From positions 5,826,302 through 5,890,301 of the forward strand of contig MU058065.1 in the NCBI GenBank assembly GCA_013265495.1: DNA of 64,000 bases, in the 5' to 3' direction. This DNA comes from Vicugna vicugna. Its lineage: Eukaryota. The notes beneath the pieces are model-generated. The model had not been told where the DNA came from and ran no database searches. It was given only the letters and a program-made list of their open reading frames with translations. Numbering within the stretch: the stretch's first letter is position 1; each line of letters opens with the position of its first letter. Both the position numbers and the translations under genes were made by a program. Shown here piece after piece: positions 1 to 64,000 of this stretch.

Positions 1-322
1 ACGGAAGACTTGGGCTCACTTGGAGAGACCTGGGCACTGGGTGGGGTAGGCTCTACTTGCTGGGCAGCCTGCAGACCCCTGTGCTTTCGTGGGGGGGTTT
101 GGGGTGGTGGACCCATAGCCTTGAGTGAGGACAAGGCTTGGTTGGGGGGTGATGGGGAAGATGAGGGAGCAAGAGGGACTGATTGGGGGCCTGGGGGAGC
201 AGGAGCTGGGGAGGGGCTCGGTGAAGGGGCCAGTGAGGTAGGAGAGTCAGGAGGCGGGGCCCTGGCTGGCCCTGAGGTAACAGGGGCATCTCGGTGAGCA
301 GCAGATGGCAGAGCTGAGGAAT
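1..322 (-). CDS. SPEG: SPEG exon 36, 5' part (runs off the window; a duplicate acceptor exists at 553)
   Basis: ctcag|AT TCC TCA GCT; [30 protein letters not shown]...[26 protein letters not shown]; Pro-rich linker. Confidence 0.9.
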
Positions 323-622
323 CTGAGCGGAGATAGAGAAAATCATCACCATGGTGCTCTGGGGGCAAAACTAGGTGCTCTGAGGAGGGGAATGAGGGGC
401 CAAGAGGGACTGATTGGGGGCCTGGGGGAGCAGGAGCTGGGGAGGGGCTCGGTGAAGGGGCCAGTGAGGTAGGAGAGTCAGGAGGCGGGGCCCTGGCTGG
501 CCCTGAGGTAACAGGGGCATCTCGGTGAGCAGCAGATGGCAGAGCTGAGGAATCTGAGCGGAGATAGAGAAAATCATCACCATGGTGCTCTGGGGGCAAA
601 ACTAGGTGCTCTGAGGAGGGGG
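161..622. repeat. Direct tandem duplication, 231-bp period
   Basis: 170-390 is identical to 401-621; 161-169 vs 392-400 also align with 2 mismatches. Confidence 0.97.
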
Positions 623-683
623 TGTGCCCTGGGCTCACTGTTCTCTGCCCTCTTTGTCCACCACCCTACCCTGTCCCACTGAC

Positions 684-851
684 CTGGCATGCCCCTGACG
701 AGGACCTTCTCGGAAGGGTTGCTGAAAGGCCCTTGCCCAGCACGGTTGGCACAGGCCACACGGAACCTCACAGTCATGCCGACTGGTAGGTGGGTCACAT
801 TGTAGTAACAGTCAGGGATGCCTGAGCTCACGGGGTGCCAGGAAGACTCCC
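684..851 (-). CDS. SPEG: SPEG exon 35
   Basis: [55 protein letters not shown]; 168 nt. Confidence 0.96.
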
Positions 852-985
852 CTGTAGGCAGCATGGAGGAGGAGCTGAGGCCACAAGAGGGGTGGCCCAA
901 GCTCCCAGTGCTGTCTGTGAGGTCTCCCTGGCTTCTCCACCCTCCACCTGCCTCTGCTCCCCCCACCAGCCTGCTGGCCCCTCAC

Positions 986-1108
986 CATCCACCCGCCGCT
1001 CCAGCGTGTACGTGCATGGTGCCCTACTGTCTCCTGGCTTCCAGAGCACCAGTGCCGTGTCTTGGTAGGTCTGGGGCACCTCGGGAGGAGCTAGCTTTCC
1101 TGGGACAC
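986..1108 (-). CDS. SPEG: SPEG exon 34 (second FN3)
   Basis: [40 protein letters not shown]; 123 nt. Confidence 0.96.
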
Positions 1109-1220
1109 CTGGCAAGAGATGCAAAGCCCTAGTGAAACCCTGGGCCCCAGCTCAGGGCCCATCAAGCCCTGCCCCACTGTTCCCCATCACTGCCCGCCTT
1201 GGTCCCTGCCCCAGGCTCAC

Positions 1221-1388
1221 GGGCCACAGAGATGGTACAGGAGCTGGTGATGCTGCCTAGGACATTGGTGGCTGAGCACTCATAGAGCCCAGCATGCCGC
1301 TTGCTGGCCCGGGGGATGCTCAGCAGCTGCCGGCCGTCTTTGCAGGACACGATGATCACTGAGGGCTCTGACCGCAGGGACTGCTTGT
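1221..1388 (-). CDS. SPEG: SPEG exon 33
   Basis: [55 protein letters not shown]; 168 nt. Confidence 0.96.
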
Positions 1389-1536
1389 CTAGGAGCAAAG
1401 GAGGAACAGGAGGGGCTGCTGAGTGAGGGAGAACACACGTCCTCCAGGCCCCCTTGGTTGCTACTTCCCACTGAACATCCCCGGGCCTTGGGGCCAAACT
1501 TGTCTACCCATCTCTCTTGGGGAGAAATGGCCTTAC

Positions 1537-1653
1537 CTTTCATCCACGAGATGTGGGGTGCAGGGCAGGCCGCTGGCAGGCAGAGCAGGGTGGCTGCCTC
1601 TCCCTCCAGCAGCACCTGGTCCTTGAGTTTGATGTGAAAGACCGGGGGAAAGT
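1537..1653 (-). CDS. SPEG: SPEG exon 32 (Ig start)
   Basis: [38 protein letters not shown]; 117 nt. Confidence 0.96.
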
Positions 1654-4269
1654 CTGGAGGGAGAGCAAAGACAGCCATAGGTCTGCGGGATCCTGGCTCA
1701 CTCCCCACTGAGGGAGGGGAGGATGTGTATGCGCGTGAGGGGCGAGCTGGTGCTGCCTGCAGGGGGCCGAGTGAAAGGCCATCTCTTCCCAGATGTGGGG
1801 ATTTTGAGAATTTTCTTTGGGGTGAGCACTTTCGCCAGGCACTCACTGTGTGCAGAACTATCTTTTTCTTTCACTGATTATTGAAGATGCTTGGTGGCTA
1901 CCTTGTATGTTTATAAATCACTTCGAGCAGGGCTTGGCACTAAGTAAGTGCTCTATAAGCATTTGTTAAATAAAATAAAAACAAATATTGAAAAACTACA
2001 ATGGTTAAGCTCCTGCAATCCCCATTCCTTCTGGGGCACCATGGGGCAAGTGACAGGAGTGGGCGACCTGAGCTGAGACGCTCGGGAATGAACATATGTT
2101 CAATCACAAGTGCAATCTCAAAAGATCTGAAGTCGAGGCAAACCTGGGGCAGACCCCCAACGTGTGTCAGCCTCTCCCACCCCTCTTCCCCACTGGGGGC
2201 CAGGGAGCTGGTCTCAGACCCTCTACATACTCCTTCACGTCAGCTAAGTAGTGAGAGTTTTTGAAGGGACAAGAGACAATATCTGCATGACCTTGGACCA
2301 CGTCTGTAAACTGAGGAAAATAACACCAAGCTCATAGGGCTGTGGTGAGAATTCAAAGAGGCCCACAAAGCACTTAGCAGGTGCCTAACATATAATAAGC
2401 GCTCAAAGATGTTAGCTTGTATTGTGATGATTATCTCGTTAGTATGCCCAGTAGAGAAGCTGGGCACAAACCCCCAGAGAAAGAGGCGGTTTCAGCAAAG
2501 CTGGTTTCACAGCTGTCCGGTGAATGAGCCTACAGCAGGGCTGTGGATGGCCAACGTCTTTGTTCCAGGTCTTTGCTGGCCTGTGGCTCCTAAATGCCAT
2601 GAAGATTTGCATTCCTGTCCCCTGAGAGTGTCTCTAGAAAAATCCCAGTCTGGTCCAGGGATAGTGGTGGTGGTGGTGGTGATGGTAGATTTTTTTTTCA
2701 CATGGGCAGAAAGAGCTGAGAGGCAGATACCTCTGAAGAACCAGGAGGGAGTGGGGTGGGAATGAGCTGGGCAGGATGATCAGGACAGCAGTGTGTCCCC
2801 TTTCCCACTTTACCCCAGTGTTCCCCAGGGAGGGGTCCCACACTGAGGCTCCAGCAACATAAAGTGAATATAGTTTCGTCAATGGCTGCCTTCAGACCAA
2901 GTGAGGGTACTGGGTAGGGGGAGAGAGAGGGAGCCGAGGAGGAGAGGTGAAAGGTGACCCTGGCCCAGCTCTGCCAGTCCCACCCCCACCCTCAGGGGGC
3001 CCTAGCTGGTAAAATGGACCTGGGACAGCCTTCTTCCTGCAAGGAGGGGGCGATAGGATGAAGTAAAGGGACACTGCCTCGGCAAGAAATCAGCTGCACA
3101 AGCAAAATGGAGCTGGAGGGGAGGCCCCAGGTGGGAAGGGATCAGCTGTCCCCAGGCCTCAGGGCTGGCTTTGCTCTCTCTCTTCCCACTCCTTCTCTAC
3201 CCCTGCCCCCACCAGCTGGCCTCCCTCCCTTCTCTTCTCTCACTACACCCTCCACCACCAACTTCCTCAGGTGAGATGCCCCAGCTTCCCCTTCCCTGGT
3301 CAAGATGGGACACAGTCATCTCAAGCCCGGCTGAGGCATGTCTGGGGCAGTTCTGAGGAGTTTTATCAGGAAACTGGAGGAGAACATTGGTAACCAATAA
3401 AGATTCTGCATGCAGGCCAGTTTGGTGGGCCTGCTTCTTTCTGCAGGCTTATCTGGAAACCGTGGCCTCCTGAAGCCTTTGCTTGTCATCCTTGAGTAAC
3501 ACCCCCCTTTCAGGTGGGGGACTGGGGTGACCCAGGTAGAGAATACCTCCCTCCCTGCAGCCCCAGCACATGTGGGCAGAGAAACAGACCAGGGTATATC
3601 CCAAGTGCTCCTCCCCCCAGCAAAGAGTCCTGAAGGCTGCTTATCTGTGCAAAGTGCCTTCTGTAGGGGCAGAGGGGACAGGAAGGGGCACTTGTGTGTT
3701 CAGGGCGACAGAGAAATGGAGGATTGGAAGCACAATCCAGATTGTGGGCCTCTAGGTGGGAGAGAAAGGGTATCTTTGGGAGCACATTCATGCATACACA
3801 CATCTGCAGGGGGCCTCGTCCTGACCTCCTTCAGAACTACACCCAGTGACAGAGACCTAGGGAGGAGACTAGCCAAAGAAAGGCATTAGCACAGTGTCCT
3901 GAAGCCACTGCTGGGATCTGGCTGCAGAGGGTCATACAGCCCAACACTCTGGCTGCTCCTCTAACTACCAGCTCTGTGACTTGGGCAAGCATGGCTAAGC
4001 CTCTGTCCCCTCACCTGTAAAACAGGGAGATGGTAAGAATCATTCCTAAACAATGTGGGAAGATTGAGTGAGGCAATGCTTGTGAAGTGCTTAATAGGAC
4101 ACTTGGCATTGCTAATTAATGGCAGCTGCTATTATTATTGTTACTGTTTCCCTGACTCCAAACCCCTTCCACTACTGCCAGGGCTCCCCAAGGTGGGCCA
4201 TCTCCCCAACCAGCAATGACCATCCCCTGGGGCGGGAAGGGGCTTACTCACCCAGCAGGCCTCTATTAC

Positions 4270-4401
4270 CTGACTCACTGCGCACATACTGGTGACCCAA
4301 ATCCTCCTGGATGCTGGCAGAGAGGTTTGGCTGGGACAAACCCTTGTCCTTCCGAAGCCTAGAGAGGCCCCAACGCAGTCGGCTTCGTCTTTCCCCGGGA
4401 G
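4270..4401 (-). CDS. SPEG: SPEG exon 31
   Basis: [43 protein letters not shown]; 132 nt. Confidence 0.94.
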
Positions 4402-4747
4402 CTGGGAAGACCCAGGCCCATGAGCACCTGCCAGCCAGTACCAGAAAGCTCCCGCCTCCCGGCAGCTCCACACTCCCCCCACCCCGCGCCCAGAGAACTA
4501 GAGAACTTGTAGCCCCCACCCTGGTCTGCTCCACCAGCCTCTGCCCTTCAGCCTCCCGCTGCTCCAGCCCTGCCAGTTCCATCCTCAGGGCCTCCAGAAA
4601 GCCTTCCGCCTCTTCGCGGTCGGTGTCCCCGGCCCTCTCCTCGTCCTAGGGCGTCTCTCCAGCCTACCTATCATCCCAGTCCCACACGCCATCCCCACCC
4701 GAGTTGTTCGCACATTCAGACTCCACTCTGTCCCGGCCCCTTCTCAC

Positions 4748-6719
4748 CTGAGGAGCCCGATGTACCGCTGGCCTCGGAGCCCAGGGACTCCGCGGAAGGT
4801 GCGGTGGCGCCGGCCTGGGCGGCCAGCTGGTTGTGCGCGAGGCCAAGGCGCCTCAGACTCTCGCCCTCGGACGTGGCCCTGCGCAGCCGTCCGAATAGCG
4901 GCGTGCTGCGGCCCGACGCGCCCCCCGAGTCCTCGCTGCTGCCGCTGCGCTGCAACCGGCTCGACAGTCGCTCCAGCGTGGAGCTGAGCCTCCTGCGCAC
5001 CGCCAGCACCGGGGAGCCGCGCGCCGAGCTGCCGCCCTCCGAGCTCTCCCCGTCTGCGCCGCGGGCCTCCCAGGCCGGGTGGCGCTGGGCGGGCGGGGTC
5101 CGCCGCAGACGCTGGGACAGCGACAGCGAGAGGCGGCGGACGAGGCCCGGCTCCCCGACCGCCCTGAGGTCCTGCACAGAGCGGGAGCGCTCGGGCCGTC
5201 GCACCAGCTCCAGCGGCGTTCCCGCGGGGCTCGGCCGGTACATGCCGTCCTCCTCCTCCGCCCCGCGGAAGGGGCCGCGCTCCTCGGAGCGCGAGCGGCT
5301 CAGCAGCCGCAGCCCCCGAGACAGGGGCGACTCACGGCTGCGCTTGAACTTGGCCTCGAACACGGCTTCCGACTCCAGGTTCTCGATGCTGCTGCTGAGA
5401 CTGCTCCCTGGCCTGCGGGGCACCGTGGGGACACGGGCTTTCTCGGCTGGCACTGCGGGAGCCCCAGCTGAAGGCACACGCTTCTTGGAGGCTCCCGGAG
5501 GTGGGGAGGCCACCCTGGCGAACACAGCCGGGTGGGGCTTAGGCTCCGATGGAGGTGCGACAGGGCCCTGCGGGGGCCCTTGCGCGTGGCCCGACAGCTG
5601 GAGCGACTGCATGATCTGGGCATAAGGTGTGAGGGGGGGCACTGGGGTTTGTAGAGCTATGGGGGGCTGTGTAGGTTTGGGGGCTGGGACTGGTGCTGAC
5701 ATGGATTCTGGGGCCTTCTCTCGGGCAGGCTGGGGTGCTGAGGGCTGGGCATCACTGGGTGTGGTGGCAGGAGGCTCTGAAGACTTGGGGGCACTGGGTT
5801 TGGGGGCGCTGGGCCGCACAGGGCTAGGTGGCTGGGCCTCACTGAGGGCAGACAAGGAGGGAGACTCCTGCAGCCTGCGGGCCCCAAGCCTGGCCACGGG
5901 GATCTCAAGGGGCGCCCCAGCTCGGCGATGCCGGCCCCGGGGCTCCGCCTCACCCTGCGAGAAGCTGCTGCTCTTCTGCAGGCCTCGTGTCTCAGGTGGA
6001 TGCTGGTGGCGGGGTGCCGCCTCGCTAGAGGCTGCCCGCGCCAGCCGGGGATCCCGGGCACGGCCCCCAAGGCTCTCCAGCAGGGGGCCTCTGAGGCCGC
6101 TAACCTTACCATCCTCAGGGCCGCCCCGCAGCAACCGCTGGCGCAAGGCCTGCAGCCTCTGGGCATACTCGCCCTCGCTCAGGCCTCCTCGGGTCAGGCG
6201 GGTGGCCCCCGGGCTGGGGCTTCGGCGCTGCGGCAGCTCAACAGACGCTGCCTTGTGCAGGCCCCGGCCCGGCTCCCTCGACCCGGCCCGGGGCAGGGCG
6301 CTCTCAGCTGAGCTGCCCCTCCGGAGCTCTCCCCGCCGGGGGCTGGGCCCAGACGGGGGCTCCTGGCCTGAGGAGGGGAGGGCCTGAGGGCTGGGGGTCT
6401 CCTGATCCTGAGACGGGGCCTTTCCTTGCTCCTGCCAGTCCATGGGGGTGGCAGCTCCAGCCTCTGGGGTCCCCAGGGCCTCATCCTCAGTGGGAATGTC
6501 AGTGAGGGACACCCGGGAACCCGAGAACTCAGGCTGCAGTGGCCGGGGCACTGAGGGCAGCTCCTCCAGCTCTTCCTCTTCAGAATCGGAGGAGGATGAC
6601 AGCCCTCCACTGGGGGGTGGTCTTCTGGGCACAGCCACCCACACCCGCTCTGGGGGTGCCCGCAGCAGTTCAGGAATGGGGCGCAGCACCAGGTGGCACT
6701 TGTAGCTGATCTGGGAGCG
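4748..6719 (-). CDS. SPEG: SPEG exon 30 (large inter-kinase disordered region)
   Basis: [19 protein letters not shown]...[10 protein letters not shown]...[24 protein letters not shown]...GTSGSS; 1972 nt; CpG rich. Confidence 0.96.
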
Positions 6720-6978
6720 CTGGAGACAGGGTACTAGAGTCAGACCTGAGGGACCCCTGGAGCCGAACTGACCCACTCAGGCCCACCTCAGCCCCAGGGG
6801 AGATAGCCCGAGGCAGGCAGAGTCAGGGGACAGGAGGGACGTGGGAGTTGAGAGAGTAAAACGTGCATGAAGATGGATGAGCAGGAGTGAGGGCACCTGA
6901 TAGAAAAAGCAGTGTTAGAGAGAGAAGGCTGCAGGGGGAGAAGATGAAGGCACAGAGGCAGGGCCCTGCCAAACTCAC

Positions 6979-7047
6979 CTGCCACCTCCGCCGGGAGAGG
7001 AATAGCTTTAGGTGATCCGTGCTCACCTCTGCGCCCTTTGCCTGTGT
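6979..7047 (-). CDS. SPEG: SPEG exon 29
   Basis: [23 protein letters not shown]; 69 nt. Confidence 0.95.
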
Positions 7048-8083
7048 CTGCAAACCAGGAAAGAGTGCCTGAGGGAAAGTCCTCTGTCCACCCTAACCCT
7101 CCAAGTTTGGCAATGGAGAGACAATGCCCACGGGAGGGGACAGTAGACCAAGCAGCATTGAGTCTGGGTTCCTGGGGCTCCCTTTCCCCTCGGATCTGTC
7201 ATAGCAACTCCCACGATCAAGGTACCCATGTATGGACAAATGCCCTGAACCTAAGTGGAGAAATAGGAAACCAGTGGCTCCAGGGGTGGGCTCTAGAGCT
7301 TATACCAGAGCTCAAGGCCCTGTCCTGGTCTACTGGCTGCCCTGGGAGACCCCTGGCTTGAACCCTGCTCCCCAAGTCACCATTTGTCTCCATCTAGAGC
7401 CAGCATCCCAGACATATGGAGTCTGGTGGGCCAGCCTTTGGAGGTGCTGCTCAGCGCCCACCCAGGTTACTCTTTTCAGAACTTATTTCTGAGCTGAGAG
7501 ATCAGGCTCCTCCTCCAGGGACAGATACCAGAATGACCTCAGCCTTCTGTTGACCCAGCACCATGCTCATTGGATGATTTATTCAGTTACTCTTTCTGGC
7601 TCATTTGCTGAACCCCTCCCTCTGCCTGGCACTGTGCCCTGTGGTGCTGGGGTTTGAAGATGAATAAGTGAGAGCTCTGCCCACACAGAGCTCAAAACCA
7701 AGAGGACAAGCCAGCCAGGCCACCCACCAACCACAGTATGTGGGACCAGGGCAGGATGGAGGAAGGCCACAGGAGTGCGGAGGACTGGGGCTGGTCTCAA
7801 GAGACAGGGAGAACCCTGATGAGGATCCCTAGGATGGGGAGGTCCAGACCTGTGCCTTGGAGTCCATGATACCCCAAGCTGAGCCTCAGTTTCCTTATCA
7901 GCAAAATGGAAGTAATAATACCTTCCTTTACAGAGCCATTGTGAGACTAACAGATCATATGTAAATAAAATGCATTATCATGGTTACTGTACACAGTAGG
8001 GACTCAATAATTGGAGCTGTTGATAAAGTTCTCTCTCCTTCCACCTCTTCTACCACCACATTGTGAGACAAGACTCACTTTAA

Positions 8084-8169
8084 TCTTTTTTTTAATGGAG
8101 GTACTGGGGATTGAACCCAGACCTTGTGCATGTTAAGCAGGTGCTCTACCACTGAGCTATTACCCTCCG
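8084..8169 (-). mobile_element. Short tRNA-derived SINE (camelid Vic-1-like) with 15-bp target-site duplication
   Basis: GGAGGGTAATAGCTCAGTGGTAGAG (A box)...GGTTCAATCCCCAGTACCTCC (B box) plus A tail; flanked by caagactcactttaa at 8069-8083 and 8170-8184. Family name from memory. Confidence 0.9.
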
Positions 8170-8179
8170 CAAGACTCAC

Positions 8180-8222
8180 TTTAAACCACGGATGTTCTAG
8201 GGTCTCCTCTGCGGTAGGTCTC
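8180..8222 (-). CDS. SPEG: SPEG exon 28 (end of kinase 1)
   Basis: ttacag|GAGACCTACCGCAGAGGAGACCCTAGAACATCCGTGGTTTAAA|gtgagt; RPTAEETLEHPWFK; 43 nt. Confidence 0.95.
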
Positions 8223-8253
8223 CTGTAAAGGAATGAGGATTAAGAAGGGATTT

Positions 8254-8289
8254 TTCATTCATTCATTCATTCATTCATTCATTCATTCA
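8254..8289. repeat. (TTCA)9 tetranucleotide repeat just upstream of the exon 28 acceptor
   Basis: Direct reading. Confidence 0.92.
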
Positions 8290-8420
8290 ATAAATGTTTG
8301 GGAAAACAGGGCCTCTAAGGAGTTGGGCGGTTAACTCCCTATGGAGAGGCTTGGGCAGGATTTGAGGGGTGGCATGAGGGGACCCTGCAAGGGGGAGGCT
8401 CCTTGGGGCCTCGTACTCAC

Positions 8421-8573
8421 AGGCGGTCCTGTACCAGCACTTTGATGAGGAAGCCTCGGGCCTCCCTGCTCAGGCTCAGGAATGTGGTCTCCTCGAAGGC
8501 CACGTTGTAGTTTCGGATGTTCATCAGCGTCGTCCGATCGTTTTCCCCAACAAATGGGGAGATTCCCGTCAGA
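8421..8573 (-). CDS. SPEG: SPEG exon 27
   Basis: [50 protein letters not shown]; 153 nt. Confidence 0.96.
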
Positions 8574-9254
8574 CTGTAGGGGTGGAGAGGGCTGGGTGAG
8601 AGGGGGCAGGGTCCTGGGGCTGGGGCAGAGACAAAGGTGGATGCCAGGGGAGCATAGGGCCAGGGACAGATGGAGGCACCAGAGCTGTGGGGCAGGCAGA
8701 GGCGGGGTGAACCTGGGCAGAATCTTGCAGATTCTTGCCTGCCCTGCCCCTATCCAAACCCAGGAATGGGCGGGGAGGCAGTAATGCCTTGAATCCTGGG
8801 CAACCAGGTCCTTCTCCTAAGCCCATACTCTAGAGGACCTGTTCCATCCCTCCTCCAGCCATGCCCTTTCCCTGAGGTGAGGAGTCTGTGCCAATGGGAT
8901 ATGCCCCAGGAGCCAGGGCCTCCCCCTCCTAGTCTGTGTTCTGGACTAGTTCCCTGCCTAAATGGCACTGAGCCTGCACTGGCCTCTCCCTGTCCTGCCT
9001 CCCAAGCACGCTGCCAGTGTGCCCGCTCTTATGGAGGGGCGTGGTGGTGGACAGAGCTTGGACACACAGTCTGGATGTCCACATTCATGCACATGAGGCC
9101 CCTTCCAGTGCAGGAAGGAGCCACAGTATGGAGGAGAAAGGGGTGGGCTGCAGGCCCCCAGCTGCTCTCTTGCCCCAGGTTCTGCAAATGTTAGCAGTGG
9201 ACCTGCTTGGAGACTGTTAGAAGACAGGGGTCCTGAGTGCAGAGGGGTCCTTAC

Positions 9255-9281
9255 CAGAGGAAGGCAACAACACCCACGGGC
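9255..9281 (-). CDS. SPEG: SPEG exon 26 (27-nt microexon)
   Basis: taccag|GCCCGTGGGTGTTGTTGCCTTCCTCTG|gtaagg; (W)PVGVVAFL(C), kinase helix F. Confidence 0.93.
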
Positions 9282-9828
9282 CTGGTAGAAAAGAAAGGAG
9301 AGTAGATGGGTAAGAGGACAGCCCACCTCCCACCGGAAGTGAGCAGTTCTCTTGCTACTGCTGATCTACTAAGGAAGCATCCTCCTTGTGAACACTGCCA
9401 TGCACAAATGGGCACAGGGATGCCTCCTTTGGGGAGGATCCTGAACCCAGAGGTCCCAACATGCCTGGAGGACTCAAGGGTCATGGCAGGGCCAGCCTAG
9501 GGAGCCCAGAGGAGTCTAGGGACCAAAAGGCCATGTCTGCCTCACTGGGGGAGGCAAGGTGGCTTCAGGCAGGGAGGCCTAGCACCTGGGGGTGGGGGGG
9601 AAGAGGAGCCAAGGACTATCAGGGCTGAGGCCTTGAGTGATCGGGTCAGCCCTGACAGATGAGGGGCAGGTAGTAACAAGGGCAGGAGGCCCCCGTGAGC
9701 AATGCCACCAGCCAACTGTCTGAGAAGGAATCAGAGTAAAGCTGTTCTCTGCCACCAAACGAGTCCTCAGCATGGCACTGAGGGAAGCTGCTCTGGCCCA
9801 CCCCAGCAGTCCCAGATGTCCATAATAC

Positions 9829-10007
9829 CAGATGTCAGTGACTCCGGATACAGGGGTCTGGTTGACAATCTCAGGTGCCACAAATTCAGGTGTGCCGTAC
9901 TGGCAGTACTGCGGCTCTCCTGGAATCAGCTCCTGAGCATTCCCGAAGTCACAGATCCTCACCTGCTCTTCACCCTCAACACCATCCCATACCAGCAGGT
10001 TCTCAGG
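9829..10007 (-). CDS. SPEG: SPEG exon 25 (DFG and APE motifs)
   Basis: [59 protein letters not shown]; 179 nt. Confidence 0.97.
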
Positions 10008-10114
10008 CTGTGGGGCACAAGGCAAGACGTGGGGACTGAGTGAAGAGGGGAGGACACCCCACTGCCTGGCTCCCACAGGTTCTGCCTGCTCCCCACTTCC
10101 CACCTGCATCTCAC

Positions 10115-10192
10115 CTTGACATCGAGGTGCAGCACATGGTTCTCGTGCAAGTAACATATTCCGTCTAGCACCTGCCGCATGTAGGCCCGGAT
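10115..10192 (-). CDS. SPEG: SPEG exon 24 (catalytic loop HLDVK)
   Basis: [26 protein letters not shown]; 78 nt. Confidence 0.96.
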
Positions 10193-10776
10193 CTGTGGAA
10201 ACAGGAGGCCCAGAATCGGGGGGTATTATGTTTGATCACCAGCAGGATTATGGTAAAAAGTCAGGCCACGCCTGGGAAGTGGCCTTCAGGTGGCTGGTGG
10301 AGCGGGCTGAAACATAGGTTTGGGGTTGCTGAGATTCAGGGCTTCCACGTACAGCTGCACAGGTTGCGTGCAGCAGAATTATAAGAGGGAGTCATTTACA
10401 TGATAATCAGTAGAATTGTGCAGTACACAACTTGTGCAGCCCTACAATGCAGGACAGCACTGAGACTGAACAGAGTCTAGGTGGAGCTCCTTCTGGAGAA
10501 ATGTGTGAGGAATACTTACGTAAGGAAGATTGGGAAACAACAGAGTTAGAGGCCAGGGTAGGTCTGCTGAGATTTACCGAGTACAAGTCCCAGGGTGCGG
10601 GTCTGCTCTGATGGGGGAAGGGGACTCTGCCGCCTGCCTAACAGTACTCCTCTCCACCACAACCCCCGCCTATTTGTGGGCACAGACGGCATGCCCAGGA
10701 GGCACCCCTTGGGTCTCGGAGCTCAGGTGGGTGAATGCTGGTGCGCAATCAGGCCCCTGCCACCCACTGCCCTCAC

Positions 10777-10834
10777 CTCAGACTCACACACGGTGGCTTT
10801 CCTGGCCATTCGCTCGAGCAGCTCCTCCGTGCAG
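10777..10834 (-). CDS. SPEG: SPEG exon 23
   Basis: CTEELLERMARKATVCESE; 58 nt. Confidence 0.95.
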
Positions 10835-11597
10835 CTATGTCCCAGATCAAGGAGAACAGTGACCAGTGCCAACAGCTGGGCCCGCCTTAGGCAGCACCCT
10901 CTACCCACAGAGCTCAGGTTGGGTCCTAGCTCAGCACAGGCTTCTCCTTCCCCTTAAAGCACATCTGATACCAGTTAGCAACTGCATCTTCCTTCTTCCC
11001 CCTGACATCTGGGACAGCCCTGCTTGGACTCTCACTTGCTGTGGGATCTCAGGCAAGTCATATAACCTCTCTGAATCTAGGTTCCCTGTGGTGTCAAATA
11101 GGGATAACACTCCTCTTGCCCACCCTGTGAAGTATCTAGAAGGATCAAGGTGGAGCAGTGTTTTGTTGACTGTTTATAGAACTTCTTGCCCCTATTTGAG
11201 AATGACCCAGAAGGTCTATGACACATAATAATTTGTCATTTTGCTGAGGTTTGGGTCCTAACAGTGCAGACTGGGAGGCTGGTATATATAGGACATGGTC
11301 ACCCTGCTAGGGGCAGTGACAAAGCCAACCACCCAGCCTCCTTACCTCGATATTTTTGAAACTCCTAGAACACTGCCAGGCACACATTAAGTGCTATGTA
11401 AATTTAAGATAAAAAAATGTTGGTTTTCACACATATGCCTCCAGACTCCATTCTAAAGAATTTATAAGACATCTTCAGAACTCCCAATTGTCAATGGGAC
11501 CACTATGTAAAGTGTAAGTCATGTTGCTAATTGGCTGTTACAATGATCAGTCATTCAGGCCGTGTGTCCCCCACCCGCCCAGCCTGCCCTAGGATAC

Positions 11598-11798
11598 AGC
11601 TCAGTGACAATGACCAGTCCCCGGCGCCTCTCGAAGGCCTCGTGGAAGTAGAGGACGCAGTCATGCTGGAGTCGGGCCAGCAGCCGGGCCTCCCGCCACG
11701 CTGATGCCTTTGGCTTGGCCTGACTGGGGATGAACTTGGCTGCAAACTCCAGGCCAGAGCTACGCTCCACCACACGCCGCAGGTAGGAGAAAGCACCC
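11598..11798 (-). CDS. SPEG: SPEG exon 22 (kinase 1 Gly loop, VAIK lysine, alphaC)
   Basis: [40 protein letters not shown]...GLVIVTEL; donor gtatcc; 201 nt. Confidence 0.96.
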
Positions 11799-11898
11799 CT
11801 GGGTGAGGACACAGGGAGAGGATGGGGATCAGACACTGCTGAGACTTAGATGCAGCCTCTCTCAGCCCCCGGACACAGCACCTGCCCCAGCCCCACAC

Positions 11899-11995
11899 CT
11901 GCCAATCTCCTGGTGGATGTCATAGAAGTCGCTGAGCCTCCTTCCTCGCTGCTCCTCGTCTTCCCCGACCCCCTCCACCTCCATAGCTGTCTGAG
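11899..11995 (-). CDS. SPEG: SPEG exon 21 (start of kinase 1)
   Basis: [31 protein letters not shown]; 97 nt. Confidence 0.95.
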
Positions 11996-12217
11996 CTGAG
12001 AAAGAGATGCCTGGTGTTAGGTGGGGAGGGCAGGAAGGAACGAGAGCATAGACTGGCCCAGGCAGGGCAGACAGAAGACACAGAAGAGAAGCAAGAATGT
12101 TGGGGGCCCGAGGCAGCGGTGCTGGGGCTGGAGGATGTGGTGGTCAGGAGTGAAGGGCCAGGTTGGGAGCTCACATCAGATTCCTGGGTGAGCACTTTGC
12201 CTTGAACTCCAGCCCAC

Positions 12218-12386
12218 CTGAGTGCACAGCCAACTCTGCTTTGCAGGAGACTTCACCAGCCAGGTTTCGGGCAGTGCAGGTGTAGACACCTCCGTCCTGG
12301 GCCCCCGCGCTGAGCACCACCAGGGAGCACTCATTCTCCTCGTACACGAAGCTCACGTGGTTGCTCTCTGTCAGCAGCACCTCATC
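12218..12386 (-). CDS. SPEG: SPEG exon 20
   Basis: [56 protein letters not shown]; 169 nt. Confidence 0.96.
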
Positions 12387-12788
12387 CTGCAGAGGTGGCT
12401 GTCACCTCCAGTCCAGGCCTGGCTTCACCTCCACCTGGGACTCAGCTGGAGCTCCATGCCAGAGACCCAGTCTCACCCCTACCGCAGGTCCCAGTTATCT
12501 CCACCCTAGGGGCCTTGCTCAGACCCAGAATAGGTTCCACCCTTATTTCTCATGAATAGTTCTGCAACCCCTCTTCCCACCCTGCCATGGTCCTCTGGTT
12601 CCTCAAACCCTTGCCAGTGTCACCAGCACCTCTGGGTGCCACTTCCTCCTCCTAACCACACCTCTGGTAGCTCCTTTGCTATTCTCTGTCCTGGCTCCCC
12701 TGATCCCTCCCACAGCCCCAGGAAATCCCTCCTCCCTTCCCCCTAGGCTCTTGGCCAGCCCCAAGCTAGGACTCCATCAGCCTCTGAC

Positions 12789-12901
12789 CTTGTACCACAT
12801 GATGTCCGGCAGTGGTTTCCCCTCAACCACCACAGCAAAGCGAGCAGTTTCTCCAGCCCCTACCTCCACATCCTCCATGATGGACTCAAATCGAGGGGCC
12901 T
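12789..12901 (-). CDS. SPEG: SPEG exon 19
   Basis: [37 protein letters not shown]; 113 nt. Confidence 0.96.
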
Positions 12902-14919
12902 CTGAAACACACAGGATTTAGGGTGGGGAAGGGAGGGGGACAGAACGTTGGGGTCACAAGGGCCTGCCTCCTCAGTCCTTCTCTAAACCCTCCCTAAGCA
13001 ACTGGCTCAGCCATAACACCAGACAACCCCCCACCTCCCAGAGCCCCAGCATCCCACCCTGGGACTCTCAGACTCGGCCCCGGGAACATGAGAGTTCCTT
13101 GCCTGGACCAAGTGCTCTCTCTACAAATCCAAATGTGATGTTCTCCAAATCTCAGAAAACCCAAGCCAGGGAATGCAGGCTTGCTTTGTTTGGATCTCAG
13201 TATTTTTGCCAGCTTCGAAATTAGGAGATTTTTACACACAAAAGAAATCTGGATTTCCTGCCTCTCTTGGAAAATCAGGACTGGCTGTCCTGAGCTGCCT
13301 CCCTCACTGCATTAATGCGCTGGTGAGGAGTGGCCGGACACTGCCCCCTGTGGGTGGCTGCCCTTCTGCACAGTCCGACTGCGGGCTTCTCTGACTTTAC
13401 CTGTCCTGGGCCTTGCAGGTGGCTCAGTCTGTGACCCTGAATCAAGTTCACGGATGGCATTGCCTCTATCTTGAAGTTTTCTCCCTGAATCTTATTTAAA
13501 TATTTAAGGGGACTTCTACGATCTGGGAGCTGGCAAGATGAATAACCGGGTACCGATTCTCGGTTTAGTTCTCCCACATGCGACTGATTTTATTCTCTAC
13601 ACATATCATGCATTTGTGGTATTTCCTGGTAAGGCAGTTTCTAATTCTCATGATGGAATTAAATACATATTCCAACGTGCTTGTGCTTTTCGGAGAAGCC
13701 TGTGACGTTCTGGTGCCCTCCCCCAGCATGTTTGAGGATCCTGGCTTTAAGGGGAGTGAGAGAGATAGGCACTCAGGGAAAAGCTGGGCAGGGAGCACCT
13801 CATGTCCAAGCACATAGCTCAACTTTTATGCAGATAAAGGGGGAGGTCATCCTGGGAGCAGGGAAGATGCATCAGTGGGGCAGGTGTGGAGGAAAGAGGC
13901 CATTCTACCTGCCTGTGGGAGAGGGGGTGGGGCACAGCAGGAGGGGGTGCAGATCCAAGCCCCAGGCCTGCTCTAGCCCTGGCCAGCTGGGTCAGGGTTT
14001 CCCTCAGTTACTGTCCCAGCCAGGCCCGCTGCAGGGCTCTTGGTGGCCAGGGCCTCCCCAAACCTTGAGTCTCCTCCTATATCTGGGAAGAAAGATGAGT
14101 CCTGGAGGTGGTACTGTCAAGGAGCAAAGTGATGGCTGAGTAGGAAGTGCTGGGGTGGGGTAGGGGGAAGCTAGGCAAAGGGGAAGACACATAAAAGGGA
14201 AACCAGAGGCCCAGATCACCTGCAGCCCCTCCCTACCCACCCTCCACAGAGGGGCCAGTAGGGTCCCCGTTATCTCCTCCTCACACACTCTACTGCCACC
14301 TCTCTTCTAGTTTAAAGCTGCCTGCCCTGCTCTCTAGGAATCTGGTCCTAGTCTGCTGGGGGTGGGGAGTGGGTGTGGGTGGGGGCAGTGGCAGGGGTCA
14401 GACTATGAAGGTCAAAGGATCAGAAGGTTTTAAGCCAACTTCAATGACTTTTTTTAAAGCACCAGAAAATGTACATTTACCCCATGATACGATGGCCTGT
14501 GTTAACTAAAATGTCACTTCCTTTGCATTTGGTTGGAACCTTATCTACTCAGCAGGTAACACTGTTTAGCTCATGCTGATCCGAAGTTCTGAGTGGCAGT
14601 TACATATGTCTAGAGTTAATTAACAAACCAGCAAACAAGACAATTACTACTTAATGCATGCTACGGCCTGAGAGACTGTATCTTGAAAGGAGAAATTATT
14701 AAATTATTAAATTATTATTATTAATCCTCACTGCAAAGATGGGGAGGCTCGCCAAAGAGGCTTATGCAAAAAGGCAACAGCCAGGATCCCTAGAGCTGAG
14801 AGTCTGGTGATAAGATGAGCTCACTTGGGCCTTTTTCTTTTTTAAGTTGACTTGGACCCTCTCCCGGCTTGTTATACTTGAGGTTCTACTTTCTGTTGTG
14901 TTTAACGCAGGAGCTAACA

Positions 14920-15178
14920 GCATAGTCTGGCTTTGGAGTAGGGCACCTAGCCTTGAATCCCAGCTCCTGACTGATTAGGTTATGTGACCTTGGGCCTATT
15001 ACTTAGCACAATCTCTGAGCCTCGGTTTCCCCATCTGTAAAATGGGGATAATAACCGACTCCATCTTCCAGGGTTGACAGAAATGTTAAATGAGGTGATA
15101 AATGTAAGCTAATTAGCACTGAGCCTGGCACATACTAGGTGTTCAATAAATATCTTTATTAGTACTATTACTGTTATT
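14920..15178 (+). mobile_element. MIR SINE (representative; about a dozen more MIR fragments occur, e.g. ~3970-4140, 7880-8010, 18960-19130, 21340-21490, 47710-47860, 48400-48620)
   Basis: tgtgaccttggg...ctctgagcctcggtttccccatctgtaaaatggggataata core. Confidence 0.75.
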
Positions 15179-15326
15179 GTGGCTAGGACTGGTATTATTG
15201 TGGCCATTAAATGGCCCCTGAGAGGGGAGACCTAGGCCTGGCAGGTGGGTGTGCATCCCTCGGGGTATGAGGAGAAGGCTGTGGGCCTCAGAGGGAGGAG
15301 AGGGAAGGAGGCCGGCTGTCACCCAC

Positions 15327-15502
15327 CTGCCAGCTCCAGTGTGACTGAGCAGGCCTGTGTGCCGTGGCGGTTGCGGGCAGTGCAGGTAAGGGCCCCCATA
15401 TCCCGGCGGCTCACCCGGCAGATCCGAAGACAGTACTGGTCGTCATCTGGCTGGCTCAGTTCGTACACACCAGCCCGGGCCTCTAGGAGGGCCCCTCGGC
15501 AG
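15327..15502 (-). CDS. SPEG: SPEG exon 18
   Basis: [58 protein letters not shown]; 176 nt. Confidence 0.96.
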
Positions 15503-15603
15503 CTAAGGGACACACGACAGGGAGGTCACGCAGGATCCAGACCTGGTCACCTGGAGCTGGGCTGCCTCATGTGAGGCACAGGGCATGCAAGGCAGAGCCC
15601 CAC

Positions 15604-15727
15604 CTCCTCCAGACGACCTGGGCCTCCACATGGTTGAAGGTGACGGTGACACTGGCAGGCTGTCCCTCCACCACATACACGATGTCTGGCTTGTCCAGCA
15701 CGGCGGGTGCCTCCTCCAGGGGCGGGC
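15604..15727 (-). CDS. SPEG: SPEG exon 17
   Basis: [40 protein letters not shown]; 124 nt. Confidence 0.95.
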
Positions 15728-16130
15728 CTGGGAGGAGGAGGGCTGGCTTTATGCTGGGTTTGACGCCAGATCTTCAGCACCCACTGCTCTTTGAACCCTC
15801 CCAATCACCATGCAAACTCCATTTTTCAGATGATGAAGCTGAGGTTCAGAGGTGTTTAGCAACTTGTCTAGGGGAACACAGCCAGTAGGCAGCAGAGCTG
15901 GGATTGGACCTCCAGCTGGTCTGACTTAGAGCTTCAGCCTTGTCCACTGCATGCGCTATTTCCGGAGTGGGAAGGAAGCACTCTGACGAGTAGGGGTCAC
16001 AGCCAGCCATCCCATTCCCACCGTAGTTTTCATGTCCAAATCAGCCCTGGAATCTCCTCCATGGACACCCAGTTCCCTGGCCTAGCAGCTCTTGCCCCCA
16101 CCTCCACCCCACAGGAACCCCCCGACTCAC

Positions 16131-16337
16131 CGTGTTCCAGCAGCTGCACTGGCTCAGAGGGGGGCGAGGGCTTGCTGCTGCTCTTGATGGTGGTGCTGAG
16201 GACCCGGAAGATGTGCTGGATCCCTTTACGCAGACCCATGGCCGCCCACCCGGGTTCCCGCAGGCCCGAGGCCAGCGCTGTCCACTGGTCCGAGCCCAGC
16301 ACCTGGTGCTGCACAGTGTAGGTCAGGGCATCTGGGT
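16131..16337 (-). CDS. SPEG: SPEG exon 16 (FN3)
   Basis: [30 protein letters not shown]...[10 protein letters not shown]; 207 nt. Confidence 0.96.
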
Positions 16338-16953
16338 CTGGGGGGAAGGCAGCTGCTAGAGATGGGCCTTGCTGGGGTGCCCTCTGTCCCTATTCAGCTG
16401 ACTTGGGAACCAGGAACTCATCATCATTCTGCTCTGAGGACCTGCCTCAGCTTCTCCTGTTGCTTCTGCCTGTCCCCCATCTGCTCCTGCCCAACCACAG
16501 GCCTGGCCAGGCTCAGAGCCAATGAGGTGTAAGGTGTGGGGTCCAGTTACAGGCATGGGGGGAGCTTGACTTAATCCCAATTCCTTGCTGCTACCTGAGG
16601 TAGGGAGAAGCACAGAGCAGGAATAGATGCCCAGGGAAGGAGAGGGGTTTCCCAGGATCACAACCCAAGCACCCACTCCCTTTGAGAAGAGAAGGGAATG
16701 TGGCAGCCTCCACTTTGTCTCCTCTCCTGACCTGGAGCCGGAGCTTCACCCACCATGGAGAAGGGACCAGCAAAGCCCCTCCTGGCCATGCTCCCAGTGC
16801 TCCATCTATTCCCACCCCTCACCTGTATGCCCCTATGCCCCTGTGCCCTGCTGGGCCTTGCTCTCCCTTCCTGCCCACCCTCGGTTCCCTTGGCTAAGAC
16901 TGCCCTGTCCACGCCCCCATCCCTACCCACATCCCTGTGTGGTCCAGACCCAC

Positions 16954-17058
16954 CAATGGCCATGTCCAGACTCCTGGGGGGGTTCCACATGAGTTTGATC
17001 ATCCTCCCAGTCACAGCCACCACTTGCGGGGCACCATCTGGGGGGCCTGGAACCACAT
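16954..17058 (-). CDS. SPEG: SPEG exon 15 (FN3 start)
   Basis: [34 protein letters not shown]; 105 nt. Confidence 0.95.
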
Positions 17059-17300
17059 CTGAAAGCCACACATAGAATGTCTGCTGGGTTTTAGGGCCCC
17101 ATGGCCCCGCAGGACCACCAAGCTTTGGGGCAATGGGCTGGGGGCTGGGGACATGGTCATAGGGGCAGAGGCAAGGCCAGATGGCTCCCCAGGGGACCAA
17201 GGGGAAGGGAGCTGGTGTGGAAGCCACTCCCTTGCCCAGCGTGTGGGCAGGCCAGAGGCTGGGCTGTGGATGCACCTGACCAGGAGGGTACCTGCCTCAC

Positions 17301-17420
17301 CTGTGACATAGAGGTGGGCATAGCAGGCAGCTTTGCCCAGCTTGTTGGCGATGACGCTCTTGTAGACACCGGCATGCTGAGGTCCCACAGCAGGAAACAC
17401 TAAGCGATGGACATCCCTGT
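17301..17420 (-). CDS. SPEG: SPEG exon 14
   Basis: [39 protein letters not shown]; 120 nt. Confidence 0.96.
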
Positions 17421-19884
17421 CTGGGGGGGAGGGACAATGACATTGTCCTGAGCTAGGGGCATACTCTGGGGGATGGGTCCATGCCACCCAGGCCTGGCCA
17501 TCCACCCCCACTTGCTACAAGGAGCAGAGCAGACACAAGAAGGGTGTCCATCATGCAGCAAACTCTAGGTCCGGGCTGCCAAGTCCACACCTACAGCCCT
17601 GGCCCCTCTTGCCTGTCCCTCTAGCACTTCAGACTCAGTGACTTCTCATCTTCCTCCCATACCAATTCACCCTCTGCAGGTTCCTACCCCATTGACTGCC
17701 CCTCATCTCCGCATCTCTCAGGGTTCATGACCTCCATGTCCAAGTTCTGACAAGACTTTGTGCCCAAGTGCCTTCTTCTCCATCCCCAAGGCCACTGGCC
17801 ATGAAAGCTTCCACCAGTGTGGTCTGCATTGCATGTTACCTCTTGATCTGGAAACCTCAATGGCACCTACTGCCAATCAGGTGGCATCCAAAGCCTTCGG
17901 CCCAAACTCCCACCGAGCCACGTCTCCTGCTATTCCTCCACATTCTGACCCTGACCTGCCATCAGGTCCCTGAACAAGCCACATGAGTTCCCACTCCAGG
18001 TCTTTGCTCACAAAATTCTTCCCTTCTGGAATGTTCTTCTCTTACCTAAGGCTTCCTTTTCCTTCAAGTTGCAGTTCAAGTGAGTGCCAGTCCTGGGAAG
18101 CTTCCTGTCTGTGCCCCTGGTCCCCTCTATACCTCCATCTCTGACTCCCTCCCCAGGACATCCAGCACCCAGCCCAGACTGCTTTGGGTGGTCCTTCCTT
18201 TTTTCTTGCACGTATCATGCCTTCTGCAAGCTCCTTAAAGACAGCTGATTTGTCCTGCCAAGCCCAGAACCTGACGCCTTGCATACAGTTAAGTGCCAAG
18301 TACATTAGATTATAAATTACAAGAAGAGTTGTCTGCACTATGGCTAGACCATGCCAGATACTTCACATGCATTTTTTTCTCCATAAGCCTTTCAACAACC
18401 CTGCAAAATTATCCTCATTTTACCAGTGAGGTCAGAGACATTAACAGACTTGTCCAAGGTCATACCACTAATAAATGATGATGCTACAGCCTGAACTTGC
18501 TTCCCTCTGACTCTGAAGCTGTCTCCCTACCCTGTGCTCCCTGCATGATGGTAAGGAGGCCATCCCCGGGGGGATGTGAAGGGGAAGAGACCTGCACTGT
18601 CCTCCTTCCTTGACATCAGGGCCATCCCCAAACACCCCTCCCTCCTCTTAGCGATTATCTCTGCATGGAACAATCACTGGTTCATTTATCTCTGCTGACA
18701 CTATTTATACGGGAAGAGAAGCCCAGGGCTGCCACTGACCCCAGATACAGACAGAAGCAGAGACGCCAGCTCAGATCCTGAGACAGACACCCACCCGGGG
18801 CCTCAGGGCAGAATGATAGACAGGAAGCCTGTGGGCTGAGCAAAGACAGCCATGGAAGGGGTTGAGGGGAGGGTCACAGCCACGGTGGTGACACAGGAGA
18901 TGGGAGGGGAGAGTGAGGCATGGGCAAAAGGGGACGTCCTGGTCAGGAGGTGGACACCAGAGTCACGCCATTCCTGTCTGCCTTTGGGCAAGTCACTGAC
19001 CCTCTATAAGCCTCAGTTCCCCAATCTGGAAACAGGGATAATAGCACCTGCCTCACAGGTCTGTGGTGAGGAAGGTGAGATCATCCCTGTCAGGCCTCAA
19101 GCACCCAGGGCCCGGCACTCAGGAAGGGCTTAGTAAAGGTGAGTTTTGTCACACTGCAGCCAGAAGAGGAGCCCATCACAGGTCACGGGGTGGCACTGCT
19201 GGTGGGGAGGAGGTAGACCTTCTCACAGGAGACTCAGATTCCCTCAAGGGTGGAACTAAGATACTCCGTGAGAAAACATCCTAGGCTGAGAGGACATGGT
19301 CCCAAATACGTTCCTAGGTATTTTCCCCACTCTTTCTTCTTTATTTGCCTTTTACCAACCCCGGACCAAGCATCCATTTGATACCAGACACTGCCCACAC
19401 TGGGCTTTTCACTAGAATTTCTCCAGGAGGGTGTGAGCAGCAGCGCTTTATCAACAAGGATGCTGATGGTGGCAACAACCGCAGTACCCGTAAGAGTAAC
19501 ACTTATCGACCCCTTGTTATTGGCCAGGCCCTGCCCTAAGTGCTTTCCATGCATTCACTGATTCAATTCTCACCACAAGCCTACCACAGATGAGGGAACT
19601 GAGGCACAGAGGGGTCCTGTAACTTGCCCGCAGTCAGTAGCAGGCTGTACTGCCCATCCAGTAAATGCTAACAGGCCACCAAGGCCCAGACTGGTGACCC
19701 AGCTGACGGGTGCTGTGTGAGCTCAAGGGCTCAAGGAAGGAGGCAGTGGCCTCATAGCCTCTCTGCGCTCCCCTCTCCCAGGCACAATGAAGACTGCAAA
19801 GCAAGACCCAAAGGTGGGAGAGGGAACTGCAAGCAAAAAGGGTGCTGGAGGGGACACCCCTAGGGTCCCCTCCTGGACACGTAC

Positions 19885-20108
19885 ACTGTGTCATGCGCCG
19901 GTCATCGCTGCTCTGGATGCGGTGGCCATTGTGGAACCAGGTGATGGTGGGGTAGGGCAGGCCGGTCACTTGGCACTCCAGCATGGCCTCCTTGGCCAGT
20001 CCCACATCCAGGTCCTGCAGTGGCCGCAGGAAGTCAGGCATGGACAGCCGCTCCAGCTCGCCCTGCTCGGGTTCCTCGGGGATGGATGGCATCTTCTCCA
20101 GCTTCGAG
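19885..20108 (-). CDS. SPEG: SPEG exon 13
   Basis: [47 protein letters not shown]...DDRRMTQ; 224 nt. Confidence 0.96.
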
Positions 20109-20214
20109 CTGGAAGAAGTACACAGCTGCCCAGAGGCCCAGAGCCGCACCTCCCACCACAGGGCCGGGGCACCACAGAAGCACCCCTGGCAGCCCCAGGG
20201 ACCCCAGGCAGTAC

Positions 20215-20404
20215 CTAGGGCCAGTGGCCGCCGTCCGCGGCTCCTCCACATAGAGCTGGGCTGAGCAGTGGGCCTGGCCGTGGCTGTTGGTGGCGCTGAC
20301 CTCATAGAGCCCTTCGTCCTCGCTGCCCACGTGGGCAATGTGCAGTGAGTGCAGGCCCCCGTCCTGCCGAAGCCGCAAGTTCTCACTCTCCTCCACGGGG
20401 CGGC
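20215..20404 (-). CDS. SPEG: SPEG exon 12
   Basis: [62 protein letters not shown]; 190 nt. Confidence 0.96.
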
Positions 20405-20506
20405 CTGGGCAGGGAGGGGCAGGAGGACAGAGCAGCCTCAGCTGGGGACCCCGCCCTCTGGCCCTTGGGGGGGATCCCCAAACATCTACAGGGTGGAGAG
20501 CCATAC

Positions 20507-20665
20507 CAAAATGAGCCCAGGTCACAGAGGGGGGCGGGGTGCCGCTGATCTTGCAGTCGAAGCGGGCTGCGCGGCCCTCCAGCACCTCCATGTCCTCCAG
20601 GAGCCGTGTGAACAGGGGCGCCAGTGAGGGCCGCACCGTCAGCCGGGCACTGCAGGTCAGCTCAT
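20507..20665 (-). CDS. SPEG: SPEG exon 11
   Basis: [52 protein letters not shown]; 159 nt. Confidence 0.96.
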
Positions 20666-21747
20666 CTGGTGGGGAGGGGTCAGCAATGGGGTGGGGAACA
20701 CCATGCCCCAGGCACCCCAACTCAAGGGTCCTGCTCTCATACTGGGCAGGAAAAAGAAGCTGGGCCAGAAGCCGGAGCCTGGGCAGAGCCCAGCAACATT
20801 CCAGGGCACCAGAGCAGGGCGAGATCTAAAGACTGGACCATCTCAGGAGGGTGAGGGTTATCAAGGGTGGGTGGAAGGCTGCCACGGGGCCTGGGGATAT
20901 GACATGAGTCCAGGGCCCGGCCTGACTCTCCTCTCCTCATCTCATCCTGCCAAGCTCAGCTCTAAGGCTGAGCTTAGGGCCCACTCCCTCCCCCACACCC
21001 CTTTCCCTGACCCTTAGAACTCTCCTCTGCCCACCCTGGTCATGCCCACACTCCCTCACCCCGACTCCAGACCCAGAGTAAATGCCCCTTTGCCCCACTC
21101 GACCACCCTACAAAGAATCTTCTGGGGGAAATAATGGCCCCTTATGCTGACCTGACTGTTCCTGCTTACAGGGATCACCTTTAGGTGCCCATCACCACAA
21201 CTGGGTGAGGCACTATCCCAGCTCTTCAAATGAGGACGGGGCCAGGTCAGAGACGTCATTAATAATGACAATGGCGGAGATTTATTAGCTGCCACCCTTT
21301 GCCAGGTCTGTGCTTTGTTCTGTACATACATTAGTCCTCATTAGTCCCACCCATCCCCCTAGGAGGTAGGTATTATCATGATCCCTTTTTATAGATGAAT
21401 AGTCTGAAGCTCAGAGAGATGAAGTGACTTGTCCAAAGTCACATGCTGGTATGTGGCAGGACAAGAACTGGAACCCAAGTCCAGGTGTGGCTGGTATACT
21501 TCAGTAACTGGCTCCGACAGGAAAAACAGCGAACATTCATACAGAACATGCTGAGTCAGGTGCTACTTCAAACGCTGGTGTTATCCAAGCAAGTGTGCTG
21601 CACTATCTCCCACCCCACTGCTCTTCTCCCAGGAGGCAGAGCCCCGTTTTCTCGGTGTCTTATTCTGCACCCAGCTCCTCCACCTCCACTCCCCTCCCTC
21701 CAGTACCTGGGCGCCATGGCAGCCCTCGGGCCCCAGTGGGCAGTTAC

Positions 21748-22008
21748 CTTTGGCCGTGCTGAGCTTGCAGGTGTAGACGCCACTGTCGTCCTCATGCACA
21801 GAGGTGAGGAGCAGCTTGCATTTCCGGCCATCGAAATGCATCTTGCATTTGAGTAGCGCAGGCTGCAGCAGGCGGCCTCGGCACAGCCAGTCTACCTCCA
21901 CGTCGGCAGGACCCGCCACCAGGCACTCAAACAGCGCCATCTCCCCGGCCCCCACGTCCACGTCCTGCAGGGGGGCCAGCACGGCCAGGGACCGGCTTTC
22001 AGGGTGTG
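21748..22008 (-). CDS. SPEG: SPEG exon 10 (Ig4)
   Basis: [30 protein letters not shown]...[13 protein letters not shown]; 261 nt. Confidence 0.96.
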
Positions 22009-22342
22009 CTGGGGGTGGGGAAGCGGCCACAGAGGGCACGCATGGAGCAGAGAAACATGGGGCAAGGGAAACACACACACACACACACAGAGAGACAGAC
22101 AGACACAGAGAAGAGAGATGCATTTTGTTCCTTTGGAGACAGGGAAAGCCCGCCCACCCAGCAGGCCAAGACAGCAAGGAGCTCCCAGGCCTGGCTTCAG
22201 GATGGCAATCCCACATGGGCCAAAAGGGTGAACTCAGAGGAAGCGGGAGGGAATCAAGGGCATGAATACTGAGAAGGCCACATAAGGGCAGAGACGGCGG
22301 CGGAAAAAAAAACACAGCACACCAGCTGGGTACAAACTGGAC

Positions 22343-22348
22343 TTTATT
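22343..22348 (-). terminator. Poly(A) signal AATAAA of short SPEG isoforms (APEG-1/BPEG)
   Basis: tttatt on + strand ~790 nt after the TGA, in intron 9 of the long isoform. Confidence 0.75.
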
Positions 22349-23134
22349 TGAACTAAGAAACAGGTATTTCCGAGTATTTCCACACCCACTGCAGCCGGCC
22401 CCTACTCCTGTACCAAGCCTGGCTAACACCCTCATTCCCAGACAGAGCATCCCCAACTCTGACAGTGAACAAGGGAGCCCCAAACGGGCCCTAAGCCTGC
22501 CCAGGGCCAGGATTCAGCCAGGCCTCCTCAGCACAGGGCCCAGAGGCCTCTGGCTTTTGGTCTCTTGTGAAATAAAGTGTTGTGCCACTTGAAACCCGTT
22601 TCTGGAATGATCAGTGATCTGCCCCCACCAGGAGCCCCCTGTCTACAGCCCCCTGTCCCTCTGGGCCCCTCTGTCCTACAGATGCCATGCCCTGTCCTCT
22701 CCCCCTCTGCCTCACCCCACATCAGCTCAGAGGCATCCTTCCCTGACTGTCACAGACACACAGACAGACAAACGGAAAGACAGACAGGGCCTGTAGAAGC
22801 AGTAGCACATGCACTCGCTGGGTGCTCCCCTTTGGGGAGAGACTGGGGGTTGGTTTTGATACCCCTCATGGCTGCCCCTTTCTGGCACTCAGTCCGTGTG
22901 GGGGCTCCCAGCCTGCCCAGCCATATGTCCACTTGGGGAGTGAGGGGTCCATGGGGTCTCATAGGCTATCCCAGGACGCTGAATGGGTAGGGAGGGGAGG
23001 GGAGGCTGGGACAGGGTCCGGGCCGGCAGGGTCTGTGGGCAGGAGGCAGTGAAACACAGCGAGGTCCGAGAGGTGCCTGAGACAGGGGCGCGGCTCGGAG
23101 GGTAGCGGCGGGGAGCGCAGGCGGCCCCCTGAGC

Positions 23135-23142
23135 TCACTCGC
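23135..23142 (-). CDS. SPEG: Alternative terminal exon coding part (APEG-1/BPEG C-terminus G-E-stop)
   Basis: acacag|GC GAG TGA. ATG 25901 plus exons 7-9 plus this exon gives 69+89+176+8 = 342 nt = 113 aa + stop, the known APEG-1 length. Confidence 0.9.
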
Positions 23143-23187
23143 CTGTGTACAGACAAAAACCTCAGTCAGCAAGCGGCAGGTTAGTGC

Positions 23188-23251
23188 AGCACACACACAC
23201 GCACACGCACACGCACACACACAGGCACGCACAGGCACGCACGGGCACGCA
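23188..23251. repeat. (CA)/(CACG)/(GGCACGCAC) repeat, UG-rich on the SPEG sense strand
   Basis: Direct reading; abuts branch point CACTAAC at 23180-23186. Confidence 0.9.
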
Positions 23252-24476
23252 GACCTGGCTAGGGCCCCTCTAAAATGGCCAGGGCGGCACTGCCACTTTC
23301 AGCTCCCCTGAGGTCAGCCCTGGGGTGGATGGGGAGGGACTGCAGCCAGCCAGAGACTAGGTCTCCAGGGTTCCTGGGCAGCTAGAGGCCCTGGATAACC
23401 AAGCGAGAGGCATTCCCAGGAGTCAGGAGCACCCCAAAGCCTGGGGGATGTTGGGAGAAATCCCAAAAAGAGAGAAGCACTGAGACGTGGGTTAATACAG
23501 AGAAGCAAGGCAGAGCCAGACCCTGAGGGGAAGGAGCAGGCCAGGGAATGGGGCTGCGTTGGGGGGCTGAGAGCTGAAGAATTCAGAGACGGAGGAAGTA
23601 GCAACCCCAGGAACTGGAGGCACAGGACAGGGGAACTGAGGCAGGTGGGGCCCTGGTAGGTGACCATGACTCTCAGGGTCTGGGCTCCAACAGGGGGCTG
23701 AGAGTATCCTCATAGCTGGCCTCTTCCAGGAAGGAAGGGGTGGTGGCTGAGTGCAGAGCTGAGGAGGGGTTCCTGACTCTGACCTGCCCATGAGAAGAGT
23801 GAGTGGAAGGTCAGGCAAATGGCCTGCCCTCAAGAGGAAAATCACTAGCCCCTGGGGACAGCCTGGCTAGGGCCTGTCATCCCCGCTGCCTGGAAGGTTG
23901 CCCCGACTCTGAGGGCCCGGCCCTCTCCACACTTCCCAGCTCTGTTTACCCTGGCACCCCTGGGGTCCCTGCGATGCTCCATGCTCAAGTCACTCCAAGG
24001 GCCCCTCCGGACGGGTCCAGCTATCAGACTCTCCCCACTGCCACCCCCAACCATAATACCTTCTGCACAGCAATGGGATGGGTAGAGGAGACAAGAGAAG
24101 AGCGGAAGTGGGTGTAAGTAAGGGTCCTGTCAAGGACAAGGTGACAAAAGCTCAGAAGAGTGTGGGGAGAGGACGGCCGGCGACGGGAAGCAGGGTCTCT
24201 GGCTGGCACTGAGGCAGGTGTGACTCAGCATAGGGAAAGCAGTACCAAATAGCAAGCCGAGCACTGAACAATATGCTGTGTGGCCTTGGGCAAATCACCT
24301 CCCCTCTCTGGGCCTTAGTTTATTCAACTACAGCGTAAGCAGCTAAACCTGGGGACCTCAAAGGTCCCTTTGGTTCTGGCATCCTAGAACTAAGGTTGTG
24401 TGAAAGTTGGCAAGTGGGCAGGGATGAGGTCGGGGCCAGGATGCGGGGGAGTTCGTGGAGAGTGTGAGGTGCTCAC

Positions 24477-24652
24477 CTCTGACCTCCAGGCGCGCCTCGC
24501 ACTGCCGAGCGCCATACTCGTTAACTGCTTTGCAAGTGTAGAAGCCAGCGTCGCCCCGCTCAGCAGCCAGAATCCGAAGCCGGCACAGCCCACCCTCTGC
24601 CTCCTCGGCGAAGCGCCGCTGGTCTGGGCGCACGGGCTGACGGTTTCTCAGC
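24477..24652 (-). CDS. SPEG: SPEG exon 9 (Ig3 with RGD)
   Basis: [58 protein letters not shown]; 176 nt. Confidence 0.97.
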
Positions 24653-25557
24653 CTGTCAGAGAAGCAAGAACTCAGTCCCAGGCCCAGGGGCCTGACCTGC
24701 ATGCACTGGGGAGTGGGGCTGCAGCGCCAATCAGGCCTTCCCTCTCCCCACATCATCTGTCCACTTTCCAGATCTGTCCCGCTGACCCTGGGCACCTGGG
24801 TTAGGGCTAAGTTTTCCCCCTGACTCTGTCATATCATCCCCTCCAGGAACTTCCAGACTACCTCTGCCCACCTGGGTCTCTCCTTTCTTGGAATTTAACC
24901 ACACTTAGAGTAGCACCAAGCTATTCAGCTCTTACTAATTTTTAGATTCTGTGTCATGTTATTTATTTTAATGGACAGATAGCTCTCCCACTTCCCGAAA
25001 GAAATATGAAATAATTTACAATATCAAAAAGAATCAGTTAAAAGTGAAAAATAGAACCCAAACCAATAGAAAGCTAAGCAAACTGAATAATCGAAGTTCA
25101 GGCATTTGGAATGAAACACTACAGCTGAGGCCTGAGTTTAACTCTGGGCTCTGGCAGCTCAGAAACAAATTATGTGTGGGCCTAGCACAGGGCTGGGCAA
25201 AGAGCAGGCCTCAAAAATCACCCTATTGTCAACTGATGGTGGTGGGGACAAGGGGTAGGGGGCCAGGCTTCTCCAGGAGTAAGATGACTCCTAGCCATTC
25301 ATCCCAAGTGGACAGGCAGGAAACCATTAGTTCCCCAAACCCCTCCCTAGAGGGGAAGCCCTGAAACAGCCTGGACCTCAGGCAAGGGGCGGGGCATGTT
25401 GGGGGAAGCAGCACCACCATACCTAGGATGAGGCCCCCCGGGCAGATCACGGGTTGGTCCGCAAAGGGTCCACTGCCCTCCACCCAAAGCCAGGCTTCGC
25501 AAGGTGCAGCCTGGAGTGAGTGACACTGGCAGATGGTGGTCAGTGGCTGCTACTCAC

Positions 25558-25646
25558 CAGGAGACCACCGGCTTGGGCTCGCCCTGCACACGGATGCTCA
25601 TGGTGACATCTTGGCCTTCTCTTACTGACTGGTCCATAAGTGATAC
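25558..25646 (-). CDS. SPEG: SPEG exon 8
   Basis: [30 protein letters not shown]; 89 nt. Confidence 0.96.
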
Positions 25647-25832
25647 CTGAAGGGGGACCCCAAAGTGTCAGGGGAGACAGGGCCTAGCTTTGGCTCCTGT
25701 GGGCAGGGGGTTCTGGGAGAGGGGCCACTTCCACACCAGTCTGACTGAGACCCGGGATGGCCCCAAGAACAAGAGGCCACACAAAAGAATAGGGGCACCC
25801 AAGAGGCTAGGGGCTGGCCTCAGGGATCTGAC

Positions 25833-26008
25833 CTTGAAGGTTGGGGGTGCCTTGGAGCCAGTGTCAGAGGAACGGCGGTTCTGGCCGGGACTGAGCTTCA
25901 TGGTGGGGGCTCGGGGCCAGGTCTCCCCGGGCTCCGGGAACTCCTCTGGGGGGCTCAGGTACTCCTCATCAGAGGTGATGGGGCTGCTGAAAGGGGATGT
26001 GGATCCAC
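25833..26008 (-). CDS. SPEG: SPEG exon 7 (contains APEG-1 start ATG at 25901)
   Basis: [58 protein letters not shown]; Kozak cccaccATG; 176 nt. Confidence 0.96.
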
Positions 26009-27090
26009 CTGGAGGAGAAACAGAGGAGAGGCAGTGGCATAGAGAGAGATGCCAGGGGCAGAAGGGGGCAGAGAGACTGAGAGAGCTTGATCGATCAGCC
26101 CAGGATCAAGGTCCTGATAAGGTCTGAAATGTCACAGAGCCCACGAGCTGAGGCAGCCCCCCTCACCAGCCCTGCTCTGACTTCACTTCCTGCTTGCTGT
26201 GTGACGTTCCCCAGGTGTTTCTTGTCCCTCAGCCCCTGAGTTCTGCTCTGCCAGACTCTCCCAACCCTGACTCTGCTGGTCCTCCTGAGTGGGGGAACTA
26301 CAGGGAATGGCCCGGGGCAAAGGATTCAGGAAGCAGGGGAGCGGATCTGGGCCTTATAGGAGTGTTGGAATTCCACTGGAGCAGGGCACCCACATTCCTG
26401 GCATGGAAGTGTAGGCTCCTAATGCAGGTGGTTCATGTCTCTGGACCCCAGAGTGACACAACCAGGACACCCGTTTCTTGGGTGAGCCGGGCCTGGTGCA
26501 GAGGAACACACACACCTCAGACAAGCCCCATCCTGATCTCAGTGCCAGGGCCAGTGAGACGGCACTGTCCAACCAGCCCTTCCCCCACTCCCTTCTCAGC
26601 TTCCTGCGTCAGATACCCCAGGGGCACCTGTTGGCCTCAACCCTAGAGCATGGACCCCAAAACTCTCAGGGGCTGGGAAAGCAGAGTTACAGTCATCCAC
26701 AGAGAAGGCGGCTCAGCCTGGGAACGGGAGGGGGCACCAGTCTTGCTTTGGGGGAGAGGTGTCCCCAGGGCCCTGATGCCCTCCCCTGCAACTGGCCAGG
26801 GGCCCAGCCTCACTGAGCTGGCTCCCATCCGACTGCCAAATACAGACATGAATCTGCCACAGCCCCCTGGCCCCTCCTCCTGGTCCCCCACCTCAAGCCC
26901 CTTTGGCCCTGCCTCCCCCATGGGGCTGCACCCCAACTCACCCCAAGACTCTGACCACGGACCCCAGGCTGCGCTTGTCGCGAAGTCTCTGTCCTGGCAC
27001 CAGGCCCTCCTGCTGCCTGCCCACTGCCCACCCCCCACCCCTGCCCAGCTCCCCAGGGAGCAGGAGCCCAGCCTGCCCAGCCCCACTCAC

Positions 27091-27306
27091 TCTGCTGACC
27101 CTGCCCAGGCTCTGCACGCGGTCCTGGGGGAGGGGAAGGAGCCTGAGGAGGGGGAAGGAGGAGGTGGGGACTGGCCCGACCGGGACAGGCTGGGTGGCAG
27201 GCAGGCAGCTGGCTGGGAAGGTGGTGCCTGCTGAGACCACAAGCAGCCCAGGCCCTGGAGTGGAGGGGGAGGAGCAGGGAGGGGCCGAGCGCAGCGGCTG
27301 TATTTA
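27091..27306 (-). promoter_or_regulatory. Internal APEG-1/SPEG-alpha promoter and non-coding first exon
   Basis: TAAATA at 27301-27306, E-box CAGCTG at 27206-27211 inside the presumed UTR exon, donor CAGA|gtgagt at 27091/27090, ~1.1 kb upstream of exon 7. Confidence 0.7.
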
Positions 27307-28965
27307 GCCACCCTGCTCATTCCCAAGCAGCGGGATCTGCCTTTTCTCTCCTTACAACTTCTGGACCCTGACAAATGCAAAGCCCCCTCAGCGGCGCCTC
27401 GACTCAAAGGGTGGGGGCCTCAGTCTCCAGAGGAAGATGGAGGGCGCAGTGCCCTGCAGCAGCCAAGACGCTTGCACTGACCCATTTGTTTTGACGTGTC
27501 CACCAGAGGAAGTACTGATGGCAAATGGCCCCTAGGATGCCCCTTTTCCTGACCAAACTGCCAAGATTCCTGACACTGGAATCCACCAACAAGCCTCAAA
27601 CACTACAGAGCCAGGGCATACCCAGTCTTCCTTGGTGCTGAGAATCAGAGAGCTATCAGGATCTTCAGTCTTCTTCCCAGAGGTGCCCCTCTAAACTTCA
27701 GGGGCCCAGAATCCCACCTCTGCCTCCCCAAACCTGCCATGGTAGGTTTGCCCCAAGTCACCCTGGGGTACTGGGCCTGCACCCAACCCTCCTCCTACAG
27801 GCTCTCCCAGGGCACCTGTTGGCAACGATCCCTCAGCCTGTCAGCCCCACCAGGGCCAATGGTCAGGAAGACGGAGGCTGCTTCCCGCAGTGATCCCTCA
27901 CAACTAGCACCCATCTGGACTAGTGTGGGGAAGGGGCTTGGAGACAGAGCAGCAGAGTAGGGGAGCCACTGAGGAGAGGTCACATGGCTTCCTCCCGCCT
28001 CCCATCACCCCTGCTCAGGGCCACATTCCCAAGCTATGACCTGTGTTTCCCAGCATTGCCAGTGAAGAAGGAGGGGGGCCCACCATTCAGGTTGGCTGTC
28101 CTGAGGTGGGGGTGGAGAGAAAAGTCAGGACGGTACCTGGCGAGAAACTGCTCGGGGTTCAGTCACTAGCTAATGCTGAGATCACAAGCATGGCCCCTGG
28201 AGGCAGGCGCCCCCTTCCCTCCATGGAGTCTAGTGACCCTCTGGGGTCACCTCCAGGTTGGACAGCACTGAGGCAGCTCAAGGGCCCAGGCAGGGACTGC
28301 AGAGATTTAATGGGCTGGGTTTGCAGGGAGCCTGAGACCCCTGGTGGTGGCTAGGGAAATAGCATGCTGGGGGCACGCAGTGACCAAGTGATTCTGAGGG
28401 CCCTCAAGTCCCTTAGAAAGGGGGGATGTTGGAGCAACCTAGGCAGGACACTTAGGCTCCAGAGGGGACAGAACGAGGCCTCTTCAAGACAATGCAGTGG
28501 CCCCCCACCCCTCTGTACCTCCAGAATGCATGGCCAAGGAGGGTACTCTAGGATCTCTGTTATCAGCTCCCAGAGCCTCTGGGGCTCCACACCAGGCTCG
28601 AGTGACACCTAACTTTTCACTGGCCCCACTGCCAAAACCATCTTTGTAGTCAGTCCCTATACCCCAGCCCTGCTCTACCCACACACCTGGCTCTCACTGT
28701 AAGAAACACAGTTACACCAGGCAGGGAGAGGGCAGCCAAATCTAGGATGCACATATGGAAGTATTGCCCCTACACTCTGTGCCTTTGTCTGGCCTTTCAA
28801 CACTGCTTCTAGGTCAGACTCATTCAATGAAAAGAATGGCATGGGGGAGCTCATAAGTCAGGAAGCCCTCACCCTTCAGACCAGTGTGTTCCCCTGAGCT
28901 GTTTCCAGGATAGATACAGTCACAGCCACCTACATGAAAGGCGTCACACAGGGCCCTCTATATCA

Positions 28966-29140
28966 GGGCTTCTCAGAGTGATCCTTGAACCACTCACATC
29001 AGGGAACTATTTAAACTATAAATTCCTGGGCCTTACTCTGACCTGAAAAATTAGATTTCCTGAAACAGGGGTTGGGAAACTGCATTAAAAAAAAAAAAAG
29101 CCCCTCAGGTAATTCTTATGTACACGAAAGTCTACAGACC
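28966..29140. mobile_element. MER5-family MITE fragment
   Basis: cagggcttctcagagtg...attcctgggcc...ggaaactgcatt...caggtaattcttatgtacac pattern. Confidence 0.55.
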
Positions 29141-29308
29141 GCCATGACCCTCGCGGGAGAAGGACAACCCAAAGAGGTGGTATCACTAAGTCCCATCTCA
29201 CTCAGCCACTAAATCTCAAGGCCAGGCTCTGAGCCTTGGAGGTCTGGCCCACGTGCTTCCCACTGCACCACCTGGCCTTCCACCAGGTGCAAGGTCCCTG
29301 ACTCAAGG

Positions 29309-29494
29309 CAGTGGTGCTCAGAGTCCACCTTGCATGAGAATCACATGAAGGGCTCCTTAAACCACAGCTTACTGGGCCCCACCCACAGTTTCTGATCCAG
29401 TAGGTCTGGCTGGGGTCAATAATACACATCTTTAACACATTTCTAAGGTGACGCTGGCACTCCTGGTCTGGAGAACACACTTGGAGGACCACTA
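29309..29494. mobile_element. MER5A-like hAT-Charlie MITE
   Basis: Termini cagtggtgctc...ggaggaccact, ~185 bp, internal gaatcac/ccagtaggtctg motifs recalled from MER5A. Confidence 0.7.
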
Positions 29495-31505
29495 CTCTGT
29501 AGCCTCCTCTGCCACCCCAACCTCCACTCTCAGGCAAATCCTCATCACCTTTTGCAGATGCAGGTACCACCCAGCCTCTGCAAGTGCCTCAGGTTGTTTC
29601 AGGGGCTTGGAAATTCACAGGAATCTCTACCCACAACTGCCACCTTGCACATAGCCCCTGTGGTCCACACAGCCCCTGACTGTCCAGGAGGGCCTCCAGG
29701 TATGGCTGGGAGGGCTGAGAGTAGTGAAGGCATGGTGCTGTCCTCAGGAACCTTCTGGCTGGTTGGAGCATCAAGCCAGATACACGATTATAACAGCAAG
29801 CAGGAATAAGGTGGCAAGGGAGGGGCAGATAAAAGTCACCGGAGCAGAGAGAGCAGGATGTTGCTTTTGGCTCAGGGAAGAAGGGAGAACTGAGGGCAGG
29901 GATATTAGAATTAAGAGTTTGGTTTAAGCAGGAAAAAGCATTCCTGGCAGAGGAAACCGCTTGAGCAAATGCTCTAAGGCAGAAAGCGTGTGCAGAGAAC
30001 TGCAGCTTAACCGTCTGTCTGGGTAGGACTGGGTAAAGAAGGATTAGAACAGGTCAACCCTTGGGTCATCTGCAGGTCCAGATGGTGGAGACCAGCTTCA
30101 GGAGCGCGGCCTTCACTCCAAAGGCAAAGCGGCGCTCCTGGAGGTTTCTGAGGAAGGAGGAACGTGCTGGAGGTTAACAGCACAGCTACACGGCTGGGCC
30201 AGTCACAGCCCTCTTCCCACATGCACTGTCTCAGAAGGTCCTCTAAAGAGATTTCTTTACTCATTTGCTGTGTAGTCCCGCCACAGAAGTAAGGGAAAAG
30301 AGGGCATAGGCTGGCCTGTAGCTGGGAATTTCCGCAGGTGCAGTTATGAGTATCTCCCTTTGGAAACGGAGCAGGATTGTGTTGAGAAAGTTTCCGTCTT
30401 GGTTTAAAATGGACATAGAAGCAGAAGGACTTTCACACAGTCGGCCTGGCCTAGCCATGGAAGTGTTATTTGGGGTTGCTCCATGTTTAGGTAAATTGGG
30501 ACCTACAGTAGATTAGGTCCCCATTCTTCTGACAGCTGTGCATGACGACCCCCATTCTGAGGTAGCAGCCTGGGGAGGGCACCCATCGGGGCTGACCTGC
30601 TTCTGGTAGACAGGAAGGGGGAGGGAGGGCTGAGTTACCTCAAGGGACCGTGCTGCTTTCTTAGATGCTGTCCAAACCCCAATCAAAGATGGACAACAGG
30701 GACGTGTGGCATTCTGAGATCCTTTCCATGGGCAGTCACTGCCTTCCCAAGGGAAAACCTGTAATTCTGCGGCAGTCAGCCAAGACCAGGGCGAGGAGAA
30801 GTGGGGGATGCTGATGCTGTAATTTTTTTCCCTCCATTCCTTTTATATTCATGACCTTCAATAAACCACCTCTCTTCTGTTATGATGGTGTTGGTCCTAT
30901 GGGTGGGCTTTGATAAGCTATATCCTCCGGCCCAAATGTCCTTAGCTAAATCACCAGCCGCATAGAGCCTCACAAATCTTACTAAGGAAGTAGCCTAGGA
31001 GTTACAACAATCCTTGCTTTGTAGATGAGGATGCAGCAGCCAGCTAAGGGGAAGTACAAAGGCCAAGGTCTTGGCTGGAAAATGCTAGAACCCTGGGCTC
31101 AAATATATGAGACCTGTGCTTGAGGGGAGGACTGAAGGCAGCAGGATGGAGGCCCGGGTACGTGAAGCCCCCATCCCCCTTCCTCCTGACCAGAGCCTGT
31201 GGGGGTGAGCTGAGTGTGCACGCACCAGGCACGCAGGGAAACAAAGCAGGACCACAGCCATGGTGGGGGTGGGGTGTCAAGAGAGGAAGGAGAGAAAATG
31301 CCCAGACTGACCTACCCACAGAGGGCATCGCCAGTCTGCCCCCACCTCCCCACGCTGGGAGTTCATGAGCACAATTCCACCCTAACCCTGATCCTCTTCA
31401 GAGCAGAAGGAAAGGGGTCAGGACAGTGCAGTGGTTAGAACTATAGGCTTGGGAGACCCAGGGACAGGGCTTCAAATCATGAAGTCTCCCAGTGGCCTCT
31501 GCTCC

Positions 31506-31707
31506 TAGAGCTGAGCACCCAACAGGGTAGCCACTAGCTGCCTGAGACTATTTCAATGCACGTTAACTAAAATGAAATAAAATGAAAAATTCAGCCACTC
31601 AGTCATACTAGCTGCATTTCACATGCATCTGTAGCCAGTGGTTACCCTGTTAGACAGTGTATAAGAATTCTATCATCACAGAACGTTCTACTGATCAGTG
31701 ATGCTCT
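31506..31707. mobile_element. MER3-like hAT-Charlie MITE
   Basis: ggtagccactagc...aaaatgaaataaaatgaaaaattcag...tagccagtggttacc...atcatcacagaacgttcta; ctag flanks. Confidence 0.7.
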
Positions 31708-34700
31708 AGAGCAATTTGCCAAAGCTTTCCAAGTCTCGGTTTCCTCATCTGTAACGTGGGCATGATAATAGAAGCTACCTCCCTGGGGGCGGGGGTTCAA
31801 TGTGATAACACAAACAATACAGGGCCTGGTACACACAAAGCCTGCAGTAAATGCTAACTAGTCATGTTATTTTTACCTGCCATCAGAACTAAGTTTATTT
31901 GCTTCATGGGTGAGTATTTCCATCATCTGAAATCACCTGTTGCTTCTAACATTCTTAGGTAGATTATGGATGCTCACTAAAGGCTGCTGGCCTTGTGTGA
32001 GCTCTGTCACTCTACTTGCTGCATATTCATCTTTCCATCTGTAAAATGGAAATACTACTACCTGAGATGTTCCTCTGCAAGGAGTGTATATGGTGCGATG
32101 TAGCTCAAGTAAGGGAAGAGATGTGAAAGGGTTTGGGAAAAAAAGTTATCTGGCACTCTCCAAACACAAGAAACTGTTTAGAGAGATGTAGCACTTGGCA
32201 ACCAGGTGCTACTCAAATGCTTGTGTGATGGATGTGGGCAGCATCAAGAATGCTTAACTTCGGTTAAGCACACTTCTTACACTCCCCAGCCACCTGCCCC
32301 AAAACATACACACCTTCCGGGAGTGTAACTGTGGTCTCTGGAGTCATTCAGTGGAGTAGGGTGGAATGGGAGGGACCCAGAGCTGGGGTGGGGCTGCCAG
32401 GGGGAGTGAGGACAGACCCTGCTCTGCCAAACCTGGGAAACTACATCCCTAGTTGCCCCAGGGTTCCCAACCAGAAATTGAGATCTGTGGGCTCTCAAAA
32501 GCATGCTCTGTTGGCAGGGCATCCCAAAAGGGCATGGGGCAGCCAGCCCTGGTTACCAAGGGGGTCATGAGGAGCGAAAAAGGCGGGTGGTTCCACGAGG
32601 CCTCTTCCCACAAGACGCTACACACTCCCTCCCTCAACCCGCTCCCCCTCTACTCACACCACACTGCCAGACACCCTTCTGTTGCCCCACCCACTCACTC
32701 CCTACAGACTCCAGCCCTGGGACCCCTCCCTTGCCAAATGTCTGTACCACCCACTGGTTCTGTCCACTCCTACTGCTCTCTGGGTCCATTGGCCCCTGTC
32801 CAGCTGCTCTGGACCAAACAGTGCCTTCTAGGGTAAGAAAATCTGCTTCCTCCATGCCGGCTGAGTCTAGACTCACGTGCCTGCCCCTCAAGCCCTGGGG
32901 CCCTCCAGCCAGCTTGACTTACAGGAGCTGTCCTCTGGCTGCAATGCCTGCTGAAACTGACTCATGGGATGAAGCTTTCTGGCTCCCCAGGGTGGAGGAG
33001 GCACAGAGATGATGTGATGGGCTGAGGACCCAGGGGCTGGGAAATATGGAGGGGCTGAGGGCCTGGCAAGGGCAGGGGAGGAGTTCCCAAGGCACAGACA
33101 GTCTGAAGAAAGGGTAGAAAAGGAAAAGGCAGCTTCCCTGGAGCCCCGTGGAAGCCTACACTCCTGTGCACAACATCACCCCTTAATAACGCTAACAACT
33201 AACATTTGTCTACAGCTTTACAGTTCATAAAGCTCGTTCACACATTTGCTTTCATCGTGAGGATGGTATAATTATCTCTGGTTTACAAATGAGGAAACTG
33301 AAGTGCAGGGAGGTTCAGCATGGTGAACATAGAACTCCCAGTCAAATGCTGACAACTGCCTTGCCCCAAGCCTCCTTCCCAACCTTAAAAGGCTCCTAAA
33401 TGGCCCTGAGCCAGTACTGGGGCAATCCCCTCCCCGGCAACTCCCCTGCGAAATCTTAGACCAAGCCAGGTATTGACTCAAGTCCTGGGGTCAGATCTGG
33501 GCCCCCTAAGGGGAGCTGGGAGCTGAGTCAGAAGCCAGATCCCAGAGGTGATGGAAGGACGGAAGCATGCAGTGGAGGGACGGGTATGATTCAGTATGGC
33601 GGGAGGGGCAAAGAGAAGGAGAAACCCTAATACCCGGGCTCCTGGGAGGGATACGTAAGCTAAAGAAGATGACGACTTGTAGGTCTGCAAAGTCAGACAA
33701 GTGCAACTGAAAGGATCTAATGCAGGATGGGAACTCAGGTCAGATACCACCAAGAACTCCCTAATCATGAAGGTACCAAGGCCCCAGGACCACAGCAAAA
33801 AGAGCTCTGTTATCTTGTCTCCTGCAGCACTGAGTGAAAGAAAGGGACAGAACACTGTGTGCTGTTCCCCTCCAGGCATGCCCAGCCCCTCCCTCTGCCG
33901 GTCTAATTCCCAGGCTCCTTTGGGGCTCTGAGGGCTCTCAGTCCAGCATCCCACAACACTGGCTGATCACTTGGCTGTTCTAGGCACCAGGTTCATCTGC
34001 CTTGCATCCAACCCAGGTCGTTTGATCTAGGCTGCTTACCCAATGGTGATATCCTTGAGGTTTGAGTCTGCGACTTTGCCTTCTGTTAACACCCCCTTAC
34101 CCAGCCTCACCTCCCCATACCACCATTGGCTCAGCATCTGTACTTTGTCCAGCCCAGCAACCTGAATGACTTAAACTGGCCATGGACACTGACACCAGCC
34201 CAGTCCAGCCCTGAATCAGAAAGAAACTGGGCTTAAACCCAAAGAGAGTAGTATGACACCAAGAGAGGATTTTCATAAAAATAGAAAACAAGGCAGCCTT
34301 GGCCACTGCCATCTCCTGAGAGGTGCTCTCAGCTGCACCTTCTTTAGGGCTCTGGGTACAGCAGAAGGAGCAAGGAAGCAGAGGAGAGTTGTGGCCCTTT
34401 AAATCATCTTTTTACTGGGTTTAAGAGGGTGCTGTTCTAGAGAAGAAATGACCTCAGAAGACTCCTAAAGGCTTTTAAGCCCTTTGAGCTGGGAGATTCT
34501 TCTTCTCTAAGACTGCAGGATAATTTGTTTTCCCCACAGGATCCTGTTGAGGGAAATGCCACAGAAGGATGGATATCTAAAGAGAAATTTCAATGACTTC
34601 ATGAGTTGGCCAGCCTCATGTGTCCCTTGGGAATTTGGCCCCTGCCCTGAGGCCAGGGACATTTAAAATGCTTCGCCCAGAGCAGCCAACACACCAGAAC

Positions 34701-34796
34701 ACACTGTGCACACTGGTTGAGAGCCCAAGCTCCAGGCTGGGAGCGGGAAGGGTCGCTGCTCACCTCACCCAGCCCTGGGGCCCACGGGGTCCCTAC

Positions 34797-34979
34797 CGGG
34801 TTTCACAGCCAGCGTGGCAGCACAGCTGGCCTGGCCCAGCTCGTTGGTGGCAGTAGCTGTATAGCTCCCGGCGTCAGCCGCCCGGGCCTCCCGGAGCAGC
34901 AGGGTGTGACGCTCGCCTTCAGCCCGGATAAGAAGGCGGCCATCACTGCGCAACGAGGACCCATCCTTCTGCCAGGACA
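34797..34979 (-). CDS. SPEG: SPEG exon 6 (Ig2 end)
   Basis: [60 protein letters not shown]; 183 nt. Confidence 0.96.
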
Positions 34980-35310
34980 CTGTGGGGAAGCAGCGGGGTG
35001 ACCAGGTTGCCATGGCCCACAGGGCTCACTGGGGCAAATCTCCCCCTACCTGGCACAGAGCTTGTAGCACTCCTCTCCCCACCCTAGGGAATCCCGAGGA
35101 CTCCCCCTCAATCACAAAAGCCCAGTCTGCCCTCTCCTCTCGCAAGGAATTCTGGGAAAGCTCCCTAACACACACAAAGGAGTCCAGACAGCCTCTGGAA
35201 GCAAATGATCTCCCTTCTTTCCCTACCCTCTCCTCCAAGGACTGGGGTGGGGGCAGGGAGGGAGGAACCTCCCCCTCTCTGTCTCAATCTTCTCCAGGCC
35301 TGGAGCTTAC

Positions 35311-35454
35311 CTTGGGGTGGGGGGTTGGCAGTGATGATACACTTGAGCAGCACGTCCACCCCTGGGGCCACCACCGCATTCTGCAGGGGGATCTCAAACA
35401 CGGGGGCCTCTAGGGGCTCTTCTCCAGCAGACACATAGGAGTCATCCGAAGACT
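35311..35454 (-). CDS. SPEG: SPEG exon 5 (Ig2 start)
   Basis: [47 protein letters not shown]; 144 nt. Confidence 0.96.
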
Positions 35455-37263
35455 CTGTTGGAGACACAGGTGACAGGGTAAGGGAAATGGTCCCTGTGGG
35501 CATGAAGCACGGGGAGAGGGGGCAAACCCAAGAGAGGGGCTTCTAAAAGGCAAGGCTTGGGGAGTGAAGGGTGTCTCCCCTGAATATCCTGAGACAGGGA
35601 AAAAAGGAAGACAGAAGAGTGTTCTTAGGCAGGACAGAGTGGCTGGGAATCTATGATAGTTTGGCTGCTCCTCAGTTTCAGCCACAGTTAGAGTGTTGGT
35701 TTCTGGAGGAAGACAGGGACTGTGCTGTGTATGTCTCTACACAGTGGTCATGAGGGGTGGTAGATCACGCCCCATGCAAGGTGCTTTCAGGGGGCACGTT
35801 ACAAGCTTCCAAACAGAGGACAAGCCAATGGTATGCAAGCTTTAAACAATAATAGTGTCAAAGGGCAATACATGATGCACTGTCAAATTAGTGATGCCAC
35901 TGGATTCAAAAGAGGGAGCGGCAGGTGCTTCTGGCAGCCATCTGAGAGGCCTCATGAAGATCAGCTTTGACTGTGTCCATTCACCAAGCAGTAATACTGC
36001 ACTTACTGCTTACTCTGTACGGATACCAGGCATACAACAGGAAAAAGATACAGTCTCTGCTTACAGGAAGCTTGTACACACAAGGAGATCAGAAAACTCC
36101 ACTGTCATGGCTCTCTCTGGGTATTTCCTAAGTCTGACATTTTATAAGCTAGATAAAGCACAGTCTGGAAGCCAAAAGAGCAGTGAGGATCTCAATTATG
36201 CTATTTTCTAGCTACAGAACCTTGGGCAAATTGGATAATCTCTCTGCGCCCCAGTTTTATCTGTTAGATGGAGCTGATAAATAACACCCAATGTCTTGCA
36301 GAGCTGGCATACAGATTAAAATAAAGTAACATCTCTAAATGCCTAGTTAATGCAATGCCTGAGACATGGCTGTGGGTATGCAAAAAATGTGACTAGCAGG
36401 ATGATGAACAGGTGCTCAATCATCTCTAAAGATTTTGAGGCAGTAATACTAAAATGAAAAATAATGTGATGAAAATAAAAATACTGGGTGGTAAGTGCAA
36501 TAAATGGGACACTGACAGGGCGTCCTGGGAGCAGTGGGTAGAGGTATTTGGCCTGGGGGAGCCAGCAGGGGTGGGAGTGAGTCAAAAATGGCTTCCTCTG
36601 TCTTACTCCAGGAGTGGCCCCAAGTTGATGTTCAGGATAAGAAGAGTTAGGGGCAGGGGCATTCGGCCTATCGGTCACCACCCACAGGAAGACTGAGAGA
36701 CACAGGCTAGCATGTGACCAGTCAGCTCAGCCATGCAGGGACTCAAGGATGGGAGAGGGGAGGCTAGAAGGGAGGCTGGGTCAGCTCTTAGTAGCCATAA
36801 GGGGTCACAGGATGGTGCCGGGATGGGAAGGTCAGTGTTGAGAGTTGGCTGGCCCAAAGCTTGCCTGTAACAGGTACCTGACCAATTATTTATTGAGATG
36901 GACTTTGGTCTCTTCCCCCACAGATGGGTGGGGTGTAGAGGGGCTCCTTAGGTTTCCATCAGTACCTCTCCCCAGCGTCAGGTCATAGACCCAACAGCCC
37001 AGTAGGCCACTAGACCCAGGGGGCTTATGGTAGGCACTGGGCACTGGGTCTCTGCTCACACCTCTGCTCCATCCAGCCTCCATCAAAGCACACTCACACT
37101 GTGCCTTACTAGCAGGCAGGTTCTAGAACAAGGGACCTTCACAATCCTTCACTCAAATTCAACCTGCTTCCACACCTCCCCGGGGGAAGCCACACCCTCA
37201 CTACTGCCTAGCCTCTTCCCAGACCAGGTCTCAGCACCTTCTCTACTCTTCCCGAGGCCTTAC

Positions 37264-38564
37264 CGAGCTCAGGTGAGGTGGGCCGGGCCCGGCGACCTCT
37301 GCCCTGGCTGCGGGCCCCACGGCGGTCCCAGGGCCCCCAAGGACCGTCCTCCTCTGGCCCTCTGCGCAGCCTCTTCTCGGCTTCAGGCCCCACCCTGTTC
37401 TTTTCCAAGGTCTGGGGCACAGCAGCGCCCTCCTGGCCCGGCGTGGCCCAGGGCAGGAAGCGCACGGCCTGCGGCGGGGGCTCCCGCTTCCGACCTGGCG
37501 GGGCTCTCGTCCTGGTCTCGGGGGGATCGGCGCCGGGGGGCGGCACGGGGCTCCGGCACTCCTGGATGGCTCTGCTCCGGGTCAGCGGGAACTGGTCCCG
37601 GCGCCTAACCTCTTGCTGTGGACCTTCCCCGGGCTCCGTCCTGCCTGCTGGCCCGCGGCTCCGAGGCCTCCCTGGCTCATCCCCGGGCTTCCCCGCGACG
37701 CTCGGAGGGGGCGGCTGGGCGGCTTCGGGGCTCAAGGCCCGCGGGGTCTTGGGNNNNNNNNNNNNNNNNNNNNNNNNNNNNNNNNNNNNNNNNNNNNNNN
37801 NNNNNNNNNNNNNNNNNNNNNNNNNNNNNNNNNNNNNNNNNNNNNNNNNNNNNNNNNNNNNNNNNNNNNNNNNNNNNNNNNNNNNNNNNNNNNNNNNNNN
37901 NNNNNNNNNGTCGGAGGCTGGGCTGCGCTGCCGCGTGCGCTCGTCTAGCGAGGCCGCCTTCTGCTGGAACAGGCGGCGCCGCTCGGCCACGCTGCCCGCC
38001 GGCGCCCGCAGCTCCTCCTGCGAGGCCCCCGGCGTGCCCCACTGCCCGCCGCCCTCAGACTTGGGCTGNNNNNNNNNNNNNNNNNNNNNNNNNNNNNNNN
38101 NNNNNNNNNNNNNNNNNNNNNNNNNNNNNNNNNNNNNNNNNNNNNNNNNNNNNNNNNNNNNNNNNNNNNNNNNNNNNNNNNNNNNNNNNNNNNNNNNNNN
38201 NNNNNNNNNNNNNNNNCCCAGCGCCGACTGGCGGCCCGAGGCCTCGCTCAGGGGCGTCTGGGGCCGGGACTCCGCCGTGCCCGTTAGCGAGGGCCCCGAC
38301 GACTTAGACTTTTTCCCTCGCTTGTCTTCGGCGGTGACGTCCTCGGGCGGCACCGGCTCGCGAGTGCGCCGGTGGGGCGGCGTGGGGATGGCCGTGGGCT
38401 GGGCGCTAGGTCCCGGCGGAGGCCGCTTACCCACCCGAGGGGACGGTGGGGGCAACAGCGCGGATTTGGAGGGAGGCGGCAGGGCCGGGCGACGAGGGGC
38501 TTCGCTGGCCGGCTGAGGCTGAAGGTCAAGCTCCTCCCTATGCAGTCCACTCTGAGGGACGCTG
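37264..38564 (-). CDS. SPEG: SPEG exon 4 (large Pro/Arg/Ser-rich exon, two N-runs)
   Basis: [17 protein letters not shown]...[26 protein letters not shown]...RARPTSPEL; frame preserved across both gaps; donor G|gtaagg; 1301 nt. Confidence 0.95.
37754..37909. other. N-run, 156 nt
   Basis: Direct reading; inside exon 4. Confidence 0.99.
38069..38216. other. N-run, 148 nt
   Basis: Direct reading; inside exon 4. Confidence 0.99.
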
Positions 38565-39589
38565 CTGCAGAACCGAGACGAAGAGGGGTAGAAGATTCAG
38601 GGGGGCTCCCTCCTAGACCTTCAGCTCGCGACAGGCATCGGCGGTGGGCATGCTGGGAAGGCTTGAGTGTGACATGGGCCAGACCCTTCTCCCCCTCCCC
38701 CCTAAGAGGAAGGCACAGCCAGAGCAGGTGCTGGGGAGAGGCTGGCGACTCTGGCACCGGAAGATTGGGCTGGTGGCTGGGTCCAGGTACAGACTCAGTC
38801 CCAGGGGCTCAGGCCAGCCCCCTCCCCCCAGCCCCGGAAGCTGGGAAACAGCAGGAACAGAACTGAGTGGTGGGAGAGAAAAGAATGAGGCTTAGGACCT
38901 GAAGGATGAAGTGGTGAGGGAAGGCGGGAGGATTCGATGGGGAGGGGCCCTCTCAGGAATGCAGCCTCCCACTCATTCCTGCCCCCAGCTGGCCCCTACA
39001 GCCCTGCCCATCCTCAGCAGGACATGCCCTGTTCACTGTGGCCCCCAGAAGAACAGGCACATGCCTTCCAGGAGCAATGCCCTTATCCCTGGGCTTGCCT
39101 AGCACCTCCTCAGACCTGAGCCCCTCACCAGTGCTGCCAGGATGAAGCAGGTGGCAGCCAGGGTCCCTGGGGTGGGAAACGAAGACACCCAGTTTCCTGT
39201 TCCCTTTGATTAGTCTGCCCCTAGTACAGGCCTTTGAATTTGTCTCACCCCTGGGAAAGTTACCTTGAGTCCTTGGAAACCCCCCTGAGAAACACAGAGC
39301 TCCTCAAAGGAGTAGGCTCAGAAATAACTCAGCTCAGAAATAACTGCTGCGTGGGCCTGGACGGCGGGTACGGGAAAGAAGGAGGAAGGTGCTGGTCAGC
39401 CCAGAGTGCCCTCTCGCCTCCAAAGCTTTGATGCCTACGAGCTGGGCCTCACCTTCCCCCATCCAGGCCCTTGGTGGTGGGGGGTTCACATCAAATATAG
39501 AGGTTAGCAAGAAAAGGAATCTGAGACGTTAGCATCATACCTGACACATTAGAGGGAGCTTAATAAAAGCTTATGAAATGGCTCGTTGA

Positions 39590-39785
39590 GTACTTATTGT
39601 GTGCCAGGCATGTGCTGAAAGCTTATTGAGTCATTTAATCCTTACGACAATCCTCTGAGGTAGGAACTGTTATTCTCTCCATTTCCAGATGAAGAAACTG
39701 AGGCTTAAAGAGGTGAAGTGCCTTACCAAGGTAACACAGCTAGGAAATGGTTGGTGCTAGGACTGAAACCCAGGTAGTCTGGCTT
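39590..39785 (-). mobile_element. MIR SINE (reverse)
   Basis: tgtgccaggc...catttccagatgaagaaactgaggcttaaagaggtgaagtgccttaccaaggtaacacagcta. Confidence 0.75.
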
Positions 39786-40818
39786 GTGAGCCTTTGTTCC
39801 CTCCAAAATGTCTGGGATTCTGGAGGTACAAAAGGGAAGAGAAATGGTAGGGTACCAGCCACAAGCAGAAGTTCTAGGGGTGCCTAAGTCTCAGGATATT
39901 TTAGACTACCTGGGTCAGCCACCCACACTGCAAACCTCACCTCTGACTAGGGGGTAGAGGAGGAGGGAAGATGCAATCCAGAGTGCCCTGAGGGAGCAGA
40001 ACCTCGGGCAGCCACCTGCAGGGAGGCAGAGTCTACTCTAGGGGAGGGACAACAGTCCCCTAGGAATGGCCTCTGGGAACTGGGTGAGGCATGGAGAGAA
40101 ATTGGAGACAGCAGAGGAGGCCTCTTGCCGGCAGTTTCAAGCTCCAGGCCAGCCTCTGTACCACAGACATTACTGAGGAAATGGGTTCCTCGGAAGTTGC
40201 CATAGCAACTCCAGGCTCCGGCTGGGGCTTGGCAAAGAAAGGCAGGGAAGGAAAAGGCAAGTCCAGGGCACGGGAGCGCCTGGCTAATGCCAACCAGATA
40301 AGACAAGGGAGCCTCCCCTGCGTCTGCCTTGGACCTCTCCCCTGTCTACCACTAGCCACCTCAGCCAACATCAAAAAGGCTTCCCTACACCAGGCCCCTT
40401 TTTTCTCTTCCGTGATGGTACCTCCCCCACACACCCATACCTATCCCCAATCAGGCCCCCCTCAGCTCCCCAAATGCCCCCCAATACCTCTTTCATCAGC
40501 CACTCCCCTCTTCTACTATAGCACTCCCTCTTGTATCCGCCAGCCCCAAACCTCCAAAAATGGCTCCAATGGCTCACTCCAACACCTCCGCTCCTCACCA
40601 CCCCCTACCAGGACAACCTTCAACCCCACCCTCGGGCGTTTCCCCCCAAATCCTCACGTGCCCCCACCTCCATCACTCCAAGCCCTCTGCCTCCACCCGA
40701 GCCCCCTGTCCCCATCCCACCTGGCCCCAGTCCCCTGATACTTCACATCCCCCTGCTTTCCCAGGCCCCTGGCCCCATCTACCCCCTGACCACCTTGCTC
40801 TCTTCTGTCTCCTGGTTG

Positions 40819-40958
40819 NNNNNNNNNNNNNNNNNNNNNNNNNNNNNNNNNNNNNNNNNNNNNNNNNNNNNNNNNNNNNNNNNNNNNNNNNNNNNNNNNN
40901 NNNNNNNNNNNNNNNNNNNNNNNNNNNNNNNNNNNNNNNNNNNNNNNNNNNNNNNNNN
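40819..40958. other. N-run, 140 nt
   Basis: Direct reading; intron 3. Confidence 0.99.
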
Positions 40959-41327
40959 CCCCGAGGGGGGGGGATCCTGGGGACAACTGGAGCCTGAATG
41001 GGTGAGGCAGTAGAGGGCCCCCGGGAGAGTGGAGATCTTGGAGGAAACAGGAAGGGAGAGGGGGTCCACGAGACCATGGAGATGGCACAGTAAGCCAGGA
41101 CAGGTGGGAGCAGGAGGATGTAGGTGGTGATGGCACAGGAGGAGGATGGAGCCATGTGGGAGATAAAGTGGGTAACTGGGGCCAGGAGTGGAAGCAGTTG
41201 GGGGTGGAGAAGTGCACAGAGAGATGGATGATGCTGGGGACGTGGAGGGTAGAGGCTGATGAGCGGTGAGGGGCAGTGCAGGACAGCATGGTGAGGTAGG
41301 ACAGAGTGGGCCCAGGTGAGGCCATTA

Positions 41328-41539
41328 NNNNNNNNNNNNNNNNNNNNNNNNNNNNNNNNNNNNNNNNNNNNNNNNNNNNNNNNNNNNNNNNNNNNNNNNN
41401 NNNNNNNNNNNNNNNNNNNNNNNNNNNNNNNNNNNNNNNNNNNNNNNNNNNNNNNNNNNNNNNNNNNNNNNNNNNNNNNNNNNNNNNNNNNNNNNNNNNN
41501 NNNNNNNNNNNNNNNNNNNNNNNNNNNNNNNNNNNNNNN
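41328..41539. other. N-run, 212 nt
   Basis: Direct reading; covers the 3' part of exon 3 and its donor. Confidence 0.99.
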
Positions 41540-41669
41540 CCCCTGCTGCCCGCTTCCTGCTCCAGGACCGTCTGCCCGCTGCCCCACCAGCTCACTTGCT
41601 CCTCTGAGGTGCCTGTCACGGAGGTCGGGGGTGTGTCCAAGGAGGTGCCCACCAGGGTGTCAGAGCCCC
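41333..41669 (-). CDS. SPEG: SPEG exon 3 (3' part inside N-run)
   Basis: tag|GGGGCTCTGAC; [41 protein letters not shown] then Ns. The end at 41333 is inferred from the remembered human exon size and phase, not seen. Confidence 0.85.
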
Positions 41670-41751
41670 CTAGAGAAAGGAGCACAGTGAAGCTCGGCAG
41701 CTCTTGGGGACAGCTCGCCTGCTGGCTTTGTGAGCGCCCCAGAGAGCTCAC

Positions 41752-41841
41752 CCGTGGGGGTGCTGAAGGCCCCGTCATCCCGAAGCTCCAGGCGCTGGGT
41801 CCCCTGCACATCGCTGATGTCATCCTCACCCGTCTCCGAGT
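41752..41841 (-). CDS. SPEG: SPEG exon 2
   Basis: [30 protein letters not shown]; cag|AC...CGG|gtgagc; 90 nt. Confidence 0.95.
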
Positions 41842-42414
41842 CTGAAGAAGAAGGGGTCTGTGTGGGCAGGACTCTCCTCCCTCTGACTCCAACGCTTCCC
41901 TCTGTCACCTTCTGCCTCCCCCACAGCAGGCTCCATATCGTCACCGGGAAAGCTTCCAGAACCTAGCTTCTCCCCCTCTTTTGCTCCCCACATCCCTCTG
42001 CCTATCCTGGGAGGCTCAGGGTAACCCCTCCCATGCTGGTCCCCTGGCTCCATCTCTGGGCCCTTGGCTCCTCACCCCTGCCTCCTTGGTAGTGCCCCCA
42101 AAGCTACCTAGAGTACACCCTCCCAGCCACTTAATGGATGGCAGGGCCGCAGCCCCTCTCCATCCTCCCCTGTTGGTGACAGCTTGTGTTCCTGAGCAGC
42201 CCCCAAAATCACAAGGTCCTAGGTGCCAAGGCTCTAAGTGCTGGGTTCCAGTACCCCAGGAACAAAGGGGAGTCACCTCAGAGTCGTACTGTCAGGGCAC
42301 TCGACCAACCGCAGGACCAGCCTGTCCTCCACCCCAAATCAGCTGGAACACATCCGGGTGCAGCTGAGGCAGGGTGAGGAGAGGCCAGGTCGGGCAGGGA
42401 AGTGGGGGAGTGGA

Positions 42415-42546
42415 NNNNNNNNNNNNNNNNNNNNNNNNNNNNNNNNNNNNNNNNNNNNNNNNNNNNNNNNNNNNNNNNNNNNNNNNNNNNNNNNNNNNNN
42501 NNNNNNNNNNNNNNNNNNNNNNNNNNNNNNNNNNNNNNNNNNNNNN
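42415..42546. other. N-run, 132 nt
   Basis: Direct reading; intron 1. Confidence 0.99.
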
Positions 42547-42772
42547 GGGCAGGCAGGACGGAGGGGCCATGAGGCTACCCAGTGCCCAGAGATGCCCTGT
42601 GGGGATGGGAGCAAGGGGAGGGAGACACCTGGGATGGGCAAAGCATCTCATTCTCTGCCTGCCTGCAGGTTCGGCTGGGCCCACCTTTGGGCAGTCCATG
42701 TGCTTTGGCAGATTATTCCAACTACCCCAGTGATTCTGGACCCTTGGCAATTTCACTGGTGCTCCCACTGGC

Positions 42773-42778
42773 CACACA

Positions 42779-42829
<51 letters not shown>
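42773..42829. repeat. (CA)n microsatellite, ~28 units with one interruption
   Basis: Direct reading. Confidence 0.97.
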
Positions 42830-42831
<2 letters not shown>

Positions 42832-43929
42832 CTACGTGTACTCAGCCCAGCCATAGACCCATTAGGGGCCAGGCCCACCCTATAACAACATTTGCAACCT
42901 CTCCTTACAACAAACCTCCCTATCTGTTCTGCACCATGATGTGACAAGCACCCTATTTCTGATCCCTTTCTTCTACTGCTGAATGGTCCTCAAAAATGCC
43001 CAGTGGTCAGGCTAGGAGCAAAGTTTTCTAGGCCTATTTTTTAACTTTCCCAGATTCTACCAGGTTCTGTGCCTCAGTTTCTCTTAATGCCATGACAAGC
43101 AGGAGCCATGTACGGGTTGCTGAAGCATGCACTGAACTCATCCCCACCTGGCCCCACAGATGGAGAACAGTAAGCCCAGGCCCACGATGGGGTGTGCCAG
43201 TTGCCCCCCACCCCCATTGCTAGGTCCTCCCTCAACTGCACGACACAAGGAGCCTTCTTGGGTGGGTAGGTGGGTGGGTGGGCGAATTTGGACATGGGGG
43301 GGGGTCCTGCATCTCATGGGCTATCTTCAAGGCCTGGTGCCTCACAAAGGGACATGGACTAAGAGGAGTGCACGTGGGCTAGAGCACGGAGCCCACGCTC
43401 CACGCACCATGGGTGAGACGGCCAAGGGCCCGGCGGGAGTGGCCAGTTTTCTGAAAGAGAAAAGCCAGAATGAGTTGTTGAGAGGAAGGCTTGCTCTTGA
43501 TGCTCTAACGTCCTTATATCTTTGTCCAAACCTCTATATCAAACAGAAAGTCATTCCAGGGGCCAGTGAGGGTGGGGAGAGTAAAAGAGACCCCGGGCAG
43601 CTAGCTTCTCCTACAGGGAATGTCTCCATTCTTCCTTTCCTGTCAGCCCTCCCAGCTGGAGCTCCAGCTTGGCTCTGGCAAGGAGCAGGGAAAGAGAGAG
43701 GAGCAAGGGTCAAATACTGAGACTTGTGACAGAGGACTGGGGACCTGAGCGACACTCCCAGAGATAGAGACTGACTGATGTGAAGGAAGAGATGGGGGGG
43801 TGCTTGGATGGCTGGGAGATGGAGGGATAAGGACATAGATTTCTGCTGGGGGAAGGACAGGTACTTGGGATAGGTGTCAACAGGGCGGGGAGCGTGATGA
43901 GGGGGCGGAGGGCAAAGTCCCCCAAAGGG

Positions 43930-44830
43930 CCGTAGCCTCGTGAAGGCAGGAAGGAGGCCCGGGTCCGCGGAGGACGGGGCTTGCGGAATGCATTGAGCCC
44001 TGCGCGGATCCCTGCGCGGTGCTTTCAGGAGCTCCGGAAGATGGAAGGCTCCAGAGTGGGGGGCTGGGGAGAGCCGGGCGGGGGCCCGGGGCTGGACAGA
44101 GGCGAGGGGTAGCACGGAAGCCTCCACGCCGAAGGCCACCACAGGGGCTTCCCAGGTGGTCGCGGGGATCGCGGGAGCTGGGGGGGTTCTGCCCTTGGGC
44201 GCGGGGAGGTGCCTGACGCAGGCCGGGAGCCCCCCGGAGCACGCCCGGCCCGCGGCCTCGGCGGCCAGGGTGGGGCAGGCGCGGCTCCGGCGCCCCCTCC
44301 CCGGGCNNNNNNNNNNNNNNNNNNNNNNNNNNNNNNNNNNNNNNNNNNNNNNNNNNNNNNNNNNNNNNNNNNNNNNNNNNNNNNNNNNNNNNNNNNNNNN
44401 NNNNNNNNNNNNNNNNNNNNNNNNNNNNNNNNNNNNNNNNNNNNNNNNNNNNNNNNNNNNNNNNNNNNNNNNNNNNNNNNNNNNNNNNNNNNNNNNNNNN
44501 NNNNNNNNNNNNNNNNNNGCGGGGGCCGGCGCCGGTGGCGGAAGGAGCCTTCGGGCTGCGGGAACCCGGGCGGCGGGAAGGCGGCGGCGGCGGCGGCAGC
44601 CGAGGCGGCCGGAGCCTACCCCTCCCCCGCCAGCCCTCGCCCCCTACCCCAACCCTGGCGCCCCTTCCCTCGCTTGCCCGCCTGCTTCCCCTGGGGCAGC
44701 GATCGTCGGCCTCGCAGCACCGCCACCCCGCATCTGCCTCCCGGGCCCTAGGCACTTGGGGAAACTGAGGCACAGAAAGGGTTGCAGTGGCCCCTAGGAG
44801 AGTTCGGGCCACTCTCATTGGCTGCCCAAC
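43930..44830. promoter_or_regulatory. CpG island in SPEG intron 1 (candidate alternative promoter)
   Basis: Dense CpG/GGC repeats, CCAAT box at 44817-44821 (minus), central 212-nt N-run. Confidence 0.55.
44307..44518. other. N-run, 212 nt
   Basis: Direct reading; centre of the intron 1 CpG island. Confidence 0.99.
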
Positions 44831-45103
44831 GCGGCATCCACGCCACCCCCACCCGCCTCCCGTGGGGCTGCTCTGGAAGGTCAGCTGCATCTCCACTTGC
44901 TCACTCCACAAACATGCACACTCGTCCGCCGTGCCAGGCCACAGGGCCATGGTGCTGGGTGGGGGACCCAGGTCATACACAGGGCAAAGGTCCTTGTAGT
45001 GACATGAACCTAGAATACGAAACCCCAGGCTACTCAGGAAAGCCAGAGAGGGTCCTCCAGTTGCCTGATGGTAGGTATTCTGTCTCTGCACTCTGGCGCG
45101 AGA

Positions 45104-45154
45104 GCGCGCGCGCGCGCGCACACACACACACACACACACATACACATACACACA
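45104..45154. repeat. Compound (GC)8(AC)n microsatellite
   Basis: 51 bp of unbroken purine-pyrimidine alternation. Confidence 0.95.
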
Positions 45155-48100
45155 GCTAAGGTGCCCAGAGGTACCTCTGATATTCACAGATACAACCCAC
45201 CTCACTCACAGGTAAGCACACTCGCCAAACTTTCTTTGTCCTCCTCCCATTCAGTACCAGCCACACTTTGCCTACACAAAACTCAACCCCTCCTCAACAA
45301 TCATTATAACTAAGTTTCCTAACATTTATAAGTGCCAGGCACTTTATAAATGTTGCCTCATTGACAACAACACCATGAGCTTGAAATCCTTATGAACATG
45401 TAACTGACTCCATTTAACTGACAAATGACTGAGGCTCAGAGAAGTCCTATCACGTAGCTGAAGCCATACAGGTTCTGTATCCTTGTGTCCCCAGATCCAA
45501 ATTCCCACCCCAATATGCACAAGTAGTGCCAATCCTAGTTTCTGAGATGTGACTTCTAAGTCATTATCATCAACACTGACAGCATGCTTAGCACGGACAG
45601 AGCAATGTGCTAAGTACCTTATATGAATAAACTCATTTAACCTGTGCACAAAGGCACAGAGAGGTTACCTGCCCAAGGTCACAGAGTCAATAATTGGGAG
45701 AGCCGGGATTCTAACCCAGGCACTGTTATTTTGTTACTGATCACTATGCCGTAAAGCCTCATGTGCAGTGGTTCCCCTAACTTTATTTCTTTAAAGCATA
45801 GGTCCAAAATAAATACAGAACCCACTGATGAGTTTTGTTCAGCCCGTGTAATATTTTAAGTGGGGCAAGTACACTCAAATTCAGCTGCTGACAACAGCAC
45901 TTCACTCATTTTCAGTTTCTACTTGGCCGTTGAAGTTATTTGAGTTTGTGGTCATGTTTTAGGTCATGTCTTATACATTCTGGGTGCCTACAGGCAGTCT
46001 TGTTACCCACATCCCCAGAGGCAGAGGTTGCACCTACAGACACATGCAGACATGGGGATGTGCAACGAGAGGGTACACGTGTGTGTCCATATCAGTGGCA
46101 GCTAGAGGACCCTGGGATGGGTGCTTTCCCTGCCCACCCCCAAACACACCCACTCACAGATGAGGGAGCTGAGTGAGGAGAGTGGGTAACCTGAGCGCCT
46201 GTTCTGCAGGAGAATCCGAGGGGCTGGCACATTCCGTTGCAAAAATAACCAATGGGCAGCGGGCGTGAGTGACGGGACAGCTGGGCCAAGGAGGGGCCCA
46301 TGAGATTCTGTGTTCCTGCTCTGGGCCTGCACTGCTCACCCACACAGGGCTGGCCTAGAGCGTGCTGTCAGGGTGGGCCTCCCCTAGCTGGTCCCAGAAT
46401 GCCCCATTTTTCCTCCAAGGCTAGGCAGCTGGGCTCCCCTGCCATTTCCCCAAACTCAGACTTTCAATTTCTACACCACCAGCATCTCCCCTTGACTAGA
46501 GGAAACCCAGGTCATCATGCCATGCCTCATCTCACACGGAGACCTTCCTCTGAGCCAGACACCCACACCCCTCTTTTTCCTGCCTTGCTTCAGTTTTCTC
46601 TCTTCCTTCCTCTGCTTACTCTGCTCTGTATTTCTGACATACTATATAATTTTCACATATTTATTGTTTAATGCATATAATCTGTTTCCCTTCACTAGAA
46701 TGTCATCTCTAGCAGGACAGGAATTTCAGTCCCCCACCCCAACTTATAAATCCCAAGCCCCTAGCACAGTGACAGCACACAGTGGGCGTTCGGTACACAT
46801 GGGAGGAGGTGACAGAGCTGCCGGTAGAGAGGATGAAGGGTGGTGGGGATGGGGACTGTAAATCTTCCTGGAGCAGCTCATTTTCCAGCCTCCCTCCCTT
46901 CTCTGTCTTGACCCAGGCCCTTATCCAGAAACAGCTGGAGAAGTGACCATCTCGCCTTCCACTCAGGATGTTCCTGGGAGGGCCTGCCTTGGCTTCTGGA
47001 GATTCTCCTGCATGGACCTTGGCTGACTTCGTGGCCTCTGTTCTCCCCTCCCAGGGCTCCTCGCTGTTCCAGCTCTGGCCCCTCCTCCTCTCCCTGATTA
47101 GCACTTGGCATGAATGGATGGGGCCACTTTCCATATCCATTCCCAACTCCATACTCTTTTCCTCCTGGTTTTTCATGCAGACATTCCCCATGCCAGGTGA
47201 AAAAGACGGTAAGTATAAAATGCACACAGTTCCTGGTGTATTGCCCATATTTCCATCGCTAAATTGGCCTTCTCTCCTCTCTAATCTCTCCTCTCCATGC
47301 CTTCAAGCCCCTTGCATGGTTCACTACCATCTGCTGACCTTTGGCTCTTCAAGTTGGCACCAGGGTCTTCCAGACCCTGGCTATGAAACTTCCAACTGCC
47401 AAACACAGTAAGCATCGTCAGTCTGAACCTTCTCTTGACTGTGCCCCCGCCTCCCTACACCCTGCCTTTCAGTACAGGCCTCCCCCTGCAGCCACACCAT
47501 GCCCCAAACTATGAGGGTGGCCCTTGCTCTGGTCACTTGATTGGCACATGGCTCCTTAGCCCATGCAAGTGGGAGCCTGATGTTTTGAGAGAGAAGAATG
47601 CCTGCCTATCTTGGAGACTGGGCCTGAAGATGACTTTGGGGATACTGATAGAAGGATGATTATGATGACAGATCCTTGCCTCAGTGTCCCCACACTTCTC
47701 TTTCTGAGGACAAGCACTGTGAACTTAGACCCAGAGACCAGGCTTTGAAATCTGCTTCTGCCACCTCACTAGTCATGTGACCTTAGGTAAATTCCCTCTT
47801 TGAATCCCAGTTTTTTTATACATATGATGGTCAGTAACCTGGGGCTTAAAAGATTAAATACAAAAATGAGACAGGTTGCTTTCCATTTTAAAAGTATCCT
47901 GCATCTCTGCCGTCTTCACTATTCCTGTTCTTTCCTCATTTCTACACCCCAAATCCTACCCTCCTATTTCCCATCCTCCAAACTCTCCAGCCTGCGGCCC
48001 ACTTGCCTTTTCAAGGCCCCAGCCCCCTCTAGCCATGCCAGTATCCCTCTATCCTGAGTTAACATCCCAGGCTTCAGGAGTGCCAGGAACCTTAGCATTA

Positions 48101-50808
48101 CCCGTCTTGCTGAGCCAGAGAGCAGTCCCAGCCAGGAAACTGCCTCCTTTCCTCTGCAGCCAGATCCTGCATAGGCTTCCTCGAGAACCCTGAAGTCCTC
48201 TTGCTGTTGATCCCAATCAAGAAATTTTTCCATGAATTAGTCTGATACTGAGCTGCTTGCCTAGCTGCCCCGGACCAGGACCTGTCACTGGGCAGGGACT
48301 GGTGGGGGGTGGGCAAAAGGAGGAGGAGGAAGCCACACTCACCCAGTCCTCCCACATCACCAAAGCAGAGCCCCTCCCTTGCCAATCATGTAGGAGGGGT
48401 GTAGTAGTTAAGCATGTGGTTCTTTGCAGTGGGACAGACTCAGGCTTCCATTGTGCCTTGTCACTTCCTATCAGTACAATCAAGATGCTTCATTTAATCC
48501 CTCTGGGTCTCAGTTTCCCAAGGGTTGCTGCAGGCCTTAAATGATATATCAAAGGATATGATAGCATATTGCCTGCCACATAGCAGCATAGTTCACACTA
48601 TTATAAATTACAACTAAGAATGATTACCAATTAATTATAAAGCTGCTCTTGGGGTAAAGAGCTTACCAGTATGAAAAGCTCTCAAATGTGACTTGCAGCA
48701 GCCCAACCTTCTTCCTGTTTTAACATGACTGGCCCCCAATCCAGTCCCCCAGCACCCAGGGTCCTTCCCTTACCCCAGCCTTTCAAACATGCTGTTCCAC
48801 CAGAGCAGCCTGGAGACTGTCCTCTTGGCCTCTGTCTAGGTATGTCCAGCCAGGGCTCAGCTCTGCTGACCACACCATCCATATTACAGAGGGGCTAGGG
48901 GGCTCTGGCATCCTGTCACTCCACACTTTGGGGGACCAGGGCAGGCTAGGAGTTTCTCATCTTCAGAAAGGCCAGGGCTGGGCTACTCTCCATACAATGG
49001 ACAGCTCCCCCTCCCTTTTTGCTCTCCTCTGTCTAGAACTTAAGTGGTAAAATGCCCCCAGAGTCCAAACCAAGGGAATGGGTGCTTAGTTTTAGGATGG
49101 CCATAACTAGTTGTTTGTCTTTTGGTGGATCTCCCTCTGCTCTGGACCACGGTGTCCTGACCTGTCAAAGACAGTGTGTGGACCTGCACTTCTCCGTGGT
49201 CCTTTCCAGCTCTAAACAGACATGATGACACCATACTCCTTCTCGTGGCTTCCTCCCCCTGCCCTAAAATCTCTTTCCTCCAAGTTGTATTCTCATCAAT
49301 TTATCTATTGTGTCCTTTGATTTATGTTCTGTTTCCAGTCCCCTTTGCTTCTGAGGGCACCAGAGCGAAGATTCCCCAAGAAGTCCAGTCCTTCCCCAGC
49401 TCAGAGCTCAGCCCCATGCCCTGACCCAAGGCCGGGAAATTCTGTACCTGGTTAGGTATGAGGCCAACTAAGAGAAGCCAGCCTTGGCCCTCTCTATCAC
49501 TGAAGAGGAGGGTGAGCGGGGCAGGGCTAGGGAGAAAGTGGAGATGCTGACATAGGGAGGCTGAGCTCCTGCTCCATCTTCTGATATGGCTGCACCTGGG
49601 GCTTTCTTAGCCCTCCAGCAGCTGAGTTCCTTCATGCCTGCGTCTCCTCCTCAGCCTCCAGGGGTGTACCCCCTACATGAGTCTACCTGGCTGTAGTGAG
49701 AATCCCCTCTTGAAAATGCCCAGGAAAGACTCAGTGACCTCCTGCTCTTTGCCATCTACCCCAGCTGCAGCCTGCTTCCTTGGAATTCTATTTTTTAAGA
49801 CTCAGTCTGCTGAGGTTCTGTCTTGAGCCTAGAGAAGAACTGGCTTAGGGGCTGAGGGAGTCAAAAAGGAAGCCCAAACACTGACCCAGGGAGACTCAGC
49901 CCTGGCCTGCACCCATAGCAGCCTCAGCAGGACCTTGAGCCCCACGCCCAGTCTCATGCCCCACCCCTTCTGCCTCAGACCATCATTTACCCTTTCACAT
50001 GCAAACTTGGTACTCTACTCTGTAGGCAGGGGCCCATGCACCGGCCTGAGCATCCCCCTTCCATGCCTTCTGAACCTTCAGGTAGGCATGGCCCAGGCAC
50101 TTTCCATGCAAACTCCACAAACCCCGTCCCTCATCTGCTGTTACCACCAGACCCCTGCCCAGCCTGTACGTGCACACACACATGCACACATGCACACGCA
50201 TGCTTGTGTGTGGATTCTCAACCTCTCACCTCCATACACGCCTGGGAGCCCACAGTCCTAGCTCTATTCCTGATGCTCTGCACCCTGTTCATATTTATCC
50301 ACTGACTGGCCTCTTCCAACCAGCCTGCTGCTGACCACACCAACCTACCCCAGCAATGGATTGCAAGGACTTCTGACTCATCCCCTCAGCATTGCCACCA
50401 GACCAGAGGAGCCAGCCCCCTCCTTCAGACATGCACTCACCTGTAAGGGACTAATCAGGAATCTTAAGTCTGAATTATTGGAGCAGATGAATACAATTTC
50501 CCCAAGAGGCCTCTCTTGATAGGGAAACTAGGAGGGCTCACACTACCCAATAACCAGAGAGGCCTGAATGGCCTGCTTATCAAATGCTGACCCTTGACTT
50601 CTGACATTCCTATAGGGAGCCTCTCTACCTTGACACCCCTTTCCCTGCACTTTCCTCTTGAAGGGCACTTCTGAGTCAGCACAGCTGAGAAGCCAGAGCA
50701 TCTGGGAAGAAGGCTGGATGAACAGGTACCTCCCCAGTGTGGCCCAGGCCACTCTTCTCTACCTCTGAGCCCCCTCCCCGCCAGGCTTGGCCTCCACCTC
50801 CCCATTAC

Positions 50809-51187
50809 CTCCGACTTCCAGCACTGTGAGAACAGCCTCGCAGGAGGCCTGGCCCCGATCATTCTGGGCCCTGCAGCTGTACATGCCGGCATCCTGCGCC
50901 CCGCAGCTCCGCAGCCACAGGCAGCTGGGCTCAGGGGCCGGCGGGGGCAGGAGCTGCCCATCCCGGAACCAGCTGAGACGGGGCTGGGGCGTCCCGCTCA
51001 CCACCACCCGCAGTCGCACGTCGCTGCCCGCAGACACCGCCGCGTCCTTCAGGGGCCGCAGGAAGACCGGCGCCCCGGCCACCGCCCCTCCGCCGGCCCC
51101 CACTTTGGCCCTCTTCGGGGGCACCCCGGGGCTTGGGGGTGCCCTCGTGCCCGTGTCCTCTCCTCGCGTGCCCCGGGCTTTCTGCAT
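50809..51187 (-). CDS. SPEG: SPEG exon 1 coding part (Ig1)
   Basis: [29 protein letters not shown]...[10 protein letters not shown]...[11 protein letters not shown]; donor G|gtaatg; 379 nt. Confidence 0.96.
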
Positions 51188-51366
51188 GGCCTCTTCGAGT
51201 TGGGCTGGGGGGACGCTGGAACTGGACGGCCACGGGGGCACCCGGGGGATGTTGCCCTGGGAGATGAGTCCTGGGGGGCCGGCGCCCTGCCTTCCTGCTG
51301 CCCGCCCGCCTTCGGCCTGTGCTACCCAGAAGGTCACCAGGGCGGCCGGTGGTTGCGCCTCGGGGG

Positions 51367-51376
51367 CTATTTTTAG
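51367..51376 (-). promoter_or_regulatory. MEF2 consensus site CTAAAAATAG in the SPEG proximal promoter
   Basis: ctatttttag on +; perfect YTAWWWWTAR ~180 nt upstream of the ATG within a CpG island. Confidence 0.75.
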
Positions 51377-51899
51377 GCCCCCCGGCTCGGGTTGCGAGGG
51401 AGCTGCGGAGGGAGGGGGCAGCAGAGGAGGGGACTTGGACACCACTCGGCTCCTTGTCCCCCCTCTAAGAGCCCCCATCGCCCTCCTTGGCCTGAATGGG
51501 TCCCTAAGGACTTGTTCCAAGCCCCCTACCCTGCGGTGTGCCCCGCCTCTAAGCCACCCACTTGGGGAGTCAGGTTACCCTTGGGCTCAATCCCACTTCC
51601 CTTCCTCCCTCCTCTCAGGCCCTGATTCCCAGCCCCACGTGGCTCTGGGAGAGGGAAAGGAGGTCCTGGGTGAGATATCAGAGAGGCAGATGAGCAGGCA
51701 GGCTCAAGTGAAGATGAGCAGACCCTGGGGAAGAGGGACCAGTGGCCTCCCACAGCCTCCATGGCAGCCGTGGTCAACAGTAAGACCAGGAGCAGGGAGT
51801 CAGATGGATTTGGCTCCCAGCAAGTCCTGCCCTTCCTTGAGTGACATCAAATCTCTCTCAACCTTCAAATCCTCGTTTGTCTAAATGAGTTGTTGTATA

Positions 51900-52215
51900 G
51901 AATTGCAACAGGGAGAGGAAAGTAGGAAGGACGTTCCAGGCAGAGGGAACAGCAAAATCAGTAGGTGATGTTTTCTGAGAATCAGAGGAATTTGGAGGGA
52001 CTGAACCACAGTGGGGTGAGGTGGGTGGAGGTGAGAAGTGGGGCCTGAAAAGAGGGCTTTGCTTGCTAAGGTCCCTATCCTGATGGCCATCCGGGGCCAC
52101 TGCAGGGCGTTCAGCAGTAGAATAACATGGTTAGACCTGTGTTTTAGAAGGATCGTTCTAGCAGCCACAGTGTGGAGGGTGGGTTGGAGATAGGAGAGTT
52201 GCAGGCCAGTTAGAC
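51900..52215. mobile_element. L2 LINE 3' fragment
   Basis: ccaggcagagggaacagcaaa...gccactgcagggcgttcagcag...tgtgttttagaaggatc typical of L2. Confidence 0.55.
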
Positions 52216-52217
52216 CT

Positions 52218-52375
52218 GCAGTTCTCAAAGTATAGCCTCTGTTAAAAGTACAGATTCCCAAGCTCTACTCTGAGGCGCAGATTCAGTATAGGGGCTAGGA
52301 GGGTTTAGGAATCTGCACATAAATAGCCCAGTGACTCCAATGCGTTTAAGAGCTGTACTTTGAGAAACATCAGGA
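52218..52375. mobile_element. MER5A1-like MITE
   Basis: cagttctcaaagt...agattcccaagc...aatctgcacat...actttgagaaac with inverted ends. Confidence 0.6.
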
Positions 52376-52408
52376 TAGGACATTACTGCTTTTAAAAGTC
52401 CAAGTAAG

Positions 52409-52722
52409 ACTTTTGTGATGGGACAGTTCTGTATCTTGAGTCTGGTGGTCACATGAATCTACACATGTAATAAAATTGTATTGAACTAAATACACACACG
52501 CAAACAAGCATTAATGAATGCATGCAAACTGGTAAAATCTAAAGAAGGTGGTGGACTATGTCAATGGCAATTTCCTAGGTGTGATATGGTATTATGGTTA
52601 TGTAAGATGTTACTACTGGGGGAAACCAGGTAAAAGATACACAGTATCTCTCTGTGTTGTTTCTTATAACTGCATGTGAACCTAAAGTTATCTCAAAATA
52701 AAAGGTTTTTTTTTAAAAAAGT
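52409..52722 (+). mobile_element. Old L1 (L1M-type) 3' end with poly(A)-like tail
   Basis: gttctgtatcttga...ggtggtcacatgaatctacacatg...tatctcaaaataaaagg-t/a run. Confidence 0.65.
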
Positions 52723-53174
52723 CCAGGTGAGAGACCTAGACCTGATGTTGAACCCTAGGGGATGAAGCCTGGGAAGAGCAGAGAGGAGCCAAAGGAGGAG
52801 CCAGCAGTCATTAGGAGATGGAGAAAGTTACCCTTATCCCCCATCATCATTCTGAAAGGCCCAAGTCAAAGTGTTTGTGTGTGCATGGAGAGGGCAGAGT
52901 TATACACTGAATTATATCTATAGTGTCCAAGAGCCTTAACGAATGACATCTTTGGTTTTAGTTTGCATACATTAAAGCTTACTCTTTGTGATGTGCTGTT
53001 CTCCTGGTTTTGACAAATGCAGAGAACTGCATCTGCTACTCCAGGATCATACAGGACAATCTCATCACCCTGAAGATTGCCTGAGCATCCCCTTTGTTGT
53101 CAGACATACCCCACCCGCCAACCCCTGACAACCACTGATGCTGAACTGAACTCTTAAATGTAAACTGAATTCTA

Positions 53175-53313
53175 GGGGGGAGGGTGTAACTCAAGTGGTA
53201 GAGTGTATGCTTAGCATGCACAGGGTCTTGGGTTCAATCCCCGTACCTCCTCTAAAAATAAATAAATAGACCTACTAATTACCTACCCCCCACCAAAAAA
53301 TAAAATAAAATAA
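53175..53313 (+). mobile_element. Full-length tRNA-derived SINE (camelid Vic-1-like) with 19-bp TSD
   Basis: GGGGGGAGGGTGTAACTCAAGTGGTAGAG...GGTTCAATCCCCGTACCTCC...A-rich tail; TSD aaatgtaaa(c/t)tgaattcta at 53156-53174 and 53314-53332. Confidence 0.9.
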
Positions 53314-53399
53314 AAATGTAAATTGAATTCTAAAAGGTAAAAATGTGGGGGAAGACATTGTAAGCAGATGGAACATCAAGACCAAAGGAGGAGGATTCC

Positions 53400-53830
53400 T
53401 GTCCCCATGTTGCTTATATTCGAGGAAGGAGACAAATGTAAAGAGATAAAGAAATGATAAAGATCATCAGGCGATGCATATTGTGGGGAGAATGGAGCAG
53501 GGTAAGGGAGATGGAAGTGTGGTGGGTAACTTACACTTTCAAACAGGAGGATAGGAGTTGGCCTCACTGGGAACAGTTGAGTCAATCTTGAAGGAGGCAA
53601 ATGGTGCAGAAGTCTGGGCAGGACTGCTTCAGGCAGAGGTGGAAATGTGCCCTGTGGGCTCCAAAAGAACCAGGAGGCCGTCGGGCAGGAGAGTGGAGGG
53701 ACAGGAGGTCAGACAGGCAATGGGGAACAGATGGCCTAGCATCTTGTAGGCCATGGTTTTTTTACTCCTAGCGAAGTGGGAAGTCATCTCACAAGATTTT
53801 GAGCCAAGGAATTACATGATCTGACTTAGG
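53400..53830. mobile_element. L2 LINE fragment
   Basis: gttgcttatattc...caggcagaggtggaaatgtgccctg...gattttgagccaaggaattacatgatctgactta. Confidence 0.55.
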
Positions 53831-56230
53831 TTGTTGTGATGGCTTTAACTTATTATATTAAATTTTAAAATGAATATTAACTATTTAAAAGGGCCTGGCA
53901 CAGAGCCTGGAACATGGCTTGTGGGTCTCCTGTTTGAATGTCCATAATGGCTTTCACTGTTGGGCGCACAGGAGTGTGTGGGCCTGGGTAAGGAGGGCAT
54001 AGCCCCTTGCAAGTCGCGGGCGCCCTCTCCTGGAGGAGCCCACACTAGCCGTGACGCCGGAAGCCATTAGGCCCTGGCCAGGGCCCTTACCCAGAGCAGC
54101 TGGCTGGCTGCAAGGAGCTCATCTGTCCCTCAGAATGGCCCCACAGTGCCCCACGGCTTGGCGCCAGGATGGGTGTGTGCTGCCAGTCTGCCCTGCCTTG
54201 CAATCACAAGCCTGTGGTGTCATGGAAAGATATCTGGGCTCCGGAGGCCAAGGAGCAGGGGGCCTGGTCCTCCTCTGCCGCAGATATGCTGTGTGACCTT
54301 GGCAGTTCACCCCACCTCTCTGGGCCGTGGGGTGTTTCCTCCAAGTCATAATGATGCACCGTGTGGTAAAAGCTCAGTAAGTGTTCATTGAATCAGTGAA
54401 TGAAGTTGGGGGAGGGGCATCAACCTCTCTGGTAAATATTTAATTTAGAGAAAAGTACATTTAAAGTGCCCAGTTCATATTCATTCAACAAGTATTTAAA
54501 TATTTGATTGGCACCTTCTATGGACCAAGCACTCTTCCAGGTACTGGGAATACAGTAGTGAATAAAATGAATAAAAACCTTGCCCTTGGGTAGCTGACAT
54601 TTTAGGTGTTGAATCAAAAGTCAGTGATGTACTTGCATATGTGTCCTGGGCAGGGTTGTGGTCAGAGGAGGAATAAGGGAGGTGGTGAATGGGTGGGATG
54701 CTTGTCTTCAGGGGCAGGGAGGGTAGCCAGAGTGGACAGTGCCTGCTGAGACCTCAGTTCTTGGCTTAAGGACTTTGCCCCACAATCCTTCCTACTCCAT
54801 TGCCTTAGGTAGGGTCTGAGTCGGTCAGGAACTGGTCCCACAGGAATCAGTGAAAAGCTGGTTAGCCCTCTATGAGCCCTCTTATTTCTTGGTGTTGGGT
54901 CTTAAAGAAGAAGACATCAGAGTTTCCCAATGAGCAGGGAGAGTTTTTGCCATGGAGATGATGGGGTGTGTGTCTGTGTGGATGAGAGTATGTTGAAGGT
55001 CTGCTTGTGTGTGTGTGATCCCATGAGACTCAGATCTCTTTGGGTTTATTTTTGTCCATTCTCTGGAGCACTACATTCACCAGGGGCCACAGGGGGTGGG
55101 GCAGAGGGATGGGGTGTAGTCCCAGGTACTCCCAGGGCAAGGTGAAGAACAGTATTCCGTGGAGAAGTGGTCCTTCCTGGAGGGAGGGACCCCACAAACA
55201 AGAGGGGAAGAGGCAAACTTGTGAGCAAAGGCAGCATCCAAGGAGAGGGGGAAGACAGAGACACCAGAAAGTCTTTCAGTAGCTTCTGGAAAAAGCCAGT
55301 TAGGAACGGCACACTAGAGACTTTAAGACTAAAACCCCATTAGATTTATTTCACCTACAGGCTGTCCGAATTTATCATGTTTGTGATCTCTGCCCTCTTC
55401 CCGTCTCTAAAGGGTAATCCCTGAAATCTAAGGAGCGGCTGGAAGGCTGGGACCTACATGGATTTACCAAGCTTCCTAAATCTCCTATCCACCTGGAATT
55501 TAGTTTTTAGAAGAAGTGGAAAAAGAGACAGCTTTTCCTTGTGCCCTACCCCACCCTCCACGGCCACCTAAATGCCCCCACGTCCTATATTGAATAATTA
55601 AGGTTTCTTGACAGAAACTTTGAACATATCTGTGTCAATGTTTTATTCCATGATTGCCTACTTATTTTCGTGTGTTCTACGTTCCTCTCATCTTCCTAAA
55701 TTCTTCCTAAATTTCCTTTTGGTATTTTAATTGAGATTGTATTGCACCAAAATTAAAAATTAACATAGGATGAATTGACATCTTTAAAGTATTGAGTCCT
55801 TTTCTCCAAGAACAAGGTAGAGTTTCTGTTTTTCTTCACATGGTTATTTTTCCTGAATCGGCCTTTGTAGGTAAAAGGTGCAGGTTTAGTGGGAAGAGGG
55901 TGTAAGCTTCTCTAGGGAAGGGACTGGGGGAGCCCGACTTCACAGTCAGGCTGTGGGGGCAGCCTGGCACTGGGGCCTAACAAGAGGTATTTGATTCCCC
56001 AACAAAAGCCCACGCCCAGCCCCCCTCCCCCAGATGTTACTACCCATGTACAGCAAGACTGAGAGGCTCTGGGAGGAAAAGGGGTGACAGGCCCTGGGGG
56101 ACAGCCTGGCTGGGCAGGAGGACAGCACACAGTCCATCTCGAGGTGGTGGGCCAGGGCCTGGGAGGGTCCCCAGCGGAGGCCTAGCAGTCAAGGCAGCAC
56201 AGGACGACGTGTGAGGCTTGTGCTTATCTT

Positions 56231-56236
56231 TTTATT
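56231..56236 (-). terminator. DES polyadenylation signal AATAAA
   Basis: tttatt on + strand, ~750 nt after the stop; GU/U-containing sequence follows on the minus strand. Confidence 0.85.
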
Positions 56237-56986
56237 ATTTCTGTCCAGAGCCCCTGCAGTGGGGGAGGGGTGGGCACGGGGAGGTGGCACCCCTGCCAAC
56301 CGCCTGAGACCGCTCTCTGCCTCTCTCCTCTCCTCTCTGCTCCCCTCTGGCATCACACCCACCCTCTTTCCTTCGGAATCTCCTGCTCCCACATCTGGCA
56401 CCTTCGGGGGTTCCCTCTTGCAGCCCCTACTTTCTAAGCCCACCCTGGGAAAGAAAGGGACCATGGGGTCAGTATCTAGCCTCCCAGTCTCCACAGGGGG
56501 CTGGATCCCCAGTTACCTGCCGGGCTTGCTGAGGATGCTGCCCCTTCTCTCTGACTCAGGCTGGGCAGTGGGGAGTGGGGAGGTCACGGGGCTGGATCCT
56601 GACCCTGCGGGGTCCCTACACCCTGCTCTGGGGCCCTCTCCAGAGCCAGAGGCTAGAGCCTGAGGTCACAGAGGTGGGAGGGGCAGGGTCACTGCTGCCT
56701 TGGCTCCATCCTGCCCCTACCCAGCACACCCTTGCCTCGCCAAGAGCCAGGCTCACTCACTTCCAACATCCAGACCTCACACAGCGGGGGGCTCCCTGTG
56801 CGGGGAGGGGGATGGGCTATGTCCCCTGTGGGGACCTTGAGCGGTGGTGGTCGGTGAGCAGGGGTCAGAGGCTGTGAGGGGAGCATTGTGGCCGGGTACA
56901 GTGCCCTGGGATGGAAGGAGGCTGGCTCTGGGAGGCAGTGAGGACAGGGGTGAGGACGGTCTCTGGTGGCAGAGGGGTCTCTGGCT

Positions 56987-57028
56987 TTAGAGCACCTCGT
57001 GTTGCTGCTGTGTGGCCTCACTGACGAC
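56987..57028 (-). CDS. DES: Desmin exon 9 coding part
   Basis: tag|GTCGTCAGTGAGGCCACACAGCAGCAACACGAGGTGCTCTAA; VVSEATQQQHEVL*. Confidence 0.97.
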   Translation of the reverse strand, partial: VVSEATQQQHEVL

Positions 57029-57198
57029 CTAGAGAGGAAGAGAAACCCAGTCTAATCCTGCGCTGGCCAGCGAGTGGGGCCATGGCCCTGGACCACCCCC
57101 GCCCCAACACAGGAGGACCCCCCTCTACCCCCGGGCCAAGAGCATGAACCAGCGTAGCTGGTGAAAGTCACCTGGCTGACAGTGCCCCAGACACACTA

Positions 57199-57381
<183 letters not shown>

Positions 57382-58794
57382 CTAGGAGTCCATCCCTGGT
57401 CCCACAGGGGAGAGCCCGGAAGATGTCCACCCCCTCAAGATGGGCCTGTTACTGTTTCAGCAAGACTTCATCACCTGTCCTTGAGCCCAGCATCCAACAG
57501 GTGGCTTTGCAAACCCAGGGGCCTGTCTCACAGCTGAGATAAGATCAGGAGCCAACAGATGTGCTCCAGCCGTGGGTTCAGGAGGGCAGGGGATCCTCGA
57601 GGCCCAGGCCGCCCAGCATTCTCATCCCCCACACATCTCCTCACTCCCTCTCCACCCTGGGCTGCAGGAGAGCCCTGCATGAATTTGTACCCTGACAGTT
57701 AGGACCCCAAAGCCCAGAACCAAGATACTATTTTGGAGGACCTCATGGTTCCCAGCCCAGCTTAAGACTCTGGATGAGCAGCTTGATGTCTTAATGAAAG
57801 AGAGATGGACAGAAGTCACTCACTAATTCACTGTGCTGGCGCCCCTCTGTGCCTCAGTTTCCCCACTGTAAAACGGTAACAATGGTACTTGCCATATCAT
57901 GGTCCAAAACTATTGATTTGAAAAAGCACTAAGCGATTTTAAATGCAAAGCTCACATTTGGTGCCTGCATAAACTATTAACTGAAAAGAGGGGTTCTGAA
58001 TTTTATAGGAAGGGTCAAATTTAGGTCCTTGGCATTATGAGTTTGGTGTTCATGAATCTCCTTAGCAGGCAACCAGCCTGTGACGAACGTTGTAACTCGG
58101 TGGAGCACAGCGTGTATTTTTTCCTAATGGAAATGAACATCGAATATATAAAAAGGCTTGATCTAGGAAAGGCAAAGCTGCCAAAGACTCCAGCTTGCTT
58201 TCCTAATGGATCATTACAGCGTGTTTTTCTGCTCTCTGGGGTTGGAAAGCCACTTGATCTGCATATTACTAATGTCAGAATGGCAGAATGCCCTAGGAGT
58301 TCATTCTTTAAATTGTTTGGCTTTGCTAAGGTTTGGCTTTATTTTTTAAAACATGGGTCCAACATCTTGCTCTAGCAAACTGGAGGTGTGCTACAAGCAG
58401 CTGGGGGCAGCGGGGAATGCTTGGCAACTTGCCAAACAGACAATGGGTGGTGGGTGCCTTGTAGACCAGTATGTATAGTTCTAGATGCTCCAGCTGTCAG
58501 GCCCCCAAGGACACCCCTGGTAACCTTGGAGTTTGAGTATATTAGAAACAGAAACTGTCGGCCACTCAATATGCCCAGGGGACATGGTCAATAAAATACC
58601 ATGAAATAAAATAACATAAAAAGCTGTCAGAAGGTGCCTCTACCTAAATTCCTCCAGCTACAGGGCAGCAGCCTCCGTTCTCTTTACCAGGCCCCAGCCT
58701 TGTCCCTATGATTCCATCCTCCCCTACTGGCTGGCCTTGGGCAGTGCCCACGCTGGTCTCCTGCCCCCTGCCACCCCAGCCAACACGTACTCAC

Positions 58795-58838
58795 CTCGGA
58801 AGTTGAGGGCAGAGAAGGTCTGGATAGGGAGGTTGATC
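58795..58838 (-). CDS. DES: Desmin exon 7
   Basis: tag|GATCAACCTC...TTCCGAG|gtgagt; INLPIQTFSALNFR; 44 nt. Confidence 0.97.
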
Positions 58839-59454
58839 CTAAAAGGGAAGAGACCAAGCCCCCTAAGGGTTAGGACCCTCCATCTCTCTCTGTGACCACC
58901 CTTCAAAGCTTGCCCTGGTCCTCTATAAACACCATCCTCAGCTGTCCCAGTCCCACTGGCTTCAACACTCCCACTGCCAAACTGCTCAGGGCATGGGGCC
59001 AAAGGTCAACCCCAGCTGTCCAAGGAACTGTCCCTTCTGGAAGGACCACCCATTCCATCTCTGACCTGCTGGCATGACAGCAGGACCCCAAACCCCACTG
59101 CACCCTACACTGCACCAGGATTTCCTTCTTGCTCTTGGCACTGCAGGGTGTATCAACAACGTCTGTGGGTTACATCCGTTGTGTGTGCCCACCCTCCAGC
59201 CAGGATGGGAACATCTGGCTCACTCACGTGAGCCCAAGTTCCAGGAGCTGCCACCCCCATTTATGCCTGGTGCTGGGGAAAGGCAATGTGACTTTGGCTA
59301 TTACCTTTATAGAGGTCATTATTTGCAGATATTATTCTACAATATCTGAAATCTTTTTCTGTGTAAATCTGTATCTAAATATGTCTGCTGATCTTTTTAA
59401 ACATCAGATAGTATCACTTTTGTATCAATGGGCATCATTCTGTTGAGTAATCAA

Positions 59455-59620
59455 CCTGTCTTTAATTGATGTTAAGTTTACATAGTGAAATGCACAGATC
59501 TTTAGTGTGCAATCCAGTGAGTTTTGATCAGCGCCTACATCCACATAGCCACCAGTCTAAATCAAGATATAGAACATTTCCATCGATCAAGAAGGTTCTC
59601 TCAGGTTCCCCTGCAGTTGT
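59455..59620 (-). mobile_element. Old L1 3' end fragment (reverse)
   Basis: tttacatagtgaaatgcacagatcttta...gagttttga...caagatatagaacatttccatc. Confidence 0.6.
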
Positions 59621-60122
59621 TTGTTGTTTTCTGTGTCTAGAGATGAGTTGCTCTGAGCATGTCATTGTGTTTTTTCTTATGAGCACATGTGTGTATACCT
59701 GTGCACACTTAGAGCACAAGTCTCTGCACCTTCTCTATTAGCCTATTGTGTCAAAAACTCTGTCTCTATTTGTCTCTATCTGGCCCCTCCCATTCCTTCC
59801 TCATCGTTCCCTGCTCTGCTCCCATCTCTCCCTTGACTGGTAGTAATATTTTATTACTGGTTGCTGAATATGGTTTTATGCTGCTGGTTCTTAATTCTGA
59901 AGGTGGATGTGGGAATACTTGTATTTCTCTTTTTATAAAAGCTATTAATTGAATCACTTTTTACCCAGGTGGCCTTGGTTAATTCTCTGCAACTAATAGA
60001 GTGGTGGCCTCTTGTATAATGCTGTTTTCAGATCTTGTGGAGGTGATCCTGAGCTCCCCTGGGGCAGGGATGGGCCCCCAGGCCACCCTGGACCCCACAT
60101 CCAGCCCCTGCCTTGCCCCTCA

Positions 60123-60389
<267 letters not shown>

Positions 60390-60677
60390 TCAAGGGGACA
60401 CTCGGGGCCCAGGATGCAGAGAGGCACAGTCTAGGGCTGGGAGGAAACCTCAGATAGCCTCGCCTAGGAGTTGTCAAACTCTTCTGAGCCAAGGAACTCT
60501 GAACTCAAATGAAGTCTTACGTGGCAACTCAGAGGATAGAACTGATACAAGGGAGCATGGCCGTCTGGCCTCCTCGCCTCTACCTGAGAGCCCCACTGGG
60601 TATCTATCTGTTTTTACCCCTGTGGTAGATGTGAGGAGACAGAGGTCCAGAGAGGACATGTGATAGACCCAAGGTCA

Positions 60678-60866
<189 letters not shown>

Positions 60867-60869
60867 CTA

Positions 60870-61211
<342 letters not shown>

Positions 61212-61252
61212 TCAGTCCCCGACCAGGCCCCGCATGCACCCTCACACCCCTA

Positions 61253-61438
<186 letters not shown>

Positions 61439-61526
61439 TCAACCCAGCAGGGCAAAAGGAGACCAGGGGCTACACGGGGGGAACAGAAGAGGTAAGGCTG
61501 CTTCTGGGAGATCAAAGAAGGCTCAC

Positions 61527-61587
61527 CGCTCGGAAGGCAGCCAAATTGCTCTCCGCTTCTTCTTTCAGTTGAATTTCTTCTTGCAGC
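61527..61587 (-). CDS. DES: Desmin exon 2
   Basis: cag|GCTGCAAGAAG...CGAGCG|gtgagc; LQEEIQLKEEAESNLAAFRA; 61 nt. Confidence 0.98.
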
Positions 61588-62520
61588 CTGGCCGAGACAG
61601 ACAGAAGGATAGACAGTTGGTGGGGATAAAACCGGCAGTAGAGACGTCTGGCTGAGGGCTGCCCAGGGAGTGGGCTCAGGACAGAGAAAGGAGGCCAGGG
61701 TAGAGGCAGGAGGTCCCACCCACACAGGGAGGGGACAGGAAGTGGCCCAGTCTCTGCCCTGGAGCCACACCCTGGAAGTCTATGTCCCCACCAGACTGTG
61801 ACCTCTCTGGGATTAAGAATCATGTCCATTTTAACCACCTCTGTGTTCCTGGGCCCCAGCCTTAGCCTGGCCCATGTAAGTGCTCACTTAATATTTGTGA
61901 CCTGGGTGGCAGAACAGTGACTCTGCTCACTCAGACTGTCAGAAGCAGGACCCATGACTATTTGCTGCCCTGCTGCCTTATGTACTGGGAGCATGGTGGA
62001 GTCCACCATCTTGTTCTCTAAGCTTTCTGAGGGCCACAGCTCCTCCACCCGCTCTCCGCTTCCCTCTAGCTTGTCCATTCTCCCAGTAAAGCTTCAGCCA
62101 GGTGGAGGGACCAAGATCTGCTCTCTGCCCCCACTCCCAGGACCTCATCACAGGTAAGCTGAGAGCTACTGCTTGCCCCAGATTTTCTTGTCTCCTATCT
62201 ACCTCCTCCTCCTTCTAACTGTACTGGGGCCTACTTTCTCTATCTACCTGCTTGACCCTTATCAACATCACCCCAGCATCTTAAGATGCTTTTTAAAGTT
62301 TGTTCTCCCATTTCCACCCCATGATGTCCCCAAGAAAATTCCTCCTTTGCAGACTGGGAGCACAAGGGAGAGCCCTGGCGTCCCTCTCCCCTTCTTGGGG
62401 GATACATGTAGACGACCCTCTCCCAGGGTACCGCAGGGTGCTGACAGAGGAACCCAGCCCCAGGCCTAGCCTCCCGCGCCCAGCCCAAGGAGAGGGGGTT
62501 CTGGGAGCGCTGGGTCCTCA

Positions 62521-63192
<672 letters not shown>

Positions 63193-63207
63193 CTAGGCCG
63201 TCGGCAC

Positions 63208-63257
63208 TATTTGTATCCGCCTGACATCAGCCCCCGCCGCCCCTCCCCTGACAGCTG
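63208..63257 (-). promoter_or_regulatory. DES core promoter: TATA-like TACAAATA (63208-63215) and E-box CAGCTG (63252-63257)
   Basis: TATA-like element ~25-30 nt upstream of the inferred TSS (~63185); palindromic E-box ~70 nt upstream of the TSS. Confidence 0.75.
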
Positions 63258-64000
63258 CAGGATCCCGCTGCCTTGCCAAGAAAGGGCGGCCTCTGGCGTG
63301 GGGGCGGGGAGGCCAGCTCCCCCGCGAGAGGACTGTGCCCCTCAGCCGGCGAGTGGGAGGCCCCTGAGGGGTGCGGGAGAGGCTGGTGAACCCAGGAGGG
63401 CAGAAGATGGGCAGGCCTGCCAACTGCTTCACCGGGGCGGGCGCAAGCATTTCTGGAGCCCCCAGGCAGGCCCCTTTCAGCCTCCTCCTGGGGGTGGTCA
63501 GGGGGAGAGCTGGGGAGAGGCTTCCAGTTAGTTTGAGGCTCCAGGGAGAGATTTTGGGTCATTGCCTGAACAGACAAGACCTGTTTCCAAGAAAGCTCCA
63601 AATCACCTTCTTTCTTAAGATTCTCTGAAAGTGGCAGAGGTTTAGGAGGGAGTCCACTAGCCAGGCCTAGAGGAGTTGACAAGCAAGGAGGACAGGAGGG
63701 CCTCCTGGGGGCAAGCAGGAATCCGAGCCAGGGCCCGCCTACTTAAGGATGCCCACCAGCACCTAGGGTCCGGCTCCCAGCCTCAGTTTCCCTCTGGACT
63801 AGTGAAGGCCCTTTTCCTCCCCTCTACCGGTGAGGGCGGGCCCTTAAGTTGATAAACAACCAGAAAGGGTCTGGTAGGCTTTCAGTTCCCAATTATAACC
63901 ATCATAACATAGCTGTACACTCTCACCCCCACCCCACCAACTTTGCCTGGCTTCTGCCCCCTTGAGCCTACCCCTACCCCTTCTCTGATTCATCCCCCTC

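Follow-up and report, generated by a model that had tools for sequence, protein, structure and literature searches.

A SINE insertion and a duplicated exon 28 splice donor in the SPEG gene of camelids

The SPEG locus around exon 28

The stretch of DNA analysed here (64,000 nucleotides, hereafter the window) carries the gene SPEG, whose exons discussed below lie on the minus strand. An immunoglobulin exon at 24361–24828 is identical to human APEG-1 (PDB entry 1u2h) over 61 of 61 residues, nearby open reading frame (ORF) pieces match the Pkinase family and tandem kinase domains are present, as in SPEG. The SPEG-specific linker exon groups with named SPEG proteins in a cluster look-up and, in a search with the porpoise SPEG protein, the end of kinase domain 1 shows 96–100% identity to named SPEG proteins of many mammals, including Camelus. 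Mapping of the dromedary X1 protein onto its gene gave 41 coding exons, in which RPTAEETLEHPWFK is encoded by exon 28, the segment starting with TQAKG by exon 29 and the linker by exon 30; the exon numbering used in a preliminary description of this DNA is therefore correct. Loss of SPEG is reported to lead to centronuclear myopathy and to cardiomyopathy; mice in which the gene is knocked out are described as dying perinatally.

Exon 28 closes kinase domain 1 and is preceded by an acceptor reading ...ctttacag on the minus strand. Canonical splicing joins EHPWFK to TQAKG across exons 28 and 29, using the intron 28 acceptor ...tttgcag/ACACAGG at 7048/7047 (a slash marks the exon–intron border, except in TT/AAAG, in which it marks the nick). 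The features of the region are listed in Table 1. Three further observations concern its surroundings. A (GAAT)n microsatellite lies at 8254–8288 (minus strand), about 30–65 nt upstream of the exon 28 acceptor in the zone in which the branch point is expected; GAAT-like sequence is also found in warthog and polar bear, but is shorter there. The start of the native part of intron 28 (about 7900–8068, minus strand) aligns well among camelids, warthog and polar bear and resembles an old MIR-type repeat (TTATTGAG..CTACTGTGT..). Lastly, six runs of N lie inside SPEG at 37754–44518, each of 132–212 bases and with a total of 1000.

Table 1. Features at the exon 28–intron 28–exon 29 region of SPEG (positions in the window).
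Feature	Position	Strand	Basis
SPEG coding exon 28, 43 nt, g + RPTAEETLEHPWFK, last exon of kinase domain 1 (...EHPWFK)	8180..8222	-	Translation; same peptide and junction in named SPEG proteins
Repeat copy 1: last five exon bases and original donor AAA/GTGAGTCTTG, GT at 8179/8178	8170..8184	-	Script check; single copy at the warthog and polar bear sites
Simple SINE, 86 nt, sense-oriented, tRNA-Ala-derived	8084..8169	-	Rfam tRNA match and ARAGORN
SINE head, tRNA-Ala-derived, 74 nt	8096..8169	-	Rfam and ARAGORN; A-box-like and B-box-like motifs
SINE tail TTAAAAAAAAGA, A-rich (A8GA end)	8084..8095	-	Sequence reading
Repeat copy 2: duplicated donor AAA/GTGAGTCTTG, GT at 8078/8077, followed by native intron	8069..8083	-	Identical to copy 1 at 15 of 15 positions
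Remainder of intron 28, native sequence adjoining the duplicated donor	7048..8068	-	Warthog and polar bear alignments continue straight from the single-copy 15-mer
SPEG coding exon 29, 69 nt	6979..7047	-	Translation and dromedary X1 mapping
TGA reached in exon 29 on use of the distal donor	7023..7025	-	Script; ORF of that frame ends at 7023

The SINE insert and the duplicated donor

The insert begins at position +11 of intron 28, i.e. 10 nt inside the intron, and has no body, its tRNA-derived head passing straight into an A-rich tail. On the minus strand it ends in AAAAAAAAGA, after which TTAAA GTGAGTCTTG occurs a second time and unrelated intron sequence follows. Rfam returned a tRNA match of 44.4 bits (E = 3.9e-8, model positions 1–71), ARAGORN called a tRNA at 8096–8167, and A-box-like and B-box-like motifs (TAGCTCAGTGG and GGTTCAATCCC), read by eye and unscored, are present in the head. 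The element folds as a cloverleaf with a predicted energy of -23.4 kcal/mol. The sense-oriented 86-nt tRNA-derived SINE named in the preliminary description is confirmed, and both programs call the insert tRNA-like.

The SINE belongs to an abundant family. At least 2901 first-look candidate copies were counted in the same genome and all 40 that were scored are 92–100% identical to this copy, the 39 others falling between 92 and 96%. The anticodon is AGC (Ala) in 24 of the 29 other copies compared, which identifies tRNA-Ala as the source; ARAGORN reported a tRNA-Val because the present copy carries AAC through a G-to-A change. Relative to the majority sequence of these 29 copies it differs at four of 76 positions, while the 29 themselves average 4.5 differences, indicating that its age is typical of the family. 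We take the insert to be a vic-1-like camelid simple SINE, a likeness that was drawn from the description of vic-1. The vic-1 element of camels is classed as a simple SINE in SINEBase (PMC3531059), and vic-1, as described there with reference to Lin et al. (2001), has like the present SINE a tRNA-related head and an A-rich tail but no body, and is likewise present in many copies in camelids. The only further copy of the family in the window lies at 53179–53262 on the plus strand, antisense to SPEG, with 82.6% identity.

The insert is flanked by two copies of the 15-mer TTAAAGTGAGTCTTG, i.e. TTAAA followed by GTGAGTCTTG, which run from 8184 to 8170 and from 8083 to 8069. The copies match at all 15 positions and the bases outside both ends differ, as determined by a script that also placed the two donor GT dinucleotides at 8179 and 8078, where the identical donors 101 nt apart had been proposed. 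The target sequence fits the LINE-1 endonuclease preference TT/AAAG, again as had been suggested. The repeat is thus real over 15 bp, whereas the length of the target-site duplication (TSD) itself, initially put at 15 bp, may be anything from 13 to 15 bp, as the TT ahead of copy 2 could come from the tail of the SINE: with a nick at TT/AAAG the true duplication would be 13 bp and the preceding TT would be SINE tail; otherwise it would be 15 bp. Counted either way, the two donors are identical from -5 to +10, and they share a single acceptor.

The donor 9-mer, AAA/GTGAGT, matches the consensus at eight of nine positions, the exception being an A instead of a G at -1. When all GT dinucleotides between 8189 and 8044 were scanned, only the two twins reached 8/9, and the next best, AGG/GTAATA at 8163 and AAG/GTCTGG at 8122, each scored 6/9. 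Both of these weaker sites lie inside the SINE. Use of the 8163 site would shift the frame. The weak cryptic donor at 8122 (GT on the minus strand) would add 57 nt in frame and place a 19-residue insert, VSLAEGNSSVVEHLLNMHK, ahead of TQAKG; in Camelus, a T replaces the G at -1 of this site (AAT/GT).

Filled and empty sites in camelids and outgroups

The window genome was compared with chromosome assemblies of dromedary, Bactrian camel and wild Bactrian camel (C. ferus) and, as outgroups, with warthog and polar bear; the SPEG genes of Camelus, warthog and polar bear were located through their SPEG proteins. In all three Camelus assemblies the SINE occupies the same position between two intact 15-mers and differs from the window copy by two substitutions (AAG-GTC to AAT-GTC and CCC-CAG to CCC-TAG in DNA). 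Warthog and polar bear have an empty site with exactly one copy of the 15-mer and a clean alignment gap of 101 nt, which corresponds to the SINE plus one repeat. In warthog, the empty site reads ...CCCTGGT TTAAAGTGAGTCTTG TCTCAC..., the single copy being identical to the repeat. These empty sites and the size of the gap take the repeat well beyond a chance match and support the proposal that a single retrotransposition step made the second donor.

Over 13.1 kb (6900–20000), divergence from the window is 2.14% for each Camelus species, and divergence within Camelus is 0.05–0.28% (0.27–0.28% for dromedary versus Bactrian, 0.05% for Bactrian versus C. ferus). The contrast between 2.14% and at most 0.28% places the window genome outside the genus Camelus, presumably among the New World camelids, and since the SINE is shared across that divergence its insertion predates the split between the two. 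From these alignments, the insertion is old and common to all four camelid genomes compared, and is neither recent, private nor polymorphic. The preliminary description had called the change lineage-specific and had proposed a search for presence or absence of the SINE across camelids; the term holds at the level of the camelid family and not more narrowly, as the window genome and three Camelus species have the insertion in common.

A rival reading takes the duplication for an artefact of assembly, or for an insertion that is private to the sequenced animal or polymorphic. This reading has a negligible probability. The same structure recurs in three independent Camelus chromosome assemblies, and the DNA runs of nine studies hold 0.91–0.96 of the sampled words of 7100–9300. 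The filled Camelus sites together with the empty sites in warthog and polar bear refute it, and nothing was found in its favour. We also considered the intact state of the duplicate as a sign of selection and rejected it, as only about 0.3 substitutions are expected per 15 nt at 2.14% divergence.

In the history that best accounts for the locus, a vic-1-like SINE entered SPEG intron 28 at a point 10 nt from its start, through LINE-1 target-primed reverse transcription, before the lineages of the window genome and of Camelus separated. A staggered cut across the exon–intron border left a TSD of 13–15 bp and with it the second donor, identical to AAA/GTGAGT of the first and 101 nt downstream of it.

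Competition between the two donors

Script translation of the two possible transcripts gave clearly different products. Use of the distal donor adds 101 nt, giving an exon of 144 nt and a frame of +2, and the predicted product reads ...HPWFK VSLAEGNSSVVEHLLNMHKVWVQSPVPPLKKRL KHRQRAQR before the stop, with no stop within the SINE. The earlier statements that the SINE would be exonised without a stop and that the frameshift would then give KHRQRAQR and a stop in exon 29 were reproduced exactly. The predicted stop falls within exon 29, and at least 12 of the 41 coding exons follow it. Because it stands upstream of many exon junctions, the distal-donor transcript is expected to be a substrate of nonsense-mediated decay (NMD), one of the two fates foreseen for it, the other being a product that ends just after an intact kinase 1.

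The annotated proteins point to the original donor. All seven retrieved camelid SPEG protein models that span the junction (dromedary X1, two dromedary X4 models from different annotation releases, Bactrian X5, C. ferus/Bactrian X1 and X7, and a masked near-copy of the window protein) read HPWFK/TQAKG, and the SINE peptide occurs in none of 292 retrieved proteins. A HMMER search with exon 28 plus the SINE peptide against 1.84 billion representatives returned no protein in the exonised form. In a search of ORF clusters on assembled run contigs with exon 30, every match was a genomic ORF from another mammal, with an identity of 96.7% or less, and camelids were absent. These results lend no support to the 'splice switch' of the preliminary description. 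The protein models show that the proximal donor makes the productive SPEG mRNA; they are compatible with a frameshifted minor isoform, which would not appear among them as automatic protein annotation favours open reading frames. SPEG exons are represented in eight RNA runs from two studies; the word share in RNA runs, 0.53–0.58, is too noisy to separate an expectation of about 0.56 without the SINE exon from one of about 0.59 if it is included.

Two unusual models were met among the proteins. P0273 (Camelus ferus/C. bactrianus SPEG isoform X9, 1814 residues; NCBI) is truncated and departs from the reading frame within kinase 1, following ...MARKATV, with a tail that corresponds to the window ORF at 9579..10157; the event is distinct from the SINE donor and indicates that truncated SPEG models do get annotated in camels. 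P0288, a predicted protein of 158 residues, contains four tandem repeats of ...ITLEEAINHPWFK-VSL, as though a kinase-end exon and its donor (AAA GTG AGT CTT) had been repeated in tandem and translated in one open frame; it may be an exon-border repeat in another kinase gene, of the kind described below for F7.

Competition between identical donors has been described in both directions. In intron 7 of human F7 (Borensztajn et al., 2006; PMC1557585), the authentic donor is followed by four to eight identical copies at a spacing of 37 nt and only the most upstream site is used; the downstream copies function once the first is disabled, and mutation of the G triplets left the choice of donor unchanged. 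One or two pseudo-sites are in use in the repeat arrays of IFI6/6-16 and CBS (PMC1557585). As in SPEG, the F7 repeat unit crosses the exon–intron border and places exact copies of the authentic donor in the intron. The two cases differ in origin, F7 having a 37-bp minisatellite of four to eight copies formed by tandem repetition and SPEG a single copy, 101 nt away, made by the TSD of a retrotransposon, and the F7 donor (UGG/gugggu) is weaker than AAA/GTGAGT of SPEG. By analogy, the silent copies of F7 may serve as a natural precedent for a silent duplicate in SPEG.

Engineered substrates behave differently. According to Hodson et al. (2012; PMC3413131) and the work cited there, when two identical good donors lie at least 45 nt apart nearly all splicing uses the downstream (intron-proximal) twin, both in vitro and in HeLa cells, and a GUGAGU globin site is among those covered. 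These substrates resemble SPEG in having two identical donors with good complementarity to U1, more than 45 nt apart and with one acceptor, and differ in the spacer, that of SPEG being tRNA-like and structured and containing G triplets and an A-run. A preference of this type predicts substantial use of the duplicate and so runs against a silent one.

With substantial use, the duplicated donor would divert SPEG transcripts into NMD throughout the camelids, whether constitutively or under tissue regulation, and so reduce the yield of SPEG alpha/beta. We regard this as unlikely but deserving of weight, as the twins are identical from -5 to +10, duplicated donors at least 45 nt apart favour the downstream site in the experiments cited above, the distal twin retains the whole native intron context and the duplicate is intact in two lineages 2.14% apart. 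The last of these points is uninformative on selection at the expected number of substitutions given above, and the reading is opposed by the essential role of SPEG, by the proximal donor in all annotated camelid proteins and by the silence of the identical F7 pseudo-sites. A downstream-twin outcome would inactivate an essential gene, and the context in SPEG must therefore favour the upstream twin. The contexts do differ, the upstream donor keeping the native exon and the downstream one the whole native intron. RNA folding predicts similar accessibility for both (mean unpaired probability of 0.58 versus 0.49) and does not discriminate between them. Two G triplets lie between the twins, GGAGGG at the head of the SINE and CTGGGTT in the B-box-like motif, together with the A-run. 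Intronic enhancers between competing donors have been reported to favour the upstream donor, in the account cited in PMC1557585, and by analogy the G triplets are a possible cause of an upstream preference in SPEG.

Escape from decay would have another consequence, namely a stable truncated SPEG that has kinase 1 and a 41-residue tail derived from the SINE, lacks the linker and kinase 2, and has a function of its own. The open frame through the SINE and the complete kinase 1 would allow such a protein. We nevertheless hold it to be very improbable, given a stop far upstream of many exon junctions and the NMD expected from it, the lack of any such protein among those retrieved, and the two Camelus substitutions in the SINE, both of which alter the would-be peptide and give no sign of constraint. 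That the duplicate is really put to use in camelids, whether as a regulated splicing–NMD valve on SPEG dosage or for a kinase-1-only isoform, is on the whole decidedly doubtful.

The explanation that we prefer is that the duplicate is a silent or minor pseudo-donor. The original upstream donor would give the productive SPEG mRNA, and any transcripts from the distal donor would meet the stop in exon 29 and be removed by NMD. The presence of the insertion in every camelid genome compared, in a gene that is essential, means that normal splicing was not abolished; as loss of SPEG is lethal and yet the SINE is present in four camelid genomes, the upstream donor must have stayed in sufficient use ever since the insertion. 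We infer low use of the duplicate on these grounds, and consider a silent or minor role, with its products as NMD substrates, to be probable.

The closest parallel that we found concerns an acceptor. In a literature search for a TSD that duplicates a splice donor, only the merle allele of canine PMEL (PMC7349775) came close. As in SPEG, a SINE sits on a splice site within a 15-bp TSD that holds the original splice signal, and the splicing outcome in merle is set by competition between sites. The merle SINE is antisense, at an acceptor, young, polymorphic and phenotypic, and its cryptic site comes from the SINE itself; the SPEG SINE is sense-oriented, at a donor, old and common to the camelid genomes compared, and its extra site is the duplicated native donor. 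The dog SINE in LAMA3 was considered as a further precedent and rejected because it is exonic.

On the evidence of the sequence comparisons, a splice donor of an essential gene has here been duplicated by the TSD of a SINE, and the duplication is common to the camelid genomes compared. A functional donor was copied in a single retrotransposition event, in a gene that is lethal when lost, and the change is documented by a filled site in four camelid genomes and an empty site in two outgroups. The choice that camelids make between the SPEG twins would set the laboratory rule, in which the downstream donor wins, against the natural example of F7, in which the upstream donor does, in vivo. A duplicate in use would give camelids an inbuilt drain or switch on SPEG, which is linked to centronuclear myopathy and to cardiomyopathy. 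A silent one would make the SINE spacer a candidate natural insulator between competing donors and, if fully silent, the locus would be a natural exception to the intron-proximal rule, more than 10 million years old and enforced by the G triplets, tRNA-like fold and A-run of the spacer. Used or silent, the twin donors of camelid SPEG would provide a clean natural setting in which 5' splice sites of an essential gene compete.
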